Assembly: GCA_964609095.1 (NCBI GenBank) | Contig: CAZSQN010000001.1 | Coordinates: 11,901-75,900 of the forward strand | Length of the DNA: 64,000 nucleotides | From: an uncultured Gammaproteobacteria bacterium | GTDB taxonomy: Bacteria; Patescibacteriota; Patescibacteriia; CAZSQN01 | Direction: 5' to 3' | Shown: positions 1 through 64,000 of the stretch, in pieces | How positions within the stretch are numbered: position 1 is the stretch's first letter | Layout of the letters: every line of letters starts with the position of its first letter | The notes under the pieces: model-generated | Databases searched by the model: none | What the model was told of the DNA's origin: nothing | The model's input: the letters and a program-made list of their open reading frames with translations, nothing else | Translations under genes and position numbers: made by a program

Positions 1-60
1 TCTTTCGCGGGAGGATGAAAAATCCTACAAAGATTTAACGGAAAAATTAAAATTAAAATA

Positions 61-654
61 ATGAAAAACAGGAGGAGGCCCCAAAAAGGAAATATGATTA
101 AACACAAAGATCAGCGCGTCGGTGTTTTTATTGACGTGCAAAATATGTACTATTCGGCGCGCAACCTGCATGACGCTAAAGTCAACTTCAGCGCCGTGGT
201 GGAAGCGGCTGTTTCCGGAAGGAATCTTATCCGCGCCATTGCCTATGTGGTCAAAACGAAAACCGGAGAAGAAAAGCCCTTTTTTGAGGCGCTGATGAGC
301 TCCGGCATAGAAACAAAAGAAAAGGTATTAATGGAATACTTCGGCGGAGCAAAAAAAGCCGACTGGGATGTGGGCATCGCGGTGGACGCTATCCGTATCG
401 GCACGCTTCTTGATGTTGTTGTTCTGGTCTCCGGCGACGGCGACTTTCACCCTTTGGTGGAATATCTGAAAAACCAGGGCCGCCAGGTGGAAGTAATTGC
501 TTTTCGCGAAACCGCCTCAACCAAACTGGTGGAAATAGCCGATAATTTCACGGATATTTCGCAGAATCAGGATAAATTTCTGATAAAAAGCCGCGAACGT
601 TCCCGGCCAAAAGCCGCGATTATAAGAGGAGGAAGAAGGTTGCCGGTGGAATAA
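61..654 (+). CDS. NYN/LabA-like domain protein (PIN-like fold)
   Basis: 197-aa ORF; motifs VGVFIDVQNMYYSARN and VVLVSGDGDF typical of LabA/NYN (DUF88) proteins; alternative start at 94. Confidence 0.7.
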   Translation: MKNRRRPQKGNMIKHKDQRVGVFIDVQNMYYSARNLHDAKVNFSAVVEAAVSGRNLIRAIAYVVKTKTGEEKPFFEALMSSGIETKEKVLMEYFGGAKKADWDVGIAVDAIRIGTLLDVVVLVSGDGDFHPLVEYLKNQGRQVEVIAFRETASTKLVEIADNFTDISQNQDKFLIKSRERSRPKAAIIRGGRRLPVE

Positions 655-660
655 AAACAT

Positions 661-719
661 TTAGCGTATAGCGTATAGCGTTTAGAATTATCCTAAACCC
701 TAAACGCTAAACCCTAAAT
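661..719. repeat. heptamer-repeat hairpin (TAGCGTTTAG ... CTAAACGCTAAACCCTAAA), family copy 1, immediately upstream of pnp
   Basis: seen directly: ttagcgtatagcgtatagcgtttag and inverted partner ctaaaccctaaacgctaaaccctaaa; related copies at 13565-13645, 38442-38512 and partial at 28479-28505. Confidence 0.6.
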
Positions 720-841
720 AAATGTTCTGGTCTCGAGACACACAGATGTCGCAGACATCTCCAGTCTCGCGATCAGGCTCAAATCTTTCGACTTCGCTCA
801 AGCTTATCCTGGGCAGGCGTCGAAGGATAACAACTGATCGT

Positions 842-3070
842 ATGCAAACACAAAAATTTTCCCTTGAATGGGCAGGAAGGAATCTTGAAATTGAAGTCGG
901 CAAATTTGCCGGCCAGGCCAACGGCGCCTGCACCGTCCGCTACGGCGACACCGTGGTTCTGGCCACCGCCACCATGTCCGATAATATCCGCGAAGGCATT
1001 GGATTTTTTCCTTTAATGGTGGATTATGAGGAACGGCTTTACGCCGCCGGCAAAATAAAGAGCTCCCGGTTTATGAAGCGCGAAGGCCGGCCGACGGACG
1101 AAGCCATTCTTACCGGACGCCTGGTAGACCGCTCCATCCGCCCGCTTTTTGACGACCGGATGCGCAACGATATTCAGGTCGTGCTTACCGTTTTCTCCGT
1201 TGACGGAGAAAATGATTCCGATATTCCGGCCTTGGTTGCCGCTTCCGCCGCTCTCATGATTTCCGATATTCCCTGGGATGGGCCGATCGCCGGAATCAGA
1301 ATAGGAAAAGTCGGCGATGAATTGGTTCTTAACCCGACCTTTGCCGCCCGCGAAAAGAGCGAACTTGATTTGGTTGTGGCCGGAACAAAAGAAAAAGTAA
1401 TCATGCTTGAGGCCGGCGCCAAAGAGCTTCCGGAAGAAACGGTCAGAGAAGCCGTCGCTCTGGCCCAAAAGCATTTGCACGCGGTAAGCGAATTCATCAA
1501 AGAAATAAAAAACAAGGTGGGTAAAGAAAAAAGAATCGTAGACGCCCCTCCGGCAACGGAAGAAGAAGCTGCCGCCCGCGAGGAAGAAAAAGTTATTGTC
1601 CAAAAAACCGAGGAATTCCTTGTTTCCCGCTACGAGAACGCTCTTTTCGGCAACCCGCAAGCGTCTAAAAAAGAAAAGCGCACGGCCCGCGAAGAGCTTG
1701 AAGAAAAAGTTGACGAGCACTTAAAAGAATCGGGCTACGGAAAAGAAAAAAGAAAAATCGGCGTTGAGCATGCCGGCCTTTATATGGAACAAGCGGTGAG
1801 CAAGGCGATTCTGGATAAGAACCTCCGGGTTGACGGACGCTCTCTTACCGACATCAGGCCGCTTTCCGTTGAAATATCCGCCATACCGCGCACGCACGGC
1901 TCGGCCGTTTTCTCCCGCGGAGAAACGCAGGTCTTAAACGCGGTCACGCTCGGCGCTCCGGGCGACGAGCAGACGCTTGAAGGCATGGAGCTTTCCGGAA
2001 AAAAGCGCTATTTCCACCACTATAATTTTCCTTCCTACTCCGTCGGCGAAACCGGACCGAACCGCGGTCCGGGCAGGCGCGAGATAGGACACGGCGCTTT
2101 AGCCGAACGCGCCGTTGAGCCGCTGCTTCCTCCGCGCGAAGAATTCCCGTATACCATCAGGTCGGTTTCCGAAGTCCTGTCTTCAAACGGCTCGTCTTCT
2201 ATGGCCTCAACCTGCTCCTCGTCTTTGGCTCTGATGGACGCCGGAGTTCCGTTAAAGTCGCACTGCGCCGGCATTGCCATGGGCTTGGCTTCCGATGACT
2301 CCGGCCGCTGGAAGGTCCTGACCGACCTCCAGGATTTGGAAGACGGCGACGGCGGCATGGACTTTAAAATAGCCGGAACGAGAATTGGAATCACCGCCAT
2401 CCAAATGGATACAAAAACCAGCGGCTTAACGCCGGAAATAGTTGAAATTACGCTAAAGCAGGCGCACGAAGCCAGAATGAAGATACTTGATGCCATGGAA
2501 GCCGTGATTCCGGCTCCGCGCCCGGAACTTTCTCCTTATGCCCCGCGCATAATTTCCTTCCACATCAATCCCGACTCCATCCGCACCGTTATCGGCCCCG
2601 GCGGAAAAATGATCAACGAAATCATAGACAAAACCGGCGTGACTATTGACATAGAAAACGACGGCTTGGTTTTGATAACTTCAACCAATGCCGAGGCGGC
2701 GCAAAAAGCCAGCGAGTGGATTAAAAATCTGACGCGGGAAGTAAAAGTTGGAGAGATATTTGAAGGCAAGGTCACCCGCCTTATGGAATTCGGGGCTTTT
2801 GTGGAAATTCTGCCCAAACAAGAAGGGCTGGTGCATATTTCCGAACTATCCGACAAGCGGGTTGATCGCGTTTCCGATGTGGTGAATATCGGCGATACGG
2901 TTTCGGTTAAAGTTATAGAAATTGACTCCATGGGCCGCACCAATCTTTCCATGCGGCAAGCGAAAAATCCCGACGCGCCGGTTGAAGTGCGCAAAAGAGA
3001 CGAGGGCGACCGCCGCGGCCGCGAACCAAGAAGAGAGCGGAGAGGCCCGCCGCGCGGACACGGCCGCTAA
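842..3070 (+). CDS. pnp: polynucleotide phosphorylase (PNPase)
   Basis: long ORF with N-terminal RNase PH repeats (GKFAGQANGACTVRYGDTVVLATA), KH and S1 domains at C-terminus (EGKVTRLMEFGAFVEILP); start chosen at internal MQTQKF (842) rather than ORF-track start 722. Confidence 0.93.
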   Translation: MQTQKFSLEWAGRNLEIEVGKFAGQANGACTVRYGDTVVLATATMSDNIREGIGFFPLMVDYEERLYAAGKIKSSRFMKREGRPTDEAILTGRLVDRSIRPLFDDRMRNDIQVVLTVFSVDGENDSDIPALVAASAALMISDIPWDGPIAGIRIGKVGDELVLNPTFAAREKSELDLVVAGTKEKVIMLEAGAKELPEETVREAVALAQKHLHAVSEFIKEIKNKVGKEKRIVDAPPATEEEAAAREEEKVIVQKTEEFLVSRYENALFGNPQASKKEKRTAREELEEKVDEHLKESGYGKEKRKIGVEHAGLYMEQAVSKAILDKNLRVDGRSLTDIRPLSVEISAIPRTHGSAVFSRGETQVLNAVTLGAPGDEQTLEGMELSGKKRYFHHYNFPSYSVGETGPNRGPGRREIGHGALAERAVEPLLPPREEFPYTIRSVSEVLSSNGSSSMASTCSSSLALMDAGVPLKSHCAGIAMGLASDDSGRWKVLTDLQDLEDGDGGMDFKIAGTRIGITAIQMDTKTSGLTPEIVEITLKQAHEARMKILDAMEAVIPAPRPELSPYAPRIISFHINPDSIRTVIGPGGKMINEIIDKTGVTIDIENDGLVLITSTNAEAAQKASEWIKNLTREVKVGEIFEGKVTRLMEFGAFVEILPKQEGLVHISELSDKRVDRVSDVVNIGDTVSVKVIEIDSMGRTNLSMRQAKNPDAPVEVRKRDEGDRRGREPRRERRGPPRGHGR

Positions 3071-3088
3071 ATTTAAACGCAAATCTCC

Positions 3089-4009
3089 ATGAGTCCCGTT
3101 TTTGCTGAAACGGCAGTTTCGCAAATTAATAAAAAATTATCAAAGGCGCCCAAAACGGCGAAAATTCTTATCATCGGCGTCCTTTTTGCTATTGCCTCAA
3201 ATATGGTCTTTAACTCGGTTCAACGGAAAATTGAGCCGATTGACGCCTGGAGCGAGGAAACCGTTTTGGTCATCCGCCGCCGCGCCAAGACGGATGAATT
3301 CTGGATTAGCGTAAAAGAAACGTTGATTTCCCTTGACCCGGAGTTCGGCGAGGCGTTAAAAAAAGTGGAGCAGAAAACAACCGTATCCCCTTTTGATTTG
3401 GCCCGGAAGATGCTTCCGGAACCGACAGAGCTTTTGATTATTAAAAAAGCCAACGCGGAAAACAGCGGCCTTCAATACGACTTTGCGCTGGTCACAAAAG
3501 CGGTCGGTCCGGGTATTGAAAATCTTCCGGCGGTTTTGGCGGCGGCGCGCGATTTCGCTTCCTGGTATCTGCCAAAGAAGCGGCTGGCAAAACTGCAAGA
3601 CGGCGCGACAATAACCGCGAATTTCGCGGACCCGTCAGATATACAAATAAAAAACGGCTCTTACAGGGGTTATGAGATAAAGTTTATACGCGAACCTGGT
3701 CTGCCTTTTGAATTTGCTTATGCCCAAAACAGCGGCTGGCTGTTATTTGCCACCTCCAAACTGGCTTTGGAGCAGCTTCTGGGCAGAGACGAACAAAAAA
3801 TTGATTTTAACTCCTTTAAGAGAAATTGCGCTTCGCCGAATAAGGAGATAGAAGTGTTTTTTAACCCCAAGCTGTTTAAAGTGGAGCAGACCCTGAATCC
3901 TATGGCTTTGGGCGGCCCGGTGCGGGCTCTTGTTCCCCTGTTTGATTCCAAGACAACAAAAGTAGTGGCCGATGGCGTGGTCTTAAGCTGGAAGAGGTGC
4001 GGCTTCTGA
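3089..4009 (+). CDS. hypothetical protein with one N-terminal TM helix
   Basis: 306-aa ORF, hydrophobic stretch AKILIIGVLFAIASNMVF; no recognisable catalytic motif. Confidence 0.45.
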   Translation: MSPVFAETAVSQINKKLSKAPKTAKILIIGVLFAIASNMVFNSVQRKIEPIDAWSEETVLVIRRRAKTDEFWISVKETLISLDPEFGEALKKVEQKTTVSPFDLARKMLPEPTELLIIKKANAENSGLQYDFALVTKAVGPGIENLPAVLAAARDFASWYLPKKRLAKLQDGATITANFADPSDIQIKNGSYRGYEIKFIREPGLPFEFAYAQNSGWLLFATSKLALEQLLGRDEQKIDFNSFKRNCASPNKEIEVFFNPKLFKVEQTLNPMALGGPVRALVPLFDSKTTKVVADGVVLSWKRCGF

Positions 4010-4164
4010 ATAAAAGCTGTGCATAACCCTGTGGAAAAGACCGTCCATATGTGGATAATCAAACAGCTTTTAAGCAATGAGATCGTTGATATCTCTGTGC
4101 ACAAATATATTAGACGCTAGGATATCCGCCATTTTGAGCCGTTTCCCCTTCATGGCCGACCGGG

Positions 4165-4193
4165 TTGACATTGAGTTTATTTCCTGATATAAT
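4165..4193 (+). promoter_or_regulatory. consensus sigma70-type promoter (TTGACA-17 nt-TATAAT)
   Basis: ttgaca at 4165-4170, 17-nt spacer, tataat at 4188-4193; no plus-strand ORF for about 590 nt downstream. Confidence 0.55.
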
Positions 4194-4199
4194 AGAAGC

Positions 4200-4560
4200 G
4201 TACAATTGTTCATTCCCAAATAAGAGAACTGCGCCGTAAAGAGTTAAGACGCAATTCCCTCTTCTCTACTAACCTAACATTTTAGGGGTTTCGGCCCCTC
4301 AAAAACAAAAAGAAAAGAAAAACCATTTTCTTCGGGCAAACCTGCATAAATTCCGCATTTTATGCGGAAATTGGTCCCTACCCAAGGATGGTAGAGAAGA
4401 TAAGTTCCTTTGTGGATTTTCATAGGTCTGCGCATGATTGCCGCATACTGGCGTCCCTCGCGGAGAGACACCGGTACGCGGCGGTCACGCAGCGATTGAA
4501 AATCCGAGGCGCGAGATGCCTCTAAGCAACTTTGTTTTTTGAGGCGACAACTCGCGCCTT
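4200..4560 (+). ncRNA. candidate non-coding RNA of about 360 nt, unclassified, in a 620-bp ORF-free region
   Basis: begins just downstream of the consensus promoter; several hairpins (aggggtttcggcccct, ccgcattttatgcgg, ctacccaaggatggtag); ends with stem aggcgcgag...ctcgcgcct followed by tttgtattt; I could not find RNase P, tmRNA or SRP signatures. Confidence 0.3.
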
Positions 4561-4633
4561 TTGTATTTGCGCAATCTTTGCAAAATTGCCATTATTTTTA
4601 TCTTTGTGTAAGGTATAAATATCCCAATAACCA

Positions 4634-4790
4634 CCCCGCACACAACTTGATTTAGGGGCGCTTTATATACACAACAATAGAACAGAAGAGTGTTTTAAAC
4701 TAAAAATAAATATTATTAAAAAACAAACACATCTTGATAATTGAAGCGGCATATTTATATATGCTTCAATAAAACAAGTTGTGTGCGGGG
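4634..4790. mobile_element. MITE/REP-like palindromic element (termini CCCCGCACACAACTTG / CAAGTTGTGTGCGGGG), copy H, 157 bp
   Basis: perfect 16-nt terminal inverted repeat; the element ends 1 nt before the ATG of the downstream DksA-like gene. Confidence 0.6.
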
Positions 4791-4791
4791 T

Positions 4792-5172
4792 ATGGATGAA
4801 AAAACTCTTAAAGAAATAGAACAGCGCCTGCTTGAAGAAAAAGACCGGCTTCTGAGAGAACTTAATCAGTTTACTCGCAAGAATCCTCATAACCCTGATG
4901 ATTATGACGCCAAATTTACGGAATTGCCCGAAGGCGCCGGCGCCGCTTCAGAAGAAGAAAACGCTTATCAGGTGACAACCTATAGCGACAACCTGTCAAT
5001 GGAGCGCACGCTTGAATCGTTGTTAAAAGACGTAAATAAAGCTCTCGCGCGCCTCGCCAAAGGCGAGTATGGCACTTGCCGCCATTGCGGCAAGCCAATA
5101 GACCCGAAACGGCTTTTGGCCAGGCCAACTTCTTCTTCGTGCATAGAATGCAAAAAACGGCTCACGGAATAA
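4792..5172 (+). CDS. DksA/TraR-family C4 zinc-finger protein
   Basis: coiled-coil N-terminus then C-x2-C-x17-C-x2-C (CRHCGKPIDPKRLLARPTSSSCIECK); start at MDEKTLKEIEQ. Confidence 0.7.
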   Translation: MDEKTLKEIEQRLLEEKDRLLRELNQFTRKNPHNPDDYDAKFTELPEGAGAASEEENAYQVTTYSDNLSMERTLESLLKDVNKALARLAKGEYGTCRHCGKPIDPKRLLARPTSSSCIECKKRLTE

Positions 5173-5618
5173 AAACGCGCGTATCCAGCATTTTCATAGC
5201 TTGTTTTGTTTTTGGCGCGTTATTTATTTTTGAACGTTTATTAAAATTGCTTGCCGCAGCTCGGCTCTCCGAAAACCAGACGGAGGGTTTTTTTATTATT
5301 TCCTCGCTTGGCTTGCGCCTGTTTAAAAATAAAAACTTTTTTGGAATTGTCGCGCTCCCTTCTTTCTTTGGAATAGCTCTAATGATTATCTTTTTAATAT
5401 TTATTTTCACCCTCTTGCGCAAAGAACTGGCCGGGGGTAAAAAAGTAGCGGCTCTGTGGCTTTCTTTGGCGCTTATCGGGGCGCTGTCTAATACCATTGA
5501 CCGCGTCTTTTTGGGCCAGGTGATTGATTATCTGGTTATCGGTCCGTGGGCCATCAATCTGGCCGATATGTTGATTGTGTCTGGACTAATAATGTATTTA
5601 AAAGATTCCAAATTCTAA
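5148..5618 (+). CDS. lspA: lipoprotein signal peptidase II
   Basis: four TM helices and LspA motifs GALSNTIDRVFLGQVIDYL and NLADMLIVSG; overlaps dksA-like stop by 25 nt. Confidence 0.75.
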   Translation: MQKTAHGIKTRVSSIFIACFVFGALFIFERLLKLLAAARLSENQTEGFFIISSLGLRLFKNKNFFGIVALPSFFGIALMIIFLIFIFTLLRKELAGGKKVAALWLSLALIGALSNTIDRVFLGQVIDYLVIGPWAINLADMLIVSGLIMYLKDSKF

Positions 5619-5620
5619 AC

Positions 5621-5735
5621 AAATCACAAAATTTTCAATTTCTAATTTCTAATTTTCAATAAATTTTCATTGAAACAATGAAGCATTGGAAATTGACTGT
5701 AAATTGAGAATTGAAAATTGATAATTATAAATTCT
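5621..5735. repeat. AT-rich palindromic intergenic element (aattttcaatttctaat ... attgagaattgaaaattgataatt)
   Basis: inverted arms seen directly; related copy at 60018-60100 (tcaataaatttttattga core). Confidence 0.4.
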
Positions 5736-5740
5736 AACTT

Positions 5741-7261
5741 ATGCCTTCAAAAATTCTGTCGGCCGCGATTATCGGACTTGACTGCGAAAAAATTGAGGTG
5801 GAGGCGGATGTGGCCAGCGGATTGACCAATTTTGTGGTTGTCGGATTGCCCGACGCGTCTGTTCAGGAATCGCGCGAAAGAATCCGCGCCGCCATGAGAA
5901 ACTCGGGACTGCCGTTTCCGCGCACGCGGATTACCGTCAACTTGGCGCCGGCTGACTTAAAAAAAGAGGGTCCGGCTTATGACCTGCCCATTGCCATCTC
6001 CATTCTTGCCGCCGACGGACAGCTTCAGCCGACTAAAGATTTGGAAAATTCATTTTTTGTCGGGGAGCTTGCTCTTGACGGAACATTGCGTCCCGTCTCC
6101 GGCGCGCTCTCTGTCGCGCTTTTCGCCAAGGCGAGAGGAGGGAGCGCTATTTACGCACCGGAAGAAAACGCGCCTGAAGCCGCGCTTGTGGGAGGAATAA
6201 AAGTTTATCCCGTTAAATCTCTTACCGCCCTTCTAAAACATTTTTCAGGCGAAGAAAAAATATCTCCTAAACGACAAACCAAGCCGAAAATTTCTTCCAG
6301 AGGCGAGAGCGCCTATGATTTTGCTTTTATCCGCGGCCAGGAGCATGTCAAAAGGGCTATGGAGATTGCCGCGGCCGGAGCGCACAACATTTTAATGAGC
6401 GGCCCGCCCGGAGCAGGCAAAACACTTTTAGCCAGAACCATTCCCACCATTCTTCCTTCGCTTGCTTTTCCGGAACAGCTTGAGGTGACTAAAATTATGA
6501 GCGTGGCCGGAGCGCTTCCGGCCGGACTGACGCTCTTAGACGAACGGCCGTTTCGCTCTCCGCATCACACCGCGTCCGCCGTATCTCTTGTGGGCGGAGG
6601 AACTTGGCCAAAACCGGGGGAAATCAGTTTAGCGCACCGGGGAGTGCTATTCCTAGACGAATTTCCCGAATTCAGCCGTTCGGTTCTTGAAGGCCTGCGC
6701 CAGCCGCTGGAAGACGGCTTTGTCACCGTATCGCGCGCCGCCGGCACGCTCAAATTCCCGGCAAAATTTATGCTGATAGCGGCCAAAAATCCCTGTCCTT
6801 GCGGTTATAATGAAGACCCGCAGGGGAAATGCGTCTGCTCGCCGCTCCAGATTATTAAATACCAAAGAAAAATCTCCGGACCTCTTTTAGACAGAATTGA
6901 CATTCACATTGACGTGCCGCGGGTGGAGTTTGAAAAACTGACTTCGGATGAACGCGCCGAGGATTCCGCTTCGGTGCGCGAACGCGTCAGCCGCGCGAGA
7001 GATTTGCAGGCCAAACGGTTTGCCAAAAGCAGGACGCTGACCAATTCCGAAATGACAAGCCAGCAAATACGCGAATTTTGCGCCCTTGACGCAAACTCGC
7101 TCGGCCTCCTAAAGGCGGCGATTAACCAGTACCGCCTTTCCGCCCGCGCTTACAGCCGCGTTTTAAAAATCGCCCGCACTGTTGCCGATCTGGCCGGCTC
7201 GGAAAATATACTCCAAACCCATGTTGCCGAAGCGTTAAATTACCGCCCAAAGACGGATTAA
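5741..7261 (+). CDS. YifB/ComM-family Mg-chelatase-like AAA+ ATPase
   Basis: N-terminal Lon-like domain (MPSKILSAAIIGLDCEKIEVEADV), Walker A GPPGAGKT, C-terminal ComM domain. Confidence 0.9.
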   Translation: MPSKILSAAIIGLDCEKIEVEADVASGLTNFVVVGLPDASVQESRERIRAAMRNSGLPFPRTRITVNLAPADLKKEGPAYDLPIAISILAADGQLQPTKDLENSFFVGELALDGTLRPVSGALSVALFAKARGGSAIYAPEENAPEAALVGGIKVYPVKSLTALLKHFSGEEKISPKRQTKPKISSRGESAYDFAFIRGQEHVKRAMEIAAAGAHNILMSGPPGAGKTLLARTIPTILPSLAFPEQLEVTKIMSVAGALPAGLTLLDERPFRSPHHTASAVSLVGGGTWPKPGEISLAHRGVLFLDEFPEFSRSVLEGLRQPLEDGFVTVSRAAGTLKFPAKFMLIAAKNPCPCGYNEDPQGKCVCSPLQIIKYQRKISGPLLDRIDIHIDVPRVEFEKLTSDERAEDSASVRERVSRARDLQAKRFAKSRTLTNSEMTSQQIREFCALDANSLGLLKAAINQYRLSARAYSRVLKIARTVADLAGSENILQTHVAEALNYRPKTD

Positions 7262-7336
7262 GCCGGCCGATTGACTTTAAATCCAAAAAGATTTAACCTG
7301 TTGCTTACACGCAGTTCCCTCACAAGGAGGTAGTAA

Positions 7337-8002
7337 ATGGCCTGGCCAAGATGTCTGGTTTTGGTTCGCCATGCGGAATCCGAAGGAAATGTGCTTTCGG
7401 TAGATGAGCGCGCTCGATTTGATAAAGCCACGCACGCTTACCCGCTGACGGCAAGGGGGCGGGAACAAGCCAGAGTAACCGGCGAATATCTTCAAAAGAA
7501 GTATGACCGTTTTGATATTCGCTATGTTTCCTACTACCAGCGTTCGCGGGAAACAATGGAGATAATGTGCCCGGGAGAAAAGGTTTACGAGGACCCGCGA
7601 TTGGCAGAAGCCCAGCGCGGCATCTATCACGCCATGACGCGCGATCAGATTAGAGCGCAGTTTCCCAGTGAACTTGAGCGCAAAAAGCGCGAAGGATTGT
7701 ACCATTACCGCCCGCTTGGCGGTGAAAACTGGCCTGATGTGGAATTGCGCATTCACAGTTTTCTCTCCACTCTCTCGCGCGATTATGTTGGAAAAAATGT
7801 GCTGATGGTAGTGCACGGACATTGGCTTTTGCTCTTCCAGCGGCTTATCCATCATTTCTCCATAGATGAAGCCGTGCGGCGCTACAAGGCCGGCGTGTTT
7901 GAAAACGCCTCGGTCACGCGCTATTGCGGAAGGCCCGCCGACAACAAATCCCATCTGGCGCTAGTGGAAGAAAATTCTGTTCCTTGGGCTGGAAAAATTT
8001 AA
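7337..8002 (+). CDS. histidine phosphatase (phosphoglycerate mutase-like) family protein
   Basis: RHG motif LVRHAESEGN near N-terminus and catalytic H further downstream (VVHGHWL). Confidence 0.8.
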   Translation: MAWPRCLVLVRHAESEGNVLSVDERARFDKATHAYPLTARGREQARVTGEYLQKKYDRFDIRYVSYYQRSRETMEIMCPGEKVYEDPRLAEAQRGIYHAMTRDQIRAQFPSELERKKREGLYHYRPLGGENWPDVELRIHSFLSTLSRDYVGKNVLMVVHGHWLLLFQRLIHHFSIDEAVRRYKAGVFENASVTRYCGRPADNKSHLALVEENSVPWAGKI

Positions 8003-8037
8003 TCACCCTAAACGGATAACTGATATTAGGTTTCCAT

Positions 8038-8128
8038 TGTCATTCCCGCCCCCGGTCGCAGCCGAGGGCAAGCTCCAGCGGGAATCCAGAATTTGAACCC
8101 GTAGATTCCCGCTTTCGCGGGAATGACA
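8038..8128. repeat. nested palindromic structure (TGTCATTCCCGC ... GCGGGAATGACA with inner CAGCGGGAATC / GATTCCCGCTT)
   Basis: 12-bp outer and 10-bp inner inverted repeats read directly; intergenic; the motif ctttcgcggga also occurs at window positions 3-13. Confidence 0.4.
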
Positions 8129-8220
8129 GATAACTGGCAAAGTTTAAACCTAAATTTTTGGCTAAATTTATAAACAATTTTTTATAAACCTAATACCAGC
8201 TAGGATAAAGACAAGATGAA

Positions 8221-8248
8221 AAATCCCGCTTAAGCGGGATTTATTTTT
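8221..8248. terminator. bidirectional rho-independent terminator hairpin (aaaaatcccgcttaagcgggatttattttt)
   Basis: perfect 8-bp GC-containing stem with A/T runs on both sides, between convergent genes. Confidence 0.5.
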
Positions 8249-8954
8249 AACTCTTGAGACGCGTTTCAAACGCGTCCAAGACCTTAGAAAGGATATTGCG
8301 CGCCGTTTCGGCTTCTTTTTCTTTTGAAGAGTCGTGCCAGCACATCTTGGGGTTAGAGCCGCAATTAAATCGCTCCCAAACGCGCTCATGGGCTTTGAGC
8401 AAATCCGCGAGCGTCCGCGGATTCATGGTCTTGCCGTGCTTTTTGGTTAAAGCGCGCGCCAGTTCGCGGCGGATAGCCGCTTCGGGATTAGCCACCAAAC
8501 ATACGTGAGCGTCAAAAAGCTCTCTGTTCCATGGCAAGAGAAAATAATTCTGGATTGTCTGCCTCTGCTCAACGGTCAGAATTGCTTTTTCTCCGTAAAA
8601 ATCCATCCTCACCACGCCATCCATAATGGCGCGGTCAAAAATCACCAGATGAAAATTCGGGTCATAAGAACGCTCGCGCGCCATCCCCAACGCGTACTCG
8701 GTTGTCTGGAAGTTGTATTGCGGCTCATCGCGAGGCAATTCCACAATTTCCGCGCCTTCGGTCGGCGTGGAAACACTCCAACCATTCCTGCGGAAAAAGT
8801 GCTTAAGCATTTCCTTCATCGTGCTTTTGCCGGATTTGGGCGTGCCAAAGAGCTCTATCATAAAAGGACGGGGCGAACCAACGGTTCTGCGGCCTTCGGG
8901 GTCAAAACTTTTTAGAATTTCCGCCGCGCGAAATTCCAGTTCTTCCTGCCTCAT
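8247..8954 (-). CDS. P-loop NTPase / putative nucleotide or nucleoside kinase
   Basis: Walker A LFGTPKSGKST; start taken at MRQEELEF (8954); specific substrate unknown. Confidence 0.5.
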   Translation of the reverse strand: MRQEELEFRAAEILKSFDPEGRRTVGSPRPFMIELFGTPKSGKSTMKEMLKHFFRRNGWSVSTPTEGAEIVELPRDEPQYNFQTTEYALGMARERSYDPNFHLVIFDRAIMDGVVRMDFYGEKAILTVEQRQTIQNYFLLPWNRELFDAHVCLVANPEAAIRRELARALTKKHGKTMNPRTLADLLKAHERVWERFNCGSNPKMCWHDSSKEKEAETARNILSKVLDAFETRLKS

Positions 8955-9142
8955 TCTTCTCCTCCGCAATGGACTTACATCAAAGTAAGCTCTTTTTGAA
9001 AAAAAGACAATTGTGCATATCTTGGAGGAGCGCCCGCTGATGATTGACACGCCCCGTCGCAAGAGTAAAATGTACACGAATAAGTCCTTTGACAAACAAA
9101 TCCAAGCAAGCCCGCGGGCAAGCTCAGGGCTGGGAGGTAACC

Positions 9143-9730
9143 ATGATCATCACCTTAACCGGTTCTTCCGGAGCGGGAAAAACCACCTATTGCCGGGAAC
9201 TGCTGGGCCGCAAGCCCAATTGGAAACTTGTGCCCAGCTACACCTCAAGAGCGCCGCGGCAAAAAGACCTGCCGGGTGAATATGTTTACAATGTCGGTCC
9301 CGAAGAGTTCGGCCGAATGGCAACAAACAATGAAACTGTCTGGCAAATAAACGAGCACGGAAATACTTATGCCACTTTGCGGCGAGACGTGGAAGACGCC
9401 GCAAAGAGCCCCGATGTTCGCCTGATGCTCCTTGCGCCGGACGCCGTGGAAATTCTGCGAGAAACCTTTGCCCGCGAAGAGATAATGCATTTTTATCTGC
9501 TTTCTCCGCCGGAAGCGGAGCTGCGCAAGCGGCTGGCGCGCCGAAACCTCCCGGAAGAGGAGATTGAACGCAGAATATCTGATTGTAAGGATTGGGATCA
9601 CGAAATACAGTGGTTTGAGATGACGCGGTACAGATTTATCCCGGGCGACATCAAGATAAATGATGCTGTTGACCTCTTGCTTAGAGATTACGAATTACAT
9701 TGTTATTTTCAAAGAAGGGAGCCAACATGA
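9143..9730 (+). CDS. guanylate kinase-like P-loop kinase
   Basis: Walker A TGSSGAGKTT and GMP-kinase-like motif SYTSRAPRQKDLPGEYVY; start at MIITLTG. Confidence 0.65.
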   Translation: MIITLTGSSGAGKTTYCRELLGRKPNWKLVPSYTSRAPRQKDLPGEYVYNVGPEEFGRMATNNETVWQINEHGNTYATLRRDVEDAAKSPDVRLMLLAPDAVEILRETFAREEIMHFYLLSPPEAELRKRLARRNLPEEEIERRISDCKDWDHEIQWFEMTRYRFIPGDIKINDAVDLLLRDYELHCYFQRREPT

Positions 9731-10491
9731 CGCAGGAAGAGAGATTCGCGCAAGTATTCAGGATGAACATAGCGCGGCGCAGCCGCACTGCCAAAGGCAA
9801 GGATGAAGGCGCCAAGACATCTTCAAAAAAGAAGCATCTACTTCTCTCCGGAGAGGAGCTCAAAAAACAGGTTGTTGTCAATACGGAAAAACTGATTGCT
9901 GATGTAGTAGCTTTGCCCATAGAGAAAATCTCTCCGAGCAAACTTCGGGAAATGGCAAACCTTTGGTTTGACATCACAACGGAAAGGCTTTGCGACCTAT
10001 CGGCATATGAAGAAGAATTTAAAACGCTTGAAGCCGCCGCCAACCGCTTTGGCCGGTCTTTGGGGACGCCAATTCAAATCAACAGGAATTACCGTCTGTG
10101 GACGCCCAAATACACAACGGCCAACATTCCTCCGCTCTGGCTTGAAAAATTTATGGACGAATTCTATTTTGATCTTTCACTCCGTATGTGCATAATGCGC
10201 GATATTTTCCCTGCCAAGGATTCAGCGGCATCCGGCGCCGCTTCTGAACAGGCAGCGCAAATCATGGCTTATGCCGATCTGATGATGGACGGAGAAATTC
10301 ATCCCTGGATTGACGGCTGCGGCAGGGTTTCCACCGCTTTGGTTATGTATATCGCACGCTACCTTCAAGCGCCTCTTCCGCTCTTTGCTCCAACCAGAGA
10401 AGAGCACTATGCTTCCATTAACGACATAGAAAAGCATACTAATTACTTTTGGGATGCCATGATGAGGGCAAAACAAGAAGTTCCAGAATAA
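9727..10491 (+). CDS. hypothetical protein with Fic/Doc-like motif (HPWIDGCGRVST)
   Basis: motif resembles Fic HPFx[DE]GNGRxxR but with Cys for Asn and lacking the terminal Arg; start overlaps upstream stop (ATGA); RBS aaggga 8 nt upstream. Confidence 0.45.
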   Translation: MTQEERFAQVFRMNIARRSRTAKGKDEGAKTSSKKKHLLLSGEELKKQVVVNTEKLIADVVALPIEKISPSKLREMANLWFDITTERLCDLSAYEEEFKTLEAAANRFGRSLGTPIQINRNYRLWTPKYTTANIPPLWLEKFMDEFYFDLSLRMCIMRDIFPAKDSAASGAASEQAAQIMAYADLMMDGEIHPWIDGCGRVSTALVMYIARYLQAPLPLFAPTREEHYASINDIEKHTNYFWDAMMRAKQEVPE

Positions 10492-10557
10492 CTTTCAAAT
10501 CTGCCTTGCAACTGCTACAATAACGGCGTTGCAAGGTTTTTTTATCCCGTTAGAGAT

Positions 10558-11175
10558 ATGACTAACGACTACAACCAAAAAAGAGAGGACGCGCTAAATT
10601 TTATAAAAAAGATTCACACCGGACAATTCCGCGCCAACAAAACCCCGGTCTGGCATCATCTTGACCGCGTGTCCAAACTTTTGGAAATTATAATGAGCGA
10701 AACAAATGAAGGAGATGAAAAAGAACGTGAAATAATCTGTCTGGCCGGATTGGGACACGATTCGCTTGAAGACACCGAGGTGTCGGAGGAAGAGCTTAAG
10801 GCATATTTTGGCGAACAAGGATTAGAGCTTATCCTTGGGATGACCAATCGTTTTGGCGACAATCATCCGGAGCCGTATGTGAAACAAATTTGTGAAAGCA
10901 ATGAGGGCGTGCGGCTGATAAAACTTTCGGATTTACAGGAAAACTGCGCGAGCGTCATTTATACGATTAAAGAATTGGGCGCAAAATGGACTGACGAATT
11001 CTTTCTTCCCATTGTCACGCCGATGATAGGAGCGATTATAAAAACAGAATTCCAAACATATCCCCAAAGCGCGGAGCGGCTTAAAAATATGGTTAGCGCC
11101 TCTTACGCCCTGCTTCTAAATGAACGCGAAAAGTTTGAAGAAAAACAAATCCAGTTAGAAGCCCCGATTTATTAA
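10558..11175 (+). CDS. RelA/SpoT-type HD-domain (p)ppGpp hydrolase (small alarmone hydrolase-like)
   Basis: HxxxRV ... LAGLGHDSLEDT ... VRLIKLSDLQEN matches the HD hydrolase signature of RelA/SpoT (LHDvvEDT, KLADRLhN). Confidence 0.75.
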   Translation: MTNDYNQKREDALNFIKKIHTGQFRANKTPVWHHLDRVSKLLEIIMSETNEGDEKEREIICLAGLGHDSLEDTEVSEEELKAYFGEQGLELILGMTNRFGDNHPEPYVKQICESNEGVRLIKLSDLQENCASVIYTIKELGAKWTDEFFLPIVTPMIGAIIKTEFQTYPQSAERLKNMVSASYALLLNEREKFEEKQIQLEAPIY

Positions 11176-11294
11176 ATCTTATTATCTTGTTCAGTAAAAT
11201 ATTCTCGGACGCGAGCTTCTAACGGGATAAATTGACCTTAAATAATCAATTTGAGATACTAAAATCGGCTCTTTGAAAAAGAAAGGCGGTAAAG

Positions 11295-12026
11295 ATGAGC
11301 ACGAGCGCGCGCCAAGCGGCTTTGGAACTGCTTTCCGAACCATTTGCCACCGTCTATGGCTTCTGCCACGCTTGCGTGATTCAAATACAAAGATTAGAGC
11401 CCAACGAAAGGATTGGATTTCTAATCTGTATTTTGGAAAACTACGGGCTTGTTCCGCTAAAGAAGACGCTGTTTATGACCGAACATCTCTTGTCGGTTGA
11501 AAAACTTGACCAACTGGAGGCCGAACAAAATCAGAATCTGGAGATATTGTACAAAGCAACAGCAACTGTTTTTCCGCCAACAGAAGAATTTGCTAAATAT
11601 TTGCTTGGGGCCATGGATGCGCATAAGACGCCGGAGGAAAAGGCACTCGTTATCAGGCATCTGATTTTGCGCCAGCTTCTGCCTTACGCGCCGGTTCTGC
11701 CTAAGGCCTCCAAATGTCTTGCCGAAACGGAGATGGAAAAAGCTTTTGAGGAGTATCCAAAAGAAGCCGCCGCGATCAAACGGCTCTTTGCCTTTGGCAC
11801 AGAGGAGCACACTTGGTGCGAGGTGGCGGAAATTCTAATGAAGATACTGGCGAAAAAACCAGACGACGCTCAGATATTGCTTTTAGCCCTTTTCCTGACC
11901 GGATTAGCTAAAAAAGTTACCGTTGAAGCGGCCAGAATAGCGCTTGAAGAATTTCTAAAAGACAACGAGGTAATGATTGTTGCGGAAGAAGACGGTTCCA
12001 AGAATCCGCCAAAAAACGGAAATTGA
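11295..12026 (+). CDS. hypothetical protein
   Basis: 243-aa ORF followed by strong terminator; no motif recognised. Confidence 0.5.
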   Translation: MSTSARQAALELLSEPFATVYGFCHACVIQIQRLEPNERIGFLICILENYGLVPLKKTLFMTEHLLSVEKLDQLEAEQNQNLEILYKATATVFPPTEEFAKYLLGAMDAHKTPEEKALVIRHLILRQLLPYAPVLPKASKCLAETEMEKAFEEYPKEAAAIKRLFAFGTEEHTWCEVAEILMKILAKKPDDAQILLLALFLTGLAKKVTVEAARIALEEFLKDNEVMIVAEEDGSKNPPKNGN

Positions 12027-12044
12027 ACAAACTAAAATCCCTCC

Positions 12045-12080
12045 TTGTTAAAGGAGGGATTATTTTTTTTGAAATTAACC
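12045..12080. terminator. rho-independent terminator (atccctccttgttaaaggagggat + T-run)
   Basis: 10-bp stem then tttttttt; between convergent genes. Confidence 0.55.
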
Positions 12081-12103
12081 GCCGGATGCCGACCGCAAAA
12101 CTT

Positions 12104-13447
12104 TTATCTTATATAACCCAAGGGATTCACGCGCCTGCCGTTGACGAAAATCTCAAAATGCAAATGAGTGCCGGTTGAGCGGCCGGTTGTTCCGGTTATG
12201 CCCAATTGCTGGCCCTTTTCCACTCTTTGTCCATCGGTAACAAAGATTTTGGAAAGGTGGGCGTATCTGGTCTGCATGCCGTCCTCGTGGTCAACAACTA
12301 CTTGATAACCGTAGCCGGTTCTTCCATAACGAACCAGCTTAACCACGCCCCCGTCAGAGGCAAGAATCGGATTGGAATAATCGCCGTCTATGTCAACGCC
12401 CGGGTGGCGCAGGCGAAAATATTGCGTAATATACCTTCCGTTGTTTGAGGAGGTGCCCAAAATAGGCCAAAGCATTTTGCCGGTTGCCAACGCGTTTGAG
12501 GCCGCGGGAACAATCAGATTCTTAACCGGCGCCGGCCTGTTTGGCGGCGGCGGCGGCGGCGGTTTGCCGTTTGGAATAATTATGACCGCCCCCGGCGAAA
12601 GTTTCTCATTCGCTTCCAGCCGATTATACGCCGTTATTTTTTCCGTATCCGCCCGGTAGGTTTGCGCGAGCTTGGCTATGGTGTCGCCCCTTTTTACGGA
12701 ATAGACAACTCCGTCAACCGGAGGAATCTTTAATTCCTGCCCGGGCTTAATATAGGAATAAGCAGACAAATTATTGGCCCAGTAAAGAGTCGTGAGCTTA
12801 AGGCCAAAGCGCGAAGCAATTCCGCCGGGCGTATCGCCGGCTTTAACCGCATATGTCTCAATTTTCGTCCTTGGCGCCGCCGAAGGAGAGGCCGATGAAA
12901 TAACCGGCTGGACAATGGCCCCGCCGCCCAAAATCAAAGCCAAAACCTCGTCCTCCTCTTCCGGCACGTAATAATCGCTGCCAAGACCCGCGCCGGAGGC
13001 AACCGCGCCCTCGCCGGCTGGCGCGCCCTGCCCGTTCTGCAGCCCGCTTTCAGAAATCAGTTCTTCCTGCTCGCCGTCCAAAAAAGAAAAAAGGATGGAC
13101 CTTCTCCCTGGTTCCGCCTCTTGGCTTTCTGTTTTGGCATAAATGCTGGAAGCGGCCACGAGCATGGAAGTGGCTAAAAGAAAAAACGGCACGGCCTGCC
13201 TGCTCCCAAGCAAAAACAGAATTTTGCGCCTGGCCGGCAGAGACACCACCTCTGCCGAATGAAAAATGCCGCGCAACAGCCGGTAAAGCGGGAAGAGGGC
13301 GAAATAAAATAAAAATTTATCAACTCTTCCGGCAATCGGAGCAAAAATACGCAAAACAAAAAAAGCGAGTCCTTTGCCCAAAAGACGAATCAGGCGAAGA
13401 ACGCGCACAAAAACCACGATAAATGTTTTTTTGACTATATTGAGCAT
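12104..13447 (-). CDS. LysM-domain M23 family metallopeptidase
   Basis: two LysM repeats (YAVKAGDTPGGIASRFG, YSVKRGDTIAKLAQTY), proline-rich linker, C-terminal M23 motifs HPGVDIDG and TGTHLHFE. Confidence 0.85.
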   Translation of the reverse strand: MLNIVKKTFIVVFVRVLRLIRLLGKGLAFFVLRIFAPIAGRVDKFLFYFALFPLYRLLRGIFHSAEVVSLPARRKILFLLGSRQAVPFFLLATSMLVAASSIYAKTESQEAEPGRRSILFSFLDGEQEELISESGLQNGQGAPAGEGAVASGAGLGSDYYVPEEEDEVLALILGGGAIVQPVISSASPSAAPRTKIETYAVKAGDTPGGIASRFGLKLTTLYWANNLSAYSYIKPGQELKIPPVDGVVYSVKRGDTIAKLAQTYRADTEKITAYNRLEANEKLSPGAVIIIPNGKPPPPPPPNRPAPVKNLIVPAASNALATGKMLWPILGTSSNNGRYITQYFRLRHPGVDIDGDYSNPILASDGGVVKLVRYGRTGYGYQVVVDHEDGMQTRYAHLSKIFVTDGQRVEKGQQLGITGTTGRSTGTHLHFEIFVNGRRVNPLGYIR

Positions 13448-13564
13448 AGCATCCGAAGAAAATCTTCAACCGCTATCTCCACAGAGAATACCCAAAAACG
13501 CGGCGGGAGTCAATCCCCCTTGCTCTAAATAGAGATTTTTGTTAATCTTCAAATATCTTAATTA

Positions 13565-13645
13565 AAGCGTTTAGCAGTTAGCGTATAGCGTTTAGTTTTT
13601 ACACTAAACCCTGAACCCTGACCGCTAAACCCCATACCCTAAAAT
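13565..13645. repeat. heptamer-repeat hairpin family copy 2 (gcgtttagcagttagcgtatagcgtttag ... ctaaaccctgaaccctgaccgctaaaccccataccctaaaat), abutting ppa ATG
   Basis: same GCGTTTA / TAAACGC and CCCTAAA heptamers as at 661-719. Confidence 0.6.
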
Positions 13646-14182
13646 ATGAATCTTTGGCACGATTTGGCTCTTGGCGATAAGGCCCCGGAAGAATTTAATG
13701 TGGTCATTGAAATCCCGCGCGGCAGTTCTAATAAATACGAAGTGGACAAGGACTCCGGCTTGATAAAATTGGACCGGGTCTTTTACAGTCCTGTTTATTA
13801 TCCAACTGATTACGGTTTTGCCCCGCAAACCTACTGGCATGACAACGACCCGCTGGATGTGATGGTTTTAACCACGCACCCGCTTCTGCCCGGCGTTATT
13901 GTTAAAGTAAGGCCGATTGGCGTAGTGCATATGGTTGACTCCGGCGACAAAGACGAAAAAGTGGTGGCCGTGGCGGTAAAAGATCCGCGTTATGCCGATA
14001 TCAAAGATATTTCCGATCTGCCAACGCATTGGACTAAAGAAATCCAAAACTTTTTTGAACATTACAAAGACCTTGAGGGCAAAAAAGTGGAAATCAACGG
14101 TTTTGAAGGCCGCGAAGCCGCGTTAAAAACAGTCAAAGAGGGAATAGCGATGTATTCGGAAAAAATAAAAAAGGAGGCCTAA
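13646..14182 (+). CDS. ppa: inorganic pyrophosphatase
   Basis: VVIEIPRGSSNKYEVDKDSG ... DPLDVMVL family I PPase signature. Confidence 0.95.
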   Translation: MNLWHDLALGDKAPEEFNVVIEIPRGSSNKYEVDKDSGLIKLDRVFYSPVYYPTDYGFAPQTYWHDNDPLDVMVLTTHPLLPGVIVKVRPIGVVHMVDSGDKDEKVVAVAVKDPRYADIKDISDLPTHWTKEIQNFFEHYKDLEGKKVEINGFEGREAALKTVKEGIAMYSEKIKKEA

Positions 14183-14275
14183 GCCGTGCACCCATTGGCC
14201 TATGACGGTTTTCGCGTCATACGAATATCCGTAACGCTCAAAAAGAGCGCCAAAGACGGAAAAAAAGAAAAACGG

Positions 14276-14491
14276 ATGGCGAATTTCTTACAAAAACGCG
14301 TTGAGGCCATTGTCAGCGGCAAAACCAATTCTCCTTATTACGAAACTATTGAGGCCATCAGGCAATATCTGAACGGATTTATAAAACAGCTTAAAGATGA
14401 CAATGTCAGCATAGACGACATATCTGTTGTCATGAAAGGCCGGGCCGGCAGAAACGGCAACTCTATTGGCACGACCATGCTTGTGCCGTAA
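14276..14491 (+). CDS. small hypothetical protein (71 aa)
   Basis: short ORF between ppa and tig, weak RBS. Confidence 0.3.
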   Translation: MANFLQKRVEAIVSGKTNSPYYETIEAIRQYLNGFIKQLKDDNVSIDDISVVMKGRAGRNGNSIGTTMLVP

Positions 14492-14585
14492 CAGCTCATT
14501 AGAACCCTCCGATAACTATCGGGGGGTTTAAATTTAAAGTTCAGAAAGTTGACACGGACGCAAAATTCTGCTATATTCTCCAAAT

Positions 14586-15869
14586 ATGCAAACCATCTTA
14601 AAAGAATTGCCAAAATCAGAAATTGAGCTGGAAATTACGCTCCAGCCGGAAGAAATTAAAACCGACATTGAGGCGGCAGCCAAACGAATTTCCGAGTCCT
14701 CAAAGATTCCCGGTTTCCGTCCCGGCCATGTTCCCTATGAAATGGTAAAAGCGCGCGTCGGGGAGATGAAAATCTGGGAAGAGGCGCTGGAGACAGCAAT
14801 TCGCCGCACTTATCATCAGGCGCTTAAAGAACACAAGCTGGCAACGGTTGGCCAGCCGTATTTTTCTGTTTTAAGTTTGGCTCCGGGAAATCCGGTCGTC
14901 TATAAAGTTAAAACGGCAATCCTGCCAAAAATTTCAAAGCTTGCCGATTACAAATCCATAAAAATAAACAAAAAAGAAATCAAGATATCTGACGCTGATA
15001 TTGACGCGGCTCTCGGGGAGCTCTCGCGCATGCAGGTGCGGGAGAAAGAAGTTGACCGCGCCGCCGCCTCCCAAGACAAAGTGATGGTGGATATGAATAT
15101 GTTTCTGGACAAAGTCCCCCTGGAGGGCGGCCAGACAAAAAATCACGGTATTTATCTGGCGGAAAATTACTATATTCCCGGCATTCAGGAAAAACTTTTG
15201 GGCATTAAAAAAGGGGAAACCAGGGAGTTTGTTTTGCCCTTTCCCAAAGAACATTATCAAAAAAATGTGGCTGGAAAAGATGTGGAATTTAGGGTAATGG
15301 CCAATTCCGTTTTAGAGCTGGAGCGTCCGGCTTTAGACGATTCGTTCGCCCAATCTTTGGGGCAAAAAACAGTGACCGACCTGCGCCGGCTTATAGGGCA
15401 GAATTTGGAAAAAGAGGCCGCGCTTAAAGAAGTTCAAAGAGAGGAGATAGAAATCCTTGAGGAGCTTGTTAGCAGGTCGTCATTTGACGAGGTCCCGGAC
15501 ATTTTAGTTAATTCGGAAATTGAACGGATGCTCCGCGAGCTTGAAGATTCCATTGCCGCCCAGGGCCTGGAGTGGAATAAATATCTTGAGGGAATAAAAA
15601 AGACCGTCCCCGAGCTTAAACTGGATTTTACCTCCCGCGCCTTAAAACGGGTTAAAATCGCGCTGATTATCAGGGAGATATCCGACCGCGAAGGCATAGA
15701 GCCGGATGACGCTGAAGTGTCGCGGGAGATTGGCCGCGCCTTGAATCAATATAAAAACGACCCCGAGGCGCAAAAAATAATCCGCGGCGAAGAGTACGCG
15801 GAAGAAGCAAGAATCGTTTCGCGAAACCGCAAAACCATTGAGTTTCTGCGCCAAACCGCTCTTAACTAA
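14586..15869 (+). CDS. tig: trigger factor
   Basis: N-terminal ribosome-binding domain with GFRPGHVP motif, central PPIase-like domain, 427 aa. Confidence 0.92.
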   Translation: MQTILKELPKSEIELEITLQPEEIKTDIEAAAKRISESSKIPGFRPGHVPYEMVKARVGEMKIWEEALETAIRRTYHQALKEHKLATVGQPYFSVLSLAPGNPVVYKVKTAILPKISKLADYKSIKINKKEIKISDADIDAALGELSRMQVREKEVDRAAASQDKVMVDMNMFLDKVPLEGGQTKNHGIYLAENYYIPGIQEKLLGIKKGETREFVLPFPKEHYQKNVAGKDVEFRVMANSVLELERPALDDSFAQSLGQKTVTDLRRLIGQNLEKEAALKEVQREEIEILEELVSRSSFDEVPDILVNSEIERMLRELEDSIAAQGLEWNKYLEGIKKTVPELKLDFTSRALKRVKIALIIREISDREGIEPDDAEVSREIGRALNQYKNDPEAQKIIRGEEYAEEARIVSRNRKTIEFLRQTALN

Positions 15870-15880
15870 TCGGACCAAAA

Positions 15881-16453
15881 ATGATTCTGACGAAAAAAAT
15901 AGACGCTAAAACCATTGAGCGGCTCAACTGCGGCGACGAACGCGCTTTAGCAACGGTATATGATTGTTTTGCCGGCCGCCTGCTGCGCCACGCCGCGCTG
16001 CGGGCTCCGGACGAAGAGACGGCCAAAGACCTGGTCCACTCGATTTTTCTTAAACTCTGGGAACATATCCGCGGCGGGGGCAAGATTTCCCATCCTCAAG
16101 CTTTTTTGTATAAAAGCCTGCATAACGCTCTTATAGACCAATACAGAATCAAAAACAGGGAAACGGAACTTCCGGAAGATGATGCTGTTTCTACTCCATT
16201 CTCCCCAGACGAAATAACGATTGAAGTTGACCGAGCTTTGGACTCCAAAGAAATAAGAAACGCGCTTCAAAAAATTCGTCCGGAATATAAAGCGGTTCTT
16301 GTGATGCGTTATATGGATGAATTGAATATGGATGAAATCAGCGAGGCGCTTGACAAAAGCAAAAATGCCTTATATGTCCTGATTCACCGGGCGACGAAAG
16401 ATTTGGCGCGGGCGCTCGTCAAAAGCAATAACGGGGAGATATCTAAGAAATAA
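15881..16453 (+). CDS. ECF-type RNA polymerase sigma-70 family factor
   Basis: sigma region 2 (LVHSIFLKLWEHI) and region 4 HTH (MDEISEALDKSKNALYVLIHRA). Confidence 0.85.
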   Translation: MILTKKIDAKTIERLNCGDERALATVYDCFAGRLLRHAALRAPDEETAKDLVHSIFLKLWEHIRGGGKISHPQAFLYKSLHNALIDQYRIKNRETELPEDDAVSTPFSPDEITIEVDRALDSKEIRNALQKIRPEYKAVLVMRYMDELNMDEISEALDKSKNALYVLIHRATKDLARALVKSNNGEISKK

Positions 16454-16459
16454 GAGAAT

Positions 16460-17689
16460 ATGGCTAAATTTACGCTAAAAAACCTATTTAACCTGCTTCA
16501 CAAAGATACGCCGGTTGACCGTGCCTGGCTTAAAGAGCAGAAGCTCTGGCTGATTAACTATGCCCAAAAAAACCCTGTAAGAAACGCGCCCCTGACTCGT
16601 CTAACCGGACGGAAGGGATTTGTTTTTCCCTTTGTCCTAAATCTTAAACGATCGCCTATGTTTGTTTCTCTTATTCTTGCGGCATCCTTAATCCTTGGAG
16701 GCGGAGGGGTTGTCGCGGCAGCGCAAAATGACCTGCCTAACGAACCGTTTTACGGCGTTAAAATCGCCAGTGAAAAAGTCAGGGTGGCGGTAACCGCAAA
16801 TACCGAAACTCGCGCCGAACTTCGCGCCCAATTTGCCAAGCGCCGCCTGAATGAAATGGCAAAAATAAGCGCTGATATAAAAATAAGCGCGGAAGCGCGG
16901 GCCATAGCAGTGGCCAAAGCGGAAGAAAATTACCGCGCCAATATGGCAGCGGCCAGCTCTGAAATTATAAAAACAGAGCCAAGCGCGACCGTCTCGGCGG
17001 AAAATTCAGCGGCTTTAAAATTAGATAATGAAGTTTCGGCGCAGGAACAATCGCTCATTCAACTGGAGGCGGAGGCGCCAAAAGAGGCAAAACAAGCCAT
17101 CCGCCGCGCTCTAATGATCGCTAATGAAACGCGCAAAACAGTTGCCGCGCTAAAAGCAGGGCTGGCGGCGGAAGCAGAGGCCAGAGCAGAATCAATGGGA
17201 ACTGCGCAAGTTCAGGCGGAGGCCGGCGGCGAAGCGGAAGTTGGCGGACAGGAGGACGCCACAAACGCGCCCCAGAGAAAAGACATCTCGCTAATAGGCG
17301 AGCGCGCCAGGACCGAAGGAAGAATTATCGCGGCTGAACACAAGCTTAAAACCTCAACAGAGGTTGTTACAAAAATTGAAGAAAAAAACGGCGTTCAAGC
17401 CGAAGCAAAAGCAAAATTAAATCTTGCCAACGAAGCTCTTATTCGAGCCAAAGCAGAATTTAAATCGCGCGATTATAAAAATGCCTGGCTAAACGCCTCG
17501 GCCTCAATAAAACTGGCAGTGGAAGCGGCTCTTATTGCCCTTAAATCAAATACAGATGTTGATCTTGGGCTTGATATCAATCAGCCGCCGAGAGTTATCC
17601 CGTTGCCCCCAAACGACAAGGTAAATATATTACCCGTGCAGAAGGCCAATATCAATCTAAGATTAGACGGCGAAGTTCAGGTTAGATAA
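16460..17689 (+). CDS. putative membrane-anchored anti-sigma factor-like protein (DUF5667-like)
   Basis: immediately downstream of ECF sigma gene; one TM helix; Ala/Glu-rich extracytoplasmic domain with NEPFYGVKIA motif. Confidence 0.5.
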   Translation: MAKFTLKNLFNLLHKDTPVDRAWLKEQKLWLINYAQKNPVRNAPLTRLTGRKGFVFPFVLNLKRSPMFVSLILAASLILGGGGVVAAAQNDLPNEPFYGVKIASEKVRVAVTANTETRAELRAQFAKRRLNEMAKISADIKISAEARAIAVAKAEENYRANMAAASSEIIKTEPSATVSAENSAALKLDNEVSAQEQSLIQLEAEAPKEAKQAIRRALMIANETRKTVAALKAGLAAEAEARAESMGTAQVQAEAGGEAEVGGQEDATNAPQRKDISLIGERARTEGRIIAAEHKLKTSTEVVTKIEEKNGVQAEAKAKLNLANEALIRAKAEFKSRDYKNAWLNASASIKLAVEAALIALKSNTDVDLGLDINQPPRVIPLPPNDKVNILPVQKANINLRLDGEVQVR

Positions 17690-17702
17690 GTGACGGATAA
17701 AC

Positions 17703-17742
17703 CAAAAAAACCTCCCCAATCAGGAGGTTTTTTGTCTATTTT
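17703..17742. terminator. bidirectional terminator (aaaaaaacctccccaatcaggaggtttttt)
   Basis: stem cctcc...ggagg flanked by A-run and T-run. Confidence 0.55.
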
Positions 17743-18019
17743 TAGCCGATTTTATTGGGTCCATGCCGCCGGCAGAAAACGGGTTGCAGCGTAAAAGGCG
17801 CCAGACGGCCATTATCCCTCCTTTTATAAGACCGCGGGCGCTTATTGCCTCGGCTGCGTATTGGGAACACGAGGGCTGGAATTTACAATAACCATAAGGA
17901 TAGAGGAATCTAAACAAGCCGTGATCAAACGAGATTGTCTTTTGATAAAGCTTAATCAGTCCCAACGCGGTTTTTATCCCTATCTGCTTAAGATAAAACG
18001 CAATTATCATACGGGGCAT
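17720..18019 (-). CDS. yidD: membrane protein insertion efficiency factor YidD
   Basis: conserved [20 protein letters not shown] ... RCNPF motif. Confidence 0.85.
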
Positions 18020-18022
18020 ATT

Positions 18023-18373
18023 CTATTTTTCCGGCAGCAATAAATTCATTCTTTTAAGAGCTGTCCTTACTTCCGCTTTGATCTCGGGAAAATCAGCGAG
18101 GAGCGCGGCAGATCTAGCCGAAACAACAATATCAAATCCGCGTTTTATGCCGGGCAGTTCCGCTCGGAGCGCCTCTCTTAAACGGCGTTTGATTAAATTC
18201 CTTTTAGTGGCTCTTTTGTGGACTTTGGTGCCGCAAATAATAGCCAGCCGCGTCAAAGGCAGCTTATTGGGCCTAAATCTAAAAATGGCAATCGGCGTAG
18301 CCAAATATCTGCCCCGCTTAAAGACCTCTTCAATTTCGCGGGATTTCCGCAATCTGTTTGCCGTCGGGTACAT
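18023..18373 (-). CDS. rnpA: ribonuclease P protein component
   Basis: basic 116-aa protein, RLRKSREIEEVFKRG, directly downstream of rpmH. Confidence 0.9.
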   Translation of the reverse strand: MYPTANRLRKSREIEEVFKRGRYLATPIAIFRFRPNKLPLTRLAIICGTKVHKRATKRNLIKRRLREALRAELPGIKRGFDIVVSARSAALLADFPEIKAEVRTALKRMNLLLPEK

Positions 18374-18405
18374 AAACAGCTTTTGTTCAAACGGCCCTAA
18401 AATGA

Positions 18406-18540
18406 TTATTTCCTTCTTTTTGCCACAACTAACCGGTGCCTGCCCTTGGCTCTTCTTCGACGCAAAACATTTCTGCCTCCGAAAGTTTTCATTCGCGAAC
18501 GAAACCCGTGAACTTTGATATGTTTTCTCTTTTTAGGTTT
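18406..18540 (-). CDS. rpmH: 50S ribosomal protein L34
   Basis: translated by hand: [50 protein letters not shown]; too short for the ORF track. Confidence 0.9.
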
Positions 18541-18700
18541 GTATGTCCGTTTTGGCATAAATTTATGAGGCGTTAATTGTTTAGATATTAATTATACACA
18601 TATTTTCAACAGTTTATCAACATTTTGATAAATTTTACTATATCTTCTATCTCATATATGATTGTGTTATAGTGTTTTTAGAATTCTTGAACCATCTTTT
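18541..18700. promoter_or_regulatory. rpmH-dnaA divergent intergenic region; candidate oriC / dnaA promoter
   Basis: AT-rich; near-consensus DnaA box TTATCAACA at about 18613 and TGTGTTATA nearby. Confidence 0.35.
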
Positions 18701-20083
18701 ATGGAGCCATCAACTCTCTGGCAGGCGACCTTGGGCGAGCTGGAACTCCAGCTTTCAAAGGTCCACTTTCTGACCTGGTTTAAAAATACCTACATCTCTT
18801 CCATGAACGATGGACGAATAACTATTAGCGTCCCCAATACATTTACTAAAACCTGGCTTGAAAAAAGATACCATACCGCCATCCTGAAAGCGCTTCAACA
18901 TGTCCTGAATATCCCCGTGCGCGATATATCCTACGAGGTTAGAGCGGTCGCCGATACAAAAATCAGCTCCGCCCCGCCATCCGGCTTTGGGACATCCTCC
19001 GCCCCAATGGAGCGCGGACGAATCAAAGATCTACCGACCGTTGCCGAAACAGTTAACAAATACGGTCTCAGGGTAAATTATACTTTTGAGAATTATATAG
19101 TCGGGAAAGGCAATGAGCTTGCCCATGCGGCGGCGCAAGCGGTCGCCGATAATCCCGGCCAGAAATATAACCCTCTTTTTATTTATGGCGGCGTTGGTTT
19201 AGGGAAGACCCATCTTATCCAGGCGATTGGCAACAGATTGCTTCAAAAAAATCCCCACGCCAAAGTCCTTTATATTACTTCGGAACAATTTACCAATGAT
19301 TTTGTCAATGCCATGAGAAGCGGCAGTGGAAAAGAATTCAAGGAACGTTATCGCAATGTTGATATTCTTTTAATTGACGACGTCCAGTTTATATCTGGAA
19401 AAGAAGGCACCAAAGAAGAGCTTTTTCATACTTTTAACACCCTCCACCATGCCGGACGCCAGGTCGTCTTTACTTCCGACCGCCCGCCAAAGGAAATAGG
19501 GGCGGAAGAACGGTTAAAATCAAGATTTGAGTGGGGTGCCACCGTTGATATCTCCATTCCCGATCTGGAAACAAGAATCGCCATTTTAAGCCATAAGTGC
19601 GGGGAAAAACAAATAAATATTTCGACCGAGATACTTCATTTTATCGCCTCTGCCCTTCAATCAAACGTAAGAGAGCTTGAAGGTGCTTTGAATAAGATTA
19701 TTGCCAATTATCAGCTAAGAAATACCCCCATCTCGCTTGAGACGACCAAGGCGCTGCTTTCCGGGTTTGCCAATAATTCGGGCAAAAAATCCCTCACTCC
19801 CAAATTCCTGATTGAGGCGGTGACAAATTATTATGATTTATCCATTGACGATATAATCGGCAAAAGCCGCGAACAAAAGCTCGCCTTTCCCCGCCAGATT
19901 ATAATGTTCCTTTTGCGCGAAGAGCTTGAGGTTTCCTATCCCTCAATCGGCAAAGAAATCGGCGGCCGCGACCATACTACAGCCATGCACGCTTATAACA
20001 AAATAAAATTTGAAATAGAAAATGATGAGCGGGTTAAAAGAGATGTGGAAATTATTAAACAGCGCCTTTATAACAGTGCATAA
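18701..20083 (+). CDS. dnaA: chromosomal replication initiator DnaA
   Basis: Walker A GGVGLGKTHL, sensor motifs, C-terminal DNA-binding helix; start at MEPSTLWQ. Confidence 0.95.
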   Translation: MEPSTLWQATLGELELQLSKVHFLTWFKNTYISSMNDGRITISVPNTFTKTWLEKRYHTAILKALQHVLNIPVRDISYEVRAVADTKISSAPPSGFGTSSAPMERGRIKDLPTVAETVNKYGLRVNYTFENYIVGKGNELAHAAAQAVADNPGQKYNPLFIYGGVGLGKTHLIQAIGNRLLQKNPHAKVLYITSEQFTNDFVNAMRSGSGKEFKERYRNVDILLIDDVQFISGKEGTKEELFHTFNTLHHAGRQVVFTSDRPPKEIGAEERLKSRFEWGATVDISIPDLETRIAILSHKCGEKQINISTEILHFIASALQSNVRELEGALNKIIANYQLRNTPISLETTKALLSGFANNSGKKSLTPKFLIEAVTNYYDLSIDDIIGKSREQKLAFPRQIIMFLLREELEVSYPSIGKEIGGRDHTTAMHAYNKIKFEIENDERVKRDVEIIKQRLYNSA

Positions 20084-20323
20084 AATTGTTAATAATCAGT
20101 GGAGGAGTCATGACTTATAAACTGTCCGGCGGAAAAAGAGGATTATTTTAATTTTAATCCCTTTTCTTCTCACTGTTCCCTCCACAATTTATTCTTCGCG
20201 ATAAAATCTAAATTCTATTAGATAATCGCTCCACCAAGCCATCTTTTGGAGCGATTATAATTTTTTGCACTTACTAACACCTCCTACTACTATTACTATT
20301 AATAAATATAAAGAGATAATATT
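20084..20323. promoter_or_regulatory. dnaA-dnaN intergenic AT-rich region; alternative oriC candidate
   Basis: AT-rich stretch ctactactattactattaataaatataaagagataatatt and degenerate DnaA-box-like cctccacaa. Confidence 0.3.
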
Positions 20324-21466
20324 ATGAAATTTTCCTGCACACGAGAGAACTTGGCGCAAGCGCTTTCCATCGTCAGCCACATAACTTCAAAAAATATCCA
20401 ACTGCCCATCCTTAATAACGTTTTGATGAAAACCGACGGAAAGATATTGAAATTTTTCTCAACTAATTTGGAAATATCCATTTCCTGCTTAGTGCGAGGG
20501 CATGTTGAAGAGGAGGGTTCATTCACTGTTCCTTCAAAACTTTTTTCCGATTATGTCGGATTATTGCCCAATGACAGGATTGATTTAGAGCTTCGTAACG
20601 ATGACACTATTAATGTTGTCTGCCAAAGCCATGAAACCAAAATTAAGGGCGTTTCAGCCGTTGATTTTCCCCTTTTTCCAAAAGTGCAAACAGATTCAAA
20701 ATTCAGAATTAACGCCAAGGATTTAAAAGGAGCGATTGAAGGGGTTATTTTTGCCGTTTCGCCAAATGAAACAAGGCCGGAGATAAGCGGCGTTTTGTTT
20801 GATTTTAGGCCTGATGGCGTTAATGGAAAATTAATTCTTGCCGCCACAGACAGTTATCGCTTGGCGGAAGCCACAATTGGCTTGCATGGAGAAGGAAACG
20901 GCTCAAAAGTAATTATTCCGTCAAGAACAGCCGCGGAATTAATGAGAATATTATCAATAAAACGGGATGATATGTCCGAGGGCGAATCGGTTGAGGTCTC
21001 AATTGGCGAGAGCCAGATTGTCTTTGCTTATGACAGCATTGAACTCATCTCTCGCATTATTGAAGGAAGATACCCGGAATATTCGCAAGTCATCCCTGAT
21101 TCTTTTGGAACAGAAATGACCGTAGAAAAAGAAGTATTGGCCGGAGCCGTCCGCGCGGCGTCTCTTTTTTCAAAGTCGGGCCTGCACGATGTGACTATTG
21201 CCGTAGAAGACGGCGGGGAGGTGCTTATTTCTTCGGCTGATAATCAGATCGGCGAAAATAAGAGCAAAATAAAAGCTGAACTAAAAGGCAGGGAAAATAC
21301 GACCACCTTGAATTATAGATATCTTTTGGACGGGGTGGGCAGGATAACGTCAAATAAGATCTTTTTTAGAATGGTGGACGGCGTGAGCCCGTGCGTGATA
21401 ACCCCCGGCGTTGGCGCTAACGAGATTCAAAAGTATGTTTATATTGTCATGCCGATCAAACAATAA
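20324..21466 (+). CDS. dnaN: DNA polymerase III beta sliding clamp
   Basis: 380-aa three-domain clamp; MKFSCTRENLAQALSIVSHI N-terminus. Confidence 0.95.
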   Translation: MKFSCTRENLAQALSIVSHITSKNIQLPILNNVLMKTDGKILKFFSTNLEISISCLVRGHVEEEGSFTVPSKLFSDYVGLLPNDRIDLELRNDDTINVVCQSHETKIKGVSAVDFPLFPKVQTDSKFRINAKDLKGAIEGVIFAVSPNETRPEISGVLFDFRPDGVNGKLILAATDSYRLAEATIGLHGEGNGSKVIIPSRTAAELMRILSIKRDDMSEGESVEVSIGESQIVFAYDSIELISRIIEGRYPEYSQVIPDSFGTEMTVEKEVLAGAVRAASLFSKSGLHDVTIAVEDGGEVLISSADNQIGENKSKIKAELKGRENTTTLNYRYLLDGVGRITSNKIFFRMVDGVSPCVITPGVGANEIQKYVYIVMPIKQ

Positions 21467-21486
21467 AGAATAATCGGATAAAATAA

Positions 21487-21512
21487 GACCCCTCCTTAAA
21501 AGGAGGGGTCTT
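21487..21512. terminator. bidirectional terminator (agacccctccttaaaaggaggggtct)
   Basis: perfect 11-bp stem between convergent dnaN and PBP genes. Confidence 0.6.
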
Positions 21513-21524
21513 ATAGTTTCCAAC

Positions 21525-24401
21525 CTAATTGGAATTAATGGTTATTGGCATCAATGGCTCTAAAAGATAAGTATTGCCCTCTTTATATATTTTAATTTTT
21601 AAATTGAAAGAGCCGTCAGGAGGCGGAGCGCCCCAAATCCAGCGAAAAGTTCCGTTTGACTCCCTAATGGCCGCGCCTAAGGAGATATCCTCTTCCCGCC
21701 CGTCTAAAAGAAGTTCTGCCCGCCCAAAAGATGGATCGTCAACAGAAGCCATTACGGAAAAGGGAAATTCGCTTGTTCTTATGGTTCTGCTGGTTCTGGG
21801 GTTTTTCCATTTGAGAGCGGTACCTTGGAGAACCGAGGTCGCCAGGATGTCTTTTAATTTAATGGTTATTTTTTCATCTCTAAAATAACCGTTTTCATCA
21901 TAAGCTCTGGCGGAGAGAATATGGTTTTCGGCGGAAACGGAAGAATCAAGGTTTATAGCCGTAAACCATGGCTCGCCGACGAGAGTCATAAGAAGTTTTT
22001 CATCAAGCCGCAATTCAATTTTGGTTATTGGCGCGGCCGAAGACACCTCAAGCGAGGCGTTAAAGTTTTTTTCCACTTCCAGATTGCCTTCCGGCTGAAG
22101 AAATTTTATTGATATATTTTGTTTGTCATCCGGCAGAATGGGATTTTCCGTTTTAATGCCCTGTTCGGCAGCCCATCTCTGGACCGCTGCCTCCCAGCTT
22201 TCATATTGCGGGTCGTCTTTGGGATTGGCGGGCGGCGAGCCGCGCGGGTCGTCGCGCCGGATATAATGCAAGACGTTATGTACCTGCCTGTAGGTCTTTT
22301 CTTCAATCTGGTCAGAGGGGGTGTTTTCATCAGCTAAAAGACCGGTTGTTTTATTTATTTTTAGAGTGATATAAGAATACGGCTCGCCGTCCAAAATAGG
22401 TTTGCCGGTTATAACTATTTCCGGCTCGGGAAAGGCGCTGGGCGCGACATTTTCCAGTATTTTCTTCATAAACGCGTTCCATATAGGCGCTGCTATTTTG
22501 CTTCCGTCAGCTCCGAGCTTCATTTCCTTGTTATTATTATTGCCGACCCAGACGCCCGCCACCACTTCCGGCGTGTAGCCGATAGTCCAGGCGTCGCGAT
22601 AATCGTTGGTTGTGCCCGTTTTGGCCGCAACCGGGCGGTCGGGCAAAGTCAGATAATTTTGTTCCCCGAATATGTAAGCCCGGGCGTTATTGTCGGAGAG
22701 GATGCCGGTAATCTGCCTCGCGGCATCTTGCGGCACGCCCTCAACCTCCTCGTCTTTCCATTCCTCCAGAACCCGGCCGGAGGAATCTTCAACTTTAAGA
22801 ATGGGCGAGATTGTATGCTTAATGCCGTCTGCGGCGAAGACGCCAAAAGCCGCAGCGTGTTCCAATAATTTTACTTCCCCGCCGCCCAAAACCAGCGACA
22901 GTCCGAACCTGGACCGTTCTTTTAATGTCGTGTACCCGAGCTTATCAGCCAAATCCAGAACATTTTCCACGCCGGTTAAATAAATCATCTTAACCGCCGG
23001 GATATTTAGCGAGCCGGCCAGCGCCTGGCGCACGGTAACAGGCCCGCGTTCTTTAAGATCATAATTTTTCGGCTCATAATCCTTGCCGATTTCTGTTTTG
23101 AAAACAGTATTAACGTCAAACAGCACCGTGGTCGGAGTATAACCGCGCAAAAAAGACGCGGCATAAACAATGGGTTTAAATGACGAGCCCGGCTGACGCG
23201 GTCTTAAGGTGACATTAACATTGCCGTCATTTTCCATATCAAAATAATCTTTTGATCCGACCATGGCCAGCACTTGCCCTGTTTTGGGGTCAATGGCCAC
23301 CAGAGCGGCGTTTCCCGCCTGCCATTGCTTCTCGTTATTTTTAACTTGGGCGGCGATCGCTTCCTCGGCCGCGTTTTGTTTGTCCAGATCCAATGAAGTA
23401 ATCACTTTTAGTCCTCCCTGTTCAACTAATTTTTCTCCGTATTTTTCCGTTAATATTTCTTTAACGTAAAAAACAAAATGAGGCGCGGTGATTGCCTCGC
23501 GCCGCGGCAGGACGCGCAGAATAGGGTTGTCGGCCTTGGCTTCCGTGGCCTCTTCTTTGCTTATTTTCCCTATCGCGGCCATTTCGTCTATGACATGGCG
23601 GCTTCTCGCGAGCAGCTCCTCTTTGTGGTTGCCGTAGGGAGAGAAATAAGTCGGCGCTTTGGGCAGGGCCGCCAGGAGAGCGGCCTCGGAGAGAGCGAGG
23701 TCGTTTGCTTTTTTGCCGAAAAATGTTTCGGCCGAAGCGGCAATGCCGTAGGAAGTGGAACCGTAAGGAATTTCGTTTAAATACAATTCCAGAATCTGGT
23801 CTTTGCTCATCTTGCTTTCAAGCTTCCACGCGAGGATTAGTTCCTTAAATTTTCTGGTGTAGGTCTTTTCCGAAGAAAGAACCGAATTTTTAATAAGCTG
23901 CTGGGTGATGGTTGAGCCGCCCTGCACCTTGCCCCGTTTGGCGATGTTTATAAAAATGGCGCGAGCAATGCCGCGAAGGTCAAAACCCCCGTGTTCATAA
24001 AATTTTTTGTCTTCAATGGCAATGGTTGACCACTTTATAATCTCCGGAATGTCCGCTAGCTTGATTAGAGTTCTTTTTTCCGCGCCGTGTATGTCATAGA
24101 GAACTGTTTTTCCGGTACGGTCATAAATTTTTGTGGATTGAGGAATCGCGCGGGAGATCAGGTTTCCCGGGTCGGGCAGAGTCCTTTCAACCCAAATGAA
24201 AAAACCGGCCGCGCTAACGCTCCCGGCAATCATGGCGGCGGAAAGCAAAAGCAAAATGCCGCCCCGGAAACCAACGGGTTTTTTAGAACTGCCGCCCCCA
24301 AACCTGCCCAGTCCGTTGAGCCGCCGCGAATAGGTTCTTCGCCGCAGGGCTTCGCGGCGCCAGGATGGAGAATTGTGCGATCGGAGCTGTGGTATTGGCA
24401 T
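21525..24401 (-). CDS. class A penicillin-binding protein (glycosyltransferase + transpeptidase) with C-terminal extension
   Basis: GT51 motifs EDKKFYEHGG and RQGGSTITQQL; transpeptidase SSFKP and KTGT motifs; N-terminal TM anchor. Confidence 0.9.
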   Translation of the reverse strand: MPIPQLRSHNSPSWRREALRRRTYSRRLNGLGRFGGGSSKKPVGFRGGILLLLSAAMIAGSVSAAGFFIWVERTLPDPGNLISRAIPQSTKIYDRTGKTVLYDIHGAEKRTLIKLADIPEIIKWSTIAIEDKKFYEHGGFDLRGIARAIFINIAKRGKVQGGSTITQQLIKNSVLSSEKTYTRKFKELILAWKLESKMSKDQILELYLNEIPYGSTSYGIAASAETFFGKKANDLALSEAALLAALPKAPTYFSPYGNHKEELLARSRHVIDEMAAIGKISKEEATEAKADNPILRVLPRREAITAPHFVFYVKEILTEKYGEKLVEQGGLKVITSLDLDKQNAAEEAIAAQVKNNEKQWQAGNAALVAIDPKTGQVLAMVGSKDYFDMENDGNVNVTLRPRQPGSSFKPIVYAASFLRGYTPTTVLFDVNTVFKTEIGKDYEPKNYDLKERGPVTVRQALAGSLNIPAVKMIYLTGVENVLDLADKLGYTTLKERSRFGLSLVLGGGEVKLLEHAAAFGVFAADGIKHTISPILKVEDSSGRVLEEWKDEEVEGVPQDAARQITGILSDNNARAYIFGEQNYLTLPDRPVAAKTGTTNDYRDAWTIGYTPEVVAGVWVGNNNNKEMKLGADGSKIAAPIWNAFMKKILENVAPSAFPEPEIVITGKPILDGEPYSYITLKINKTTGLLADENTPSDQIEEKTYRQVHNVLHYIRRDDPRGSPPANPKDDPQYESWEAAVQRWAAEQGIKTENPILPDDKQNISIKFLQPEGNLEVEKNFNASLEVSSAAPITKIELRLDEKLLMTLVGEPWFTAINLDSSVSAENHILSARAYDENGYFRDEKITIKLKDILATSVLQGTALKWKNPRTSRTIRTSEFPFSVMASVDDPSFGRAELLLDGREEDISLGAAIRESNGTFRWIWGAPPPDGSFNLKIKIYKEGNTYLLEPLMPITINSN

Positions 24402-24487
24402 GATAGGATTGAAGAATTATTGTTTAACAACGGTCTTTTGTCAACCCCTGCTAGAAGCTACTTTATTATAACACGCGCGAAGATTGA

Positions 24488-24594
24488 CCCCGCACATAAC
24501 CTTCATAAATATCATTAGATAATTTTGTCGAAACTTCGGTTACATAAAATTACCCAAAATAAGTTAAGTTATTTGTATAGGTTTATGTGCGGGG
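24488..24594. mobile_element. MITE/REP-like element copy A (CCCCGCACATAACC ... GGTTTATGTGCGGGG), 107 bp
   Basis: terminal inverted repeat; interior is the reverse complement of the interiors of copies B and C (shared gggtaatt(a/t)tatgtaaccgaagt(c/t)(c/t)cgacaaaatt). Confidence 0.6.
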
Positions 24595-24719
24595 TGGACA
24601 AAATAGATTTTTTTTGATAATTTTAAGCCAATTGCCCCCGTATCTGCGCTTCGCTTGATTCAGGAGCTCATTCGGCGAAAATGTCTCCGACGAGTCGGAA
24701 CCGCTTTGCGCCTCATTTC

Positions 24720-24792
24720 GCCCCCGTAGTTCAATGGATAGAACGCCAGACTTCTAAGCTGGTTATGGGAGTTCGATTCTCTCCGGGGGCAC
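24720..24792 (+). tRNA. tRNA-Arg (anticodon TCT)
   Basis: hand-folded cloverleaf: acceptor GCCCCCG/CGGGGGC, D-arm GTTC..GAAC, anticodon loop CTTCTAA, T-loop TTCGATT. Confidence 0.8.
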
Positions 24793-24807
24793 CGCGTATT
24801 TTTTACG

Positions 24808-24881
24808 GTGGCCATAGCTCAATGGTAGAGCACTGCTCTGTGGCAGCAGTGACACGGGTTCGATCCCCGTTGGCCACCCCA
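24808..24881 (+). tRNA. tRNA-His (anticodon GTG) with encoded G-1 and CCA
   Basis: acceptor GTGGCCA/TGGCCAC; extra G at 24807 pairs with C73; anticodon loop CTGTGGC; 3-prime CCA encoded. Confidence 0.85.
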
Positions 24882-24937
24882 CAAAAAACGACTTCTTTGC
24901 GAAGTTGTTTTTTGTTATGATTGGTTTGAGGTGGAAA

Positions 24938-25237
24938 ATGTTCGTCTATGGAGGGCAAGGCAGAATAAACGTTCTTTTGGGAGAGAGCGAGCTTGAGATA
25001 ATCAAAGCATCGTTTTCGGGGGCGGTCTTTAAGGGCGAATTGTATGCCAAAGTTGTTGCTCTGGAGAAAACAATAAGGCGCGCCATAGAAACCAATGGCG
25101 ATATCATTGTTTCCGTTTCAGGGAAAGATAATGCCGATGCTTGCGGGAATTCGCGCGAAAAAGCGTTTTCCGTTCTTGAACTTTTATTCAAGCGCGCCGG
25201 AGCGTCCTTTGAAATAAATCGCATCAGGATAATTTAG
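24938..25237 (+). CDS. hypothetical protein
   Basis: about 100-aa ORF downstream of tRNAs; no motif recognised. Confidence 0.4.
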   Translation: MFVYGGQGRINVLLGESELEIIKASFSGAVFKGELYAKVVALEKTIRRAIETNGDIIVSVSGKDNADACGNSREKAFSVLELLFKRAGASFEINRIRII

Positions 25238-25300
25238 GATTATCATCCCCGATTGCGACCGGGGGTTTTTCTTTAAATTGATTTGTGTTAGTATTGTTTT

Positions 25301-25546
25301 ATGATTTATACTTGTACTCATTGCGGGGTTCGGAGCCAAGACCAGATTTATTTTGAATGCCCCATTTGCGGCAGATTATCGCTTAAGGAAAAAGACGGCA
25401 AGTGGTTTTGCCGTGAGCACGGCGAGGTATTGCTGGAAGACATTATTCTTATCTGCAAAACCTGCGGCAAACCAGAGGTTCAGGTCGAGAGGCCTGACGA
25501 GCCCGGCGCCGAAGGCGGCAAAGAAACCTTATCTGTGGTAGAATAA
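25301..25546 (+). CDS. small zinc-ribbon protein (three CxxC pairs)
   Basis: CTHC ... CPIC ... CKTC spaced as zinc ribbons. Confidence 0.5.
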   Translation: MIYTCTHCGVRSQDQIYFECPICGRLSLKEKDGKWFCREHGEVLLEDIILICKTCGKPEVQVERPDEPGAEGGKETLSVVE

Positions 25547-25560
25547 AAATATAACGCTAA

Positions 25561-25650
25561 TTTGCGAATTTAATGCGAATGCTGCGAATGCGCGAATACA
25601 AAATTCGCATATTTGCATGATTCGCGATCATTCGCGGATTTGCGTTATGT
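25561..25650. promoter_or_regulatory. array of four TGCGAAT direct repeats followed by three ATTCGC(A/G) inverted repeats
   Basis: ttgcgaatttaatgcgaatgctgcgaatgcgcgaatacaaaattcgcatatttgcatgattcgcgatcattcgcgg read directly; sits upstream of the redox/Fe-S gene block. Confidence 0.4.
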
Positions 25651-25653
25651 ATT

Positions 25654-25968
25654 ATGCTTATAGAACTTCTCTACACCTCTTCCTGCCACGCGTACAGGCG
25701 CGCTATGGACGAACTGGAAGCGGCTTTGAACGAAGCCGGTTTGCCGGTTAAGTTTACGATGGTCAGAATAGACAAGCCCGAACAGGCAAAAGAATTTAAA
25801 TTTGCCGGTTCGCCGGCCATTCATATTGATGGGATTGACGTTGATCCCAAAGCCAAAGAAATTAAAAATTTTGCCGTGGTTGCCTGCCGGCCGTATTATT
25901 GGGAGGGAAAATCATATGATTGGCCGCCCAAGGCCATGATTGCGGAAGTATTAAAAAAATTATTATGA
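25654..25968 (+). CDS. DUF2703-like thioredoxin-fold protein
   Basis: ELLYTSSCHAY ... FAGSPAIHIDGIDVDP ... ACRPYYWEG pattern matches DUF2703 family (remembered consensus EILY..GC ... LGSPTI.VNG.DV ... CR.Y). Confidence 0.65.
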   Translation: MLIELLYTSSCHAYRRAMDELEAALNEAGLPVKFTMVRIDKPEQAKEFKFAGSPAIHIDGIDVDPKAKEIKNFAVVACRPYYWEGKSYDWPPKAMIAEVLKKLL

Positions 25969-26432
25969 AAAAAGAGCATCTTTCTTTTGATTACGATCAA
26001 ATCACGCCCTATGTCTTTATCGGCACCAACGAATGTTGCCAGACGCACTTTAATAAACAACTTTTAGGAAAAGAAATTAAGGCCAACATAAGTTTGGAAT
26101 TTGAACGGATTGATGCTCCTTATGGAGTAAAATATTTTTTGTGGCTGCCGGTGCGCGACCACAGCGCGCCGAGAGAAACCCAACTTATGGTCGGCGCCAA
26201 CGTCCTTGCGGATTTGGTGGAAGCTAAAGTAAAAACCTTTGTTCATTGCCAAAATGGTCATGGACGGGCGCCAACCTTGGTGGCGGCCTATTTTGTCTTA
26301 AAAGGAATGGATTTAGATGAGGCCATTGAATTTGTTGAAACCAAGAGAAGGGCCGCCCATGTTGAACCATCACAAAGAAGAGCGCTTAAACAATTTGAAA
26401 AAACAATTAAAAAACAACGGCATAAACATTAA
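25965..26432 (+). CDS. dual-specificity / tyrosine protein phosphatase
   Basis: CX5R P-loop VHCQNGHGRAPT; start at MKKEHLSF. Confidence 0.7.
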   Translation: MKKEHLSFDYDQITPYVFIGTNECCQTHFNKQLLGKEIKANISLEFERIDAPYGVKYFLWLPVRDHSAPRETQLMVGANVLADLVEAKVKTFVHCQNGHGRAPTLVAAYFVLKGMDLDEAIEFVETKRRAAHVEPSQRRALKQFEKTIKKQRHKH

Positions 26433-26447
26433 AATATTCGTATTTTT

Positions 26448-26714
26448 ATGAAAGTTTTAATTTACTCAACTAAAACCTGCCCTTTTTGCAAAATGGAAAA
26501 GGAATATTTAACTCAGAAAGGCGTCGCCTTTGAAAATATTTTTGTTGATGAAGATGAAACAAAAGCGGAGGAAATGACGCGTAAAAGCGGGCAAATGGGC
26601 GTGCCGGTAACGGTTGTCACCGGCGACGACGGCAAGGAAGAGGTAGTAGTTGGTTTTGATAAAGAAAGATTAAACCAAGTTTTGGGCTTAAACCCCGCAC
26701 TTAAACCCACATAA
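26448..26714 (+). CDS. glutaredoxin-family protein (NrdH/YruB-like)
   Basis: CPFC active site, 88 aa; its stop codon lies inside MITE copy B. Confidence 0.8.
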   Translation: MKVLIYSTKTCPFCKMEKEYLTQKGVAFENIFVDEDETKAEEMTRKSGQMGVPVTVVTGDDGKEEVVVGFDKERLNQVLGLNPALKPT

Positions 26715-26798
26715 ATAACTTAACTTGTTTTGGGTAATTATATGTAACCGAAGTCCCGACAAAATTGCTTAATGATATTTATGAGGTTATGTGCGGGG
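26693..26798. mobile_element. MITE/REP-like element copy B (106 bp), followed by TTGACA-17-TATTAT promoter-like sequence
   Basis: termini CCCCGCACTTAA / TTATGTGCGGGG; interior near-identical to copy C; gtgcggggTTGACAtaaaaatcagaaaagatTATTATaatcc directly after the element. Confidence 0.65.
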
Positions 26799-26852
26799 TT
26801 GACATAAAAATCAGAAAAGATTATTATAATCCTAGTTGGTGACTAGGATTAT

Positions 26853-27275
26853 TTGTTTATAAATATGGCTTCATTTTTTAAGGTTTCGGCCCGTTGCCAC
26901 GACGGACTGGTGATTATGGAAATGTTGGCGCGCGTTTGGAAAAGAGGCGCTTCAATGCCTTTGGAGCAGATCTCCAAAGAGACGCTTTCTCCGTTTGGAT
27001 ACCTTGAGCAGATTGCCGCTTCGTTAAAACAGAGCGGCCTTATTTGCGGCGAACGGGGATTTGGGGGCGGTTATAAACTGGCGCGCGACCCGAAAAGAAT
27101 AACGGTCAAAGAAGTTATTGAATCCGTGGAGGGGCCAATCGCGCTCGTTGATTGTTTGGGGAGGCGGGATGGCTGTGAGAAGGCAACCGTTTGCAGGACG
27201 CGCGGCACCTGGAACAATCTTCAGAAAAAAATTGAGGGAGCCGTTTCAAACATAACCATTCTTGATATTTTATGA
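26853..27275 (+). CDS. Rrf2-family (IscR-like) transcriptional regulator
   Basis: N-terminal wHTH KVSARCHDGLVIMEMLA and C-terminal Cys cluster CLGRRDGCEKATVC; heads iscS-iscU. Confidence 0.8.
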   Translation: MFINMASFFKVSARCHDGLVIMEMLARVWKRGASMPLEQISKETLSPFGYLEQIAASLKQSGLICGERGFGGGYKLARDPKRITVKEVIESVEGPIALVDCLGRRDGCEKATVCRTRGTWNNLQKKIEGAVSNITILDIL

Positions 27276-28489
27276 AGGTGAAAGAAATTTATTTGGATAA
27301 TTCAGCCGCGACTTCTGTGGATCCGCGAGTGCTCTCTGCCATGCTGCCGTATTTTTCCGAAATCTGCGGCAACCCCTCAAGTTTTAATAGCGCCGGCAAG
27401 CTGGCCAAAGACGCTGTTGAAAGAGCGCGCGAAAAAGTGGCCCGGATTTTTAATTCCAAGATTGACGAGGTTATTTTTACGGCCGGCGGCACCGAAGCCA
27501 ACAATTTGGCAATTTTGGGCTATGCCCGCGCCAACAGGGAAAAAGGCAATCATCTGATAACGCAAAAAACTGAGCACCACTCGGTTCTTGAAGCTATGGA
27601 GCATTTGGAAAAGAAAGAAGGGTTTAAGGTCACCTATCTTGATGTTGACGAATATGGCCTGGTTGATTCCAAAAAATTGGAGGCGGCCATTACCAAAGAA
27701 ACAATTTTGGTCTCCATTATGTATGCCAATAACGAAATTGGCACCGTAGAGCCAATCGCGGAGATGGGAAAAATCATCGCGGCTAAGCGCCAGGAGCTGG
27801 GAAGCGCCTTGCGCTTCCACAGCGATGCCTGCCAGGCGGCCGGCAGCTTGGATTTGGATGTAAACAGATTGCATATTGATTTGCTGACCATCAACGGTTC
27901 AAAAATTTATGGGCCTAAAAATGTCGGCGTTTTGTACATCAAAACCGGCGTAAAACTTCAGCCGCTTATCTTTGGCGGGCCGCAGGAACGCGCCTTAAGG
28001 CCCGGCACGGAAAATGTTCCCGGCATAGTCGGCCTTTCTGTTGCTTTAGAGATTGCTCAAAATGAAAAAGAAAAAGAAAACAGCCGCCTTACGGCTATCC
28101 GCGACCGCCTTATAAACGGGATTCTCTCAACTATTCCAAAGTCAGTGTTAAACGGGCATCCCGCCAAACGGCTTCCAAACAACGTTAATATTTCCATTTT
28201 GGACATAGAGGGCGAAGCGCTTGTTTTGTATCTGGACGCCAAGGGCGTTTATGCCTCAACCGGCTCGGCTTGCACCTCCGCCTCCCTTGACCCATCTCAT
28301 GTTATTGTGGCCACCGGCATGCCTTATGAAGCAAGCCACGGCAGTTTGCGCCTGACGCTCGGACGCCAAACAACGGCCGAAGACGCCGAATATGTGATAA
28401 AAATTCTGCCGGAAATAGTAGAGAAATTGCGGGCGATTTCGCCGGTTAATTTAGATATGAAGCACTATAAACGAGTGCTTAGCGGTTAG
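27272..28489 (+). CDS. iscS: cysteine desulfurase
   Basis: PLP-dependent class V aminotransferase; SGSACTS active-site Cys loop; 405 aa. Confidence 0.95.
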   Translation: MKVKEIYLDNSAATSVDPRVLSAMLPYFSEICGNPSSFNSAGKLAKDAVERAREKVARIFNSKIDEVIFTAGGTEANNLAILGYARANREKGNHLITQKTEHHSVLEAMEHLEKKEGFKVTYLDVDEYGLVDSKKLEAAITKETILVSIMYANNEIGTVEPIAEMGKIIAAKRQELGSALRFHSDACQAAGSLDLDVNRLHIDLLTINGSKIYGPKNVGVLYIKTGVKLQPLIFGGPQERALRPGTENVPGIVGLSVALEIAQNEKEKENSRLTAIRDRLINGILSTIPKSVLNGHPAKRLPNNVNISILDIEGEALVLYLDAKGVYASTGSACTSASLDPSHVIVATGMPYEASHGSLRLTLGRQTTAEDAEYVIKILPEIVEKLRAISPVNLDMKHYKRVLSG

Positions 28490-28519
28490 CGTTCAGCGTT
28501 TAGAAATTAATATTTTTTT

Positions 28520-29161
28520 ATGGAAACACCCGATATTCAATCTCATAATAAGAAGGATGAGTGGTTTTACACCGAAGAGGTAAAAGACCATTTTTTCCAT
28601 CCGCGCAATTTTATGGACGCGAGCCCGGCTGATTTTAACGGCATGGGCATGGTCGGCTCGCCGGCCTGCGGGGACATGATGACCATCTGGATTAAGGTTG
28701 ATCCGGAATCCGAGCGCATTAAAGAATGCAAATGGAAAACCTTTGGCTGCGCCTCGGCCATTTCTTCAACCTCAATGATGTCGGTAATGGTGACGGGAGA
28801 CGAAGGAATGAAAATAGACGAGGCGCTGAAGCTCAAACCGCAGGATATAATCGCGCGGCTGGGAGGGTTGCCGCAAAGGAAATTCCATTGTTCGGTTTTG
28901 GGAGACAAGGCCCTGCGGGCAGCCGTTAATGATTATTTCAGGCGGACAAACCAGAAAGAAAGGATTGTGCTTGAGGGCGCGAGAGTTGTAGATAAGGTTT
29001 TAAAAATCACTGACCGTGATATTGAAGAAGCGGTGCTGGAGGGCGCCGATACTCTGGAAAAAGTTCAGGCAAAAACAAAGGCGGGTACGGGAGACCCATC
29101 CTGCATCCCAGAGGTGGAACAGCTCATAAGATTTTATAGGGAAAAATATTTTGGAATTTAA
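28520..29161 (+). CDS. iscU: Fe-S cluster assembly scaffold IscU/NifU N-domain protein with C-terminal extension
   Basis: GSPACGDMM ... FGCASAISS conserved Cys motifs. Confidence 0.85.
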   Translation: METPDIQSHNKKDEWFYTEEVKDHFFHPRNFMDASPADFNGMGMVGSPACGDMMTIWIKVDPESERIKECKWKTFGCASAISSTSMMSVMVTGDEGMKIDEALKLKPQDIIARLGGLPQRKFHCSVLGDKALRAAVNDYFRRTNQKERIVLEGARVVDKVLKITDRDIEEAVLEGADTLEKVQAKTKAGTGDPSCIPEVEQLIRFYREKYFGI

Positions 29162-29239
29162 TTGGGAATTATGAATTAAAAATTACGCATTATGAATAAT
29201 TTGAATCTTAATTCTTTATTCCTGATTTTTAATTCAAAT

Positions 29240-29494
29240 ACTATGGAGCCGGTAAATATATATTCAAATGATCAAATAGCACAAGCAGTAGAGCATATAC
29301 TAAATGAAATCAGGCCGTCATTAAATCAGCACGGCGGAGACGCGCTTTTGCGCGAAGTCAGGGATGATAAGGTTTATATAGACCTTCATGGCGCCTGCCA
29401 GGGATGTCCCATGAGCGTGATGACTTTTGGCACCGTGGTGGATGAGATGATCAAGCAGCGCTTGCCTCAGATAAAGGAAGTGGTGTATGAATAG
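29240..29494 (+). CDS. NifU C-terminal domain (Nfu-like) protein
   Basis: CQGCPMS motif; start at MEPVNIYSN (ORF-track start 29192 also possible). Confidence 0.7.
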   Translation, partial: TMEPVNIYSNDQIAQAVEHILNEIRPSLNQHGGDALLREVRDDKVYIDLHGACQGCPMSVMTFGTVVDEMIKQRLPQIKEVVYE

Positions 29495-29502
29495 ATTAAA
29501 TG

Positions 29503-29686
29503 CCCCGCACATAACTTTGCTTATTGCTTTAGCGCGATGCGGGAACTAGAGGAAGGCCGATTAAATCGGATTAAAAGAAAAGATTTTAATAGCACGACTA
29601 AACATAAAAAATAATAAATTTACCTAATTTTTAAGTCCGACATATAACATAAATTATGTTTCGGATTAAGCAAATTATGTGCGGGG
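29503..29686. mobile_element. MITE/REP-like element copy D (184 bp) ending 1 nt before ferredoxin ATG
   Basis: termini CCCCGCACATAACTT / AAATTATGTGCGGGG. Confidence 0.55.
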
Positions 29687-29687
29687 T

Positions 29688-29957
29688 ATGCCCAAACTGC
29701 GAATAAAAGTTGATCCGGATTTGTGCATCGGCGCCGCTTCCTGCGTTGCCATAGCCGAGAATTATTTTGAACTTAACGCCGACAACAAAGCGGCCGTTAA
29801 GGACCCCGAGCTTCCGATGGACCCGGATGTTTTTGAGCGGGAAATTGTCGTCACCGAAGAGCAAAAAGAGCTTATTTTAATGGGTGCGCGCTCCTGCCCG
29901 ACTCTGGCCGTTTTTGTCTACGATGAAAACGGGAAACAATTGTTTCCGGAAACATGA
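29688..29957 (+). CDS. ferredoxin (single [4Fe-4S]-type)
   Basis: MPKLRIKVDPDLCIGAASCVAIAENYFEL ... ARSCP pattern; start at ATG 29688 rather than GTG 29679. Confidence 0.75.
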   Translation: MPKLRIKVDPDLCIGAASCVAIAENYFELNADNKAAVKDPELPMDPDVFEREIVVTEEQKELILMGARSCPTLAVFVYDENGKQLFPET

Positions 29958-31132
29958 TAAAGTGCGAGTATTTAATACTTGGCGGAGGGATCGCCGGCTG
30001 GACCGCGGCTGAAACATTGCGCGCCGCCTTGCCCGAAGCGGAGATAATTTTAGTAAACGAAGAAAAGCACCCGCTTTATTCACGGGTGCTTTTACCGCTT
30101 TATGTAAAAGGAAAAATTCCTCGCGAGAAGGTCTTTTTAAGGCCGCCAGATTATTTGGCCAAAAATAATATTAAATCGTTTGCGGGCGCTCGCGCCATCG
30201 GCGTGAATCCGGCAAGCAAGACCGCGGCGCTTAATAACGGCGGGGAGATTAATTATCAAAAATTACTCATAGCCACGGGCGGCGCTCCGGCGGCGGTAGA
30301 GGAAAAGAATCTGCCCGGCGCGCATTTCTTTAGAACTTTGGATGACGCCGACGGCATCGTCTCCGGCCTTGGTTCGCTTCGGGCCGGAGCTCCTTGCGCC
30401 GCTCTTGGTTCCAGCTTCATCGCCCTTGAATTCCCGTCTATTTTTGAAAAATTCGGGATGAAGACGCTTTTGGCCATGCGCGGACCCGGGTTTTTCCACC
30501 GTCTTTTGGACCGCGACTCCATGGATTTAATTGAAGCGGAGATAATCCGGCACGGAGGGCAGGTGCTTAAAAATCAGAAAGATTTTGAAACCGTTGAGGC
30601 GGATTTTTTTGGATTGGGATTGGGGATGGAAAAAAACACGGATTTCGCGCGGGCGGCCGGCATTGGAGCGGAAACAGGCATTTTAACCAACGAGTATCTG
30701 GAAACCAACATACCCGATATCTGGGCCGCGGGCGATGTGGCGGAGTTTTATGATGTGATTGCCGGCAAACACAGAATATCAGGCAATTGGATGAACGCGG
30801 AAGCTCAAGGCAGGATGGCCGCCGCTAACATGATGGGCGAACATCTAAGATTTGAAACGGTCTCATCTTATTCTATGCCCGTTTTTAACCTCGCCATTAC
30901 CTTTGTCGGCGATGTGGCCGCGGATGAATCAACCAAAATTATTATCAGGTGCTCGCGCGAGGCAAAATCGCTGGTCAGGATTTTAATAAAAGACAATTTG
31001 GCCCGGGGGGCGACGCTTTTAGGCAGAAATTTAGATCGCGGGCCGCTGACGGCGCTTATTGGCAGGCGCGCGCCTCTTGCCGTGAGGCCGGAACTAAGCG
31101 ACCCCGATTTTGATTTGAAGCAACTTTTATAG
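29954..31132 (+). CDS. FAD-dependent pyridine nucleotide-disulfide oxidoreductase (ferredoxin/rubredoxin reductase-like)
   Basis: N-terminal GxGxxG (LILGGGIAGW), second dinucleotide fold, GDVAEF motif. Confidence 0.8.
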   Translation: MIKCEYLILGGGIAGWTAAETLRAALPEAEIILVNEEKHPLYSRVLLPLYVKGKIPREKVFLRPPDYLAKNNIKSFAGARAIGVNPASKTAALNNGGEINYQKLLIATGGAPAAVEEKNLPGAHFFRTLDDADGIVSGLGSLRAGAPCAALGSSFIALEFPSIFEKFGMKTLLAMRGPGFFHRLLDRDSMDLIEAEIIRHGGQVLKNQKDFETVEADFFGLGLGMEKNTDFARAAGIGAETGILTNEYLETNIPDIWAAGDVAEFYDVIAGKHRISGNWMNAEAQGRMAAANMMGEHLRFETVSSYSMPVFNLAITFVGDVAADESTKIIIRCSREAKSLVRILIKDNLARGATLLGRNLDRGPLTALIGRRAPLAVRPELSDPDFDLKQLL

Positions 31133-31330
31133 AAGTTAAAAAAATTTTTGGCCAGCCGGGCGGTTTTTCCGTATTTTATAAAATATGGCGGGCTGTGGAT
31201 GAAAATATTTTTTAATCGTGGTACATTAATCGCAGATGCGCGCAATTGGCGCAGCTCCGCGGTCATCGCAGCCATGCTTGGCGATGACCGCTTTTTATTT
31301 TATCGCGATGATGTGAAATATGATAAAAAA

Positions 31331-31360
31331 ATCCCTTCTCCGGCAGGAAAAGGGATTAAA
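31331..31360. terminator. bidirectional terminator (aatcccttctccggcaggaaaagggatt)
   Basis: stem with flanking A/T runs between convergent genes. Confidence 0.5.
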
Positions 31361-32582
31361 TCAGTTCGCGGATTTGTTTATTGAAGGAAGAATACGGCTT
31401 AAATTCCATCAGCCGCGCGTTTAGAGAGCCGTCAGAGAAATGCTCAACCAGAACAAACGTCAATTTGGTTTGGGAAACAAGCTTTGGCCGGCGCAACTTC
31501 CTTTTAATATTCCTGAACGGCCGTTCCAGCGAACGGAAGCTGTTCCAACTGTAAAACTCCGGTTCCTCGGCTTTGTCATAGCATCTCGTCCAGGTGCCTG
31601 AATTTATATAAGTGCCCGATTTCGGGCCGCGGGAGATGGTCACTCTCATGGCCTCGTGGTCATGTCCGCAGACGACGACTTTGATTTCCGGCCGGTTTTC
31701 AAAAATACGCCGGGCGTATTCTTTGAGGTCATAACCGGTCATTGTCCAGAGCAGGATTTTTATGGTGGTGGCAAAACTGGCCTTTTTTCTTAAATCCCAA
31801 AAAGCGAAAAATCTGTTGTGGATGAATACCCAGACGTAGAGCGCCAAAGCAAAAATGCCAAAGTACCAGTCGCGCAGGGCCGACTCAACCCAGATTAATC
31901 CGTTGGCGCGCAACCGTCCGACCAGCGGATTTTTAAGCTTGAGCCGATTGGCAAGGTCTACGGTAAGAAAGGTTCCGTATGGGTAGTTTAGGAGCGGCCG
32001 TTTGAGCTTAACGCCATAGCGCGTTGTCAGATATTTGTTTTCCGGCGTGACCGTATGCGGCTCAATATTGCCGTGGAAATAATGCACGCCTTGATGGTCT
32101 TCGCTATAAAGGAAACGCACTTTTTCCGGGCAGTTTTTGGCAATCCGCAAAACGACCATTTTCTGCACGCCGGCCCACTCAAGGAAGAAATCGTGGTTGC
32201 CGATAAATATGTCAACCGTCCTTCCGGGCGATTCCAAAAATCTGGAAAGCGAGTCAAAGACGCGGGTGTGGCCGCGGATGATTTTTTTCATTTTATAGCG
32301 GTGCACTGCTTCATAAGGCATATCATAATTTCTGCCATGGAAAAACACCGACTGCGAATCAAAAATATCTCCGCCGAGCTTGAGGCGAACCTTTGGAATA
32401 TTCTGGAATCGGCTTAAAATAGTACTTATGAAGCGGCTGAACTCGTAATCATGTTCAAATTCCTCCAGAATATCTTTACTGCCGTCGGGCAGATAAAGGC
32501 CGGATCCAAGGTGCAGGTCTGATACCCAGACAATTACCTCTTCCGGCGACTCTTTTCCCCGGTTTAACGCGTATTCCATCAT
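31356..32582 (-). CDS. calcineurin-like metallophosphoesterase with internal TM segment
   Basis: motifs WVSDLHLG, GGDIFD, GNHD, GHDH, NSGTW; start at MMEYAL (ORF-track N-terminus overlaps divergent neighbour and is not used). Confidence 0.75.
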   Translation of the reverse strand: MMEYALNRGKESPEEVIVWVSDLHLGSGLYLPDGSKDILEEFEHDYEFSRFISTILSRFQNIPKVRLKLGGDIFDSQSVFFHGRNYDMPYEAVHRYKMKKIIRGHTRVFDSLSRFLESPGRTVDIFIGNHDFFLEWAGVQKMVVLRIAKNCPEKVRFLYSEDHQGVHYFHGNIEPHTVTPENKYLTTRYGVKLKRPLLNYPYGTFLTVDLANRLKLKNPLVGRLRANGLIWVESALRDWYFGIFALALYVWVFIHNRFFAFWDLRKKASFATTIKILLWTMTGYDLKEYARRIFENRPEIKVVVCGHDHEAMRVTISRGPKSGTYINSGTWTRCYDKAEEPEFYSWNSFRSLERPFRNIKRKLRRPKLVSQTKLTFVLVEHFSDGSLNARLMEFKPYSSFNKQIRELI

Positions 32583-32661
32583 TGTCTCCTGTTTGTAAAA
32601 GATCCGGTTTGAGATTAACATAGATAAACAGCATTGACAACGACTTTTAACAGAAGGGGCT

Positions 32662-33714
32662 ATGAATATAATCTCCATTTCCGACATCCATCTTTGCCGC
32701 GGCGAAGCGGACGGTTTTTGTTTTGATAAAGAACTGTCAAGATTCTTAAGGCATGTTATCAGCCACCTTTCTCCATTTGAAATTATTCTGAACGGTGATA
32801 TTTTTGATTTAATCGCGATTGAAGACGAGGGCGATATGGCGCAGATTTTAGCCGAAATAAACAAAGAGCACGCGCTTGTTTTTGACGCTTTTCGCGAAGT
32901 TGCGAAGAAGGGGCATTTGGCGCTGGTGCCGGGAAACCATGATTATCATCTTAAAGATGAAACGATTTCCAGCATTGCCGGCGCTTTAATTCCTGGGATA
33001 GAAGTAATAACTTCGGGAATATACAGAACGGGAGACAAATCGGGAAATGTTTATCATTTTGAGCATGGAGACGCGCATGATCCGTGGTCATCCCTTGTTT
33101 CGCCGCAAAGCAACGCGCCGGCCAAAACCAATATGATTGTAAAGAATCTGATCCAGGAATTTTTGCGGCATCCGTTGAAGATTTTGACCAGCAGTCCCGG
33201 CGGAGCGGCTTCCGAGGCCTTGCAAAGAGTGATTAAAAAAATCAAGCTGGCGGAACACGAGAGAAAGCTGTTTGAGGACAGAGTCGTGCCTTTAATAAGA
33301 AGATTTAAGGTTAATCCGAAAACGCTTTGGGAATTGGCGGCGAGCTTATCGGCGCGGCGATTAAAAAAATTCGGCAAGATTTATATGGATATGGTGGGCG
33401 CCGAAATGGCCACGGGCGAGGGACCTCATTACAGAGAAGCGGCCGGTCGCATAGCCAAAAGTATGCCGGGGACAGCTTTGCGCGTTGTCGGTTTCGGCCA
33501 TACGCATAAGCCAGAAGTGGCTGATTTGGAAGGCGGAGCGATTTATGCAAATAGCGGCACCTGGGGGCGTGATATAAGCAAAGATGACGAGGGAGAGAAA
33601 TTCTATGAGATAACCAAAGGAACATATCTTCTTTTTAATCAGGACACTTTGCGTTTGAGGCAGCTAATTTTAAACTATTTTATTCCTCCCACCAGGCGGT
33701 TGGTTATGAAATAA
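32662..33714 (+). CDS. calcineurin-like metallophosphoesterase (paralog of 31356-32582)
   Basis: motifs SDIHL, NGDIFD, GNHD, GHTH, NSGTW; divergently transcribed from its paralog. Confidence 0.8.
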   Translation: MNIISISDIHLCRGEADGFCFDKELSRFLRHVISHLSPFEIILNGDIFDLIAIEDEGDMAQILAEINKEHALVFDAFREVAKKGHLALVPGNHDYHLKDETISSIAGALIPGIEVITSGIYRTGDKSGNVYHFEHGDAHDPWSSLVSPQSNAPAKTNMIVKNLIQEFLRHPLKILTSSPGGAASEALQRVIKKIKLAEHERKLFEDRVVPLIRRFKVNPKTLWELAASLSARRLKKFGKIYMDMVGAEMATGEGPHYREAAGRIAKSMPGTALRVVGFGHTHKPEVADLEGGAIYANSGTWGRDISKDDEGEKFYEITKGTYLLFNQDTLRLRQLILNYFIPPTRRLVMK

Positions 33715-33820
33715 CCCCGCACATAAACCTACATAAATGACTTAATTTATCTTGGGTAATTATATATAACCGAAGTCCCGACAAAATTATCTCATAATAT
33801 TTTTGAGGTTATGTGCGGGG
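33715..33820. mobile_element. MITE/REP-like element copy C (106 bp), begins 1 nt after MPE stop; followed by TTGACG
   Basis: termini CCCCGCACATAA / GTTATGTGCGGGG; interior near-identical to copy B. Confidence 0.65.
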
Positions 33821-33922
33821 TTGACGAGCCGGTTTTTTTATGTTAAGGTGAGCAATGCTCTTTACAATTAAAATTGGCTGAAAAAACAGCAACAAAACAA
33901 CCACCAAGAAGGAGAAAGAAAA

Positions 33923-34180
33923 ATGGCCAATGAAAACGATGACCGCGATCAAAATCGCGGCAGAGGAAAGAATCAGACGCAAGGAAGCGGCGAAATGCAA
34001 CGCCGTCTTGCCGCGCTGGAGGCGGAGATTCTCCGTTTGAAGTCGCCGGTGGTAAAATGCGCTTTTTGCGCCGGCACCGGCTCCCAGCCGGATAAAGACG
34101 GCAAACCGCTGATTGATGGAGACGACCACCCGATTCCGTGCTTGGTCTGCAGCGGTCGCGGCAAAGTCAGGATTCCGTAA
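33923..34180 (+). CDS. small zinc-ribbon protein (CxxC ... CxxC), basic N-terminus
   Basis: KCAFCAGTGS ... PCLVCSGRGK; first gene of GC-rich block. Confidence 0.5.
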   Translation: MANENDDRDQNRGRGKNQTQGSGEMQRRLAALEAEILRLKSPVVKCAFCAGTGSQPDKDGKPLIDGDDHPIPCLVCSGRGKVRIP

Positions 34181-34200
34181 GACGAGGAAAGGGAGAAAAA

Positions 34201-35013
34201 ATGGATATCGGCGAAAAGATCAAAGATGTAGTGGCCGGCGTCAAGCCGGACCATCCGCACGGTTTGCTCTCCGACGCTTGGCAGCAGGCGGTCCATCGTT
34301 TCGGGCCGAAGATTGCCAAAGCAATGTGGGAAGCGTTTCCCAACGAAGTCAGGGAGAAGCTTTCCGAGGGTTGGGTTAAAGAACTTTTTCAGGGCGTTTC
34401 TCTTCTTGTTGCGCAGGTTTTGCCTAACAAGGGCATTGCCCAGATGATTGACGCGCTTCAGGTTGAGGTGGCCGCGGAATTGCACGAGCTCGCCTCGGCC
34501 CATAAGAAAGGTGAACCAGAACAGGAAAAAGGAACTTCCGTCTCTGCCGGTTCTCCGCCAGTGGCAGCGCGGTATGGAGTTGAGGGAACGGAAAAGATTT
34601 TCCGTATTGAGTTTGAGCGCGCGGAAAAATTGATTGTTTGGTTTGCCTCTGCCGTGGCCGCCGGGATTGACGGCAAAGAACTTGCTCAGTTCCTGAATGG
34701 CCTTACTTTGGCCGAGCTGCGCGTCTTCGCCGACAGCGATGACGACGCCAAGCGCGTGTACGCGGCCGAGCGGCTAAAGGAGCCAGTTCCCAAGGTTAAT
34801 TCAGAATCATTGGCAAGGAAAATTGTCAACTGGTTTGGTAGCCGTTGGGAAGCGGCCAAGGCATGCGCGAGCGAAGTTAACTCCGGCCTTGAGGAAATCG
34901 CGTTGATTCAAGAGAGGGAAACTTTGATGCTTGAACAAGCGCTTGAGGAGAAACGCGCGGAACTGCGCAGGCCGCCCGCCTTGTGGGAGCGTCTGCAGTT
35001 CTGGAAGCTCTAA
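34201..35013 (+). CDS. hypothetical protein (271 aa)
   Basis: RBS aggaaagggagaaaaa before ATG 34201; GC-rich codon usage; no motif recognised. Confidence 0.55.
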   Translation: MDIGEKIKDVVAGVKPDHPHGLLSDAWQQAVHRFGPKIAKAMWEAFPNEVREKLSEGWVKELFQGVSLLVAQVLPNKGIAQMIDALQVEVAAELHELASAHKKGEPEQEKGTSVSAGSPPVAARYGVEGTEKIFRIEFERAEKLIVWFASAVAAGIDGKELAQFLNGLTLAELRVFADSDDDAKRVYAAERLKEPVPKVNSESLARKIVNWFGSRWEAAKACASEVNSGLEEIALIQERETLMLEQALEEKRAELRRPPALWERLQFWKL

Positions 35014-35029
35014 GAAAGGAGAAGATGAA

Positions 35030-36325
35030 ATGACCGCTATCGTCTTGGGATACCTGCGGCGTTTTGGATTGCGGGCCCAGATTTTGGGCCTTAGCGTCTG
35101 GAACAGTTTGCGGCTTTTCTTTGGACGGGCCGCAAGCGCCGTTTATATCGGAATTATTTCCCTTTTCGTGTTTCTGGTTCCCGGCGCGTTTATCGGCTGG
35201 ATTGGATACATTACCGACACCGAGTGGGCGATCGGGCTCGGCCAGTTCCTGATTTCGCTCTCCGGCGCCATTGTCACCGGAGTTCTGGCCGTCTTCTACC
35301 TCAAGATAGGCGTGATTACCACGCATGTCTTGGTGGGGATTGACGGCGTTCTGGAATTTGTTTCCCGCGGCAAGATTAAGAATTTCTTCTCCAAGGACAT
35401 GGGAGCAAACATCAGGCAGGATCTGCTAAACGCCTTCGCGTGGGTAGCTGTCTTCCTGCTGTGGTGCTCGGTTGTTCCCGTTTGGAAGCATCCGACGGCG
35501 GTGCCGTTGGGGGCCACCTTTTCCTTGTTTTTTGCCTTTGCTTCGTCAAGACTCTGGGAGCTTACCCAAAAGAGGATTGGCAAGGCCGTTGTTTTTACTC
35601 TCCTGGCGCTGGCCTTTGTTTTCCACTCTTTCAATGTCTGCATGGGCGGAGCAATGTCGCTTTGGGTTTCGGCCAAAGGCGATGTTGCCGGCGCGTCCAT
35701 TAGAACCGGAGTGGCGGCGGAATCCGGCCGCGAAGAGATTCTTGAAGAGAGGATTTCCTACGAAGAAGCTATGTCCAAAGTCAGGGTGGCGGAGTATCGC
35801 AACCTTGGCGCAAGGCAAATCTGGCTTTCTTCCGTTGGCCAAGAGAACTCTGCCGAATTTAGGCGTAACGCTCGCCGTATGCGTGAGCTTGAAAGCGGCA
35901 ATCGTCCGGTAAAAAGAAATGTTGCTCCAAATGGAGAGGGCAGCTCAAGTTTCGCGGCTGGCGTCGGCAAACTTGCCGAGCTTGCCGGCGCTAACTGGGG
36001 CTGGCTGCTCATTGGCGGCCTTTCCGTTTTCCTGTTTGCCCTGTTCATTGTCGGGTTGGTTGCCAAACGCAACTGGCTTGCGGCTATGGCGCTTGCCGGT
36101 TTGCTTCTCGCGGGATTTGCCGGAGTTGGATATTGGCTTTTGAGCATGGATTCCGGCCGGACTACGGAGTCCGCAGTAGAGGTTCCGCGCGAGCCGCCAA
36201 TTCGTGAGCCGCTAACTCATCCGGAAACGAGGAGAGCGGCGCGGCGTTCTTGCGGAGGATGTTCTAAAATTCGCGCCGAAGTTGAAGACATCGGGAGAAA
36301 TCTTGATGTCCTCGCGGCGCAATAA
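35030..36325 (+). CDS. hypothetical polytopic membrane protein (431 aa)
   Basis: RBS aaggagaag; multiple hydrophobic helices; C-terminal CGGCSK; GC-rich (sampled 60-mers 34/60 and 38/60 G+C). Confidence 0.6.
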   Translation: MTAIVLGYLRRFGLRAQILGLSVWNSLRLFFGRAASAVYIGIISLFVFLVPGAFIGWIGYITDTEWAIGLGQFLISLSGAIVTGVLAVFYLKIGVITTHVLVGIDGVLEFVSRGKIKNFFSKDMGANIRQDLLNAFAWVAVFLLWCSVVPVWKHPTAVPLGATFSLFFAFASSRLWELTQKRIGKAVVFTLLALAFVFHSFNVCMGGAMSLWVSAKGDVAGASIRTGVAAESGREEILEERISYEEAMSKVRVAEYRNLGARQIWLSSVGQENSAEFRRNARRMRELESGNRPVKRNVAPNGEGSSSFAAGVGKLAELAGANWGWLLIGGLSVFLFALFIVGLVAKRNWLAAMALAGLLLAGFAGVGYWLLSMDSGRTTESAVEVPREPPIREPLTHPETRRAARRSCGGCSKIRAEVEDIGRNLDVLAAQ

Positions 36326-36339
36326 CATACCTGTTCTTT

Positions 36340-36530
36340 AATTTAATACCCTCTGACAAATTGTCAGAGGGATTTTTTTAAAAAAATCCCGCGATACTTT
36401 TTATAGTATCGCGCGGGCTCGAATTCAGCTTTTGTCAATCGTCATTGACAAAAGAATGAATTTGTGGTAAAAGTATATATTCGCTCTTTTGATAAATCCA
36501 GCACATAATCTATGTGCTGGATAAGAAAAG
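36340..36530. promoter_or_regulatory. cluster of five near-perfect palindromes in one intergenic region
   Basis: ctctgacaaattgtcagag; gggatttttttaaaaaaatccc; cccgcgatactttttatagtatcgcgcggg; ttttgtcaatcgtcattgacaaaa; tccagcacataatctatgtgctgga, all read directly. Confidence 0.45.
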
Positions 36531-36543
36531 AAAGGAAAGAAAA

Positions 36544-36984
36544 ATGGTCGGACCGCTCCGTATCGCGTTTGTTTTTTTCATTGTTTCCGGCTGCGGATTT
36601 TCCGCAACGCGGACTGAAGTGAATTCCGCCGGACGCTATTCCACCCGCGGCTATTGCCTGGGAGTTGGTTGCGCCCCTGACTATGGCTTGGGCAATGCTT
36701 GGGTTCCCGGCATTGCGCCGCCATACCCATTCTCTCCCTCTGACGCGCGGTTCGGAGCCGTTGAGGCCTACCGGGCGCGCAATCGCTGGGTAAGAACTCC
36801 CTCTTCGACTTCGCTCGGGACAGCCCCCTCGACTTCGCTCGGGACAGGGGAAGCGAGAGACCCTCGCGTCGCGCCGCTTATCCGCGAGGTTCAGCGGCAG
36901 AACAATGTGCTACGCGAGCTGGAGCGCGAAGTGTGCGAAAATTCCGATGACGAATGCGCAACGGATGAAAGGAGTTCAAGATGA
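36544..36984 (+). CDS. lipoprotein with tandem 9-aa repeat (TPSSTSLGT APSTSLGTG)
   Basis: signal peptide with lipobox VSGC; direct nucleotide repeat at 36796-36850. Confidence 0.6.
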   Translation: MVGPLRIAFVFFIVSGCGFSATRTEVNSAGRYSTRGYCLGVGCAPDYGLGNAWVPGIAPPYPFSPSDARFGAVEAYRARNRWVRTPSSTSLGTAPSTSLGTGEARDPRVAPLIREVQRQNNVLRELEREVCENSDDECATDERSSR

Positions 36985-37457
36985 AAAACTATTGCGTTTT
37001 GGCTGCTTTTCTTTGTTCCTGCGGCTACTCCACTTATCAGTACGATACGCCACACAGCCAGTCATACGGCGATTATGGCGGCGAAGCGAGCTACGCGGCG
37101 AGTTCGGCGCAGATCGCGGTTCCGGTTTCGCCGGCTAACCAGTGGGGTTGCGCTTTGCCGCTTCAGCTGGAGATCAGAAATCCGTCGCGAGAGTATGACG
37201 TGGTGGTGCACGCGCACCGGCTGGTGGATGACGGCACCACTTTTGAGACATCCGTAAATGTGCCTCGCGCGGGAAGCAGAATCATTTGCCTGCCCGACAT
37301 AGGCGCGTATTCTTTTGAAACCGAGTATTATCTTATCTCGCACGGCGTTCCGCAGCTTATGGGCTGCGGAATTGAGCGGGCAGAGTACGGTTTCTATACC
37401 AACTACGACGGCCGGCACGGGTTCCGCGTTTACCCGCGGCCCGACCGTTCTTGCTAA
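36981..37457 (+). CDS. putative lipoprotein / secreted hypothetical protein
   Basis: N-terminal hydrophobic segment ending CSCG; overlaps upstream stop (ATGA). Confidence 0.55.
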   Translation: MKNYCVLAAFLCSCGYSTYQYDTPHSQSYGDYGGEASYAASSAQIAVPVSPANQWGCALPLQLEIRNPSREYDVVVHAHRLVDDGTTFETSVNVPRAGSRIICLPDIGAYSFETEYYLISHGVPQLMGCGIERAEYGFYTNYDGRHGFRVYPRPDRSC

Positions 37458-37470
37458 GAGCAAAGTTCAT

Positions 37471-37510
37471 TAAACCGCAACACCTCCGCATCCGCGGAGG
37501 TGTTTTTTTG
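37471..37510 (+). terminator. rho-independent terminator (cacctccgcatccgcggaggtg + tttttttg)
   Basis: perfect 9-bp GC-rich stem followed by T7. Confidence 0.7.
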
Positions 37511-37538
37511 TAAGCGTGAATTTTGTTAGGGTCCATGT

Positions 37539-37928
37539 TCAAGCCGCGGCTTGAGTGAGCGCGCGGACAACAAATTGCGCGATGCCGTAAGCCAAGACGA
37601 TAATAATCAGACCAATGACCGAGTTTTTAATAATGTCTTTTGCTTTGGTCACCTGGTCTTCGTTTCCGGCGGCTGTCATCCAGAGAAAACCCCCGTAAAG
37701 GATAAGCACAAGCAGGATGGTGCCGATGATGCCCATGGCATAACTTATGATTGTTCCCACTAGCGTGGCCAGAGAAGTTTGGCCGCCGGCGCCCGGGAGC
37801 CGCGCGCTTCTGGCGGTTTCTTCAAGCCCGAATCCTCCCTCGGCCCCGTTTTGAGCCAACGTCAGAGAAGGCGCAATCAGGCCGGCTAATGATATTGAAA
37901 GCTTGAATATCTTTTTTAATTGTTTCAT
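37539..37928 (-). CDS. VirB2/TrbC-like pilin-type small membrane protein, paralog 1
   Basis: signal peptide, then hydrophobic hairpin with conserved YGGFLWMTAAGNEDQVTKAKDII ... GLIIIVLAYGIAQFV. Confidence 0.65.
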   Translation of the reverse strand: MKQLKKIFKLSISLAGLIAPSLTLAQNGAEGGFGLEETARSARLPGAGGQTSLATLVGTIISYAMGIIGTILLVLILYGGFLWMTAAGNEDQVTKAKDIIKNSVIGLIIIVLAYGIAQFVVRALTQAAA

Positions 37929-38058
37929 AAGAATTATTCACTTTCGTGAAGCGGGTTCTATGATCTCATTTGGCGGAATCATAGGCCCCGCTCCACAAGA
38001 ATGCAGATAAAGGGCCCCTCTATAAGAGAACGGCGACGACGCGTCGTGTCGTCCTTCT

Positions 38059-38421
38059 CTACACTGCCGCGGCAGTAAGCGACCGCACGACAAAGCTGGC
38101 AATCGCGTAAGAGGTGACAACGATAATTAAGCCGATAACTCCGGCTGTGATAATCTTTTTGGCTTCCCCAACCTTTTCCTCGTTTCCTCCGGCTGTCATC
38201 CAGGTAAAGCCGCCCCAGAGAATAATCAATACGGCGACAATGCCCAAAAATCCCATAGCCACATTGATGATTCTGGTGATGACCACGCGCACATCAGCGG
38301 TTGGAAGCGCGATTTCTCTCTGCACTTCTTCCAGACCAAGATTCAATTCGGCCGCTTTGGAGACGAGCGGCATCAAAGCCGCGCCAATTCCAGCGCCGAT
38401 TTTAACAAGCATTTTTTTCAT
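38059..38421 (-). CDS. VirB2/TrbC-like pilin-type small membrane protein, paralog 2
   Basis: WGGFTWMTAGGNEEKVGEAKKII ... GLIIVVTSYAIASFV. Confidence 0.65.
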   Translation of the reverse strand: MKKMLVKIGAGIGAALMPLVSKAAELNLGLEEVQREIALPTADVRVVITRIINVAMGFLGIVAVLIILWGGFTWMTAGGNEEKVGEAKKIITAGVIGLIIVVTSYAIASFVVRSLTAAAV

Positions 38422-38441
38422 TTATATCACCTGCCTTTCTT

Positions 38442-38512
38442 GTTAGGGTTTAGCGTTTAGGGTTTAGGGTTTAGTTTTTCACTAAACGCTATACGCTATA
38501 CGCTGAACGCTT
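38442..38512. repeat. heptamer-repeat hairpin family copy 3: (GGGTTTA/GCGTTTA)x4 - loop - (TAAACGC/TATACGC)x4
   Basis: gttagggtttagcgtttagggtttagggtttagtttttcactaaacgctatacgctatacgctgaacgc read directly; between pilin paralogs 2 and 3. Confidence 0.6.
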
Positions 38513-38851
38513 TTACCCGGCCGAGCGGGTTAATGCTCCTATGACAAAGTTAAGTATAGCATAAGCGGCAAAGATTGTGGCTATGCCTAATGTTGCCCAG
38601 ACCAGAGTATCCTTGCCTTTTTTTACTTTTTCGTCATTGCCGCCGGAGGTAAGCCAGAGAAAGCCGCCGTAGATAAACATAAGCAAGGCAATTGAGCCGA
38701 CAATCCCCAGCGCGGCGCGGATAATGTTGGCAATAATAATTCTTATATCCGAAGTGCCTAAAGGGTTGGGCAATTCGCCGGCAAAGGCGGGAAGGGCTAC
38801 TAAGAGATAAGAGATAAAAACTATAAGAGATAAAATTTTTTTTAATTTCAT
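38513..38851 (-). CDS. VirB2/TrbC-like pilin-type small membrane protein, paralog 3
   Basis: YGGFLWLTSGGNDEKVKKGKDTL ... ATIFAAYAILNFV. Confidence 0.65.
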   Translation of the reverse strand: MKLKKILSLIVFISYLLVALPAFAGELPNPLGTSDIRIIIANIIRAALGIVGSIALLMFIYGGFLWLTSGGNDEKVKKGKDTLVWATLGIATIFAAYAILNFVIGALTRSAG

Positions 38852-38876
38852 AAATGTTTTCGTTTAGTGTCTCCAC

Positions 38877-40241
38877 TTATCCTCCCTCCGAAGTTGTTTT
38901 ACAGCAGATGTTAAGTCGTCCGCCCGGGCAATAACCCTGCAAACACTCCCCGCTGTCTATTTTTGACTGAAATTCCGCCTCATTAATCTCGGTGCATTCA
39001 AAGGAGGTTGTTTCCGTGCTTAGATCCTGACATCGGCTGCCCGCTATTTCTCTTGTGATAAGCGTTTGTTGGGCAAAGTTTATGATTGTCGCGGCTCCGA
39101 ATATTATGATAAGTCCGATAACCGCTCCGGTCAATATCTTTCTTCCTTCGTCAACCTGCTCCGCCACGCCGGCGGCTGTAAGCCACTTAAATCCGCCGTA
39201 GATAAACATAAACAGAGCCAGCGAGCCGGAAATGGCCAATATCAGCCGGACAATGTTAATGCCTACCTGTATAAGCTGTGGCAGGCCGCATTTACTAGTT
39301 TCGGTGGCGCCGCGGGTGCAGGCCTCCGGGATAAGACGGGGTAAAAAACTTCTGCCGCCTCCGGCTTCTTCGCTTCCGCCGGCTTGCTCCGGAGGAAGCG
39401 CGGCCCCGCCGCAAATATCAGGGTCGCTGGACACGCTTACAAAATTTCCATCGCCGCATTTGGTCGGGCACGCTTGGTTGCCGTCTTCATCCGGCAGCAG
39501 CGGCTGGGCAATTCCGTCGCGGCATAGGCAGCAGTTGGCGCCGCGGCGCCCGGCCTCTTCTTCCGCGCATTTTTTCGGCCGGCCGGAGCAAACGCCGGAG
39601 AAACATTCCGTATTTTCATTGCAGTTTTCTCCCCCGCTTTTTTTGTTCTCGCAGTTTCCCTGCGGCGCGCAGTATTGGCCAATAAGGCAATCTCTTTCCG
39701 CGGTACATCGGCAGATGCCGCCATCACATCTGCCGGAAGCGCACGTGTCTTCCGGTCTGCAGGCCTCGCCGACTCTTTTAGGCGGCGCGCCGGTCTCGCA
39801 AGCCCCGCCGGAACAACGGAAACCATCCGGGCAATCGCTGTTTAAGACGCATCTTCTGGCGCAGGTGCCTTCTACGCAGCTCCCGCTTTGGCATTGGAGA
39901 TTGCCTTGAGGGCAGGCGCCGCCGTCGCTTACTTTATTAACGCAAACATCATTGCTGCAATATTGGGACGGGTTGCCGCAATGGCTATCGTCTCCGCAAT
40001 CCTCGGCGCAGCTCCCATTATCGCAGGCGCCGCCAAGGCATTCCTGCCTGTTAAAGCAGCTTGAACCATCGGCTTTTTGATTAACGCAGCGGCCGCTGCC
40101 GCAGTATTGAAATGCTTGGCAATCAGTAATTGAGCCGCAATCCTGCGCCAAAGTTTTTTGAGGCAAAAATAAAATAACTCCAATAAAAATGGCAATAAAT
40201 ATGGTAAGCTTATGGCTTATAGCTTGCAGCTTATAGCTCAT
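38877..40241 (-). CDS. large pilin-like protein with an N-terminal cysteine-rich repeat domain, an embedded VirB2/TrbC-like hydrophobic domain and a Cys-rich C-terminal tail
   Basis: signal peptide; four ~45-aa repeats of 8 Cys each (DCxxxxDCxxxQYCxxGRCVNxxxDGxxCxxxxxCxSGxC); then YGGFKWLTAAGVAEQVDEGRKIL ... GLIIIFGAATIINFA as in paralogs 1-3; 454 aa. Confidence 0.65.
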   Translation of the reverse strand: MSYKLQAISHKLTIFIAIFIGVILFLPQKTLAQDCGSITDCQAFQYCGSGRCVNQKADGSSCFNRQECLGGACDNGSCAEDCGDDSHCGNPSQYCSNDVCVNKVSDGGACPQGNLQCQSGSCVEGTCARRCVLNSDCPDGFRCSGGACETGAPPKRVGEACRPEDTCASGRCDGGICRCTAERDCLIGQYCAPQGNCENKKSGGENCNENTECFSGVCSGRPKKCAEEEAGRRGANCCLCRDGIAQPLLPDEDGNQACPTKCGDGNFVSVSSDPDICGGAALPPEQAGGSEEAGGGRSFLPRLIPEACTRGATETSKCGLPQLIQVGINIVRLILAISGSLALFMFIYGGFKWLTAAGVAEQVDEGRKILTGAVIGLIIIFGAATIINFAQQTLITREIAGSRCQDLSTETTSFECTEINEAEFQSKIDSGECLQGYCPGGRLNICCKTTSEGG

Positions 40242-40243
40242 AA

Positions 40244-41659
40244 TTATCTTATTGTCTGATTTACTTTTTCCGCCGTAAAGCGCAGCGCCTCCCGCGCCGG
40301 CAGGGCGCCGGAGATAGTTGATTCAATCATATCAATAAACGCTTTTTCCGCCGACCCCGCGTCTTTGCCTCGGTACCAGCTCTGGGCCGTAAGGGTTTGA
40401 TTGGCAAAAGGCGCCAAGTCCTCGTCTTCCAATTGCCCGCTGATAAGCGCTCTTAATGCGGTTGGCCGGCGGGCCTTGTCCAGATATTTTTTAACCTGTT
40501 CGGCGCCGGCTAAAAATTGCACAAAGTCCCAGGCCTCGTTTGGGTTTTTGGTTTTGCGCGACACCGACTCAATCCAATAGTTGGCGAAATTTATTTCCGG
40601 GTTGCCTTCTATCTGCGGGGCCGGAGCAATGCCCAAATTCAGCTTTGGCGCGCGGGCGCGGATTAGCGGAAGATGATAAGAGTAGCCGAGGAACATCGCG
40701 GATTTGCCGGCGACAAATGCTTCAAATGAAGACGGCATCAGGCCGTTCCAGGTATAAACATCTTTGCCCGGATTGGCAAAATCGGTATAGAAAATGAGCG
40801 CTCCCTCGCCCGGAAGGTCCGGGCGACCAGCCAGCTCGCGGGGCAGCGTATGAAAAGCGGCAAATCCGCTCTCGTCCGTCATTTTGGCTCCGTTTTGCAT
40901 CATTAAGAGCGAGAGAATGTCAAAAGCCCGCTCCACATTTCTGCCCGAACCAATGGCGGCTCCGGCTTGGAGAATGGCGCCGCGGTTATCAAGCCGGGTG
41001 AGCCGCTTTACCGCCTGCTGGAATTCGCTCCAGGTTTGCGGCGGTTGGGGTATTTTGGCCGCGTTTAGAAGGTCGCGGTTATAATAGAGCACCAAAGAAT
41101 CAACAAAAAGAGGCAAGCCGTAGACGCGGTCGGTGACTTCTTCAGGTTTTTTTTCGTCCGGGGTCGGGATAACCGCATCGGCGTAAACCGTGTCTACAAA
41201 GTCGTTGCGCAGCTGGCGCAAAGTGAGCGACGGTTTGGTGCGCAATACCGTCACTTCTTCTTTTTTTATAGCGCCTTGTATCTCGCGGGTGGCGACGGTT
41301 GTTTGCGGCGGCAGAGGAAGCAATTTTGATTGATAGCCGCGCATCCATGTGTTGTGAACGGAAAATATGTCCGGTCCGCGGTCTTCCGCCAAAGCGTTTA
41401 AGAGCTCGCGCTCATATTCTTCCGGCCGCAGTTTTCTGTATTCAACCTGCACGTGAGGATGAAGCGCGCGGTAAGCGGCTATGACATCGTCAAAACTGTC
41501 GGAATCGTCAAAGACGCGCCAATATTTTAACGTAAGCGGTTTGGAAGCTCGCTGGGCCTCTTGCGGCGCGATGCGGCAGGCGCCTCCGAAAAAAATTAAA
41601 AAAGCCAGCAATCCGGTTAAGGCCACTCGCGGTTTTTTAGAAAGTTTTCCTCCGAACAT
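40244..41659 (-). CDS. ABC transporter extracellular solute-binding lipoprotein (family 1, sugar-type)
   Basis: signal peptide with lipobox FGGAC; MalE-like fold by length and composition; start at MFGGKLSK. Confidence 0.8.
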   Translation of the reverse strand: MFGGKLSKKPRVALTGLLAFLIFFGGACRIAPQEAQRASKPLTLKYWRVFDDSDSFDDVIAAYRALHPHVQVEYRKLRPEEYERELLNALAEDRGPDIFSVHNTWMRGYQSKLLPLPPQTTVATREIQGAIKKEEVTVLRTKPSLTLRQLRNDFVDTVYADAVIPTPDEKKPEEVTDRVYGLPLFVDSLVLYYNRDLLNAAKIPQPPQTWSEFQQAVKRLTRLDNRGAILQAGAAIGSGRNVERAFDILSLLMMQNGAKMTDESGFAAFHTLPRELAGRPDLPGEGALIFYTDFANPGKDVYTWNGLMPSSFEAFVAGKSAMFLGYSYHLPLIRARAPKLNLGIAPAPQIEGNPEINFANYWIESVSRKTKNPNEAWDFVQFLAGAEQVKKYLDKARRPTALRALISGQLEDEDLAPFANQTLTAQSWYRGKDAGSAEKAFIDMIESTISGALPAREALRFTAEKVNQTIR

Positions 41660-41660
41660 A

Positions 41661-41756
41661 CCCCGCACATAATTAATAATTAAATAAATTGTAATTTTAA
41701 CCATTGTTCTCCTATTTCCCCGCAACATATATTAACCATATAAGTTATGTGCGGGG
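41661..41756. mobile_element. MITE/REP-like element copy E (96 bp) between SBP start and galU stop
   Basis: termini CCCCGCACATAATT / AAGTTATGTGCGGGG; interior contains a second ccccgcaacat half-site. Confidence 0.55.
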
Positions 41757-42680
41757 CATATTTTTAAGGTATTCCCCAAATTGTTCTCCCACATCAGGAT
41801 GTTTGATGCCTAATTCCACTTGCGCGATTAAAAATCCAAGCTTGGTGCCGCAATCATAGCGCTTGCCTTCGTGAAGTTTGGCATAGATGGGCCGCCCACC
41901 TTTAAGATATGTTTCAAAAGCGTTGGCCAGGCGAATCTCGCCGTCGCGTCCCGGCTTTTGCGCCAAAAGAACCTTCATCATCTCCGGCGTGATAATGGCC
42001 CGGCCGACGAAAATAAGATTGGACGGAGCTTCTTTTGGAGACGGTTTTTCCACAAAATCGCTTATTTCCCAAAGATTGGAAGCTATTTTTTTGCCGTCAA
42101 TTACTCCATAGTGACTTACTTCTTTTTTAGGCACTTCGGAAACGGTAATGACGGGGTCGTTATAACGATGATAGGTTTCCATTAGTTCTTTTAAGGCCGG
42201 TTTTTTACTGGTGATAATGTCGTCGCCAAACATTACGGCTACCGGTTCGTGCTCGTCTACAAAAGGCAGAGCGGAGAGTACCGCGTGGCCGTCGCCCAAG
42301 GGCGCGCCTTGCCGCACAAAGGAAAAATTGGCCAGCTTGCTTATTTTGGCCACTTCTTCCAGCTCTTTTTTCTTTTTCTTTTCGCGCAGCCGGTATTCCA
42401 GTTCAAAATTTCTGTCAAAATGGTCCTCAATGGCGCGTTTGCCCATGGAAGTGACGAAGATGATTTCTTCTATGCCCGAGGCAACAGCTTCTTCCACTAT
42501 ATATTGAATAACCGGCTTGTCCACGACCGGCAGCATTTCTTTGGGCTGGGCTTTGGTCGCCGGCAGGAATCTGGTGCCCAGTCCGGCAACGGGAATAATG
42601 GCTTTTTTTACCCCGTTAGAGACCGCGAGAGCTCGCAGCGCGCTTATGTCCCTAACTGGGTTCACTGATTTTTGCGTCAT
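41745..42680 (-). CDS. galU: UTP-glucose-1-phosphate uridylyltransferase
   Basis: KKAIIPVAGLGTRFLPATKAQPKEMLPVVDKP signature; start at MTQKSVNP. Confidence 0.85.
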   Translation of the reverse strand: MTQKSVNPVRDISALRALAVSNGVKKAIIPVAGLGTRFLPATKAQPKEMLPVVDKPVIQYIVEEAVASGIEEIIFVTSMGKRAIEDHFDRNFELEYRLREKKKKKELEEVAKISKLANFSFVRQGAPLGDGHAVLSALPFVDEHEPVAVMFGDDIITSKKPALKELMETYHRYNDPVITVSEVPKKEVSHYGVIDGKKIASNLWEISDFVEKPSPKEAPSNLIFVGRAIITPEMMKVLLAQKPGRDGEIRLANAFETYLKGGRPIYAKLHEGKRYDCGTKLGFLIAQVELGIKHPDVGEQFGEYLKNMPRT

Positions 42681-43173
42681 AGAATTGATTCTTCCTAACT
42701 TTATCATTATATCCTGTTAGAAGTTTAAGTTCAATTTTTTGTGTTATGGGTGCGTCGGTTAAGTCGGCTTCGGAACTGCCCGCAGGCAAAGGTAAGTCAA
42801 AAAAATAATAGAGGCCTTCGGGCCTCTTTTTATATATAAAGAAAAAGATCAGCCGAGGCTGATCTGTGGGAAAGAGCGGGTGGTGATAAAGGAGCTAAAG
42901 AGCGAGGGTAGTTGGTGAGTGAAAGTTCACTCGGATTTTTTTGAGTTGGCCCTCGTAAGAGCTATCTTTATGATAGCATAGTAAAAAACCAGGTCAAACG
43001 CCTATCTGTGGATAAGTTTTAAGTCGGATTCCGAGACAAAAGAGGGGAAGAAATAACAATTTCTCATTCTATCATTTCCGCCAATTCGGCGGACAAGCGC
43101 GCGAATGAGAGAATGTTAAAATTGGAGGAAATAAAAAAGCCGGCAGCGCGTTAAGCGTAGCCGGTTATTGATG

Positions 43174-43455
43174 CTACTGGAGCTTTTCCAGGGAGTCCAC
43201 AAATCCGATTTTGACCGACACGCCGTCGGCATTCTTTTGGTATCTGTAGAATCCTTGCCTGCCGGAAAGCCGCAGTCCGCAATGGACAGCGACAAGCGCG
43301 GCAAGGCAGAGCATGGCCTTGGTCCCGCCCAGAAGAAAGGTGGGAAAGACGATGAAAAGTCCGAAGACGAAAATGCCAGAAAGGGCGAGAGCCAGCGCTT
43401 TGAGCACCGGATGCTTGATCTTCAAGCCGAAGAAATTCATATCCAGTTTGGCCAT
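43174..43455 (-). CDS. small hypothetical membrane protein
   Basis: 93 aa from MAKLDMNFF; two hydrophobic helices. Confidence 0.4.
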   Translation of the reverse strand: MAKLDMNFFGLKIKHPVLKALALALSGIFVFGLFIVFPTFLLGGTKAMLCLAALVAVHCGLRLSGRQGFYRYQKNADGVSVKIGFVDSLEKLQ

Positions 43456-43689
43456 TGTGGGCCTCCTTTGGAAGGAACTTCGTATTGCTTCGGCCTCATT
43501 GCCAAAGCGATACCAGATTATCATTTTGGGGCTCAAAAGTCAAGGGCCGTGTCTTTCAATTATAATAATTCCTTATTCTACCATTCCCAGAAGTAAGTAA
43601 ATTATCACCAGTGCGGAAGCGGGAGGATTCCCAGCCAAAGGCTGGTGGCGCCTCGGGCGCAGAACATACGCGTGGCGGTGGGGGTGAGA

Positions 43690-43785
43690 TTCGAACTCAC
43701 GATACCTTTTGGGTATATCGGTTTTTCCGCGACATCTCCGCTTCGCGGAGTGCGCGGACCCGCTCACCTCGCTTTGCGAGGATGA
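43690..43785 (-). tRNA. tRNA-like sequence: intact type-II variable arm, T-arm and acceptor 3-prime strand (CCCCACC-G-CCA, Tyr-like) but aberrant 5-prime half; possible pseudogene or non-canonical tRNA
   Basis: minus-strand RNA GGTGAGCGGG-[33-nt hairpin TCCGCG..CTCCGCGAAGCGGAG..CGCGGA]-AAAACCGATATACCCAAAAGGTATCGTGAGTTCGAATCTCACCCCCACCGCCA; no GGTGGGG 5-prime acceptor strand and no standard anticodon arm found by hand. Confidence 0.35.
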
Positions 43786-43828
43786 AGCGGGCGAGACCTA
43801 CCTAACTTCCTTGGCGGAGAGGGTGAGA

Positions 43829-43918
43829 TTTGAACTCACGATACCCTTGCGGGTATACCGGTTTTCGAGACCGGCTCTTTCAGCCGCTCAGACACCTCTC
43901 CGCCAAGTTTGTTAGGTT
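43829..43918 (-). tRNA. tRNA-Ser (anticodon CGA), type II with long variable arm, CCA encoded
   Basis: revcomp GGAGAGGTGTCTGAGCGGCTGAAAGAGCCGGTCTCGAAAACCGGTATACCCGCAAGGGTATCGTGAGTTCAAATCTCACCCTCTCCGCCA folds as a canonical cloverleaf. Confidence 0.85.
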
Positions 43919-43934
43919 AAATCCAATTTTTTCT

Positions 43935-44156
43935 TCAGTTGTCGTCTTCCTTGGCTGGATTTGTAAAATAATTCCGTTTTTCTCGCCAATGTTTTGTTTC
44001 TGTGCGCCTCGTAATAAATAAGTACCAAGGCTTATGTGCTTTTGTTGATGTTACCTCGCCGGCATTATGGGCGGTAAATCTAGCCTTTAAATCATCCGTT
44101 ATACCTATATATAAATTCTTTTTGACAATGCTCTGTAATATATAAGTGTAATGCAT
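43935..44156 (-). CDS. GIY-YIG nuclease-domain protein (YhbQ/UPF0213-like)
   Basis: YTYILQSIVKKNLYIGITDDLKARFTAHNAG matches GIY-YIG core; 73 aa from MHYTYIL. Confidence 0.75.
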   Translation of the reverse strand: MHYTYILQSIVKKNLYIGITDDLKARFTAHNAGEVTSTKAHKPWYLFITRRTETKHWREKRNYFTNPAKEDDN

Positions 44157-44198
44157 ACTCTCGTATTTCCGCACCGGAGACAATTACACCAAAGAGTA

Positions 44199-45434
44199 CT
44201 ACTTTTTTGCCTCTCGGTCAATGTTTTGCGCGATTGCCGGAATCGCGAGCATCAGCCAAAACAGCATTGAGAGGTCATTTTTAAAATAGGGGACATCAAC
44301 AAGACCGTGGATGAGCATCACCGCCATTGCTCCGCCCGAGGCCAGAGCGAACGTCCGCAAGCGCTCGTCTTTTGCCATCTTTTTAATCCGTACGAAGAAA
44401 ACGGAGACAAGGGCGCCAAAAGCAAAAAGCCCCAAGAGCCCCAGCTCGCTCCAAAAGTTTAAGAAAATATTATGCGGATAGAGAAAGGTTTCAATTGCCG
44501 TTGCCTTGTGATATGGAAGCATTGTTTTTTGATATCCGGCCAATCCCGCGCCAAAGACCGGCCGGTCTTTTAGCATTTTCCAAGTTTCATTCCAGGTAAT
44601 TTTTCTTACAATTCCGGACCAATCGCGGAGAAGAAGTTTGTCAGTGACCGGTTTTAAGACCGGCGGCTGGGACACCAAAACAAACGCAATCGTAAAAGCG
44701 ATAATAAAGGCCGCTATTTTTTTTGTCTTGTTTTTTTGCGCTCTGATAATTAAAGATGCCATCACAACTGTGATGGCCACCAGTCCGGATTCTGTTTTGG
44801 CCAAAATTATTGCCGTAAGCATTAAAGGGAGAGAGAGAATAACAATTTTTTTCCAAACCTCGCCCATATATTGCTTCATATATATAAAGAAGATTATAAG
44901 CGGGGCGAGAAAGAGTCCCACGGCATTGGGGTAAGGGTATGGCCCGGTTACGCGGCGCTCCAGGAGCCACGGCTGCGGAATACCGGCGCCGGTAAACTTC
45001 TGCGCAATCGCCCAGAGGGAAATAACCAGCGCCGAAACGAGCAGAGCGCGAAGCATCAAGCGCAAATATTTTTTGTTTTTAAGGTTTTGCGAGACGAGAA
45101 AAAAGAAAATTATCGGTTCCACAAAATACGCTTTCCAAATTCCCAGAGCGGAGACCTTGTCAGGAGAAACGATAACCCCGATAGTAGAGGCAAATAAAAA
45201 TAAAACAATAGGAATTTGGAATTTGGAATTTGGAATTTGGAATTTTCTTTTTGCAACGGCAATGGTAAGAAGAGCGATGGACAGAAGTTCAAGAAGCGTG
45301 GTAGGAAGCGGGCCGAGGGAAGTTCGGATCAAGTATAAAGGAAGAAGTGCCGGGAATATGGAAAGAGCCGAGGAGAAGTTTTTCCAAGCAATGACTCCGT
45401 AAGCAGCGGCGATGGCGATTAAAATTATGGTCAT
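44199..45434 (-). CDS. O-antigen ligase / Wzy-like polytopic membrane protein
   Basis: about 10 TM helices with a large periplasmic loop; operon-coupled (4-nt overlap) with the flippase gene; contains the in-frame repeat KFQIPNSKFQIP. Confidence 0.55.
   Translation of the reverse strand: MTIILIAIAAAYGVIAWKNFSSALSIFPALLPLYLIRTSLGPLPTTLLELLSIALLTIAVAKRKFQIPNSKFQIPIVLFLFASTIGVIVSPDKVSALGIWKAYFVEPIIFFFLVSQNLKNKKYLRLMLRALLVSALVISLWAIAQKFTGAGIPQPWLLERRVTGPYPYPNAVGLFLAPLIIFFIYMKQYMGEVWKKIVILSLPLMLTAIILAKTESGLVAITVVMASLIIRAQKNKTKKIAAFIIAFTIAFVLVSQPPVLKPVTDKLLLRDWSGIVRKITWNETWKMLKDRPVFGAGLAGYQKTMLPYHKATAIETFLYPHNIFLNFWSELGLLGLFAFGALVSVFFVRIKKMAKDERLRTFALASGGAMAVMLIHGLVDVPYFKNDLSMLFWLMLAIPAIAQNIDREAKK
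45212..45246. repeat. heptanucleotide tandem repeat (GAATTTG)x4 + GAATTTT inside the O-antigen-ligase-like CDS
   Basis: ggaatttggaatttggaatttggaatttggaatttt read directly; unit length 7 is not a multiple of 3. Confidence 0.8.
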
Positions 45435-46870
45435 GGATTTATGGGCTTCTTAGCGCGGAGCTTTAAAAGTTCAGTTAGGGTATTTGGCGTGACGGCTCCG
45501 GTCGCGAGTAACAGAGCGAAATAGATAAGCGCGGATAGCGTCACGGCCGCAATCGCGTGCAGGTCGCGCATAAAATATCCGGCCGCGCCCATAATAATTG
45601 CGGAAAGTGCCGCGCGCCAGGCGGATATGATGCCAAAGCCGACCCCGGTTTCTTTTTTTACCAGTATTCCGGCAGAGACAGCGACAAAGGCCTCGGAAAA
45701 AAGAGTGATGCCGGCGGCGGCGAAAACTCCGTAGCGCGGAATAAGCAGGGCATAGAGGGCAAGGGAAAGCACGGCGCTTGCGGCAAAGGCCCAGAGGATT
45801 CTTTTTTGTTTTTCTATGGCTACCACCGTGTGCAAAGGCAGCGCTCCTATAAATAGGAAGAAGACGGCCAGGATGAGTACGCGCAAGATACTGCCGGAAG
45901 AGGCAAACTCTTCTCCGGCCAGAATGGACATTACTTTGTCGCCAAGGGCGAGCGTTCCGGCAACCAGGGGCAGAGCCAGAATAACCAGGGCGTAAAAGCT
46001 TTTTTGGTACAGCCGGGCGAATTTTTCCTTGTCTCCGGTTGCCCAGGCGCCGGATAAGAGCGGCAGAATCAGGCCCATAAAGAGCACGGGGAAGGCGGTT
46101 AAGACATCAACTACTCTGTAGGCGGCGCCGTAAAGTCCGACTTCTTCAACCGTGCGCGAAAGCGAAAGAACGAGCACGTCCGCGCGCAGGTAAACGAGGT
46201 TTAAGGCAATGGAAACAGCGACCGGCCAGGAACGGCGCAAAAGCTCCATCCACTCGCGCGTGTCAAAAGAAAATCTGACGGGAGTAAAAGAGTTGGCAAA
46301 GAGGAGCGCCAGAAGCGCATTAAGGACATTGGCGGCCACCAGCGCGATAAAAATTCCTAAAAGCCCGCCGTGAAGATAGGCGGAAATAATCACTCCGAGG
46401 AGAAGAGCGGCGCGGCTGGCAATTTCGGCAATGGCGATTTTGTCCATGCGGAGGTTGGCCTGGAAAAGCGCCGAGAGCATCTGCGTAAAAGCAGTGGCCA
46501 AGAAGGCGAGCGCGGCAATGGCAATGCCGATTTTAATTTCTCCTGAATACGGAAAGAAAAGCGCGACTATGGGCGCGGCGCCGAAAAATAAAAGTCCGGA
46601 GACAAGGCGGAAGCCGAGCGCGGTTCCTAAAATCTTTTTTCTGTCAGTGTTTGGATTTCCAAAAAGCGAGGCGAGGGTGATAGTTAAACCCAAATCAACG
46701 GCAATGCCGAAGAACTGCAAAAATGCCGTGACGGTGGTAAAAGCTCCGAAGCCGGCCGTGCCGATACTGCGGGTAATAAAACCGATAGTAATAAGGCCCA
46801 GAACAATGGACCCGGCTTTGCCAATGGCCTGGACCCCGGTGTTATAAGCGATTTTTCTAGCGACAGACAT
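45431..46870 (-). CDS. Wzx/MOP-superfamily polysaccharide flippase
   Basis: 479 aa, 12-14 TM helices, typical polysaccharide biosynthesis protein N-terminus MSVARKIAYNTGVQAIGKAG. Confidence 0.8.
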   Translation of the reverse strand: MSVARKIAYNTGVQAIGKAGSIVLGLITIGFITRSIGTAGFGAFTTVTAFLQFFGIAVDLGLTITLASLFGNPNTDRKKILGTALGFRLVSGLLFFGAAPIVALFFPYSGEIKIGIAIAALAFLATAFTQMLSALFQANLRMDKIAIAEIASRAALLLGVIISAYLHGGLLGIFIALVAANVLNALLALLFANSFTPVRFSFDTREWMELLRRSWPVAVSIALNLVYLRADVLVLSLSRTVEEVGLYGAAYRVVDVLTAFPVLFMGLILPLLSGAWATGDKEKFARLYQKSFYALVILALPLVAGTLALGDKVMSILAGEEFASSGSILRVLILAVFFLFIGALPLHTVVAIEKQKRILWAFAASAVLSLALYALLIPRYGVFAAAGITLFSEAFVAVSAGILVKKETGVGFGIISAWRAALSAIIMGAAGYFMRDLHAIAAVTLSALIYFALLLATGAVTPNTLTELLKLRAKKPINP

Positions 46871-46876
46871 AAAATT

Positions 46877-46907
46877 AGCTTATAGCTTATAGCTTATAGC
46901 TTATAGC
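46877..46907. repeat. heptanucleotide tandem repeat (TAGCTTA / GCTTATA)x4 starting 7 nt upstream of the flippase start codon
   Basis: tagcttatagcttatagcttatagcttatagc read directly; degenerate copy agcttatggcttatagcttgcagcttatagctcat forms the first codons of the Cys-rich pilin gene (40203-40241). Confidence 0.8.
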
Positions 46908-46992
46908 CCGATTATTCCAGTTAAACTATTGCTTTTATTTAGTTTTAGGTTAATATCCCTAAAGGTCTTTCCCAATACAACGGAGGTGATGA

Positions 46993-48006
46993 ATGGGCCT
47001 TAATCTGCGTCCCCGAAGGTGGTTTGGCAACAAAAAGAAGGTCGCGCTTATTTCCAATAAGAATTCCGGGCTGGGCACGCCCCGGGCCGGACTGGGTAAG
47101 GTCATCGGCTCCATTTTGACCACGCCCTACTGGCACTATGACACGGCCACGCTCTCCGAGCTGGACGAATCGGTAAAGCGCATTGCTTCGGAACAGCCGG
47201 ATATTTTTGCCTTTACCGGCGGAGACGGCTCGGTCCACCAGATTATTTCCAGGATTCTCCGGGAGTATTCCGAACGCGGAATTCCTTTGCCAAAGTTCCT
47301 TTACATCGGCACGGGCACGATGATGGTCATCGCGCGCTCCCTTAAATTGGACAAAATGTCCGCGGTTGATTTTACCAAAAAGATCACCGCCAAAATTGAG
47401 GCCCAGCAAAAAGGCTTGATCGCGCCCTTTGACACCACGCACGTGAACCCCTTGATGATTAACGGCGAAGGCGGGTTTCTCTACGGCGCCGGACTGCCCG
47501 TAAACCTCCTTCACGAATATTACAAAGGCGGAGACAAGCTTGGCCCCAGCCGCGCCATGAGGGTGGGGCTCGCAACTTTCTGGGATGAGCTCAAAGCTCT
47601 GCTCACATTTAGGAAATCAAAAAAGATGCTGACCAAGCCGGTGCACGCTAGGGTAATCTTGCCCGGGCTTGATCCGCCGGTGGCTCCCTACATGACCCAC
47701 ACCGTGCTCCTGGTCTCGTCGGTTGATCAGCTGGGTATGGGCTGCCGGGGCATGCCGCTCGCGATGAGCAAGCCTAATCACTTTATGCTGCGCTCCAGCC
47801 GGCTGGAGTTCTGGGGACTCGCAGCCAATCTACCGGCCATTTGGGCCGGGTGGTCGCCTCTGCCTTCAACTTTTGATGTTGTTCTTTCCGAATTAGTGAT
47901 TGAGTATGAGAGTCCAACCGAAACAATGGTTGACGGAGAAATGAAGCCGCCGACCTTCCGCGACGTCATCATCTCGGGCCCCCCGCTCGAGTTCATTACG
48001 GGATAA
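46993..48006 (+). CDS. diacylglycerol-kinase catalytic-domain family lipid kinase
   Basis: FTGGDGSVHQII (GGDG motif) and NAD-kinase-like fold; RBS ggaggtga. Confidence 0.7.
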   Translation: MGLNLRPRRWFGNKKKVALISNKNSGLGTPRAGLGKVIGSILTTPYWHYDTATLSELDESVKRIASEQPDIFAFTGGDGSVHQIISRILREYSERGIPLPKFLYIGTGTMMVIARSLKLDKMSAVDFTKKITAKIEAQQKGLIAPFDTTHVNPLMINGEGGFLYGAGLPVNLLHEYYKGGDKLGPSRAMRVGLATFWDELKALLTFRKSKKMLTKPVHARVILPGLDPPVAPYMTHTVLLVSSVDQLGMGCRGMPLAMSKPNHFMLRSSRLEFWGLAANLPAIWAGWSPLPSTFDVVLSELVIEYESPTETMVDGEMKPPTFRDVIISGPPLEFITG

Positions 48007-48019
48007 GTTTCGATTTTTA

Positions 48020-48073
48020 AGCACTCCGTCTGGAGTGCTTTTTAAAAAAACTCCGCGATGGCGGAGTTTTGAG
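48020..48073. terminator. two tandem terminator hairpins (gcactccgtctggagtgc + T-run; aactccgcgatggcggagtt + ttgag)
   Basis: read directly between convergent genes. Confidence 0.6.
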
Positions 48074-48081
48074 ATTTGTAA

Positions 48082-48696
48082 TTAACGAGCAGAAGAACGC
48101 AATTCGTAGAATTCTACATACCTGAATATGTCTCTTTGTAGGCGTAAGGCAGAATCTTGTTTATCCTCGGGCGTGATGGCAAGAAGACGTTCTAGAATGG
48201 GGAAATATTTTTCACGCGTTTCCTCAACCTGCTTGCGCTGGAAATCTCGTTTGCAGCCGTCCAGATGTCGCAGATTGTCCAGACGGTCAGCCACCTTGAC
48301 CATAAGCGCGCGCCAATCGTCGCAGTTTAGAAGCCGTTCAATGTATCCTTCTTTTGGAACTTTGGAGAGCAGCATTACAAGATGCGCCACATTCTGACCG
48401 AAGAGTTCATTAAGAAACTCATAGTCAATATCATGCGTGTCCTCAATACAATCATGCAGGAGCGCGGTGATAATCATAATCGGATTAAAGCATTGAAGTT
48501 CGTCTATCAGGATGAGAGCTACGCGCCGCGGATGCTCAAAATAACGCATTGATTGGCCGGCCGCATCTAATTCCATGCGGATTTGCCAGCGATGGCCGTA
48601 TTTTGCGAGGATATAGGCAAGTTTTACTTTCAAAAAAATTTTACGGTCTAAAACTGGCGCAAGCCGATCAAAGAAGGTGTCGCGATTTTCTTTCAC
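48082..48696 (-). CDS. RelA/SpoT-type HD-domain (p)ppGpp hydrolase paralog
   Basis: HPRRVALIL ... ALLHDCIEDT ... KVADRLDNLRHL. Confidence 0.7.
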   Translation of the reverse strand: MKENRDTFFDRLAPVLDRKIFLKVKLAYILAKYGHRWQIRMELDAAGQSMRYFEHPRRVALILIDELQCFNPIMIITALLHDCIEDTHDIDYEFLNELFGQNVAHLVMLLSKVPKEGYIERLLNCDDWRALMVKVADRLDNLRHLDGCKRDFQRKQVEETREKYFPILERLLAITPEDKQDSALRLQRDIFRYVEFYELRSSAR

Positions 48697-49042
48697 GCCT
48701 ATCTCCTTTTGTGAGGAACCGATTATTCTTTAGCATTATATTGGGTATAAGTCAACTTGATTTTTTCTCAAAAATATGCTATTATATATGTAGTAAAAAA
48801 TAGAAATTGGTGAGAGTAGAAGTAATCCGCCTCTCGATCCGCCGCCAAAACCTCCGTCCCGCTACGCGGGACTGCGGCAATGCGGCACCGGAAAGCTCGG
48901 CGGATTGTAACTGCTTGCGAAAATTTGTTCGTCTCACGACTACAAATTTTCGAGCCAGTTACAAAAACAAAAATAAAAAGCAAAAATGCCTTTTTTAGAA
49001 TTACAAACACAGACGCCGGTTCGCGAGAACCAGGTGTTTGTC

Positions 49043-51085
49043 ATGGCACTCCCGCTAAAATCAGAGCAAACTCGGGCCGCAGCCGCCGCGACGCTTGTCG
49101 CGAGCGTGGCTGTGGCTTTTTTGATTGTCATTTCCGCCGCCTTCGCTTTGCGCGTATTAGAGGCGCGCATCAATGCCGGACGGAGCATTTTTTTACAAAA
49201 ACAATTGCTTAAATCAAAATCAGACGCGACTTCTTTTTGGGAGGCGGGTACGGCAAGACAAAGGCCGCGGCTGGGAAACGGTTATCGCCGTTTGGCTCAA
49301 GCCGTCCGCGCTTATATTCTTATTCCCACGGCCTCGGCGCGCGAGGCCGCGCCTGTTTCCAAGAAAAGATACGAGGCGAAATTTTTTATAGAATCGGATA
49401 AGGAAATCACGATGCGTTCGGGCGAAGTCGCCACCTACACGGTCGGTTTTAAAAATATCGGTTCCAAAGAGTGGAGAAATGACGGAAAAAATTATATTTC
49501 CGTTTACGCGGCCAAGCCATACTATCGCAAAAGCCGGTTTTTCTCTGAACATTGGGAAAAAGACATAAAGCCGGCGCGTTTGCGCGACGCGGTTGTTGCT
49601 CCCGGCGCGGTGGGTTATTTTGAAATAACTCTTAAGGCCCCGGAGAAGCCGGGAAATTATATTGAGAGATTTAATTTAGCCGTTGAGAATTCGGCTTGGA
49701 TGCCGGGCGGATATTTTTATGTGCCGGTAAAAGTTGAAGAAAAACCGGCGTATTCGGCCGCGCTTTTGCTAAAGAGTTCTAATGGGCTTGCCCTGCGCCA
49801 GGGCGAGGAGAAGAAAGTGACTGTCGGCTGGAAGAATAACGGCCGGGCCGCCTGGAAGGAGCGGGCGGTAGTGGTAAAAAGTTTGGAAATCGGGAATGAT
49901 GACGCCGCTTCGCCGGTAATTTTTGCCGCCTCCGGCTGGGGTCCGGAAGGACAGGCCGTGAAAGTCGGCGGAGAGCCGGTGGCGCCGGGCAGAGTTGATT
50001 TTATTGATTTTAATCTGCGCGCGCCGTCGCGTACGGGAGAATTTTCCATCAAATTCGCGCTTGTGGTTGACGGCGAGGAAATAGAAGGCGGCGATGTTGA
50101 TTTTACGGGCAATGTCACAGACGAATCGCGTTCTCTGGGGCTGCCGGCCATTGAACCGCTGGGATTTACAACCGAACCGAACATAAGAATAGGATTATGT
50201 TTTATTCCTTATGATGTTTCTGACAAAGGACAGACAGGCATTGACCCTTGCGTTGCGGACAAAAATCAAATTCTGCGCGTTTCTTCCAGCGCGTTGCTTT
50301 CGCTCCAAAATGAAGCGGGAACGGTTGTGGCGCAAAATATCGGCGCGAATGTTTCCATAAACTTTGATCCGGTAAGCAGATTTACGGTCGCTGCCAATGG
50401 AGTAAGCTATTCATTTATGAATGCCGTCAAAGTCGTGCCGAACGACCTTAATGCGGTTCTTGTTTTTGAAAATTGGAAAAATATAATCAGGAGCGGAGAA
50501 AACGATAACAGACAGCGCGGCATTCTTGAATTCCGGTATTTAGACGACAGAAAGCGGCTTTGGGCGATTAACGAGCTTCCTCTGGAGCGCTATGTTAAGG
50601 GCATTGCGGAGATACCGGCAGGTTGGCCGTTAGAAGTACAAAAAGCCCAGGCCATTGCCGCCCGCACTTACGCGGCTTATTACCTTCTGGCCGGAGGCAA
50701 GCACGCGAGTCAGCAGCATATTTTAAACGCCGGAGAAGGCGACCAAGTGTACCACGGAGTTGGCGCCGAGTTGCGCCGTCCTCTGCTTTCCGCAGCTGTT
50801 GATGAAACGGCCGGCATACTGGTTACCTATGGCGGCGGAGTTGTTTCCACTCCTTATTTCGGACAAAGCGACGGACGCACTAAGAGCTGGGCTGAGGTTT
50901 ACGGTTCAACTAACAGGCCGTGGCTGCAGTCGGTGGAAGCGCCGTATGATTTGGGAAAGACATTGCGCGGACACGGCATTGGCATGAGCCAGATGGACGC
51001 ATATGGGATGGCCAAATCCGGAGCGACTTATGAGCAGATTTTGAAGCATTATTATACGGGCATTGAGCTTAAACGAGCGTATTAA
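49043..51085 (+). CDS. SpoIID/LytB-domain protein with N-terminal TM anchor and repeated beta-rich domains
   Basis: C-terminal SpoIID signature (AQAIAARTYAAYYL ... GEGDQVYHGVGAE ... VSTPYFGQSDGRTKSW); start at MALPLKSEQ. Confidence 0.8.
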   Translation: MALPLKSEQTRAAAAATLVASVAVAFLIVISAAFALRVLEARINAGRSIFLQKQLLKSKSDATSFWEAGTARQRPRLGNGYRRLAQAVRAYILIPTASAREAAPVSKKRYEAKFFIESDKEITMRSGEVATYTVGFKNIGSKEWRNDGKNYISVYAAKPYYRKSRFFSEHWEKDIKPARLRDAVVAPGAVGYFEITLKAPEKPGNYIERFNLAVENSAWMPGGYFYVPVKVEEKPAYSAALLLKSSNGLALRQGEEKKVTVGWKNNGRAAWKERAVVVKSLEIGNDDAASPVIFAASGWGPEGQAVKVGGEPVAPGRVDFIDFNLRAPSRTGEFSIKFALVVDGEEIEGGDVDFTGNVTDESRSLGLPAIEPLGFTTEPNIRIGLCFIPYDVSDKGQTGIDPCVADKNQILRVSSSALLSLQNEAGTVVAQNIGANVSINFDPVSRFTVAANGVSYSFMNAVKVVPNDLNAVLVFENWKNIIRSGENDNRQRGILEFRYLDDRKRLWAINELPLERYVKGIAEIPAGWPLEVQKAQAIAARTYAAYYLLAGGKHASQQHILNAGEGDQVYHGVGAELRRPLLSAAVDETAGILVTYGGGVVSTPYFGQSDGRTKSWAEVYGSTNRPWLQSVEAPYDLGKTLRGHGIGMSQMDAYGMAKSGATYEQILKHYYTGIELKRAY

Positions 51086-51200
51086 ATGTCTAATATCTAA
51101 TTCCTAATTTCTAATCAATGACTAATGATTTAATGTCTAAAAAGATTTAGTTATTAGACATTAAAATATTGATTTGACATTAGAAATTAGTCATTGGTTA
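51086..51200. repeat. ~115-bp AT-rich palindromic element (atgtctaat ... taatttctaatcaatgactaatga ... ttagaaattagtcattgg), copy 1
   Basis: direct-orientation partner at 53950-54060 sharing both ends. Confidence 0.5.
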
Positions 51201-51689
51201 TTTCGTGTTTATTCCTCTTGTCTTATGAGATGGTCGGATTCATGAGACAGGACTGTGAACATTAAAGGCGGCGCCATTTGGAAAGCCGGACAGGTTTTTC
51301 TTCGGAGTTTCTAGATGGCGCTACCAGTATGTCCTTTGAAGAAATTAGAGATGAGAGAGGCAGTGCGGCCGTGGCAGAAAAGAATTCTTTTTTCGTAGCG
51401 CCGCCCATGCAAGCCGGAGCCGAAGGGGAAGTAACACATGTGTTCCTCTTCCCATGCTCGGACTATTCTCTTATCCGCTCAAATGTCTCCAGATTCGTGG
51501 AGAATACTTTTGGTCTTCCGGCGCCGGCGCAGGAATTTGAAACTTTTCCTGACGCGCTTGAAATCAAACAACTGGAGCCCGCATAATGCTCCGCTCAAAT
51601 ACCCCTCGTTCTGCGGACCGAGGGGTTTTATTTTTTATCTGTTTCTGTTAAGCTAATCCCGGTCCTTTTCACAATCAAGGAGGCGCGTC

Positions 51690-52985
51690 ATGCCCATTAC
51701 GGTAGTTGTCGGTGCGCAGAATGGCGATGAAGGCAAAGGCAAAGTAGTTGATATCTATTCGCCTAGTGCCGATTACGTTTCTCGCTATTACGGCGGAGCA
51801 AACGCCGGCCACACCATCATTAATCATTCGGGCGAGTATAAACTTCATCTCATCCCCGGCGGTATTTTGCGCGGCAAGCCGTCCGTTTTAGCAAACGGCA
51901 TGGTAATTGAACCGAATACGTTTGTTGAGGAAGTCAGATATCTGCTGAACAAAGGAATCGCTGTTAGGCCGGGGCTCTTGATGGTTTCCGATCGCGCGCA
52001 CTTTGTCATGCCTTGGCACCTGTTGGAAGACGAAGCAGTTGAGAATTCTTCCGGCAGAGGCGGAGTTGGCTCCACCAAGCGCGGTATTGCTTATGCTTAT
52101 GCCGATAAGATGCGCAGGCGCGGGTTCAGGCCGGCAGATTTTTTGGCACGGCGTGAGCAGATGACCGCAAGAGTTTGCGATCGTATGGTCCAGGAACGCG
52201 AAAGAATTCGCTTTATGTACGGCGCAAATCTTGACTACGCTGGCGGGTTGAATAAGACGCTGGTTCAGTGCGTAGATGCCATCTGCCAGCTTCTTCCTTA
52301 TGTGACCCGTACGGAAGAAGTTTTGCGCCATGCCCTTAAGGACGGCGCTCACCTTCTTTTTGAGGGAGCGCAGGGTTATTACCTGGACATTGATTTTGGT
52401 CGCTATCCTTATGTGACTTCTTCTTCTCCATGCGCCGGAGGTATTTATCAGGGAGCGGGCATTCCTCCAACCGAGGTTCCCAGAGTCATTGGCGTGGCCA
52501 AGGTCTATGAAACCTATGTCGGCAGCGGGCCGTTCCCAACCGAGTTTGATGAAGATTTGGGCGGCTTTGTTCGCTCACGAGGCAAGGAATTCGGCACGAC
52601 CACGGGGAGGCCGCGGCGAGTCGGCTGGCTTGATATCCCTATGTTGCGGACGTCGGTAGAGGCCAACGGCTGCGAAGAAATCATTTTGGTCAAGACCGAT
52701 ATTTTGAGCGGGCTATCATCGCTTAAGATTGCGGTCGGATATAATCTTAACGGCGAGCGCTGCGATTACGTGCCTTCTACGGCAGAAGAACACGCCTTGT
52801 GCGCCCCTGTTTACAGGGAGGTTCCGGGCTGGGACTATCCGCTGGAACAGGCAAAATCGCTTGGCGAAATCGAACAGAATGCTCCGCAGCTGCTTGAGTA
52901 CGCCAGAATGATTGAGTCGCGGGTTGGCGCCAGAGTGATTGCGCTTTCCACCGGACCGCATCACGACCAGACGTTCTTTTTTTAG
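51690..52985 (+). CDS. purA: adenylosuccinate synthetase
   Basis: MPITVVVGAQNGDEGKGKVVD P-loop and conserved GTTxRGIGPAY-like region. Confidence 0.95.
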   Translation: MPITVVVGAQNGDEGKGKVVDIYSPSADYVSRYYGGANAGHTIINHSGEYKLHLIPGGILRGKPSVLANGMVIEPNTFVEEVRYLLNKGIAVRPGLLMVSDRAHFVMPWHLLEDEAVENSSGRGGVGSTKRGIAYAYADKMRRRGFRPADFLARREQMTARVCDRMVQERERIRFMYGANLDYAGGLNKTLVQCVDAICQLLPYVTRTEEVLRHALKDGAHLLFEGAQGYYLDIDFGRYPYVTSSSPCAGGIYQGAGIPPTEVPRVIGVAKVYETYVGSGPFPTEFDEDLGGFVRSRGKEFGTTTGRPRRVGWLDIPMLRTSVEANGCEEIILVKTDILSGLSSLKIAVGYNLNGERCDYVPSTAEEHALCAPVYREVPGWDYPLEQAKSLGEIEQNAPQLLEYARMIESRVGARVIALSTGPHHDQTFFF

Positions 52986-52996
52986 AAAACAAAATA

Positions 52997-53024
52997 CCCC
53001 GCACATAAATGCTTATGCGCGGGG
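52997..53024. terminator. minimal copy of the CCCCGCACATAA...TTATGCGCGGGG palindrome acting as bidirectional terminator (followed by T8)
   Basis: ccccgcacataaatgcttatgcgcgggg then tttttttat. Confidence 0.6.
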
Positions 53025-53029
53025 TTTTT

Positions 53030-53593
53030 TTATGAAGGCCTTATTTCTTCAATTATTTCCGCCGCTTGCCGTTTTCTGTCTTCCTCCATTAAATCCAAAA
53101 TACCCTTTCTTATTTCATGCGGATTGGGCACTTGCTCAAAAACAAATCTTTTTTCTTCTCCGGCTGTTTGGATGTGCACTTCGCCGTAATTGAAGAGGGT
53201 GGCGACAATGCCTTTTATCTCCGAAGTGACATCCTGGATTTTGGTTAAATCAAGTTCGGATATTGTCCGGCCGAAAAGCCCGTGCTGTTCTATGTTCATA
53301 ATGCGGTCGTTGGTGACAATCCAAAGGTCAAGATAATAATCCAAAAACGCGGAAAAAATAAACAGCCAGACGGAGAGTAGGTAAATGCTGGTTCCCAATA
53401 TTATAATCACGCGCAAAACCGGCTGGGAAAGATACAAAGGAAGAGACGAGCTGAAAAAGAAAAATGCCAAAATGGGCACGGCGGCTAAGACGATAAACAC
53501 AAACACGCTCCGCAAAAGAATCAGCGGATGGCGGCGCAAAAGATAAACAATTCGTTCGTATCCTTTTTGCTGGATGAGGTGGCCAAGATGCAT
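53030..53593 (-). CDS. bacterial PH-domain (YdbT/DUF304-like) membrane protein
   Basis: two N-terminal TM helices then beta-rich domain; start at MHLGHL; ORF-track start lies inside MITE copy G. Confidence 0.55.
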   Translation of the reverse strand: MHLGHLIQQKGYERIVYLLRRHPLILLRSVFVFIVLAAVPILAFFFFSSSLPLYLSQPVLRVIIILGTSIYLLSVWLFIFSAFLDYYLDLWIVTNDRIMNIEQHGLFGRTISELDLTKIQDVTSEIKGIVATLFNYGEVHIQTAGEEKRFVFEQVPNPHEIRKGILDLMEEDRKRQAAEIIEEIRPS

Positions 53594-53594
53594 A

Positions 53595-53692
53595 CCCCGC
53601 ACATAACTTATTTAATAAATTAACAACTTATATTTAAATCTTTTTAATTTTATCGCACACATAAGCATTATGAACAAATTTATGTGCGGGGT
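53595..53692. mobile_element. MITE/REP-like element copy G (98 bp)
   Basis: termini CCCCGCACATAACTT / AAATTTATGTGCGGGG. Confidence 0.55.
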
Positions 53693-53949
53693 TAAAATCC
53701 CAATCCCGGCTGCGCGGCCAAAGGGTTGAAAAGCATAAACGGCTCATTCCAATTTATGCCCGCGAGAAAATACCAAGTGGCGTAAAGCAGCAAAACGGAG
53801 CCGGCAAGGTAGCCGAAAGTAACGGCAAAAGAGGTAAAATCGGATGAACGGTATTTAACCAGGTGGGCTATGTCCACAAGCGAAAAGACGCCGAATATAA
53901 GAAGATAGATGCCGTAAGGAATGAGGAAAATTGAAAGAGGAAGCTGCAT
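53692..53949 (-). CDS. small hypothetical membrane protein (85 aa)
   Basis: three hydrophobic helices; no motif. Confidence 0.4.
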   Translation of the reverse strand: MQLPLSIFLIPYGIYLLIFGVFSLVDIAHLVKYRSSDFTSFAVTFGYLAGSVLLLYATWYFLAGINWNEPFMLFNPLAAQPGLGF

Positions 53950-54060
53950 AATAAATGTCTAATGTCTAATCACTCTAATTTCTAATCAACGACCAATGAC
54001 AAAATATCTAAAAATTTTAATTATTAGATATTAGAAATTAGTCATTAGAAATTAATTCGT
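53950..54060. repeat. ~110-bp AT-rich palindromic element, copy 2 (direct partner of 51086-51200)
   Basis: taaatgtctaatgtctaat ... taatttctaatcaacgaccaatga ... ttagaaattagtcattag. Confidence 0.5.
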
Positions 54061-54073
54061 GATTTTGGACTGT

Positions 54074-55087
54074 TTACACTAATGGTGTCTGTTTTGTTGC
54101 CGGCGGATTTAGACCCAAGTGCTTATACGCCAGCTCTGTAGCCATTCTACCGCGCGGCGTTCTGGAGAGAAAGCCCATCTGGATAAGAAACGGCTCATAG
54201 ATTTCTTCAATGGTGGAGACCTCCTCCGAAGTGGCCGCGGCAAGAGTTCCTAATCCCACCGGTCCGCCGGAAAATTTATTGACAATCACATTTAGGATTT
54301 GCCTGTCGGTGGCATCCAATCCATATTCATCTACATCTAAAAGCGCGAGGGCTTCTTTGGCCACCTGTCCATCCGGTTCCATTCCTTTTACCTGGCTGTA
54401 ATCGCGCACCCGTTTTAAGAGGCGATTGGCTACGCGCGGGGTGCGGCGGGCGCGGGAAGCGATTTCCGCAATGCCGTCGGGGCTGATGTTAACGGCTAAA
54501 ATCCTGGCGCTGCGGCTGACAATGGCCTCAATTTCCTTTGGCTCATAAAAGGAAAAATTGTAAGTCGCGCCGAAGCGGTCGCGCAAAGGCGAGGAAAGCA
54601 GGGAGAGCTTGGTAGTAGCGCCGATAAGCGTGAATCTGTTTAATGCGAGGCGCACGGTTCGCGCTGACGGGCCTTTGCCCAAAATTATGTCCAAAGAAAA
54701 GTCCTCAAGCGCCGGATAAAGCACTTCTTCAATGGTGCGATTCATGCGGTGAATTTCGTCCACAAAAAGGATGTCGCCTGTTTCCAGGGAGGAAAGAATG
54801 GCGGCAATATCCCCGACTTTTTCCATAGCCGGGCCGGAAGTGACTTTGATGTTGGCGCCAGTTTCAGCGGCAATTAAATGGGCCAGGGTTGTTTTGCCCA
54901 GCCCGGGATTGCCGTAGAGGAGCACGTGCTCTATTGGTTCTTTTCTTTTTTTTGCCGCGTCAATCAGGATGCTCAAATTTGCCTTGATTTTTTCCTGGCC
55001 CACAAACTCCGAAAGAGACCTCGGCCGGAGCGAGGTATCTAATACTTCTTCCTCCTGATTTATTTTCGGGTCGGTCAGCCGTTCCAT
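54074..55087 (-). CDS. ruvB: Holliday junction branch-migration helicase RuvB
   Basis: [14 protein letters not shown] ... [14 protein letters not shown] ... RuvB C-terminal winged helix. Confidence 0.95.
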
Positions 55088-55146
55088 GCGAAAAGTGTAC
55101 CGCCATTAATACATAAAGTAAATCCCGCCATTTAGCGGGAGTTTGT

Positions 55147-55392
55147 TTAAAATTTGTTATAAGTTGTATCTGATCTCCGTTCAATCGCAATAATCATGAT
55201 TTCATCGTTAAAGATCCGATAAATAATCCGCATGTCCCCCTTTTTTAATCTGTAGACGTCTTTTATTCCTTTAAGTTTTTGTATATCTAAACCCGCTGTT
55301 TCTCTGCTCATGATTTTCTCAATCAGATATTCAATCTGTTTCCGTTGCCGCTCCGGAATCTTTCGCAGGAACTTCTGGATGTGATCCGGCAT
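55147..55392 (-). CDS. RelE/ParE-family type II toxin
   Basis: LKGIKDVYRLKKGDMRIIYRIFNDEIMIIAIERRSD matches RelE/ParE core; start at MPDHIQKF. Confidence 0.7.
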   Translation of the reverse strand: MPDHIQKFLRKIPERQRKQIEYLIEKIMSRETAGLDIQKLKGIKDVYRLKKGDMRIIYRIFNDEIMIIAIERRSDTTYNKF

Positions 55393-55396
55393 AAAT

Positions 55397-55624
55397 TTAG
55401 AGCTTTTTAAGGCGCGCGAGAAGCTCTTTGGCGGAAATGCCGTTTTTTCTAAATTTTGTAAAGTCAATAACTTCCTCCCACCCTTCATCAGCATTAGTTA
55501 GGGGAGTTATTTTGAATAACGGCTTGGATTGTTTGACCACGATAAAAGATTTGCCTCGCTGAACTTCTTTAGCATAGGAGGCAACGTTGTTTCTTAATTG
55601 TTTTAATCCTATGATTTTATTCAT
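55397..55624 (-). CDS. Phd/YefM-type antitoxin
   Basis: 75 aa, immediately upstream of toxin with 4-nt gap; N-terminal GLKQLRNNVASYAKEVQRGKSFIVV. Confidence 0.65.
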   Translation of the reverse strand: MNKIIGLKQLRNNVASYAKEVQRGKSFIVVKQSKPLFKITPLTNADEGWEEVIDFTKFRKNGISAKELLARLKKL

Positions 55625-55642
55625 ATTTTTTTAGTTATTGGG

Positions 55643-55733
55643 TTCACCCCGTTAGAAGCCCTATTCTATGAAGGTTTGACTATCTTGTTTGGTGATAATT
55701 TTTTTAGGAAGGAGCTTCTAACGGGGTTCATCT
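55643..55733. promoter_or_regulatory. inverted repeat CACCCCGTTAGAAGC ... GCTTCTAACGGGGTT flanking a 54-bp spacer, upstream of the TA operon
   Basis: 15-nt arms read directly; the 14-mer CTTCTAACGGGGTT recurs at 60657-60670. Confidence 0.45.
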
Positions 55734-55890
55734 TTAGTTTAACAAAGGATTATCTGGAAGTCAAACTAATCATCCCGCCGTTTGCTTTTGAATTACGCAA
55801 AGTTGGCGGGATGCCCGGATAGCGATCGGGACAAAATAAAAACCCTTAACTTTGTTAAGTTAAGGGCGACGAACCATTTAGGTTTATTTT

Positions 55891-56250
55891 TTATGAATTT
55901 GCGGTTTCCTCGTCCATCGGACGCAAGTTATCGCGATTGCTCCAGGGCAGTTCGCCGTCAAGCCATTCGCGCTTGCCAGTGCGCGGATTTACTCGGCAAA
56001 CATCGGCGAAACACCTTTCGCATGCGCCAACAAGTGTGCCAAGTTCAAATGAACTAATTATGTCCTTGTTACAGCACGATGACAGATATTTGGGGCTAAA
56101 GGCACAAGTACAGGCCCCGACATTGATTGTCCGACCCTCCAGTACACCATGACATTTTTCGCAAAATACCCGTTTGCACCGATTGCAGCGGTGATTATCA
56201 ACTTCTCCAAGTCGGCATTCCGGGCACGATCCTTCGCATCCGCAGGCCAT
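55891..56250 (-). CDS. cysteine-rich hypothetical protein (119 aa, 17 Cys)
   Basis: MACGCEGSCPECRLG ... CNRCKRVFCEKCHG ... multiple CxxC pairs. Confidence 0.45.
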   Translation of the reverse strand: MACGCEGSCPECRLGEVDNHRCNRCKRVFCEKCHGVLEGRTINVGACTCAFSPKYLSSCCNKDIISSFELGTLVGACERCFADVCRVNPRTGKREWLDGELPWSNRDNLRPMDEETANS

Positions 56251-56253
56251 CTT

Positions 56254-56643
56254 TTAGCTTTCCTTTCTTGAAATTCTATAACGATATGGCAATTCATGAC
56301 GAGGATCATCTCTCTCAGGATCCTCTTTAACCGCAAAATCGCGTTTTTTTAATTTGCGAATAGCAATATGGGCAAAAGAATGACTCCAATTGTTAACTCT
56401 CGCCTGTAAATCTTGAAATTCTTGCCGCAGATCAATCAAAACACCGGCTTCTGCTTCCGTTACAAGTTGGGCCAAGGCATCAGATTGAATTAAACCAAAC
56501 TCCGCCTCCCACTTATCCGCTAAGTATTCAGCTAAAGCGTCAGCAAGCCTACCTTCCCGTTCCATCGTCCGAGATCGAAAATCTTCGGAAATTCTTGCCT
56601 TTGCTTCATGAATCAGTTCATGAAGAGATTTTTTGTTGCTCAT
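56254..56643 (-). CDS. hypothetical acidic protein
   Basis: start at MSNKKSLHEL; no motif recognised. Confidence 0.45.
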   Translation of the reverse strand: MSNKKSLHELIHEAKARISEDFRSRTMEREGRLADALAEYLADKWEAEFGLIQSDALAQLVTEAEAGVLIDLRQEFQDLQARVNNWSHSFAHIAIRKLKKRDFAVKEDPERDDPRHELPYRYRISRKES

Positions 56644-57026
56644 TTTGTCTCCTTTGAGTTGATTGTAAAGGTGCAAATTACAGCTTAATCTAAGCTATAA
56701 CAAAGTTAGCAAAAGGTTAAGCAAAAGTCAATGGTTTAAATATTTTTTTAACCGCACTACGATACTATGTAGTATCGTAGTGGGATGGTAAAATGGATGA
56801 ATCATTTTTTATCCAAATACTTTATACTTTTATCAAATGTGTTTTTCTTCAATAATGTGCTATCGCGCGCAATTGAGGCAAGCAAAGCGCGTTAAAAAAA
56901 GCGAATTAAACAAAAACAAAATGGTCCGATCGGACCATAATGTTATTTTATAAATTTTAGTCGGCCCAGTAGGATTCTCCGCCAAAGGCGGATGCGCCGT
57001 AGGCGCAGAACCCATGACAACAAATA

Positions 57027-57098
57027 TGCGCGTGCTAGGATTCGAACCTAGAACCAGTCGTGTATAAGACGACGGCTCTACCATTGAGCTACACGCGC
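57027..57098 (-). tRNA. tRNA-Ile (anticodon TAT / UAU)
   Basis: revcomp GCGCGTGTAGCTCAATGGTAGAGCCGTCGTCTTATACACGACTGGTTCTAGGTTCGAATCCTAGCACGCGCA; anticodon stem GTCGT/ACGAC, loop CTTATAC; flanked by 15-nt inverted repeat atgacaacaaatat / atatttgttgtcat. Confidence 0.75.
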
Positions 57099-57221
57099 GC
57101 ATATTTGTTGTCATCAACGATTGTTATTCTATCCCAAAAGCGCAGTTGTTTCAAGAGGCGCGATGGTCTATTCTTAATAAGAGAACTTAAATTCAGAACA
57201 ATTAAGAAAGGGGGTGGATTT

Positions 57222-57521
57222 ATGCAATGTTGCCAAGAAGAAGGCAAAATAGAGGGCGCCTCTCAATGCAAAGAAGGCGCGTGTTCTCCGCACGGAGAGG
57301 GGCGGTGGCATAATCGGTGGTGCGTTCTCGGCTGCCTGCTGGCAAAGAAATTGTTGTTGCTCGCGGGCCTTGTCGCGCTTGTCGCGGCTTGGGTGACAGA
57401 GAGAACCGGAGAACTGTTTTTGGGATTGGACAGCAACCATCTTTTCCATGACGCGCTGGCGCTGCTTCTTTTGTTCTTGCTTTGCGCCAAATGCGGCCAC
57501 AGACACCACCATTCATGCTAA
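57222..57521 (+). CDS. small Cys/His-rich membrane protein, possible metal-binding
   Basis: strong RBS aagaaagggggtgg; MQCCQEEGKIEGASQCKEGACSPHGEG ... TM helix ... CAKCGHRHHHSC. Confidence 0.45.
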   Translation: MQCCQEEGKIEGASQCKEGACSPHGEGRWHNRWCVLGCLLAKKLLLLAGLVALVAAWVTERTGELFLGLDSNHLFHDALALLLLFLLCAKCGHRHHHSC

Positions 57522-57601
57522 TGAATTTTGGATTATAAAGGCCCCCGGCTTTTGTCAGGCGGGCTTTTATTTTACGGCTCCTCGGGTTAGGATAAGAATA
57601 T

Positions 57602-59131
57602 ATGCCCCGCGTTACAACTTTGAAGAAAAAACAAAACGAGATTATCGGAGAAATGAGCCATAAGGATTTTTCTTTTATCGGCAGAATGAAAAAAAAGTTT
57701 CCGCAGTGTGAAATTTATCTTGTCGGCGGCGCCGTCAGGGATTTGATTTTAAGCCGGCCGACCAAGGATTTTGATTTTGTGGTGCGTGGAGTAGGCGCCA
57801 AGAATCTGGAAAAGTTTCTTGATGGCGAAGGCGATACCGACCTTGTCGGCCGCCATTTTGGCGTGTTTAAATTCCTGCCCAAAGGCAGGAGCGTCGAGCC
57901 GTTTGACATAGCCCTGCCGCGCACGGAACATTCCCTAGACGAAGGAGGTTATCGCGATTTTGACGTGCAGTCGGACCCGTCGCTTAAAATAGAAGATGAT
58001 CTTAGCCGCCGCGATTTTACCGTTAATGCTATTGCTTATCGTCTGATTGCGTTGGGCAGGAATATTGCCATTCGGGAGGTCGTTGACCCTTGGAACGGAA
58101 AAGATGACATAAAGAAAAAAATAATCCGCACGGTCGGCGATTCTGATGAAAGATTCAGGGAAGATTATTCCCGCCTGCTTCGCGGACTCCGTTTCGCAAT
58201 TCAGCTTGGTTTTGAAATAGAACCAGGCGCCTTCGCGGCTATCGGCGCTTTAATTCCAAAAATCAATGATGTTAAAAATAACATCAGGATTGTGCCGACC
58301 GAGATTATTGCCCGCGAATTTTTAAAATCGTTTGCCGCCGACCCCGTCCGCGCTTTAGACCTTTGGGACAAAGCCGGAGCGATTGGCGCTCTGATGCCGG
58401 AGCTGCTGGAAATGAAGGGTTGCGTTCAGCCGTCCAATTTCCACAGTGAAGGAGATGTGTGGACGCATACGCGGCTGGCATTGTCTTTGCTAAAGTCAAA
58501 AGAATATAAAAGACAATTTGGAAGCGAGTCGCCTTCCGCTGAAACGATTTTGGGCGTTTTGTTTCACGATATCGGCAAGCCGCGCACCAAACAAACTCCG
58601 CAAGAACATGGCACAGACAGGATAAGGTTTAACAACCATGATGTTGTCGGCAGTGTTATGGCCGACGGTATTTGCGAACGGCTGACGCTCTCCGCGCCGG
58701 CGGAATTTTCTATTGACGCGGAAAGAATTGCCAACTTGGCGCGGCATCATCTTATCACCGTGCATGGACAAGTGAAAAACATTAGAAACAATACGATTGA
58801 AAAATATTTTTTCAGCCCGTCTTTTCCCGGCGAGGCCTTGCAGAGAGTTATTTTTTGCGATTCCAGTGCCACGATTCCGGAGGTGGGCAAGCCCGACCTG
58901 AAACATTATTTTGACTTGCGCAAAAGAATAGCCAAGCTTAAAAAATTATCCGCCGAACGCCCGATTTTGCCGCCGCCGGTTGTTAACGGCGATGAGATTA
59001 TGAAATGGCTAAAATTAAAACCGGGACCCGAAGTCGGGCGGCTGATTCGGGATTTGCGCGAGGAACAGCTTTCCGGAAAAATTAAAACAAAAGCGCAGGC
59101 GCGGAGTTTTTTAAAAAAACATAAAATATGA
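57602..59131 (+). CDS. cca: CCA-adding tRNA nucleotidyltransferase with HD domain
   Basis: YLVGGAVRDLIL ... DFDF polymerase-beta head, HD motif FHDIGKP. Confidence 0.85.
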   Translation: MPRVTTLKKKQNEIIGEMSHKDFSFIGRMKKKFPQCEIYLVGGAVRDLILSRPTKDFDFVVRGVGAKNLEKFLDGEGDTDLVGRHFGVFKFLPKGRSVEPFDIALPRTEHSLDEGGYRDFDVQSDPSLKIEDDLSRRDFTVNAIAYRLIALGRNIAIREVVDPWNGKDDIKKKIIRTVGDSDERFREDYSRLLRGLRFAIQLGFEIEPGAFAAIGALIPKINDVKNNIRIVPTEIIAREFLKSFAADPVRALDLWDKAGAIGALMPELLEMKGCVQPSNFHSEGDVWTHTRLALSLLKSKEYKRQFGSESPSAETILGVLFHDIGKPRTKQTPQEHGTDRIRFNNHDVVGSVMADGICERLTLSAPAEFSIDAERIANLARHHLITVHGQVKNIRNNTIEKYFFSPSFPGEALQRVIFCDSSATIPEVGKPDLKHYFDLRKRIAKLKKLSAERPILPPPVVNGDEIMKWLKLKPGPEVGRLIRDLREEQLSGKIKTKAQARSFLKKHKI

Positions 59132-59223
59132 TGCCGGCCGTGATTTATGCTCGGCCGCGATTGCCTCATCGAAACGGCGTCGCTCGCTTCCTGCGGCTCG
59201 CGCGCCTCGCGCTCGGCCTTGCG

Positions 59224-59240
59224 CCCCGCAGTATGCGGGG
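59224..59240. repeat. minimal CCCCGCA-GTA-TGCGGGG hairpin (core of the MITE/REP family) in a GC-rich intergenic region
   Basis: read directly. Confidence 0.4.
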
Positions 59241-59309
59241 ACCGAGCCGCAAGGCCTGCGCGATGTTCTCTGAGGCAATAGCGCCTCGCTTATTTTAATT
59301 CGTAAAGTT

Positions 59310-60017
59310 ATGAAAATTGTTTACGAAGACCATGATGTGATTGTGGTAGAAAAACCGGCCGGGTTAATCGTTCATGGCGGGCCGGGAATTAAAGAAAAGA
59401 CGCTGGCGGATGAGCTTTTAATCCTTTATCCTGAAATTAAAGATGTCGGCGAGAGCCCGGAGCGGCCCGGGATTGTGCACCGCTTGGACAAAGAGACATC
59501 GGGGCTGATGCTTATTGCCAAAAATCAGAAATCGTTTGATAATCTAAAAAAGCAATTTGCTGAGCGCGGCATAGAAAAAGAGTACCTCGCCCTGCTCTAT
59601 GGAAAACTGCGCGATGAGGCCGGCCGTATTACATTTAAAATAGGAAGATCGCGAAAAGGCGGACGCATGGCCGCCCGGCCGGAGAGCCAGGAGGGCCGGG
59701 ATGCGGTGACAGAATACGAAGTCATCAAACTATTTGTTAACGCTACTTTGGTTAAAGTAAAAATTTTAACCGGCCGCACGCATCAAGTCCGCGCCCATTT
59801 CCACGCCTTTGGCCATCCGGTTGTCGGCGATCCTCTTTATAAAATCAAAAGGATGAAAATCAGGCACGCGCCGCCGAGATTATTTTTGCACGCGGCCAAG
59901 ATTGGTTTCACGGATCTGGGAGGAAATTATCGGGAATTTGCGTCGCCGCTGCCCAAAGAACTGGAAGATTACCTGGGAAAATTAAAATTTGAAGCTCCCA
60001 GTCCCAAAAAAAGTTAA
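59310..60017 (+). CDS. RluA-family 23S rRNA pseudouridine synthase
   Basis: HRLDKETSGLMLIAKN catalytic Asp motif. Confidence 0.9.
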   Translation: MKIVYEDHDVIVVEKPAGLIVHGGPGIKEKTLADELLILYPEIKDVGESPERPGIVHRLDKETSGLMLIAKNQKSFDNLKKQFAERGIEKEYLALLYGKLRDEAGRITFKIGRSRKGGRMAARPESQEGRDAVTEYEVIKLFVNATLVKVKILTGRTHQVRAHFHAFGHPVVGDPLYKIKRMKIRHAPPRLFLHAAKIGFTDLGGNYREFASPLPKELEDYLGKLKFEAPSPKKS

Positions 60018-60100
60018 TTATCAATTTTTAATTTTCAATAAATTTTTATTGAGAGATGAAAAATTCAATGAAAATTGTTAATTGAAAATTGGAAATTTTA
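60018..60100. repeat. AT-rich palindromic intergenic element related to 5621-5735
   Basis: aattttcaataaatttttattgaga ... gaaaattgttaattgaaaattgg. Confidence 0.4.
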
Positions 60101-60678
60101 TGATTATCACCATTTCCGGCCTGCCCGGAGCGGGAAAAACAACCACCGCCAGACTTTTAGCCGAACGGCTCGGCTACAGGTATTATTCCATGGGCGATTT
60201 GCGCGGGAAGATGGCCACGGAGCGAGGATTGACCATAGACGAGCTTAACGAAAAGGCAAAAAGCGACCCGACGAGCCATACGGCCGTGGATGAATATCAG
60301 AAAAAACTCGGAGAAACAGAAGTCAATTTTATAATTGACGGCTGGATGAGCTGGCGCTTTATCCCCGATTCTTTTAAGGTCTTTATGACCATTGATCCGG
60401 ATGAGGCGGCCTTAAGAATCTTTGAGGCGAAAAAGAAAGACCCCAGCCGGAGCGATGAACCTGATTATACAAGCGTTGAAGATGCCAAAGAGACGATAAC
60501 GCGCAGAGTGGAAGTGACCAGAAAACAATTTAAGGATTTATACGGAGTGGATTTTACGGACCCGGCAAATTATGATGCCGTAATTGATACCACCGGTCAG
60601 GCATCGGCCAATGAGACGGTGGAGAAGATACTAAAGGCAATGAAAGAACAAGGACTTCTAACGGGGTTGACAGTTTAG
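60100..60678 (+). CDS. cytidylate kinase-like P-loop kinase
   Basis: Walker A ISGLPGAGKTT; start at MIITISG. Confidence 0.7.
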   Translation: MIITISGLPGAGKTTTARLLAERLGYRYYSMGDLRGKMATERGLTIDELNEKAKSDPTSHTAVDEYQKKLGETEVNFIIDGWMSWRFIPDSFKVFMTIDPDEAALRIFEAKKKDPSRSDEPDYTSVEDAKETITRRVEVTRKQFKDLYGVDFTDPANYDAVIDTTGQASANETVEKILKAMKEQGLLTGLTV

Positions 60679-60735
60679 GTCGGATATAGTAAAAATAGAA
60701 TCATTATCAGCTCTAAACTGTAAATTTACAAAAGT

Positions 60736-61080
60736 ATGGCAGAAACAGCCCAAAAAACAGTAAATTTGCTTGAGGTCTTGCCCGAAAGGCCGGAAGTGAG
60801 GCCGGGCATGACAATCAAGGTTCATCAGAAGATAACAGAAACAACGGAAAAGGGAGAGCGGGAGCGCGTTCAGATTTTTGAAGGCGTTGTTATAGCTACC
60901 CGCGGCAGCGGAGTTGGCCGCACTTTTACCGTCAGGAAGATTTCTAACGGCATCGGGGTTGAGCGGATTTATCCGCTTTATTCGCCGGTGCTGGATAGAA
61001 TTGAAATAGTTAAACAAAGCAAAGTCCGTAGGGCAAAACTAAACTACCTTCGCGGATATAAGAAAAAGCTGAAAGATTAA
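60736..61080 (+). CDS. rplS: 50S ribosomal protein L19
   Basis: [16 protein letters not shown] ... [23 protein letters not shown]. Confidence 0.9.
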
Positions 61081-61221
61081 AGCGTTGCCTCCGGCTGAAG
61101 TCGGGGGCGATTTCTTCTCAACCTGATTTTCTTAGATTGAGAGGAGATCTTTCACAAGGCCCTTTGACAAGCTCTCCTCGATTCTGAGCTCGGAGCCGAA
61201 GACAAGGCAAGGAGGAAACAA

Positions 61222-62232
61222 GTGGACGAAAAACGAATTGAAAAGTTTCGTGAGATGGTTGGGTCGTGTTCCGACGTCATTGCCATTCTTGTGGCGCAAG
61301 TTGACCCGGACGCTTTGGGGACCGCCGCGCAGATGCGCAAAGCGTTTGAGGCCTTGGATAAAAGAGTGGAGATTTATTACGCCGGCAAAATCAGCCAGCT
61401 CAATCGTTCTCTCTTCTCATTATTTGATTTGGATAAAATCTTTCACCCGCTTCCTAACGCGCTTCCGTCGCACCTGACGCTGGCGCTGGTTGATTCTTCC
61501 ATGAGCGAAGACGCGAGATTTGGCGCGTTGGGCAAAATCAATCCCAAGTTTGTCATTGACCACCACAAGGGTGACATTAGGGACGATGCCGAGCATTGGG
61601 TGGAAATCCAAGGCGTGGGTTCCGCTTCAGCTCTAGCCGCGGATTTGTGCTTTTCTTTGGGGCTTTCTTTTGCCGATGATAGTGATACGGCGATTCTTGG
61701 CGCTATGGGTATTGCCAATGATACCGATGAGTTGGCTGCTCTGGAAACCAGGGCCTTGGACCGGCACATGCATGCCCGACTTATGGATTTTGCCGACCAG
61801 GACACCTATCACCGCGCGCGAAAGTATCAGCTTCCGGAGAGATATTACGACATCCTGAAAAACGTGCTTGATTCGCGCCGAAGCGCGCACTCAACGCTCA
61901 TTGCCTCCGGCGGATTTATTGCCGAAGACGAGAAGGATTTTCTTGCCAGGATTGCCAATAATTTGATGCGCAGTCAGGGCATGACCTGCGTTTATGTTTG
62001 GGCGGTCGTGGACGAAATCAATCTAGTGGTTAAGGCGCGCACCATCGACGCCTCAACCGATTTGAACCAAGAGCTTAAGCGCCAGTTCGGCGAAAAGTTT
62101 GCCGGAGCCAAAACCTGGCAAGGCGGAGCCGAGATTCCGCTGGGCGTTTTGGCGCCATCAGGAGAAGCTTCCAAAGCGCTGCTTCTACAATATCTGGATA
62201 TGGAGATGCGGGCCAAGTTCCGCATCGGCTAA
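61222..62232 (+). CDS. DHH-family phosphoesterase (NrnA-like)
   Basis: DHHKGD motif and DHHA1-like C-terminus. Confidence 0.8.
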   Translation: MDEKRIEKFREMVGSCSDVIAILVAQVDPDALGTAAQMRKAFEALDKRVEIYYAGKISQLNRSLFSLFDLDKIFHPLPNALPSHLTLALVDSSMSEDARFGALGKINPKFVIDHHKGDIRDDAEHWVEIQGVGSASALAADLCFSLGLSFADDSDTAILGAMGIANDTDELAALETRALDRHMHARLMDFADQDTYHRARKYQLPERYYDILKNVLDSRRSAHSTLIASGGFIAEDEKDFLARIANNLMRSQGMTCVYVWAVVDEINLVVKARTIDASTDLNQELKRQFGEKFAGAKTWQGGAEIPLGVLAPSGEASKALLLQYLDMEMRAKFRIG

Positions 62233-62279
62233 TAATCAAAACCCTCGATTTTCATCGAGGGTTTTACATTAATTACTTT

Positions 62280-64000
62280 TTATAGAGTATCATCAATCGT
62301 CGGCGCATTGGTTGTTTCCGTTGCCGGGCCATAATCCGCAGAAGAGGTAATGGTTGTTTCTTCCATATAATCGGTAAAAAGCGCGTCGGAAACATCATCT
62401 ATCTTTTTATTCCAGTCGGCGCCGTAGAGAGCGCGGGCGACTTCCTCTGTCTGCACCCAACGCAGTTTCGCGCCTTTGGCCACAGCGTAGACCTTGGGAA
62501 CGGTCTGGAGTTTAATCATTTTAACTCCGGGACGATAGGTGACGTTTTTTCCAAGCGCGATTGAGGCCAGGTCTTCCGCGCTGATAGTTTTAACAGAACT
62601 AAAATCGGCATACCAGCTTTTATACACCCGTTCGTTGGGGAAAGCATGGCGTTTTTCATCGGCCCCGTAATAATACACGGCCGCGTTATCGGCGGATTTT
62701 AGCAGATCTCCGGCGCCATAGCGGCCGGCCGGTGAAAAAGTAATCACCGCCATTTCATTTAATCTTACATTTTCAGCGTCAACCGTAATCACGGAGGTCC
62801 CGGCCGTTTTTGACTTTACGCCGAAAGATATCTTTCCTTCCGCGTTGGCGACTCCCGAAGTCGGTGAGAACGAATCCGCTTCGGGCCTGGAAGAAGACAA
62901 GGTTACCCGTTTTCCGGACAGCGCCACGCCGCCGGCATTTTTAACGGTAACGGTTACGGTTGCCTCGCCATTGCTTTTTACCGGCGAGATTGACGCCTCA
63001 ACTTTTGATTCTGTCGCGGACGGAACTTGGGAGGCAAGCGTTGCCGCGGAGATGGTCCAATTTACCTTGGGAAAAGTTGACAAAGTGGTGGAATCAATCC
63101 GCACGGTATAGACGGATTCGCCGTGTTTGGCAGAGCTGATGTTAAAAGTAATATAACCACTGTTGTTGGTGGCGCCGCTCTCGGGCGAAATGGCATCCGC
63201 TGATTTGGTTGAAATAACGGTTACGGTTCTTCTGCCAAGGGCGTTGTTATCACCGTCAACGACTTTAACTGTCAGTACGGCGGTAGATGTTCCGTCCGCC
63301 ACAACGGTATCCGGCGAGACGGTCACTTGAGAACGGCTGGGGGAAATAATATTGGCTCCCGAGAGCGGCAACACGATTGACTCTGTTTTAGACACATTGC
63401 CGGGCACGTCCAAAACCGTATTGACGTCATTGTATCCGAATCGTTCCACGCGGACATAATATCTTCCTCCGGTAACGGCAAAAGAAGCGCGGCCAAGGCC
63501 GTCTGTGTCTTTTTGCGCGTCGTTCGCGCCGACTTTTAAGTAGTCATTGGCCAAGACAGAGCGGCCTAAATCGGTGTAAAGGCGCACCACCGCCTCGTTT
63601 AAGAAATTACCTGTCGGGCCTTTGACCTCAGCTGTAAAAGTGGGCGAGGCAACGGCGCAAGTTACAGACGTTCCGGCGGCGACCGAATTTCCGGAAGCGC
63701 AAAAATTGGTTCCCCGCAATTCCACTGTCGTTACCTGCGAAGAGGTTCCGGGAGCGATATTTTGAAGTTGGGTGTTTTGCGCTCCGTTCTCCGTGACAAA
63801 GCCGGTTTTTTCAACAATCAGCGCGCCGCTGGCCGAAGTGGCAAAATAATAAATGCCGCCGGAAGCCCTTTGCGGAGAAAAACCGGCATGATGAACGACC
63901 GCGTCGCTCACAGAAGAGCCGGCGCTGTCTTTAACCAAAACGCGGAGGCGGTAATAAAGAGTGATTGGAGAACCGGTTTTATCCTGCAGTCCGGCTCCGA
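62280..64000 (-). CDS. large secreted beta-rich (Ig-like repeat) surface protein, N-terminus beyond window
   Basis: reading frame remains open upstream of the ORF-track TTG start to the window edge; Thr/Ser/Val-rich repeats. Confidence 0.5.
   Translation of the reverse strand, partial: GAGLQDKTGSPITLYYRLRVLVKDSAGSSVSDAVVHHAGFSPQRASGGIYYFATSASGALIVEKTGFVTENGAQNTQLQNIAPGTSSQVTTVELRGTNFCASGNSVAAGTSVTCAVASPTFTAEVKGPTGNFLNEAVVRLYTDLGRSVLANDYLKVGANDAQKDTDGLGRASFAVTGGRYYVRVERFGYNDVNTVLDVPGNVSKTESIVLPLSGANIISPSRSQVTVSPDTVVADGTSTAVLTVKVVDGDNNALGRRTVTVISTKSADAISPESGATNNSGYITFNISSAKHGESVYTVRIDSTTLSTFPKVNWTISAATLASQVPSATESKVEASISPVKSNGEATVTVTVKNAGGVALSGKRVTLSSSRPEADSFSPTSGVANAEGKISFGVKSKTAGTSVITVDAENVRLNEMAVITFSPAGRYGAGDLLKSADNAAVYYYGADEKRHAFPNERVYKSWYADFSSVKTISAEDLASIALGKNVTYRPGVKMIKLQTVPKVYAVAKGAKLRWVQTEEVARALYGADWNKKIDDVSDALFTDYMEETTITSSADYGPATETTNAPTIDDTL

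Follow-up and report, generated by a model that had tools for sequence, protein, structure and literature searches.

Fic enzymes are known as protein modifiers that operate under gating by an inhibitory Glu. AMPylation-competent members carry the motif HxFx(D/E)GNGRxxR, and the inhibitory helix of class II enzymes carries (S/T)xxxE(G/N). Fic proteins are often toxins, and many of their known targets are P-loop NTPases. Two Fido enzymes with altered motifs are Doc from phage P1, with HxFx(D/N)(A/G)NKR, and AnkX; the motif Asn is kept in both. As the AnkX-type binding mode shows, the beta-phosphate can be the site of an attack directed by the Fido fold; were ATP the substrate, this would amount to pyrophosphoryl transfer. 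Small alarmone hydrolases such as ATfaRel can be encoded beside the enzyme whose product they degrade, in that case FaRel (PMC7229694).

We compared these systems to a group of genes in a 64,000-nt stretch of DNA, referred to here as the window. The genes between positions 8247 and 12026 were named A to E by position. A previous sequence-only reading had described a five-gene cluster here. All five open reading frames and their quoted motifs are present where it placed them, but the conserved unit comprises only three genes, B-C-D, without A and E. We conclude that these three are physically coupled and do not represent a chance cluster. The reading we consider most likely, with a probability of roughly 40%, is that B-C-D functions as a writer-eraser module whose substrate would be a phosphorylated nucleotide, with its chemistry predicted from sequence.

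Gene C (9727-10491, plus strand) codes for a 254-aa protein that is 100% identical to HYT45_04255 from a Candidatus Uhrbacteria MAG. Structure modeling gave a very confident Fido fold with an all-alpha core, and the family profile of C matches FICD (E=9e-16, with residue correspondences) and BT_2513 (E=2e-8). The active-site loop HPWIDGCGR (10300-10326, plus strand) was assigned through a motif survey of about 150 relatives and alignment to FICD HPFIDGNGRTSR, and it is followed by VST where canonical Fic proteins show xxR. P202, W203, D205, C207, and R209 are invariant among 24 aligned homologs. The fold, the FICD homology, and the invariant loop residues indicate that the Fic-like loop is genuine rather than a chance match. 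C carries HPWIDGCGRVST, which keeps the H, D, both G, and the first R of the AMPylation motif but replaces Asn with Cys and the second Arg with Thr, so the complete motif is absent. In the profile alignment, C207 falls on the Asn of HPFIDGNGR in FICD and T212 on the second Arg, in agreement with the Cys substitution and missing terminal Arg originally reported. Pfam Fic (PF02661) does not match C even at E<=1, and no curated model in Pfam, NCBIfam, or PHROGs matches the C family; the distant members P0189, P0195, and P0210 pass the PF02661 cutoff.

The C family shares the loop HP[WFY]xDG[C/V/M]GR, and its variation follows clades. The second Arg is Thr in the window's own clade, the motif His is Arg in a clade of fused proteins, and a sister clade has Val or Met in place of the Cys. 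The His and the Cys therefore cannot be universal catalytic residues. Across the wide family (26% mean identity), the Asp, the Arg, a flap Arg, and S28 are invariant, and the His is invariant outside one clade. The close family has 18 to 28 invariant columns, depending on the alignment. S28 begins a conserved N-terminal element, S-R-T-A-K-G (S28 to G33 in the numbering of the 263-codon ORF; 9781-9798, plus strand), with the family form S-R-T-x-x-G. In the wide family T30 is nearly invariant, and G33 shows full or near-full invariance according to the alignment used. This element may be equivalent to the class II inhibitory helix. It fits (S/T)xxxE(G/N) except at the Glu position, which varies among K, S, A, Q, R, and H but is in no case E, so the complete class II motif is absent. 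RYRLW in C aligns with the FICD flap GRFRT, including its Arg, and in the model DSSP assigns isolated bridges only, one at residue 131 and one at residue 203. The pocket geometry and the placement of the N-terminal element are likewise predictions, based on secondary structure in the model and on conservation.

On these features we class C as a strongly diverged Fido protein of the FICD type (class II-like). Like the class II AMP-transferases FICD/HYPE, BT_2513, CdFic, and SoFic, it has the His, Pro, Asp, Gly-x-Gly nest, first Arg, and flap Arg, and its Ser...Gly element lies N-terminal to the core, at the site of their inhibitory helix. It differs from them in Asn to Cys (Val/Met in the sister clade), Phe to Trp, and, in the window's clade, second Arg to Thr. 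It also lacks the inhibitory Glu and TPR, HTH, or other known accessory domains, escapes the Pfam Fic model, and has an obligatory P-loop partner and a linked HD hydrolase. The substitutions in Doc and AnkX differ from those in C, and neither enzyme has a partner kinase or hydrolase. With Asn, second Arg, and inhibitory Glu all lost, C is not expected to be a canonical Glu-gated protein AMPylator. We regard it as unlikely that C switches nucleotide kinase activity by AMPylating or phosphorylating its P-loop partner or some other protein, with the hydrolase only a neighbor. The nearest structural and profile relatives of C (FICD, BT_2513, and CdFic) are protein AMPylases, P-loop NTPases are common Fic targets, the flap Arg is conserved, and enzyme-partner fusions exist. 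However, the lost residues are the marks of an AMPylation-competent, regulated Fic protein, the model shows isolated bridges where a flap hairpin would be expected, and the link between the hydrolase and the His-bearing form of C (below) would be left unexplained.

Gene B (9143-9730, plus strand) codes for a 195-aa P-loop kinase of the guanylate kinase fold, with the motifs GSSGAGKTT and TSRAPR..GEY. Profile searches bore out this assignment (Pfam Guanylate_kin, 37.3 bits against a cutoff of 25.2) and the HD_4 assignment of D, but not a Pfam Fic match for C. B also matches guanylate kinases in the PDB (up to E=4e-15), and it shares the GK fold, the P-loop, and the TSRxxR NMP-binding segment with Gmk. 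Its score against the gmk equivalog TIGR03263 (76 bits) is less than half of the cutoff (160.45), indicating that B is not an orthologous gmk. Unlike Gmk, B is coupled in translation, or elsewhere fused, to a Fido partner, and thymidylate-kinase-like or MinD-like proteins can take its place. The TGA stop codon of B overlaps the ATG of C in the sequence ATGA (9727-9730). The 4-nt kinase/C overlap occurs in the window and in loci L005, L031, L025, and L027, and these overlaps are kept across loci of 41% to 64% GC.

In every C-family locus and protein examined, C was paired with a P-loop partner. At other loci, GK-like, thymidylate-kinase-like, or MinD-like proteins fill this role. At least three independent kinds of fusion to C exist: with a GK-like domain (P0022), with a thymidylate-kinase-like domain (P0113 and P0136), and with a MinD-like domain (about 25 proteins). 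A fused kinase-C protein was modeled with a pTM of 0.87, which points to a defined domain interface. In the wider family, Fic is fused to Zeta_toxin (P0205 and P0210) and to AAA-Csx3 (P0170 and P0195), indicating that the pairing of P-loop and Fido domains recurs. These Zeta/PezT-type kinase and AAA-Csx3 fusions resemble B-C in combining the two domains and are distant members of the same Fic family. They differ from B-C-D in being large, multidomain, metagenome-only proteins without a D-type hydrolase.

Gene D (10558-11175, plus strand) codes for a 205-aa, single-domain Rel/SpoT/Mesh1-type HD phosphohydrolase. The initial description of D as a small-alarmone-hydrolase-type HD protein holds: it scores 27.7 bits against Pfam HD_4 (cutoff 27.2) and retains the catalytic residues H34, H67, D68, E71, D72, D125, and N129 (His, HD, ED, D..N). 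TIGR00691 matches D in the hydrolase region alone, and there is no synthetase domain. In the PDB, D matches Lmo0812 (E=3e-6), small alarmone hydrolases (E of about 1e-5 to 1e-4), and Mesh1 (E=0.02). We conclude that D is a predicted Rel/Mesh1-type HD (pyro)phosphohydrolase with an intact active site. It has the single HD_4 domain and active-site residues of small alarmone hydrolases and Mesh1, and like ATfaRel it is encoded beside a candidate nucleotide-modifying enzyme. Unlike them, it belongs to a rare subfamily of its own, with the motifs GMTNRFGD and FLPIVxPM, and its neighbor is a Fido protein rather than a RelA/SpoT synthetase. Only 34 homolog clusters were found (E<=1e-10), many sharing contigs with C. 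A second HD_4 protein that had been called its paralog (48082-48696, minus strand) is a real ORF, but it is an unrelated, more canonical hydrolase with 20% identity to D.

The distribution of D tracks the active-site motif of C. D adjoins C in 10 loci and lies less than 2 kb away in 2 more. With 2 kb as the limit, D accompanies C at 12 of 13 His-type loci and at none of 6 Arg-type loci (Fisher p=2.6e-4, with phylogeny ignored); at the one remaining His-type locus (L006/L010), D is absent within 7 kb. This association weighs against the view that adjacency reflects descent only and that C is a decaying pseudo-enzyme. The C-family loci are few (about 20 independent ones) and phylogenetically related, and A-C adjacency is not general. 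Nevertheless, the independent fusions, the persistence of the overlaps at such different GC contents, the invariant columns, and the very confident model of C make that explanation very improbable.

We examined the region for signals of transcription and translation. The ATG of B is preceded by a GGGAGG ribosome-binding site and, further upstream, by a promoter-like TTGACA-16-TAAAAT (9044-9071, plus strand) that matches 11 of 12 consensus positions, the best in the region; consensus matching is the basis of this assignment. A GC-rich hairpin with a U-run lies between C and D (10503-10543, plus strand; -19.6 kcal/mol, z -3.5). Its loop contains a -10-like TGCTACAAT, and a consensus match to a promoter, TTCAAA-16-TACAAT with an upstream TG (10494-10521, plus strand), precedes D. 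Hairpins with U-runs occupy the equivalent position in 9 of 10 C-to-D spacers, with unrelated sequences. The terminator-like hairpin suggests that C and D are not strictly co-transcribed. A bidirectional terminator-like hairpin, which has a stem of 11 bp and a T-run after it on each strand, lies at the end of the region (12036-12061).

The layout of C and D invites comparison with toxin-antitoxin systems, in which C with its kinase would be a growth-arresting Fic toxin and D a type IV-like antitoxin that undoes the product of C, as ATfaRel does for toxSAS. The frequent toxin role of Fic proteins, the fusions to Zeta_toxin kinases and CRISPR-associated AAA-Csx3, the patchy distribution, and the missing inhibitory Glu, which in this case would leave C constitutively uninhibited, are all compatible with such a system. 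A small alarmone hydrolase acting as an antitoxin also has precedent (PMC7229694). Several observations make it improbable. The candidate antitoxin lies downstream of the candidate toxin, separated from it by a terminator, which is an atypical arrangement. Arg-type fused paralogs of C stand alone, without a candidate antitoxin. The flanking genes are housekeeping genes, with stable synteny between the window and L031, and we found no relatives in plasmid, phage, or IMG/VR collections. PADLOC analysis of A to E gave only weak, marginal matches (E from 4e-4 to 0.05), none to a known defense-system protein. A and B matched mad8 (best E=4e-4), C matched PDC-S04 (the Fic-type match, E=0.006), and the matches to CARF_TM and VakA had E values of about 0.05. 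These results give no support to the original suggestion of a defense cassette or island.

Gene A (8247-8954, minus strand) codes for a 235-aa deoxynucleoside-kinase-like P-loop kinase (P-loop LFGTPKSGKST) that is 100% identical to the NCBI hypothetical protein HYT45_04265. Its family profile matches deoxyribonucleoside kinase 1j90 over its full length, about 180 residues (E=8e-6), and also dGK 2jaq. The FDR motif is conserved; among Pfam models, AAA_28 alone gave a match, below its cutoff (24.5 against 27 bits). We identified 73 homologs in Patescibacteria, mostly 55-75% identical. In L029 and L030 the homolog sits in SecDF...MnmA-AlaRS synteny with neither C nor D present, and A-type genes adjoin C in L005, L023, L024, L025, and L031. 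By sequence, A is a widely conserved deoxynucleoside-kinase-like salvage gene that is loosely linked to C. Gene E (11295-12026, plus strand) is a 243-aa orphan, consistent with its earlier description as an unknown protein. It has no family or PDB match and no tblastn match in any related locus, including the closest syntenic relative. In L031, the gene directly after D is the LysM/M23 peptidase gene, which in the window comes after E. We conclude that E is a lineage-specific insert and not a member of the module.

The salvage character of A raises the possibility that the cluster serves ordinary nucleotide salvage. A, B, and D would be housekeeping genes in a CPR bacterium without de novo nucleotide synthesis, and C would be a non-catalytic regulatory or scaffold subunit of an NMP kinase, such as a nucleotide-level sensor. 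We saw no other gmk in the 64-kb window, where the only other small kinase is cmk-like (60082-60678). Neighbors at other C loci include NT5C (twice), RNR, NUDIX, and GTP cyclohydrolase II (RibA), the flanking genes are housekeeping genes, and the loop His of C is dispensable in one clade. We consider this explanation plausible but doubtful. Both C and D have a rare, patchy distribution, with 64 clusters for C and 34 for D out of 5.8 billion; close relatives of A occur without them, and B falls far below the gmk equivalog cutoff. The free exchange of partner types, including a non-kinase, is unlike a fixed metabolic step, and the catalytic-loop His, Asp, and Arg are invariant outside one clade. 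The proposal of a signaling or toxin module instead of core salvage is partly supported: it may hold for the conserved unit B-C-D, but not for A, which is salvage-like and widespread.

The conservation and coupling of B, C, and D point to a nucleotide-centered regulatory or toxin-like module, and we favor the writer-eraser model outlined above. B and C would be translated from one mRNA through the ATGA overlap and would work as a physical pair. C would still bind a nucleotide di- or triphosphate through its His, Asp, Gly-x-Gly nest, first Arg, and flap Arg, and B would supply or position a phosphorylated nucleotide substrate. Together they would write a phosphoryl or nucleotidyl mark on a small-molecule (alarmone-like) nucleotide or a 3'-OH-bearing substrate. 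D, transcribed separately downstream of the hairpin, would erase the mark by hydrolyzing a ribose-linked (pyro)phosphate. A is a frequent neighbor within the same metabolic theme, and E is unrelated. The MinD/BioD-like NTPase partners, which are not nucleotide kinases, weaken the idea that the kinase supplies the substrate. A bolder version holds that C and its P-loop partner form a novel nucleotide (pyro)phosphoryl- or nucleotidyl-transferase that makes an alarmone-like molecule or marks a 3'-OH end. In Patescibacteria this writer would take over the function of a RelA/SpoT-type synthetase, and D would serve as the eraser dedicated to it; we view this version as quite unlikely.

The C family is small and unnamed, and its sources are metagenomes and MAGs only. 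It departs from known Fic enzymes in that Pfam, NCBIfam, and PHROGs do not see it, its catalytic loop and inhibitory element have both been rewritten, a P-loop NTP-using protein is always paired with it, and its His-bearing form travels with a dedicated Rel/Mesh1-type hydrolase. Even on a conservative reading, a group of "hypothetical proteins" gains a name and a context that can be tested, along with a connection to Fic proteins fused to Zeta-toxin kinases and Csx3. If the pair does write and erase a nucleotide mark, this would represent new chemistry for the Fido fold and a new route of nucleotide signaling or control in Candidate Phyla Radiation bacteria, whose nucleotide economy relies on salvage.

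Five open reading frames, A to E, lie between 8.2 and 12.0 kb of the window, as the sequence-only reading had proposed, at coordinates that we corrected. A, a deoxyribonucleoside-kinase-like protein (8247-8954, minus strand, 235 aa), is followed on the plus strand by the guanylate-kinase-like B (9143-9730, 195 aa), the Fic-like C (9727-10491, 254 aa), the HD hydrolase D (10558-11175, 205 aa), and the orphan E (11295-12026, 243 aa). The window is part of a Candidatus Uhrbacteria (Patescibacteria/CPR) MAG; NCBI entries on one 347,787-bp contig match A, C, and D at 100% identity. A GGGAGG ribosome-binding site precedes the ATG of B, and the B stop and C start overlap in the sequence ATGA. The best promoter-like match in the region (TTGACA-16-TAAAAT, 9044-9071) lies 5' of B, and the cluster is flanked on both sides by terminator-like hairpins (8221-8242 and 12036-12061).

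We found that C has a genuine Fic-like loop (HPWIDGCGR). C had no matches in Pfam, NCBIfam, or PHROGs, and it fails the Pfam Fic model; several of its more remote relatives score above the Pfam Fic gathering threshold. An AlphaFold2 model of C (38 homologs) is all-helical, with a pLDDT of 93.8 and a pTM of 0.91. Profile searching of 1.84 billion representatives identified 315 relatives, a count that includes stand-alone homologs of the N-terminal domain fused to C in some of them. When the PDB was searched, C alone found only one Fido protein (E=1.8) and a close-family profile (A2) found nothing relevant. Only a wide-family profile (A7; 38 single-domain members with the window C as first row) reached human FICD (E=9e-16), C. 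elegans FIC-1 (9e-10), and BT_2513 (2e-8). In the profile alignment, HPWIDGCGRVST of C sits on HPFIDGNGRTSR of FICD, and RYRLW of C sits on the FICD flap GRFRT. Together these results identify the loop noticed in the sequence-only reading as the true Fic active-site loop. By predicted fold and by profile, C is assigned to the Fic superfamily, with FICD-type class II proteins as its nearest relatives.

The active site of C departs from that of known Fic enzymes. Compared with the canonical loop, Cys occupies the Asn position and Thr the second Arg position. C has neither the motif nor the inhibitory Glu of AMPylation-competent Fic enzymes and, unlike Glu-gated AMPylases, is without the three residues that define them. 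AMPylation of the partner protein by C is unlikely.

The C family has a distinctive signature. At 26% mean identity, S28, L54, R132, H201, P202, D205, and R209 are invariant (263-codon ORF numbering). At position 207, nearly all of the ~126 motif-bearing sequences carry Cys; a sister clade has Val or Met there, and a single sequence has Asn. Cys207 is therefore characteristic of the family without being universal. The Val or Met found in the sister clade argues against Cys207 as an obligatory nucleophile and weakens the case for it as a catalytic one. Conservation of the loop is equalled by that of an N-terminal S-R-T-x-x-G(xSDTSxSxxK) element. This element matches the class II inhibitory motif (S/T)xxxE(G/N) except at the Glu position, which is never Glu, and would sit where the inhibitory helix is expected. 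In ~25 proteins with an N-terminal fusion, Arg replaces the His of the loop (RPWLDGCGR); we refer to the two forms as Arg-type and His-type.

We collected 31 loci, using the window proteins as queries against their ORFs. Wherever upstream sequence was available, with L011 as the one exception, a P-loop partner lies within about 2 kb of C. A guanylate-kinase-like B overlaps C by 4 nt in the window, L005, and L031 and is fused to C in P0022, and a thymidylate-kinase-like partner shows the same two arrangements (4-nt overlap in L025 and L027; fusion in P0113 and P0136). Other relatives carry a small domain (Nfus) as an N-terminal fusion (8 loci) or as a stand-alone gene divergent from C (L006, L013, L028), a 372-aa AAA_28 protein (L003, L007, L016), or an A-type kinase as sole partner (L023, L024). 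The N-terminal domain of the fusions is MinD/Mrp/BioD-like, so we rejected a scheme in which every partner is an NMP kinase. A model of the fused protein predicts, with confidence, a single body (pLDDT 89, pTM 0.87). These results show that the P-loop protein and the Fido protein form a conserved, physically coupled pair. That the genes form no functional unit is highly improbable.

Fusions recur in the wider family: some members join the Fic domain to a Zeta_toxin kinase, others to AAA-Csx3, an accessory ring-nuclease module of CRISPR type III. The distant metagenomic relatives P0170, P0195, P0205, and P0210 carry such fusions and, once, a thioredoxin-reductase-like domain. One MAG labelled Candidatus Binatia contains two C genes, P0016 (VL426_00125) and P0043 (VL426_07490), at loci L003/L009. 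One paralog is a stand-alone C of His type that has AAA_28 and D in its vicinity, and the other is Arg-type, with a MinD-like domain fused to C. Since both occur in one MAG, the His-type and Arg-type forms are paralogs with different contexts.

Linked to the P-loop and Fido pair is the HD hydrolase D, whose active site is intact. D retains the Rel/Mesh1 hydrolase residues H34, H67-D68, E71-D72, D125, and N129. Its family is as rare as that of C (34 clusters at E<=1e-10), and many members share contigs with C. Ten loci have D directly 3' of C, and another two have it at a distance of 1.7-1.8 kb. D is within 2 kb of C in 12/13 His-type loci versus 0/6 Arg-type loci with enough flank (Fisher p=2.6e-4, uncorrected for relatedness of the loci). 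Fused Arg-type genes had no conserved neighbours in the loci searched, D included. In two AAA_28-type loci (L003, 10539-11752; L007, 9482-10730), D overlaps or directly precedes a GTP cyclohydrolase II (RibA) gene and also lies beside fatty-acid-hydroxylase-family genes. The second HD paralog reported at 48082-48696 of the window exists, and it lies on the minus strand. This single-domain Rel/SpoT-type hydrolase is 20% identical to D and is the more canonical of the two (spoT_relA score of 77 bits versus 35).

The spacer between C and D contains a GC hairpin followed by a U-run in 9/10 loci (window 10503-10543; also L031, L005, L027, L013, L023, L024, L025, and L028), conserved in position and unrelated in sequence. 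In the window, L031, L005, and L013, a -10-like element (TGnTAnAAT or TATAAT) falls within the hairpin loop. This arrangement suggests a compact terminator-promoter element, and B-C is probably transcribed separately from D, with the two units maintained side by side.

A and E are not specific members of the B-C-D module. A belongs to a family that occurs widely in Patescibacteria (73 matches, mostly at 55-75% identity), and the family profile matches deoxyribonucleoside kinases over the full length (E=8e-6). Two close A homologs (L029 and L030) sit in a SecDF...MnmA-AlaRS syntenic block that lacks both C and D. These two contexts led us to reject A, which the sequence-only reading had counted in the cluster, as a specific member of the module; A is best read as a salvage kinase that often, but not necessarily, adjoins it. 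None of the collected loci contains an E homolog. In L031, the closest syntenic relative (44% identity for A, 64% for B, 69% for C, 73% for D, and 66% for M23), the M23 gene lies directly 3' of D without E between them. E is an insert specific to this lineage.

Several further features of the window were recorded. The histidine-phosphatase gene (His_Phos_1, 7337-8002, plus strand) adjoins A, and a second His_Phos_1 gene (E=1e-23 against the window gene) lies 3' of the fused C gene in L017 (2776-3546); this may be coincidence involving a common family. A 225-aa ORF antisense to the window gene (7277-7954, minus strand) is almost certainly spurious. Besides the kinases of the cluster, the window has a single further small ORF resembling a nucleotide kinase, an archaeal-type (d)CMP-kinase-like gene (60082-60678, plus strand; TIGR02173, 90 bits versus a cutoff of 102), and no canonical gmk was seen within the 64 kb. 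A tRNA-Ile with anticodon TAT (57027-57098, minus strand) was identified by ARAGORN and Rfam. Such tRNAs are uncommon in bacteria, where AUA is mostly read by a lysidine-modified CAU tRNA.

Nucleotide enzymes neighbour C in other loci as well (NT5C twice, RNR, NUDIX, and RibA). That the genes are a salvage cluster in which C serves as regulatory subunit is conceivable, if doubtful. Our preferred reading, to which we assign a probability of about 0.4, is that of a writer and an eraser. C would bind a phosphorylated nucleotide in an altered mode, C and its partner would write a phosphoryl or nucleotidyl mark, and D would remove it. The proposed logic is similar to that of toxSAS and ATfaRel, an antitoxin hydrolase that degrades its neighbour's product (PMC7229694). 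A toxin-antitoxin or defence module is itself improbable. PADLOC gave weak, marginal matches only, none to a known defence-system protein, and C and two wide-family members, used as queries against plasmid, phage, and IMG/VR collections, found no relatives. The synteny is that of housekeeping genes, the flanks encoding a YifB/ComM ATPase, a histidine phosphatase, a LysM/M23 peptidase, and an inorganic pyrophosphatase. The defence cassette suggested earlier is not borne out.

Within the searchable literature, we found neither the C motif variant nor a module combining Fic, kinase, and hydrolase described, and nothing relevant on Fic proteins with small alarmone hydrolases, Csx3, or guanylate kinase, or on CPR small alarmone hydrolases. 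The main text of one Fic survey (PMC4454073) mentions neither a Cys variant nor co-occurrence with a kinase or HD protein. All C relatives are unnamed metagenome or MAG proteins, and a cluster look-up of wide-family members returned only unnamed, metagenome-only entries. We regard C as representing a new subfamily of Fido proteins, whose conserved gene architecture is likewise new.

Follow-up and report, generated by a model that had tools for sequence, protein, structure and literature searches.

A fast-evolving gene block encoding predicted envelope proteins beside a VirB2-like pilin array in Candidatus Uhrbacteria

Results

The DNA analysed here is a 64-kb stretch (the window) that forms part of the core chromosome, carrying dnaA, dnaN, PNPase, PBP, IscS/NifU, RuvB, and PurA. 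At positions 33923–37457 it contains a block of five same-strand genes, g1–g5, for which a first-pass annotation had been unable to name any protein family. Our searches led to the same result. Nothing reached the family threshold for g2–g5 in Pfam, NCBIfam, PADLOC, or PHROG, and g1 has no family in these collections either. PADLOC returned zero matches to anti-phage defence systems for any of the five proteins at E up to 0.1, and sequence and profile searches detected no similarity of g1–g5 to T4SS components or characterised families. None of the five matches the pilin family PF18895.

The first gene, g1 (33923–34180, + strand), encodes an 85-aa protein, predicted to be cytoplasmic, that combines a short coiled coil with two CxxCxGxG motifs. 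Its match to Pfam DnaJ_CXXCXGXG (PF00684; E 0.035, 14.8 bits) is below threshold, and family membership requires four such motifs. The CxxCxGxG motif is kept in the related loci L006, L007, and L008. The window protein shares 44% identity with its L006 and L007 orthologues, and the L008 counterpart forms the C-terminus of a NUDIX-domain protein (NUDIX 30.9 bits, cut-off 21.1). The next gene, g2 (34201–35013, + strand), was confirmed as a real gene but encodes 270 rather than the 271 aa first reported. Its product, predicted to be soluble and all-helical, carries a KPDHPH motif that is invariant and a W-K-L at the C-terminus. The g2 family comprises just 6 clusters among 5.8 billion, and the positional orthologue in L008, which shares about 25% identity with the window protein, was seen by hhalign only (probability 96%).

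As first described, g3 (35030–36325, + strand) encodes a 431-aa polytopic membrane protein, for which a hydropathy scan predicts about seven TM segments: five helices at the N-terminus and a TM hairpin, which are separated by a helical domain of about 120 aa and followed by an Arg-rich tail. Among 1.84 billion proteins, 7 represent its family; g3 itself matches nothing in Pfam at E up to 1, and there is no consistent Pfam hit in any of the 7 members. The AF2 model of g2 is unusable (pLDDT 48.9) and that of g3, although all-helical, is of low confidence (pLDDT 61), so that neither model provides fold evidence. We identified no catalytic motif in g2 or g3. Taken together, g1–g3 are confined to a tiny, narrow clade. 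A VirB6/TrbL identity was considered for g3, a protein with about seven TM segments encoded near pilins, but the sequence comparison does not support it, as none of the 7 family members matches a T4SS model. No VirB4 was seen among the large ORFs of the window.

The two remaining genes encode predicted lipoproteins, in agreement with the first-pass annotation. Both products have a signal peptide ending in a lipobox Cys (FFIVSGC in g4, AFLCSC in g5; lipoboxes IVSGC and LCSC), and alignments show that this Cys is conserved across all members of the g4 and g5 families. The g4 gene (36544–36984, + strand) encodes 146 aa, or 156 aa from the NCBI start, a GTG at 36514. The protein has a Gly/Pro/Tyr-rich middle, a low-complexity repeat, and a C-terminal coiled coil. 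The tandem TPSSTSLGT repeat reported earlier is present in g4, but as two imperfect copies (TPSSTSLGT/APSTSLGT), which are encoded by an exact 18-nt DNA repeat at 36805–36822 and 36829–36846. The g4 stop and the start of g5 (36981–37457, + strand) share 4 nt (ATGA), an overlap by which g5 is translationally coupled to g4. The 158-aa product has a Cys-containing domain that is probably beta-rich, and it has no Pfam or PDB matches.

Directly after the block, as had been noted, follows an array of four VirB2-like T4SS pilin genes on the minus strand (37539–40241), encoding proteins of 129, 120, 112, and 454 aa. Their PF18895 scores of 48.5, 38.5, 42.3, and 30.5 bits all exceed the cut-off of 26.6, and the fourth pilin carries a Cys-rich N-terminal extension. 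The L008 orthologues of the pilins are 57–84% identical. We found no VirB4, VirB6, or VirD4 among the large ORFs of the window.

The region between g3 and g4 contains the dense palindrome cluster reported earlier for 36340–36530. The interval from 36349 to 36522 contains four perfect hairpins whose stems have at least 10 bp and one with a 9-bp stem, the whole window having 14 perfect hairpins of this kind, and the RNA fold of 36326–36543 gives z = -10. The first hairpin (36349–36371, + strand) is an intrinsic terminator of g1–g3 with a 10-bp stem followed by T7, and terminator hairpins stand at the matching place after g3 in L008 (11213–11240) and L010 (2447–2497). The hairpin with the 9-bp stem (36390–36413) reads as a terminator on the minus strand. 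It is followed by a perfect 11-bp palindrome with TTGACA in both arms (36429–36454), which may serve as a -35 box or operator for g4–g5; at the matching position before g4, L008 has a promoter-like site, TTGACA-17-TATAAA. A perfect 12-bp hairpin (36496–36522) lies just upstream of the g4 ribosome-binding site, and its arms resemble the terminal repeat of the MITE-like element described below (pattern match with 2 mismatches). Because a terminator follows g3 and a promoter-like site precedes g4, the block, first described as a five-gene block, appears to be split into two transcription units, g1–g3 (unit A) and g4–g5 (unit B). The strong terminator reported at the end of the block was confirmed between the convergent g5 and pilin array (37479–37504, + strand; 11 pairs, 7 of them GC, then a T run).

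Upstream of g1 lie two metallophosphoesterase genes. MPE_A (31356–32621, - strand; a calcineurin-like paralogue of 421 aa, reaching the Pfam Metallophos threshold on a longer ORF) is transcribed divergently from MPE_B (32662–33714, + strand; 350 aa, Pfam Metallophos E 3.8e-7), which has a weak LpxH-like NCBIfam match and stands directly upstream of g1 in all close relatives. MPE_A lies outside the block, yet is syntenic with g1–g3. The order MPE_A, MPE_B, g1, g2, g3 is kept in the window, L006, L007, and L008, with identities to the L006–L008 orthologues of 57–61% for MPE_A and 60–63% for MPE_B. In L007, an unrelated gene follows g3.

Between MPE_B and g1 the window carries a 110-nt MITE-like element (33713–33822) with 14-nt perfect terminal inverted repeats (AACCCCGCACATAA / TTATGTGCGGGGTT). 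It has the features of a MITE, being small, non-coding, bounded by terminal inverted repeats, and present in multiple copies: the terminal-repeat motif has 17 matches in the window compared with 0.45 expected, 8 sites are paired, and a near-identical copy lies at 26691–26800. The element was found only in the same-species contigs L001–L005 and is absent from L006–L011. Since it is missing from relatives that already have the MPE_B–g1 adjacency, it is a later insertion. The element noted in the first-pass annotation is real, but it is no border of an island.

That annotation had also proposed that the block was horizontally acquired, a view under which the high GC content marks foreign DNA and the MITE and the terminator bound a foreign surface module. 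Its GC content is indeed raised. No other 3.5-kb stretch of the window is as GC-rich as the block, which has 0.546 (same-size sliding windows: mean 0.481, sd 0.025), and the individual genes g1–g5 range from 0.55 to 0.60, whereas 56 other genes average 0.482 (sd 0.038). The excess is, however, common to the orthologues: the L008 block has a GC content of 0.52–0.59 with flanks of 0.42–0.51, and the g4–g5 pair stays at about 0.56–0.65 in genomes spanning 0.43 to 0.61. High GC thus appears to be a conserved trait of these block genes rather than a sign of import. Judged against the 64 kb of the window, g2–g5 have a native overall synonymous codon usage (log-likelihood z -0.7 to +0.2) and a four-fold GC3 that is not raised (z -0.5 to +0.3). 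Part of the GC excess comes from the amino-acid mix of the block proteins, in which Gly, Ala, Val, Arg, and Trp are more frequent and Lys, Ile, Thr, and Asp less frequent. Amino-acid composition is not the whole cause, since the block in the window has a raised two-fold GC3 (z 1.4–3.8) and four-fold GC3 of the pair is strongly raised in the L038 lineage. In that lineage (L038, L027, and L044) the pair does look compositionally foreign.

Homology to housekeeping envelope proteins conserved in syntenic positions had been named in the first-pass annotation as a finding that would speak against its proposal, and as far as synteny goes this is what the comparison with relatives revealed. L008 is collinear with the window over about 17 kb, in the order Fer4, Pyr_redox, MPE pair, g1–g5, four pilins, SBP, and NTP_transferase. 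The block is partially collinear in L006, L007, and L092, and a deeper version is present in L010 and L065. Between the window and L008 the flanking genes are 78–83% identical (NTP_transferase 78%, SBP 83%), compared with 47–57% in the block (g3 47%, g5 50%, g4 52–57%). No integrase or transposase was found among the ORFs around the block, the nearest tRNAs lie at 24.7–24.9 kb and 43.8 kb and none at a block border, and our searches of viral contigs, plasmids, and phages found no homologues. Recent horizontal acquisition is thus not supported in this genome; the block is an old, fast-evolving part of the Candidatus Uhrbacteria chromosome.

The lipoprotein genes reach beyond the close relatives. 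A g4 orthologue is present in L092 as well as in L008. A g4 profile seeded with L010, L065, and L038 finds L027 and L044 strongly, with window g4 as the top non-seed match, albeit a weak one (E 0.096). For g5, a profile built without window or L008 sequences was used to search 2498 ORFs; L008 was the top non-seed match (E 7.5e-4), and window g5 was reached after one iteration, through L008. Divergence of the pair is pronounced even between close relatives. L038 and L044 have rpoB genes that are 95.5% identical, whereas identity is 50% for the g4-like and about 28% for the g5-like protein, with zero DNA similarity across g5. The genes g4–g5 represent an undescribed pair of families that evolves far faster than its neighbours, in a surface-like manner.

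Homologues of g4–g5 stand tail-to-tail with the 3' end of a PF18895 array in eight loci (the window, L008, L010, L092, L065, L038, L027, and L044), representing at least three lineages, and several of these loci again have g4 and g5 overlapping by 4 nt. In L008, L010, and L092 this adjacency is unbiased, because these loci were retrieved via g3 or g5 and not via pilins. On the far side of the pair the neighbour varies, being g3-like in four lineages and rpoB in three. The junction between pair and array persists even where g5 identity has fallen to about 20–30%.

Discussion

The suggestion of an envelope or pilus-associated system, made in the first-pass annotation, finds support in the gene neighbourhood of eight loci. 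We consider it moderately probable that the block, which lies near the origin on the chromosome of a Candidatus Uhrbacteria bacterium (Patescibacteria/CPR), has been inherited vertically and forms a fast-evolving envelope module of two units with an accessory role for the pilin array. The translationally coupled lipoproteins g4 and g5 would be anchored in the membrane on its outer face and could serve the pilin products as accessory proteins, e.g., in anchoring, assembly, or host contact. Unit A would comprise a DnaJ-type zinc-finger protein of the cytoplasm (g1), a helical protein (g2), and a protein with seven TM segments (g3), whose helical domain and tail would face outward by the positive-inside rule; the g1–g3 unit probably provides the membrane-embedded partner within this module. 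The genes themselves and their conservation, synteny, composition, and rates of evolution are shown by the sequences. We infer the function from the gene neighbourhood, and any role together with the pilins, like the membrane topology and the operon structure, is likewise a matter of prediction.

A rather unlikely alternative is that these are lineage-specific, fast-evolving hypothetical genes whose place beside the array reflects inherited gene order with no functional link. NTP_transferase and SBP are likewise syntenic with the arrays, SBP homologues occurring in up to 33 of 80 pilin loci (33 tblastn hits, possibly more than one per locus), so that adjacency could partly be inherited order without functional meaning. 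Moreover, about 27 of some 34 pilin loci with enough flank have no g4–g5 pair, the block shares no similarity with T4SS parts, and pair and array are convergent and thus not co-transcribed. On the other hand, the junction with the array survives a change of the far-side gene from g3-like to rpoB, it outlasts most of the sequence identity of g5, and the three loci found without pilins show the same adjacency. In addition, the pair shares its fast-evolving, surface-like behaviour with the terminal pilins.

The accessory-module reading extends to unit A, for which the position of g1–g3 after two metallophosphoesterases in all close relatives, together with the Nudix fusion in L008, points to a different function. 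In that case g1–g3 would work with the MPE pair, and in L008 with the Nudix hydrolase, in membrane-associated turnover of a pyrophosphate-containing substrate, e.g., a nucleotide-linked or lipid-linked envelope precursor, and only g4–g5 would be pilin-related. The conserved gene order, the weak LpxH-like match of MPE_B, the terminator that parts g1–g3 from g4–g5, and the fact that the lipoproteins do not follow g3 in L007 are all consistent with this. We nevertheless regard it as improbable. In the deeper lineages (L010, L065, and L011) a g3-like gene and its partner have no MPE neighbours as far as the contigs extend, and DUF2079 takes the MPE place in L011 and L065; in L010 and L065 they adjoin g4–g5 and the pilins. 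Furthermore, g2 and g3 have no identified catalytic motif, and the MPE genes are divergently or separately transcribed, with the MITE-like element between MPE_B and g1 in the window. A recently acquired genomic island, to which the GC maximum, the raised two-fold GC3, the repeated element at the upstream edge, the near-orphan proteins, the foreign-looking pair of the L038 lineage, and the sharply different g5 alleles of close relatives might point, is very improbable and, for this genome, already largely refuted.

Like a genomic island, the block has a locally raised GC content, consists of orphan genes, and carries a repeat element on one side. However, diverged relatives have it at the same site, its codon usage is native overall, it lacks integrase genes, a tRNA target, and direct repeats, and the repeat element was inserted later. 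The g1 protein and its orthologues resemble the central DnaJ Cys-rich domain (PF00684) and anti-TRAP (PF15777), a small zinc-finger protein of DnaJ-like type, in having two CxxCxGxG motifs about 25 residues apart, a pair that is a signature of the DnaJ-type zinc-binding fold. DnaJ, however, has four of these motifs, g1 has no J domain and is free-standing or, in L008, NUDIX-fused, and the Pfam scores of g1-type proteins (14.8 and 19.1 bits) lie below the gathering score of 32.7.

VirB7-type and other accessory T4SS lipoproteins are small, are encoded beside T4SS structural genes, and are predicted at the outer face of the membrane. The g4–g5 products are likewise small predicted lipoproteins encoded beside T4SS genes, with the same predicted location. 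They show no sequence similarity to VirB7-type lipoproteins, and VirB7 acts with VirB9 and VirB10 in the diderm outer-membrane core, which the T4SSs of Patescibacteria lack.

The closest context is provided by the T4SSs of Patescibacteria themselves, which are related to the monoderm MPF_FATA class (Quinonero-Coronel et al., 2025; PMC12102498). Arrays of 2–11 VirB2-like genes occur widely among CPR bacteria, often close to dnaA, and proved essential in the single species tested (PMC12102498). In contrast to the T4SSs described there, the window has no VirB4, VirB3, or VirB6 near the array, and unlike the array members the block proteins are not pilins; the searched text of PMC12102498, with 0 occurrences of the word lipoprotein, names no companions of this kind. 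The g1–g5 block adjoins a four-gene PF18895 array of this very type, which lies about 17 kb from dnaA and is thus origin-proximal, as PMC12102498 describes for CPR T4SS genes, and the g4–g5 pair is variable, as the same study reports for paralogous pilins within an array.

Chromosomal Setting and Composition of the Block

The block lies in ordinary core chromosome near the replication origin. The window contains dnaA (18662-20083) and dnaN (20324-21466) as well as genes for PNPase, a class A PBP, trigger factor, IscS/NifU, RuvB, and PurA. About 17 kb separate dnaA/dnaN (18662-21466) from the four minus-strand genes downstream of the block (37539-40241), all of which encode PF18895 T4SS pilins. 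This array position agrees with the tendency of Patescibacteria T4SS genes toward an origin-proximal location (PMC12102498). Among the large ORFs of the window we saw no VirB4, VirB6, or VirD4. ARAGORN placed a tRNA-Ile with anticodon TAT on the minus strand at 57027-57098, overlapping the start of a listed ORF (57060-57521); this anticodon is an uncommon bacterial way of reading AUA.

Identical calls from independent gene callers show that the five plus-strand genes are real: g1 (33923-34180, 85 aa), g2 (34201-35013, 270 aa, one residue fewer than counted before), g3 (35030-36325, 431 aa), g4 (36544-36984, 146 aa), and g5 (36981-37457, 158 aa). A Shine-Dalgarno-like sequence precedes every one of them, and the stop of g4 and the start of g5 share the sequence ATGA. 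At a GC content of 0.546, the block tops all 3.5-kb sliding windows computed over the 64 kb (mean 0.481, sd 0.025), and the GC elevation reported in the first-pass annotation holds. Compared with 56 other genes, each gene of the block is the highest or among the highest in GC. The overall synonymous codon likelihood of g2-g5 is typical of the window (z -0.7 to +0.2) with no elevation of four-fold GC3. The amino-acid mix accounts for part of the GC excess, Gly, Ala, Val, Arg, and Trp being more frequent and Lys, Ile, Thr, and Asp less so; the remainder is due to raised two-fold GC3, for which we offer no cause. The overall observation of a five-gene GC-rich block beside a pilin array is confirmed.

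A Lipoprotein Gene Pair Beside Pilin Arrays

A distant g3 homologue (27% identity) led to locus L010, where a 344-aa protein, a g3-like protein, and three lipoproteins are followed by seven convergent pilin genes, a solute-binding protein (SBP) gene, and an NTP_transferase gene. A metagenome scan with the pilin alignment yielded 80 pilin loci; tblastn and profile searches of their ORFs revealed g4-like and g5-like pairs in L065, L038, L027, and L044. A g5 profile built without seeds from the window or from L008, a collinear relative, returned L008 as top non-seed (E 7.5e-4, 2498 ORFs) and recruited the window g5 after one iteration. With the corresponding g4 profile, the window g4 was the top non-seed, with a weak score (E 0.096). 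At all eight loci g4 precedes g5 and the two run toward the 3' terminus of the array; this synteny now backs the earlier proposal of a pilus-associated envelope system, which is plausible. On its other side the pair is bordered by a g3-like gene in the window, L008, L010, and L065 and by rpoB in L038, L027, and L044. Since L008, L010, and L092 were reached without pilin queries, ascertainment bias is limited. The pair is missing from most arrays with sufficient flank.

Many other CPR pilin loci likewise have, immediately beyond the 3' end of the array, a convergent gene for a small lipoprotein or a secreted protein (L019 13031-14174, L042 2589-4094, L049 12658-13413, L061 13907-14449, L068 3640-4891, and L088 13678-14220). 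The GC of this gene is usually slightly above that of the contig. These six were left out as g4/g5 homologues because hhalign aligned signal peptides only.

Pairs from other lineages diverge rapidly. Between L038 and L044, rpoB is 95.5% and the SBP 89% identical, whereas the g4-like proteins share 50% and the g5-like proteins about 28% identity. DNA similarity is absent across the g5-like gene and is lost across the last pilin as well, which is only 54% identical; the array thus ends in a hypervariable stretch (L038 11864-13128 versus L044 11856-13082). In L038, L027, and L044 the pair has a GC of 0.61-0.65 in contigs of 0.43-0.44, with a four-fold GC3 of 0.63-0.77, far above background (z 2-4.7). 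This appears as a 0.9-kb GC spike from the last pilin to rpoB (L038 12378-13309; L027 7194-8167; L044 12329-13263). Across all lineages, the pair stays at about 0.56-0.65 while genome GC ranges from 0.43 to 0.61.

The order NTP_transferase, SBP_bac_1 solute-binding protein, pilin array is itself recurrent: it is seen at 40244-42707 in the window and in L014, L021, L027, L028, L038, L040, L044, L050, L065, L076, and others. The window SBP gave 33 tblastn matches in the 80 pilin loci, uncollapsed per locus. The fourth pilin gene (38877-40241, minus strand) encodes 454 aa. Its PF18895 domain comes after a long N-terminal part that is rich in Cys and repeat-like and matches DUF7107 weakly, an architecture kept in L008 at 64% identity.

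Inheritance of the Block

L008 reproduces the order of the window, with Fer4, Pyr_redox, the metallophosphoesterase genes MPE_A and MPE_B, g1-g5, four pilins, SBP, and NTP_transferase. SBP and NTP_transferase are 83 and 78% identical to their window counterparts, whereas the block proteins share only 47-57% identity and g2 is detectable by hhalign alone. The L008 block is likewise GC-rich relative to its flanks, and partial versions of the arrangement occur in L006, L007, and L092. Between Pyr_redox and MPE_A, L006 (1401-4608) and L008 (2068-5239) carry two large Pfam-less genes (503-554 aa) that the counterpart interval of the window (31132-31356) does not have.

A competing lead ties g1-g3 instead to the upstream metallophosphoesterase pair, which is conserved. 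In L008 (8189-9022) the g1 zinc finger forms the C-terminus of a 277-aa NUDIX hydrolase-domain protein (30.9 bits versus a cut-off of 21.1), and this fusion adjoins the two metallophosphoesterase genes. The g4-g5 pair, for its part, is set apart from g1-g3 by signals in the spacer. Downstream of g3 there is a terminator (36349-36371); ahead of g4 come a palindrome that bears TTGACA and a hairpin situated in the 5' leader. At the corresponding position, L008 shows a terminator plus a TTGACA-17-TATAAA site, and L010 shows a terminator. From these elements we infer that the block probably comprises two units, g1-g3 and g4-g5. Of the 14 perfect hairpins in the window whose stems reach 10 bp or more, 4 lie in the g3-g4 spacer, where five perfect palindromes had been noted earlier; one further hairpin there has a 9-bp stem. 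The RNA fold of the spacer is strong (z = -10), the five palindromes have no further copies in the window, and the dense cluster is specific to the window's species. Rfam gave no family at threshold in 33500-37700.

The proposal that the block is a horizontally acquired island is not supported. Its starting point, the high GC, is shared by the L008 orthologues, which are syntenic, and overall synonymous codon usage of g2-g5 is typical of the window. The block flanks contain neither mobility genes nor tRNAs, and nothing similar to the block was found in viral contigs, plasmids, or phages. The upstream MITE and the strong terminator (hairpin 37479-37504) were both correctly recognized: the element at 33713-33822 is flanked by terminal inverted repeats that match perfectly over 14 nt, and the repeat motif has 17 matches in the window against 0.45 expected. 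These form 8 inverted pairs in 64 kb, in an intergenic family (4632-4792, 24486-24596, 26691-26800, 29501-29688, 33713-33822, 41659-41758, 52995-53026, and 53593-53693) with the common terminal inverted repeat CCCCGCACATAA / TTATGTGCGGGG. Copies range from near-identical 110-nt elements, such as those at 26691 and 33713-33822, through copies alike in their repeats only to one bare 32-nt hairpin. The MITE-like repeat was seen in same-species contigs only and not in the related contigs L006-L011, which indicates that it entered an MPE_B-g1 junction already in place.

Protein Features

g1 carries two CxxCxGxG motifs, the mark of a DnaJ-type zinc finger, with a sub-threshold Pfam match. g2 is a soluble helical protein that contains an invariant KPDHPH motif. 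About seven TM segments are present in g3; by the positive-inside rule its N-terminus is predicted to be cytoplasmic, and a helical domain (about residues 207-325) and the tail would face outward. The last TM hairpin of g3 is missing in distant homologues, a loss that would still leave helical domain and tail on the same side. Both g4 and g5 have lipoboxes whose Cys is kept in every relative. The g4 repeat consists of two imperfect peptide copies encoded by an exact 18-nt DNA duplication.

As the first-pass annotation had stated, no family could be named: g2-g5 match nothing in Pfam, NCBIfam, PADLOC, or PHROGs. The g2 family comprises six clusters among 5.8 billion and the g3 family seven representatives among 1.84 billion, and word-index protein searches with g4 and g5 returned self or near-self matches only. 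PDB sequence searches with g3 and g5 profiles and with MPE_A and MPE_B gave no match. Contig scans with the g3 alignment and with MPE_B gave no loci, and a metagenome scan with the g3 alignment gave none either; as the window's own genome seems to lie outside the species-representative set, its absence carries little weight. No homology to g2 was detected in the partner proteins of L010 and L011 (344 and 358 aa). The suggested structure predictions were run for g2 and g3, and both AlphaFold2 models were of low confidence and too poor for use (g2, six sequences, pLDDT 48.9; g3, seven sequences, pLDDT 61, pTM 0.33); the single fold search, Foldseek of the PDB with the g3 model, returned nothing at E <= 0.001. 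Readings as a defence system or a prophage are rejected, as the block genes have no PADLOC family and no homologues in PHROGs or among viral contigs, plasmids, and phages.

Discussion

The block is best read as a vertically inherited, fast-evolving envelope module. Even if the pilin link fails, a false "genomic island" call is removed, and GC excess by itself is misleading here.

The best reading of g4-g5 is a putative companion of VirB2-like pilin arrays, the functional link being suggested solely by gene neighborhood. Such arrays occur widely across this phylum and proved essential in the only species tested (PMC12102498); together with the T4SS, they belong to the small set of systems that a cultured Patescibacterium has been shown to require for its epibiotic life (reviewed in PMC12102498 and PMC11665869). 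We regard a fuller proposal as unlikely, namely that g4-g5 supply missing extracytoplasmic parts of the Patescibacteria VirB2-like pilus, e.g., a membrane anchor or host-contact factor, joined in some lineages by the g3 family and its partner, with hypervariable alleles that evolve or are swapped and keep a GC of about 0.56-0.65 whatever the genome GC. The steady GC of the pair possibly reflects allele exchange between lineages, compositional constraint, or biased gene conversion; near-constant GC combined with hypervariable alleles would point to inter-lineage exchange or an unusual compositional constraint.

The monoderm conjugation systems related to the Patescibacteria T4SS are not known to have pilins and so offer no precedent for how pilins are assembled or anchored in Patescibacteria. 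If the link is true, a conserved, fast-evolving lipoprotein pair at array ends would be a concrete candidate for a missing component or for a determinant of host specificity. As a known system, the pilin array would thereby gain an accessory gene pair that had not been described, which g4-g5 plausibly represent.

What the first reader, a model, noticed from the sequence alone, without database searches (positions are those of the whole stretch)
37539..40241. Tandem array of four VirB2/TrbC-like pilin paralogs, one fused to a 4x cysteine-rich repeat ectodomain
Four consecutive minus-strand genes share a signal peptide plus a hydrophobic hairpin with the conserved core [YW]GGF.W.T..G.[NA]E..V...K.I.......GLII.......I.[NQ]F.

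The last member (38877-40241, 454 aa) differs from the others:
- four ~45-aa 8-Cys repeats precede the pilin-like domain;
- a roughly 65-aa Cys-rich tail follows it.

An adhesin-like disulfide module displayed on a pilin scaffold has not, to my knowledge, been characterised. It is a good candidate for a host- or surface-attachment structure.

The array sits directly downstream of a GC-rich island of unknown membrane proteins and lipoproteins (33.9-37.5 kb). It is punctuated by a heptamer-repeat hairpin (38442-38512). The large gene starts with a GCTATAA-type repeat.
Basis: partly seen in the sequence, partly recalled or inferred. Interest (0 to 1): 0.75.

Follow-up and report, generated by a model that had tools for sequence, protein, structure and literature searches.

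The report
Pilin array with cysteine-decorated first pilin
An uncultivated ultrasmall bacterium (Candidatus Uhrbacteria) carries four tandem conjugation-type (VirB2-like) pilin genes, a published kind of array, but the first pilin carries swappable cysteine-rich surface modules, which has not been described and may bear on how these epibionts recognise hosts.

Summary
Four adjacent minus-strand genes (37539-40241) encode proteins with a Sec signal and a two-helix hairpin. All four score above the Pfam PF18895 (T4SS_pilin) threshold.

The first gene (454 aa, 46 Cys) carries four 8-Cys repeats, a further 8-Cys linker domain and a 6-Cys C-terminal tail. All 46 Cys are conserved in a 63%-identical ortholog (dN/dS about 0.1).

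The organism is a Candidatus Uhrbacteria (Patescibacteria). NCBI already names the protein "TrbC/VirB2 family". Tandem VirB2-like arrays in Patescibacteria are published (441 arrays, PMC12102498), so the array itself is known.

Not found in the papers searched:
- The same orthologous pilin carries 0, 1 or 4 copies of a DUF7107/Dickkopf_N-like module in syntenic genomes, and its tail can be swapped.
- Other lineages put different Cys-rich modules on the promoter-proximal pilins.
- An orphan solute-binding lipoprotein gene sits immediately upstream in 54 of 83 related loci.
- No T4SS ATPase was found in the window or among the neighbour families identified within about 10 kb of related loci.

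The heptamer hairpin and the 5' repeat belong to a genome-wide class of intergenic repeats.

Best reading (inferred, not shown): a modular minor pilin that displays a disulfide-rich adhesin. This is a new variant of a known kind; interest is moderate.

The parts
38877..40241 (-). p1: modular VirB2-like pilin, 454 aa, 46 Cys. Order: signal peptide, 4 Dkk/DUF7107-like repeats, Cys linker domain, pilin hairpin, 6-Cys tail.
   Evidence: PF18895 30.5 bits against 26.6 at residues 329-389. Identical to an NCBI 'TrbC/VirB2 family protein' from Candidatus Uhrbacteria. The ortholog in L001 is 62.6% identical with 46/46 Cys conserved and overall dN/dS 0.115.
40143..40241 (-). Sec-type signal peptide of p1 (residues 1-33; likely cleavage at TLA|Q).
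   Evidence: Hydrophobic segment at residues 5-33. Helix 3-25 in the model. Least conserved part of the protein (30% identity). The cleavage site is inferred from the -3/-1 rule.
39564..40142 (-). Four tandem 8-Cys repeats (residues 34-226), DUF7107/Dickkopf_N-like.
   Evidence: Eight invariant Cys plus one Gly per unit (A2). hhalign against DUF7107/Dickkopf_N units gives 98.6%, E 1.2e-15. Single units score 24.1 bits against a gathering score of 24.6. dN/dS 0.09. Each unit is modelled as two beta-hairpins.
39282..39563 (-). Linker region with 8 Cys (residues 227-320). It includes a compact domain (about 231-280), a low-complexity Gly/Glu stretch, and the conserved pre-hairpin motif LPRLIPEAC...CGLPQL.
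   Evidence: pLDDT 72-92 for residues 231-280. The motif is invariant in A5. dN/dS 0.15.
39057..39281 (-). Pilin hairpin (residues 321-395): two transmembrane helices joined by a short charged loop.
   Evidence: PF18895 match. Helices 320-355 and 360-401 with pLDDT 87-90. 81% identical to the L001 ortholog and 73-90% identical to short pilins elsewhere. No Cys.
38880..39056 (-). C-terminal 6-Cys tail module (residues 396-454).
   Evidence: The pattern C..YxC..GxC..GLC.PG..CC is conserved in p1-type pilins of about 10 independent loci. It is replaced by a different 10-Cys tail in ortholog P0237 and is absent in the L002 and L004 orthologs.
38513..38851 (-). p2: short VirB2-like pilin, 112 aa, no Cys.
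   Evidence: PF18895 42.3 bits and PF04956 TrbC 28.5 bits (gathering score 27.9). Its orthologs in L004 and L002 carry 6-Cys and 12-Cys N-terminal inserts.
38059..38421 (-). p3: short VirB2-like pilin, 120 aa, no Cys.
   Evidence: PF18895 38.5 bits. 83% identical to the L001 ortholog.
37539..37928 (-). p4: short VirB2-like pilin, 129 aa, no Cys.
   Evidence: PF18895 48.5 bits. NCBIfam NF045849 (Mbov_0395 pilin-like conjugal transfer protein) 40.0 bits against a cutoff of 40.
40244..41728 (-). Solute-binding lipoprotein (SBP_bac_1), 494 aa. Its stop codon lies 2 nt before the p1 start. Conserved upstream partner of p1-type pilins.
   Evidence: PF01547 105.6 bits. The homologous cluster is present in 61/84 loci and lies immediately upstream (gap -16 to +140 nt) of a pilin or array in 54/83 loci. 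No permease or ATPase was found among the neighbour clusters scanned.
41745..42707 (-). GalU-like nucleotidyl transferase, probably the first gene of the operon.
   Evidence: PF00483 96 bits. Same position in 25 loci. A promoter-like site lies at 42734-42706.
38442..38512 (-). Heptamer-repeat hairpin in the p2-p3 spacer. A member of a genome-wide class of intergenic repeats.
   Evidence: TRF period 7. Fold -24.4 kcal/mol, z = -2.4. The same units recur at 662-718. L001 has only a single-unit version at the same site.
40207..40242 (-). Imperfect heptamer repeat (AGCTTAT, 5.1 copies) over the start codon and first 12 codons of p1.
   Evidence: Period-7 repeats also sit at the SBP/p1 junction in L001 and L002, with different unit sequences.
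37929..38058 (-). p3-p4 spacer with two conserved stem-loops.
   Evidence: RNAalifold gives -44 kcal/mol, and 8 of 35 pairs have compensatory changes across window, L001, L002 and L004. No Rfam match.
37479..37504 (.). GC-rich hairpin between the convergent gene ends. A strong terminator for the plus strand and a weaker one for the array.
   Evidence: The sequence shows only a short T-run on the minus strand.

Best explanation
This is a chromosomal operon of a Candidatus Uhrbacteria (Patescibacteria) genome: GalU-like gene, solute-binding lipoprotein, then four VirB2/TrbC-like pilins (Pfam PF18895). It belongs to the published class of Patescibacterial VirB2-like pilin arrays.

Shown here:
- Family membership of all four pilins.
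- Paralogy within the array.
- The domain anatomy of the first pilin.
- Purifying selection on that pilin.
- Conserved synteny with other genomes.
- Module copy-number variation among orthologs.

Inferred topology and mechanism:
- All four proteins are exported by Sec and inserted as helical hairpins. Both termini lie outside the cell and the short charged loop lies inside.
- The three Cys-free short pilins (p2-p4) supply the bulk subunits of a conjugative-type filament or membrane-proximal pilin assembly.
- The promoter-proximal p1 keeps a fully conserved assembly-competent hairpin.
- p1 carries about 290 residues on its outward-facing N-terminus: four DUF7107/Dickkopf_N-like modules plus one further Cys domain. 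Its outward-facing C-terminus carries a 6-Cys module. All of these are probably disulfide-bonded.
- p1 would therefore act as a low-abundance 'modular' pilin at the tip or along the shaft, presenting an exchangeable binding module to a host cell or surface.

The co-transcribed orphan solute-binding lipoprotein is a conserved partner whose role is unknown. The assembly machinery (VirB4 and others) must be encoded elsewhere, if it is used at all.
For: Family: all four proteins exceed the PF18895 gathering score, and p2 also passes TrbC PF04956. NF045849, the pilin-like conjugal transfer family, scores at or near its cutoff. NCBI uses the name TrbC/VirB2.

Known kind: 441 tandem arrays of 2-11 VirB2-like genes are reported in Patescibacteria, and one such array is essential in Southlakia.

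Topology: signal segment plus two hydrophobic helices. The model's hairpin has pLDDT 87-90. Cys is absent from the hairpin and confined to the predicted extracytoplasmic parts. Cys makes up 0.09% of hairpins, 4.4% of extensions and 0.76% of the background proteome.

Real, constrained domain: 46/46 Cys are conserved at 62.6% identity, and dN/dS is 0.09 in the repeats.

The hairpin is more than an anchor: it is the most conserved part of p1 (81% identity). It keeps the family-invariant YGGFxWxTAxG...G positions and is 73-90% identical to stand-alone short pilins.

Modularity:
- In the same position of a syntenic operon, p1 is 132 aa with 0 modules (L002), 227 aa with 1 module (L004), or 454/469/489 aa with 4 modules (window, L001, P0237). 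The tail is present, absent or swapped.
- p2 gains different Cys inserts in L002 and L004.
- The same Dkk-like module sits on other pilin cores: 8 copies in P0114 and 3 in P0076.
- Other lineages use different Cys modules.

Positional gradient: median length is 162 aa at position 1, 177 aa at position 2 and about 130 aa at positions 3-7.

Module identity: hhalign 98.6% to DUF7107/Dickkopf_N units. Homologs are large multi-repeat proteins, presumably extracellular.
Against: - No T4SS ATPase or channel gene is found among ORFs of 150 aa or more in the 64-kb window.
- None appears among the recurrent or large neighbour clusters scanned within about 10 kb of 83 related loci. About 25 large singleton ORFs were not scanned, so an occasional VirB4 neighbour is not excluded.
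- No pilus built from PF18895 proteins has been observed in any Patescibacterium; the review speaks only of 'potential'.
- Fold searches with the model found no significant match to solved conjugative pilins, and a PDB sequence search with the hairpin profile also found none.
- The model of the ectodomain is only moderately confident (mean pLDDT 65.8).
- Disulfide formation is assumed. No Dsb- or VKOR-like gene was looked for or seen.
- The tight link to a solute-binding protein is not explained by a pilus model.
Confidence: 0.55

Rival explanations
1. Membrane-anchored surface display without a pilus. In this operon the VirB2-like hairpins act as stable bitopic membrane anchors, or form small membrane oligomers. 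They hold Cys-rich ectodomains at the cell surface, together with the solute-binding lipoprotein. The result is a cell-surface complex for attachment or for capturing host-derived solutes, independent of any T4SS.
For: No VirB4, VirD4 or VirB6 is in the window or among the neighbour clusters scanned near related loci. The invariant gene pair is SBP plus p1, not pilin plus ATPase (54/83 loci). The neighbourhood is housekeeping and envelope genes. No filament has ever been shown for this family.
Against: A mere anchor would not need to keep the family-invariant YGGFxWxTAxG...G residues, 81% identity and dN/dS 0.09. It would also not explain 3-7 additional undecorated paralogs in the same operon. 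In other Patescibacteria, homologous pilin genes lie near virB4 in 1,135 assemblies, and the array in Southlakia is essential within the T4SS cluster.
Confidence: 0.25
2. A repertoire of alternative major pilins. The four genes are interchangeable major subunits used one at a time to vary surface properties or host range (antigenic or phase variation). p1 is simply the most elaborate variant. The heptamer repeat over its start codon acts as a slipped-strand on/off switch.
For: The published interpretation of VirB2 arrays invokes variation and adaptation to different host strains. A period-7 repeat, not divisible by 3, lies over the p1 start or its first codons in window, L001 and L002. Pilin decoration differs sharply between close relatives.
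Against: The repeat is imperfect (75% matches), and the same kind of heptamer array is common in ordinary intergenic spacers across the genome. Each position p1-p4 has its own conserved ortholog across genomes, which indicates distinct, non-redundant roles. The genes form one tightly packed operon with no obvious individual promoters.
Confidence: 0.12
3. A metal- or redox-active Cys module. In an anaerobic groundwater organism, the 46 cysteines would bind metals (Zn, Fe, Cu) or act as a redox buffer at the cell surface instead of forming disulfides.
For: Cys density is very high, at 13.9% of the ectodomain. No disulfide-forming enzyme was identified in the window.
Against: The Cys spacing and flanking residues match DUF7107/Dickkopf_N units. 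These are disulfide-knotted extracellular modules (established knowledge of Dickkopf; not tested here). Cys counts are even in each unit (8) and even overall in 39 of 54 long pilins. There are no His/Cys metal-site motifs.
Confidence: 0.05

Closest known systems
Tandem VirB2-like pilin arrays of Patescibacteria (Quinonero-Coronel et al. 2025, PMC12102498; the essential pilin array of Ca. Southlakia epibionticum, Wang et al. 2023, PMC10633639)
   Same: The same Pfam families were used to define them (PF18895 and PF04956). They have 2-11 tandem genes with low identity between paralogs, in the same phylum, on the chromosome and often in the dnaA region. Here dnaA lies about 17 kb away.
   Different: The published description treats them as small pilins, and in the passages found by term searches of those papers there is no mention of extra domains or of a solute-binding protein partner. 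The Southlakia array lies inside the T4SS cluster. This one lies in a GalU-SBP operon with no T4SS gene in 64 kb.
VirB2/TrbC/TraA conjugative pilins of Gram-negative T4SS
   Same: Sec leader, two hydrophobic helices joined by a short charged loop, and about 70-100 mature residues for p2-p4. p2 passes the PF04956 threshold.
   Different: The organism is a monoderm. No cyclisation or processing partners are seen. p1 is about 4 times larger, with Cys-rich domains on both termini. No sequence or fold match to solved pilins reached significance.
Modular type IV pilins (e.g. Streptococcus sanguinis PilB and PilC; PMC8179133, PMC9934059)
   Same: The same design principle: a conserved pilin module that keeps the ability to polymerise, with a grafted functional (adhesive) module. 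Such pilins are used as minor subunits alongside plain major pilins encoded in the same locus.
   Different: The pilin superfamily is unrelated. Type IV pilins have a class III signal peptide and a single N-terminal helix, and they are assembled by PilB/PilC machinery. Here there is a Sec signal and a helical hairpin. This is an analogy only.
Dickkopf_N (PF04706) / DUF7107 (PF23416) cysteine-rich repeats
   Same: The same 8-Cys spacing and the same conserved flanks (DC, YC, G..C, EC.SG.C..G.C). The profile-profile match is 98.6%. As in the multi-repeat homologs from animals (Owenia) and Myxococcales, the units occur in tandem.
   Different: Single units fall just below Pfam's gathering score (24.1 against 24.6 bits). 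Dickkopf_N proper has 10 Cys (own knowledge). Among 1.84 billion representatives, fusion to a membrane hairpin pilin is seen only in a handful of Patescibacterial-type proteins: P0001/P0002/P0237, P0011/P0015, P0076 and P0114.
Mycoplasma ICE pilin-like conjugal transfer protein (NCBIfam NF045849, Mbov_0395 family)
   Same: p4 scores at the family cutoff (40.0 bits), and p3 and p2 score just below it. These are small hairpin proteins of monoderm conjugation systems.
   Different: It is an equivalog model for ICE-borne genes. Here there is no ICE, relaxase or VirB4 context.
VirB5-type pilus-tip adhesins
   Same: The proposed role is the same: a minor component that presents a binding surface on a conjugative pilus (review PMC12857230).
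   Different: There is no homology. VirB5 is a separate soluble helical protein that docks on VirB2. Here the adhesin would be covalently part of a pilin.

Membership tests
Pfam PF18895 T4SS_pilin (VirB2-like pilins) | HMM score above the curated gathering threshold (26.6 bits) | tested here: met
   48.5, 38.5, 42.3 and 30.5 bits for p4, p3, p2 and p1.
Pfam PF18895 T4SS_pilin (VirB2-like pilins) | Signal peptide followed by two hydrophobic helices joined by a short charged loop | tested here: met
   Hydropathy segments. Alignment A1. Modelled helices 320-355 and 360-401 with pLDDT 87-90.
Pfam PF18895 T4SS_pilin (VirB2-like pilins) | Small protein of about 95-140 aa | tested here: not met
   Met for p2-p4 (112-129 aa). 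Not met for p1 (454 aa). The best 120 of 1,654 family hits are all 95-139 aa. In the locus census the median is 136 aa and only 3 of 375 are 400 aa or longer.
TrbC/VirB2 pilin PF04956 | HMM score above the gathering threshold (27.9 bits) | tested here: inconclusive
   p2 scores 28.5 bits (passes) and p3 scores 14 bits. p4 and p1 give no hit.
Conjugative (T4SS) pilus subunit in the functional sense | Encoded with, or served by, VirB4/VirB6-type assembly machinery | tested here: not met
   No such gene is found among ORFs of 150 aa or more in the 64-kb window, or among the recurrent and large neighbour clusters scanned within about 10 kb of 83 related loci. The rest of the genome could not be examined.
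Conjugative (T4SS) pilus subunit in the functional sense | Polymerises into an extracellular filament | not testable with these tools
   Needs microscopy or proteomics. Not yet shown for any Patescibacterium.
Conjugative (T4SS) pilus subunit in the functional sense | Fold similarity to solved VirB2/TraA/TrbC pilins | tested here: inconclusive
Patescibacterial VirB2 arrays (PMC12102498) | 2-11 pilin genes in tandem, or separated by one non-pilin gene, with low identity between paralogs (mean 25%, maximum 54%) | tested here: met
   Four adjacent genes with 37-46% identity in the core. The organism is Candidatus Uhrbacteria.
DUF7107 (PF23416) / Dickkopf_N (PF04706) repeat | HMM score above the gathering threshold | tested here: not met
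   The whole protein scores 17 bits against 24.6. The best single unit scores 24.1 against 24.6. Of 10 units, 9 hit DUF7107 and 8 hit Dickkopf_N at E below 1.
DUF7107 (PF23416) / Dickkopf_N (PF04706) repeat | Shared Cys framework and profile-level homology to bona fide units | tested here: met
   hhalign 98.6%, E 1.2e-15, over 47 aligned columns. phmmer hits down to 2e-28 on proteins that pass both Pfam models.
Type IV (T4P) pilins, including modular pilins | Class III signal peptide (G|FxxxE) and a single long N-terminal helix | tested here: not met
   The sequences show Sec-type leaders (TLA|Q, AFA|G, SKA|A) and a helix-loop-helix core. No T4P family hit.
SBP-dependent ABC importer (for the upstream gene) | Solute-binding protein encoded with permease and ATPase subunits | tested here: not met
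   The SBP_bac_1 domain is clear, but no permease or ATPase cluster recurs beside it among the clusters scanned from 83 loci.

The most novel reading that the evidence does not exclude
Patescibacteria of the Uhrbacteria/Falkowbacteria type build a VirB2-type appendage whose promoter-proximal subunits are 'modular conjugative pilins'. A conserved polymerisation hairpin has rapidly exchangeable disulfide-rich modules grafted onto both of its outward-facing termini. These modules include DUF7107/Dickkopf_N-like units, CC-type units and others. They determine which host cell or surface the epibiont binds. A dedicated orphan solute-binding lipoprotein, encoded immediately upstream, is an obligatory partner, perhaps as a docking, priming or ligand-sensing component. 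The system is genetically uncoupled from the T4SS ATPase locus. This would be the first covalent adhesin-pilin fusion in the VirB2 superfamily, and a candidate host-range determinant for a large part of microbial dark matter.
Probability: 0.3. Interest if true: 0.75.

Novelty: new variant of a known kind. Interest (0 to 1): 0.55.

Why it matters
How ultrasmall CPR/Patescibacteria find and hold their hosts is largely unknown. The only genetic study (Southlakia) found VirB2-like pilin arrays to be essential without explaining what they do.

This locus suggests one answer that can be tested. The pilin hairpin is a conserved scaffold. The first one or two pilins of the array carry Cys-rich surface modules that differ in kind and number even between genomes with the same operon. 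That is the pattern expected of specificity determinants.

Three further points follow:
- A conserved gene pair, solute-binding lipoprotein plus p1 pilin, was not mentioned in the papers checked.
- Many pilin arrays are not linked to virB4, which affects how 'T4SS' is scored in genome surveys.
- There is an annotation hazard. The hairpin draws weak FixQ hits, and JGI names one such protein 'cbb3-type cytochrome oxidase subunit 3'.

Tried and rejected
1. Single-sequence AlphaFold2 of the 454-aa protein gave pLDDT 51 and was not usable. The run with a 31-sequence alignment was better but still only moderate (65.8).
3. PDB sequence searches with the ectodomain and with the hairpin profile found nothing.
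4. I looked for T4SS or T4P machinery in every ORF of 150 aa or more in the window and found none. I did the same for the recurrent or large neighbour clusters of 83 related loci and found only housekeeping genes.
5. I considered whether the convergent 33.9-37.5 kb 'island' belongs to the system. It has no family hits, lies on the opposite strand, and its gene clusters are found in only 2-4 loci of close relatives. I therefore treated it as a neighbour, not a part.
6. I considered the heptamer hairpin as an array-specific regulatory element and rejected that, because the same repeat class is dispersed genome-wide.
7. I considered the Cys repeat as a eukaryote-derived module. The nearest named hits are from an annelid, but Myxococcales proteins carry it too, so no transfer claim is made.
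8. An Rfam scan of the operon gave only sub-threshold chance hits.
9. The word-indexed homolog search with the full protein found only 4 hits. The exhaustive representative search was needed to find the repeat's relatives.

Full report
**1. The observation**

The four minus-strand ORFs exist exactly as described: 37539-37928 (129 aa), 38059-38421 (120 aa), 38513-38851 (112 aa) and 38877-40241 (454 aa). I call them p4, p3, p2 and p1 in order of transcription.

Their C-terminal cores align with 37-46% identity and share invariant G, G, F, W, T, G, V, G, I and F positions. Each has an N-terminal hydrophobic leader and two further hydrophobic helices.

p1 contains 46 cysteines, distributed as follows:
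- Residues 34-226: four units of 47-49 aa, 8 Cys each.
- Residues 227-320: 8 Cys.
- Hairpin (321-395): none.
- 59-aa tail: 6 Cys.

The three short paralogs have no cysteine at all. This is far from chance. In a census of related loci, Cys makes up 0.76% of ordinary proteins, 0.09% of pilin hairpins, 4.4% of pilin extensions and 13.9% of the p1 ectodomain.

**2. Family and organism**

All four proteins pass the Pfam gathering threshold of PF18895 (T4SS_pilin), and p2 also passes PF04956 (TrbC/VirB2). NCBIfam's Mbov_0395 pilin-like conjugal-transfer model scores at its cutoff for p4.

The exact p1 sequence is in NCBI as 'TrbC/VirB2 family protein [Candidatus Uhrbacteria bacterium]', on a 347,787-bp contig.

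The window is ordinary chromosome. It carries dnaA and dnaN at 18.7-21.5 kb, along with PNPase, trigger factor, PBP1, IscS/NifU, RuvB, PurA and other housekeeping genes.

**3. What is already known**

Quinonero-Coronel et al. 2025 (PMC12102498) searched 3,035 Patescibacteria genomes with these same two Pfam models. They reported VirB2-like pilins in 1,948 assemblies. They also found 441 tandem arrays of 2-11 genes, with mean paralog identity of 25%.

Wang et al. 2023 (PMC10633639) showed that such an array is essential in Ca. Southlakia epibionticum. A 2025 review calls the possible pilus of these monoderms an open question.

The array as such is therefore a known kind. Term searches within these papers, and library searches for PF18895, T4SS_pilin, and Patescibacteria + cysteine-rich + pilin, found no mention of pilins with additional domains or of a solute-binding partner.

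**4. The large protein is real and constrained**

A second genome (L001) has the same operon. Its p1 is 469 aa and 62.6% identical to the window's. All 46 Cys align to Cys. dN/dS is 0.09 in the repeats, 0.15 in the linker and 0.09 in the hairpin. A third full-length ortholog, P0237 (489 aa), has the same four repeats.

**5. What the repeat is**

An exhaustive search of 1.84 billion representative proteins with the ectodomain found 90 proteins. Most are 500-3,000 aa long with a median of 5 copies of the unit. The top hits pass Pfam Dickkopf_N (PF04706) and DUF7107 (PF23416).

A profile of ten pilin-borne units matches a profile of those Pfam-positive units with probability 98.6% and E 1.2e-15. 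Single units miss Pfam's gathering score narrowly, at 24.1 against 24.6 bits. I therefore call the module DUF7107/Dickkopf_N-like and do not file it as a strict family member.

Named carriers include an annelid (Owenia) and Myxococcales.

With a 31-sequence alignment, AlphaFold2 models each unit as two beta-hairpins. It also models a further compact Cys domain at residues 231-280 (pLDDT 72-92) and a confident helical hairpin (pLDDT 87-90).

Fold searches gave no significant hits. Only weak hits appeared, to Dkk4, Draxin and an archaeal conjugation pilus.

**6. Modularity, the main new point**

The operon GalU-like > SBP > p1 > p2 > p3 > p4 is syntenic in at least five genomes. The p1 ortholog is recognisable by position, by 73-90% hairpin identity and by the invariant pre-hairpin motif LPxLIPxAC...CGLPEL. 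Its architecture varies:

| Locus | p1 length | Dkk-like modules | C-terminal tail |
|---|---|---|---|
| L002, L003 | 132 aa | 0 | none |
| L004, P0011 | 227-231 aa | 1 | none |
| Window | 454 aa | 4 | 6-Cys tail |
| L001 | 469 aa | 4 | 6-Cys tail |
| P0237 | 489 aa | 4 | unrelated 10-Cys tail |

p2 is plain in the window and in L001. It carries a 6-Cys insert in L004, where the gene caller missed its start, and a 12-Cys insert of about 130 aa in L002.

The Dkk-like module also occurs on different pilin cores: three copies in P0076 and eight in P0114 (683 aa, 75 Cys).

A scan of species-representative genomes with the p1 core returned 225 relatives. The 80 loci kept lie in Uhrbacteria, Falkowbacteria, Magasanikbacteria and Parcubacteria MAGs. 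Across these and the five earlier loci there are 375 pilin ORFs. The median length is 136 aa; 50 are 180 aa or longer, 16 are 250 aa or longer and 3 are 400 aa or longer.

Long pilins elsewhere carry other Cys modules with no Pfam model, for example L037 (486 aa), L026 and L051. The 6-Cys tail is conserved in about 10 loci. Pilin length correlates with Cys count (r = 0.92), and Cys counts are mostly even.

**7. Context**

The most conserved neighbour is the solute-binding lipoprotein (SBP_bac_1). It is present in 61 of 84 loci and lies immediately upstream of a pilin or array in 54 of 83. In the window its stop codon is 2 nt from the p1 start.

Two architectures recur:
- Type I (Uhrbacteria-like, including the window): the array directly follows the SBP.
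- Type II (Falkowbacteria-like): SBP > one p1 pilin > RodZ-like > methyltransferase > ... > an array of six or seven short pilins.

Decorated pilins concentrate at positions 1-2. Median lengths are 162 and 177 aa there, against about 130 aa at later positions.

None of the recurrent or large neighbour clusters that I scanned is a T4SS ATPase, a channel protein or an ABC permease. About 25 large singleton ORFs were left unscanned.

**8. Small DNA features**

The heptamer hairpin (38442-38512) and the heptamer repeat over the p1 start (40207-40242) are real. They belong to a genome-wide class. There are 13 period-7 arrays against 0.3 expected from shuffles, none at periods 8-12, and 11 of the 13 lie in the 16% of the window that is non-coding.

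The same units recur at 662-718. L001 has only a one-unit hairpin at the p2-p3 site. Intergenic heptamer repeats have precedents in Beggiatoaceae and cyanobacteria (PMC4679880).

The p3-p4 spacer holds two conserved stem-loops with some compensatory changes.

**9. Mechanism**

Shown: family membership, paralogy, topology-compatible Cys distribution, purifying selection, and modular gain, loss and swapping of modules at the outward-facing termini.

Inferred: the short pilins form the body of a VirB2-type assembly. p1 keeps a fully conserved hairpin and co-assembles as a minor subunit. Its disulfide-rich modules face outward, because in solved conjugative pili both pilin termini are external (established knowledge; not tested here).

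The analogy is to modular type IV pilins (PMC8179133). That is a functional analogy only, because the type IV pilin defining features are not met.

The main rival is pilus-independent membrane display together with the SBP. The absence of nearby T4SS genes supports it. The strict conservation of family-specific hairpin residues, and the accompanying plain paralogs, argue against it.

**10. Verdict**

The array is a known kind. The Cys-decorated modular VirB2-like pilin and the SBP-p1 gene pair are a new variant, and I found no description of either. The adhesin function is plausible but unproven. Interest is moderate (0.55).

Noticed in passing
window 658-718, 5630-5726, 13566-13632, 28479-28503, 29166-29235, 38443-38511, 40207-40242, 45207-45247, 46874-46909, 51085-51115, 53954-54054, 60016-60097: Short tandem heptamer repeats (3-5 copies) are dispersed across the window. 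They often come as two adjacent arrays that are near reverse complements, and they sit almost always in short spacers between genes. There are 13 arrays against 0.3 in shuffles, and none at periods 8-12. Unit families recur: TAGCGTA/CCTAAAC, AATTTCC and TAGCTTA. Related genomes have them at different junctions (L002 and L004 at GalU/SBP; L001 and L002 at SBP/p1). They resemble the intergenic heptamer repeats of Beggiatoaceae and cyanobacteria (PMC4679880). Their function is unknown.
   Followed up: partly
window 40244-41728 (-) and loci L001-L084: An SBP_bac_1 solute-binding lipoprotein gene lies immediately upstream of a p1-type VirB2-like pilin in 54 of 83 loci across several Patescibacterial classes. 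No ABC permease or ATPase gene was found beside it. This conserved gene pair was not mentioned in the papers I checked.
   Followed up: partly
window 37929-38058 (-); L001 5101-5215; L002 5159-5289; L004 3743-3951: The spacer between the third and fourth pilin genes holds two conserved stem-loops. In the RNAalifold consensus, 8 of 35 pairs show compensatory changes, though only four sequences were compared. There is no Rfam match. It could be an attenuator or an RNA-processing site that sets pilin ratios.
   Followed up: partly
window 44199-46870 (-), 41745-42707 (-): A Wzy_C/O-antigen-ligase-family gene and a polysaccharide flippase gene lie upstream of the GalU-SBP-pilin operon, and this arrangement recurs in 10-12 related loci. 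The Wzy_C family includes pilin O-oligosaccharyltransferases (PglL/TfpO; own knowledge), so pilin glycosylation is a possibility. This was not tested.
   Followed up: no
L004 2700-3227 (+): The public gene call for the second pilin of this array is only 48 aa. The intact ORF is 175 aa, with a signal peptide and a 6-Cys insert. Short-pilin censuses based on such gene calls will miss decorated forms.
   Followed up: yes
P0076 (JGI/IMG), and window 37539-37928: JGI names a 288-aa pilin carrying three Dkk-like repeats 'cbb3-type cytochrome oxidase subunit 3'. The window's p4 also gives a weak FixQ hit (E 0.016). The hairpin attracts a misleading annotation.
   Followed up: partly
window 57027-57098 (-): ARAGORN predicts a tRNA-Ile with anticodon TAT. 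This is uncommon in bacteria, which usually read AUA with a modified CAU anticodon (own knowledge).
   Followed up: no
window 62280-63938 (-): A 552-aa protein has two Big_1/invasin-D3 Ig-like domains. It is another candidate surface adhesin in the same window.
   Followed up: no
window 18662-21466 (+): dnaA and dnaN lie about 17 kb from the pilin array. The literature notes that Patescibacterial T4SS genes are often near dnaA (PMC12102498), yet no T4SS machinery gene lies between them here.
   Followed up: partly
window 33973-37457 (+): Four genes convergent to the array have no family hits. They comprise a 270-291 aa protein, a 431-464 aa polytopic membrane protein and two small lipoprotein-like proteins with lipobox-like leaders. 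Their gene clusters are found in only 2-4 loci, all close relatives of this genome.
   Followed up: partly
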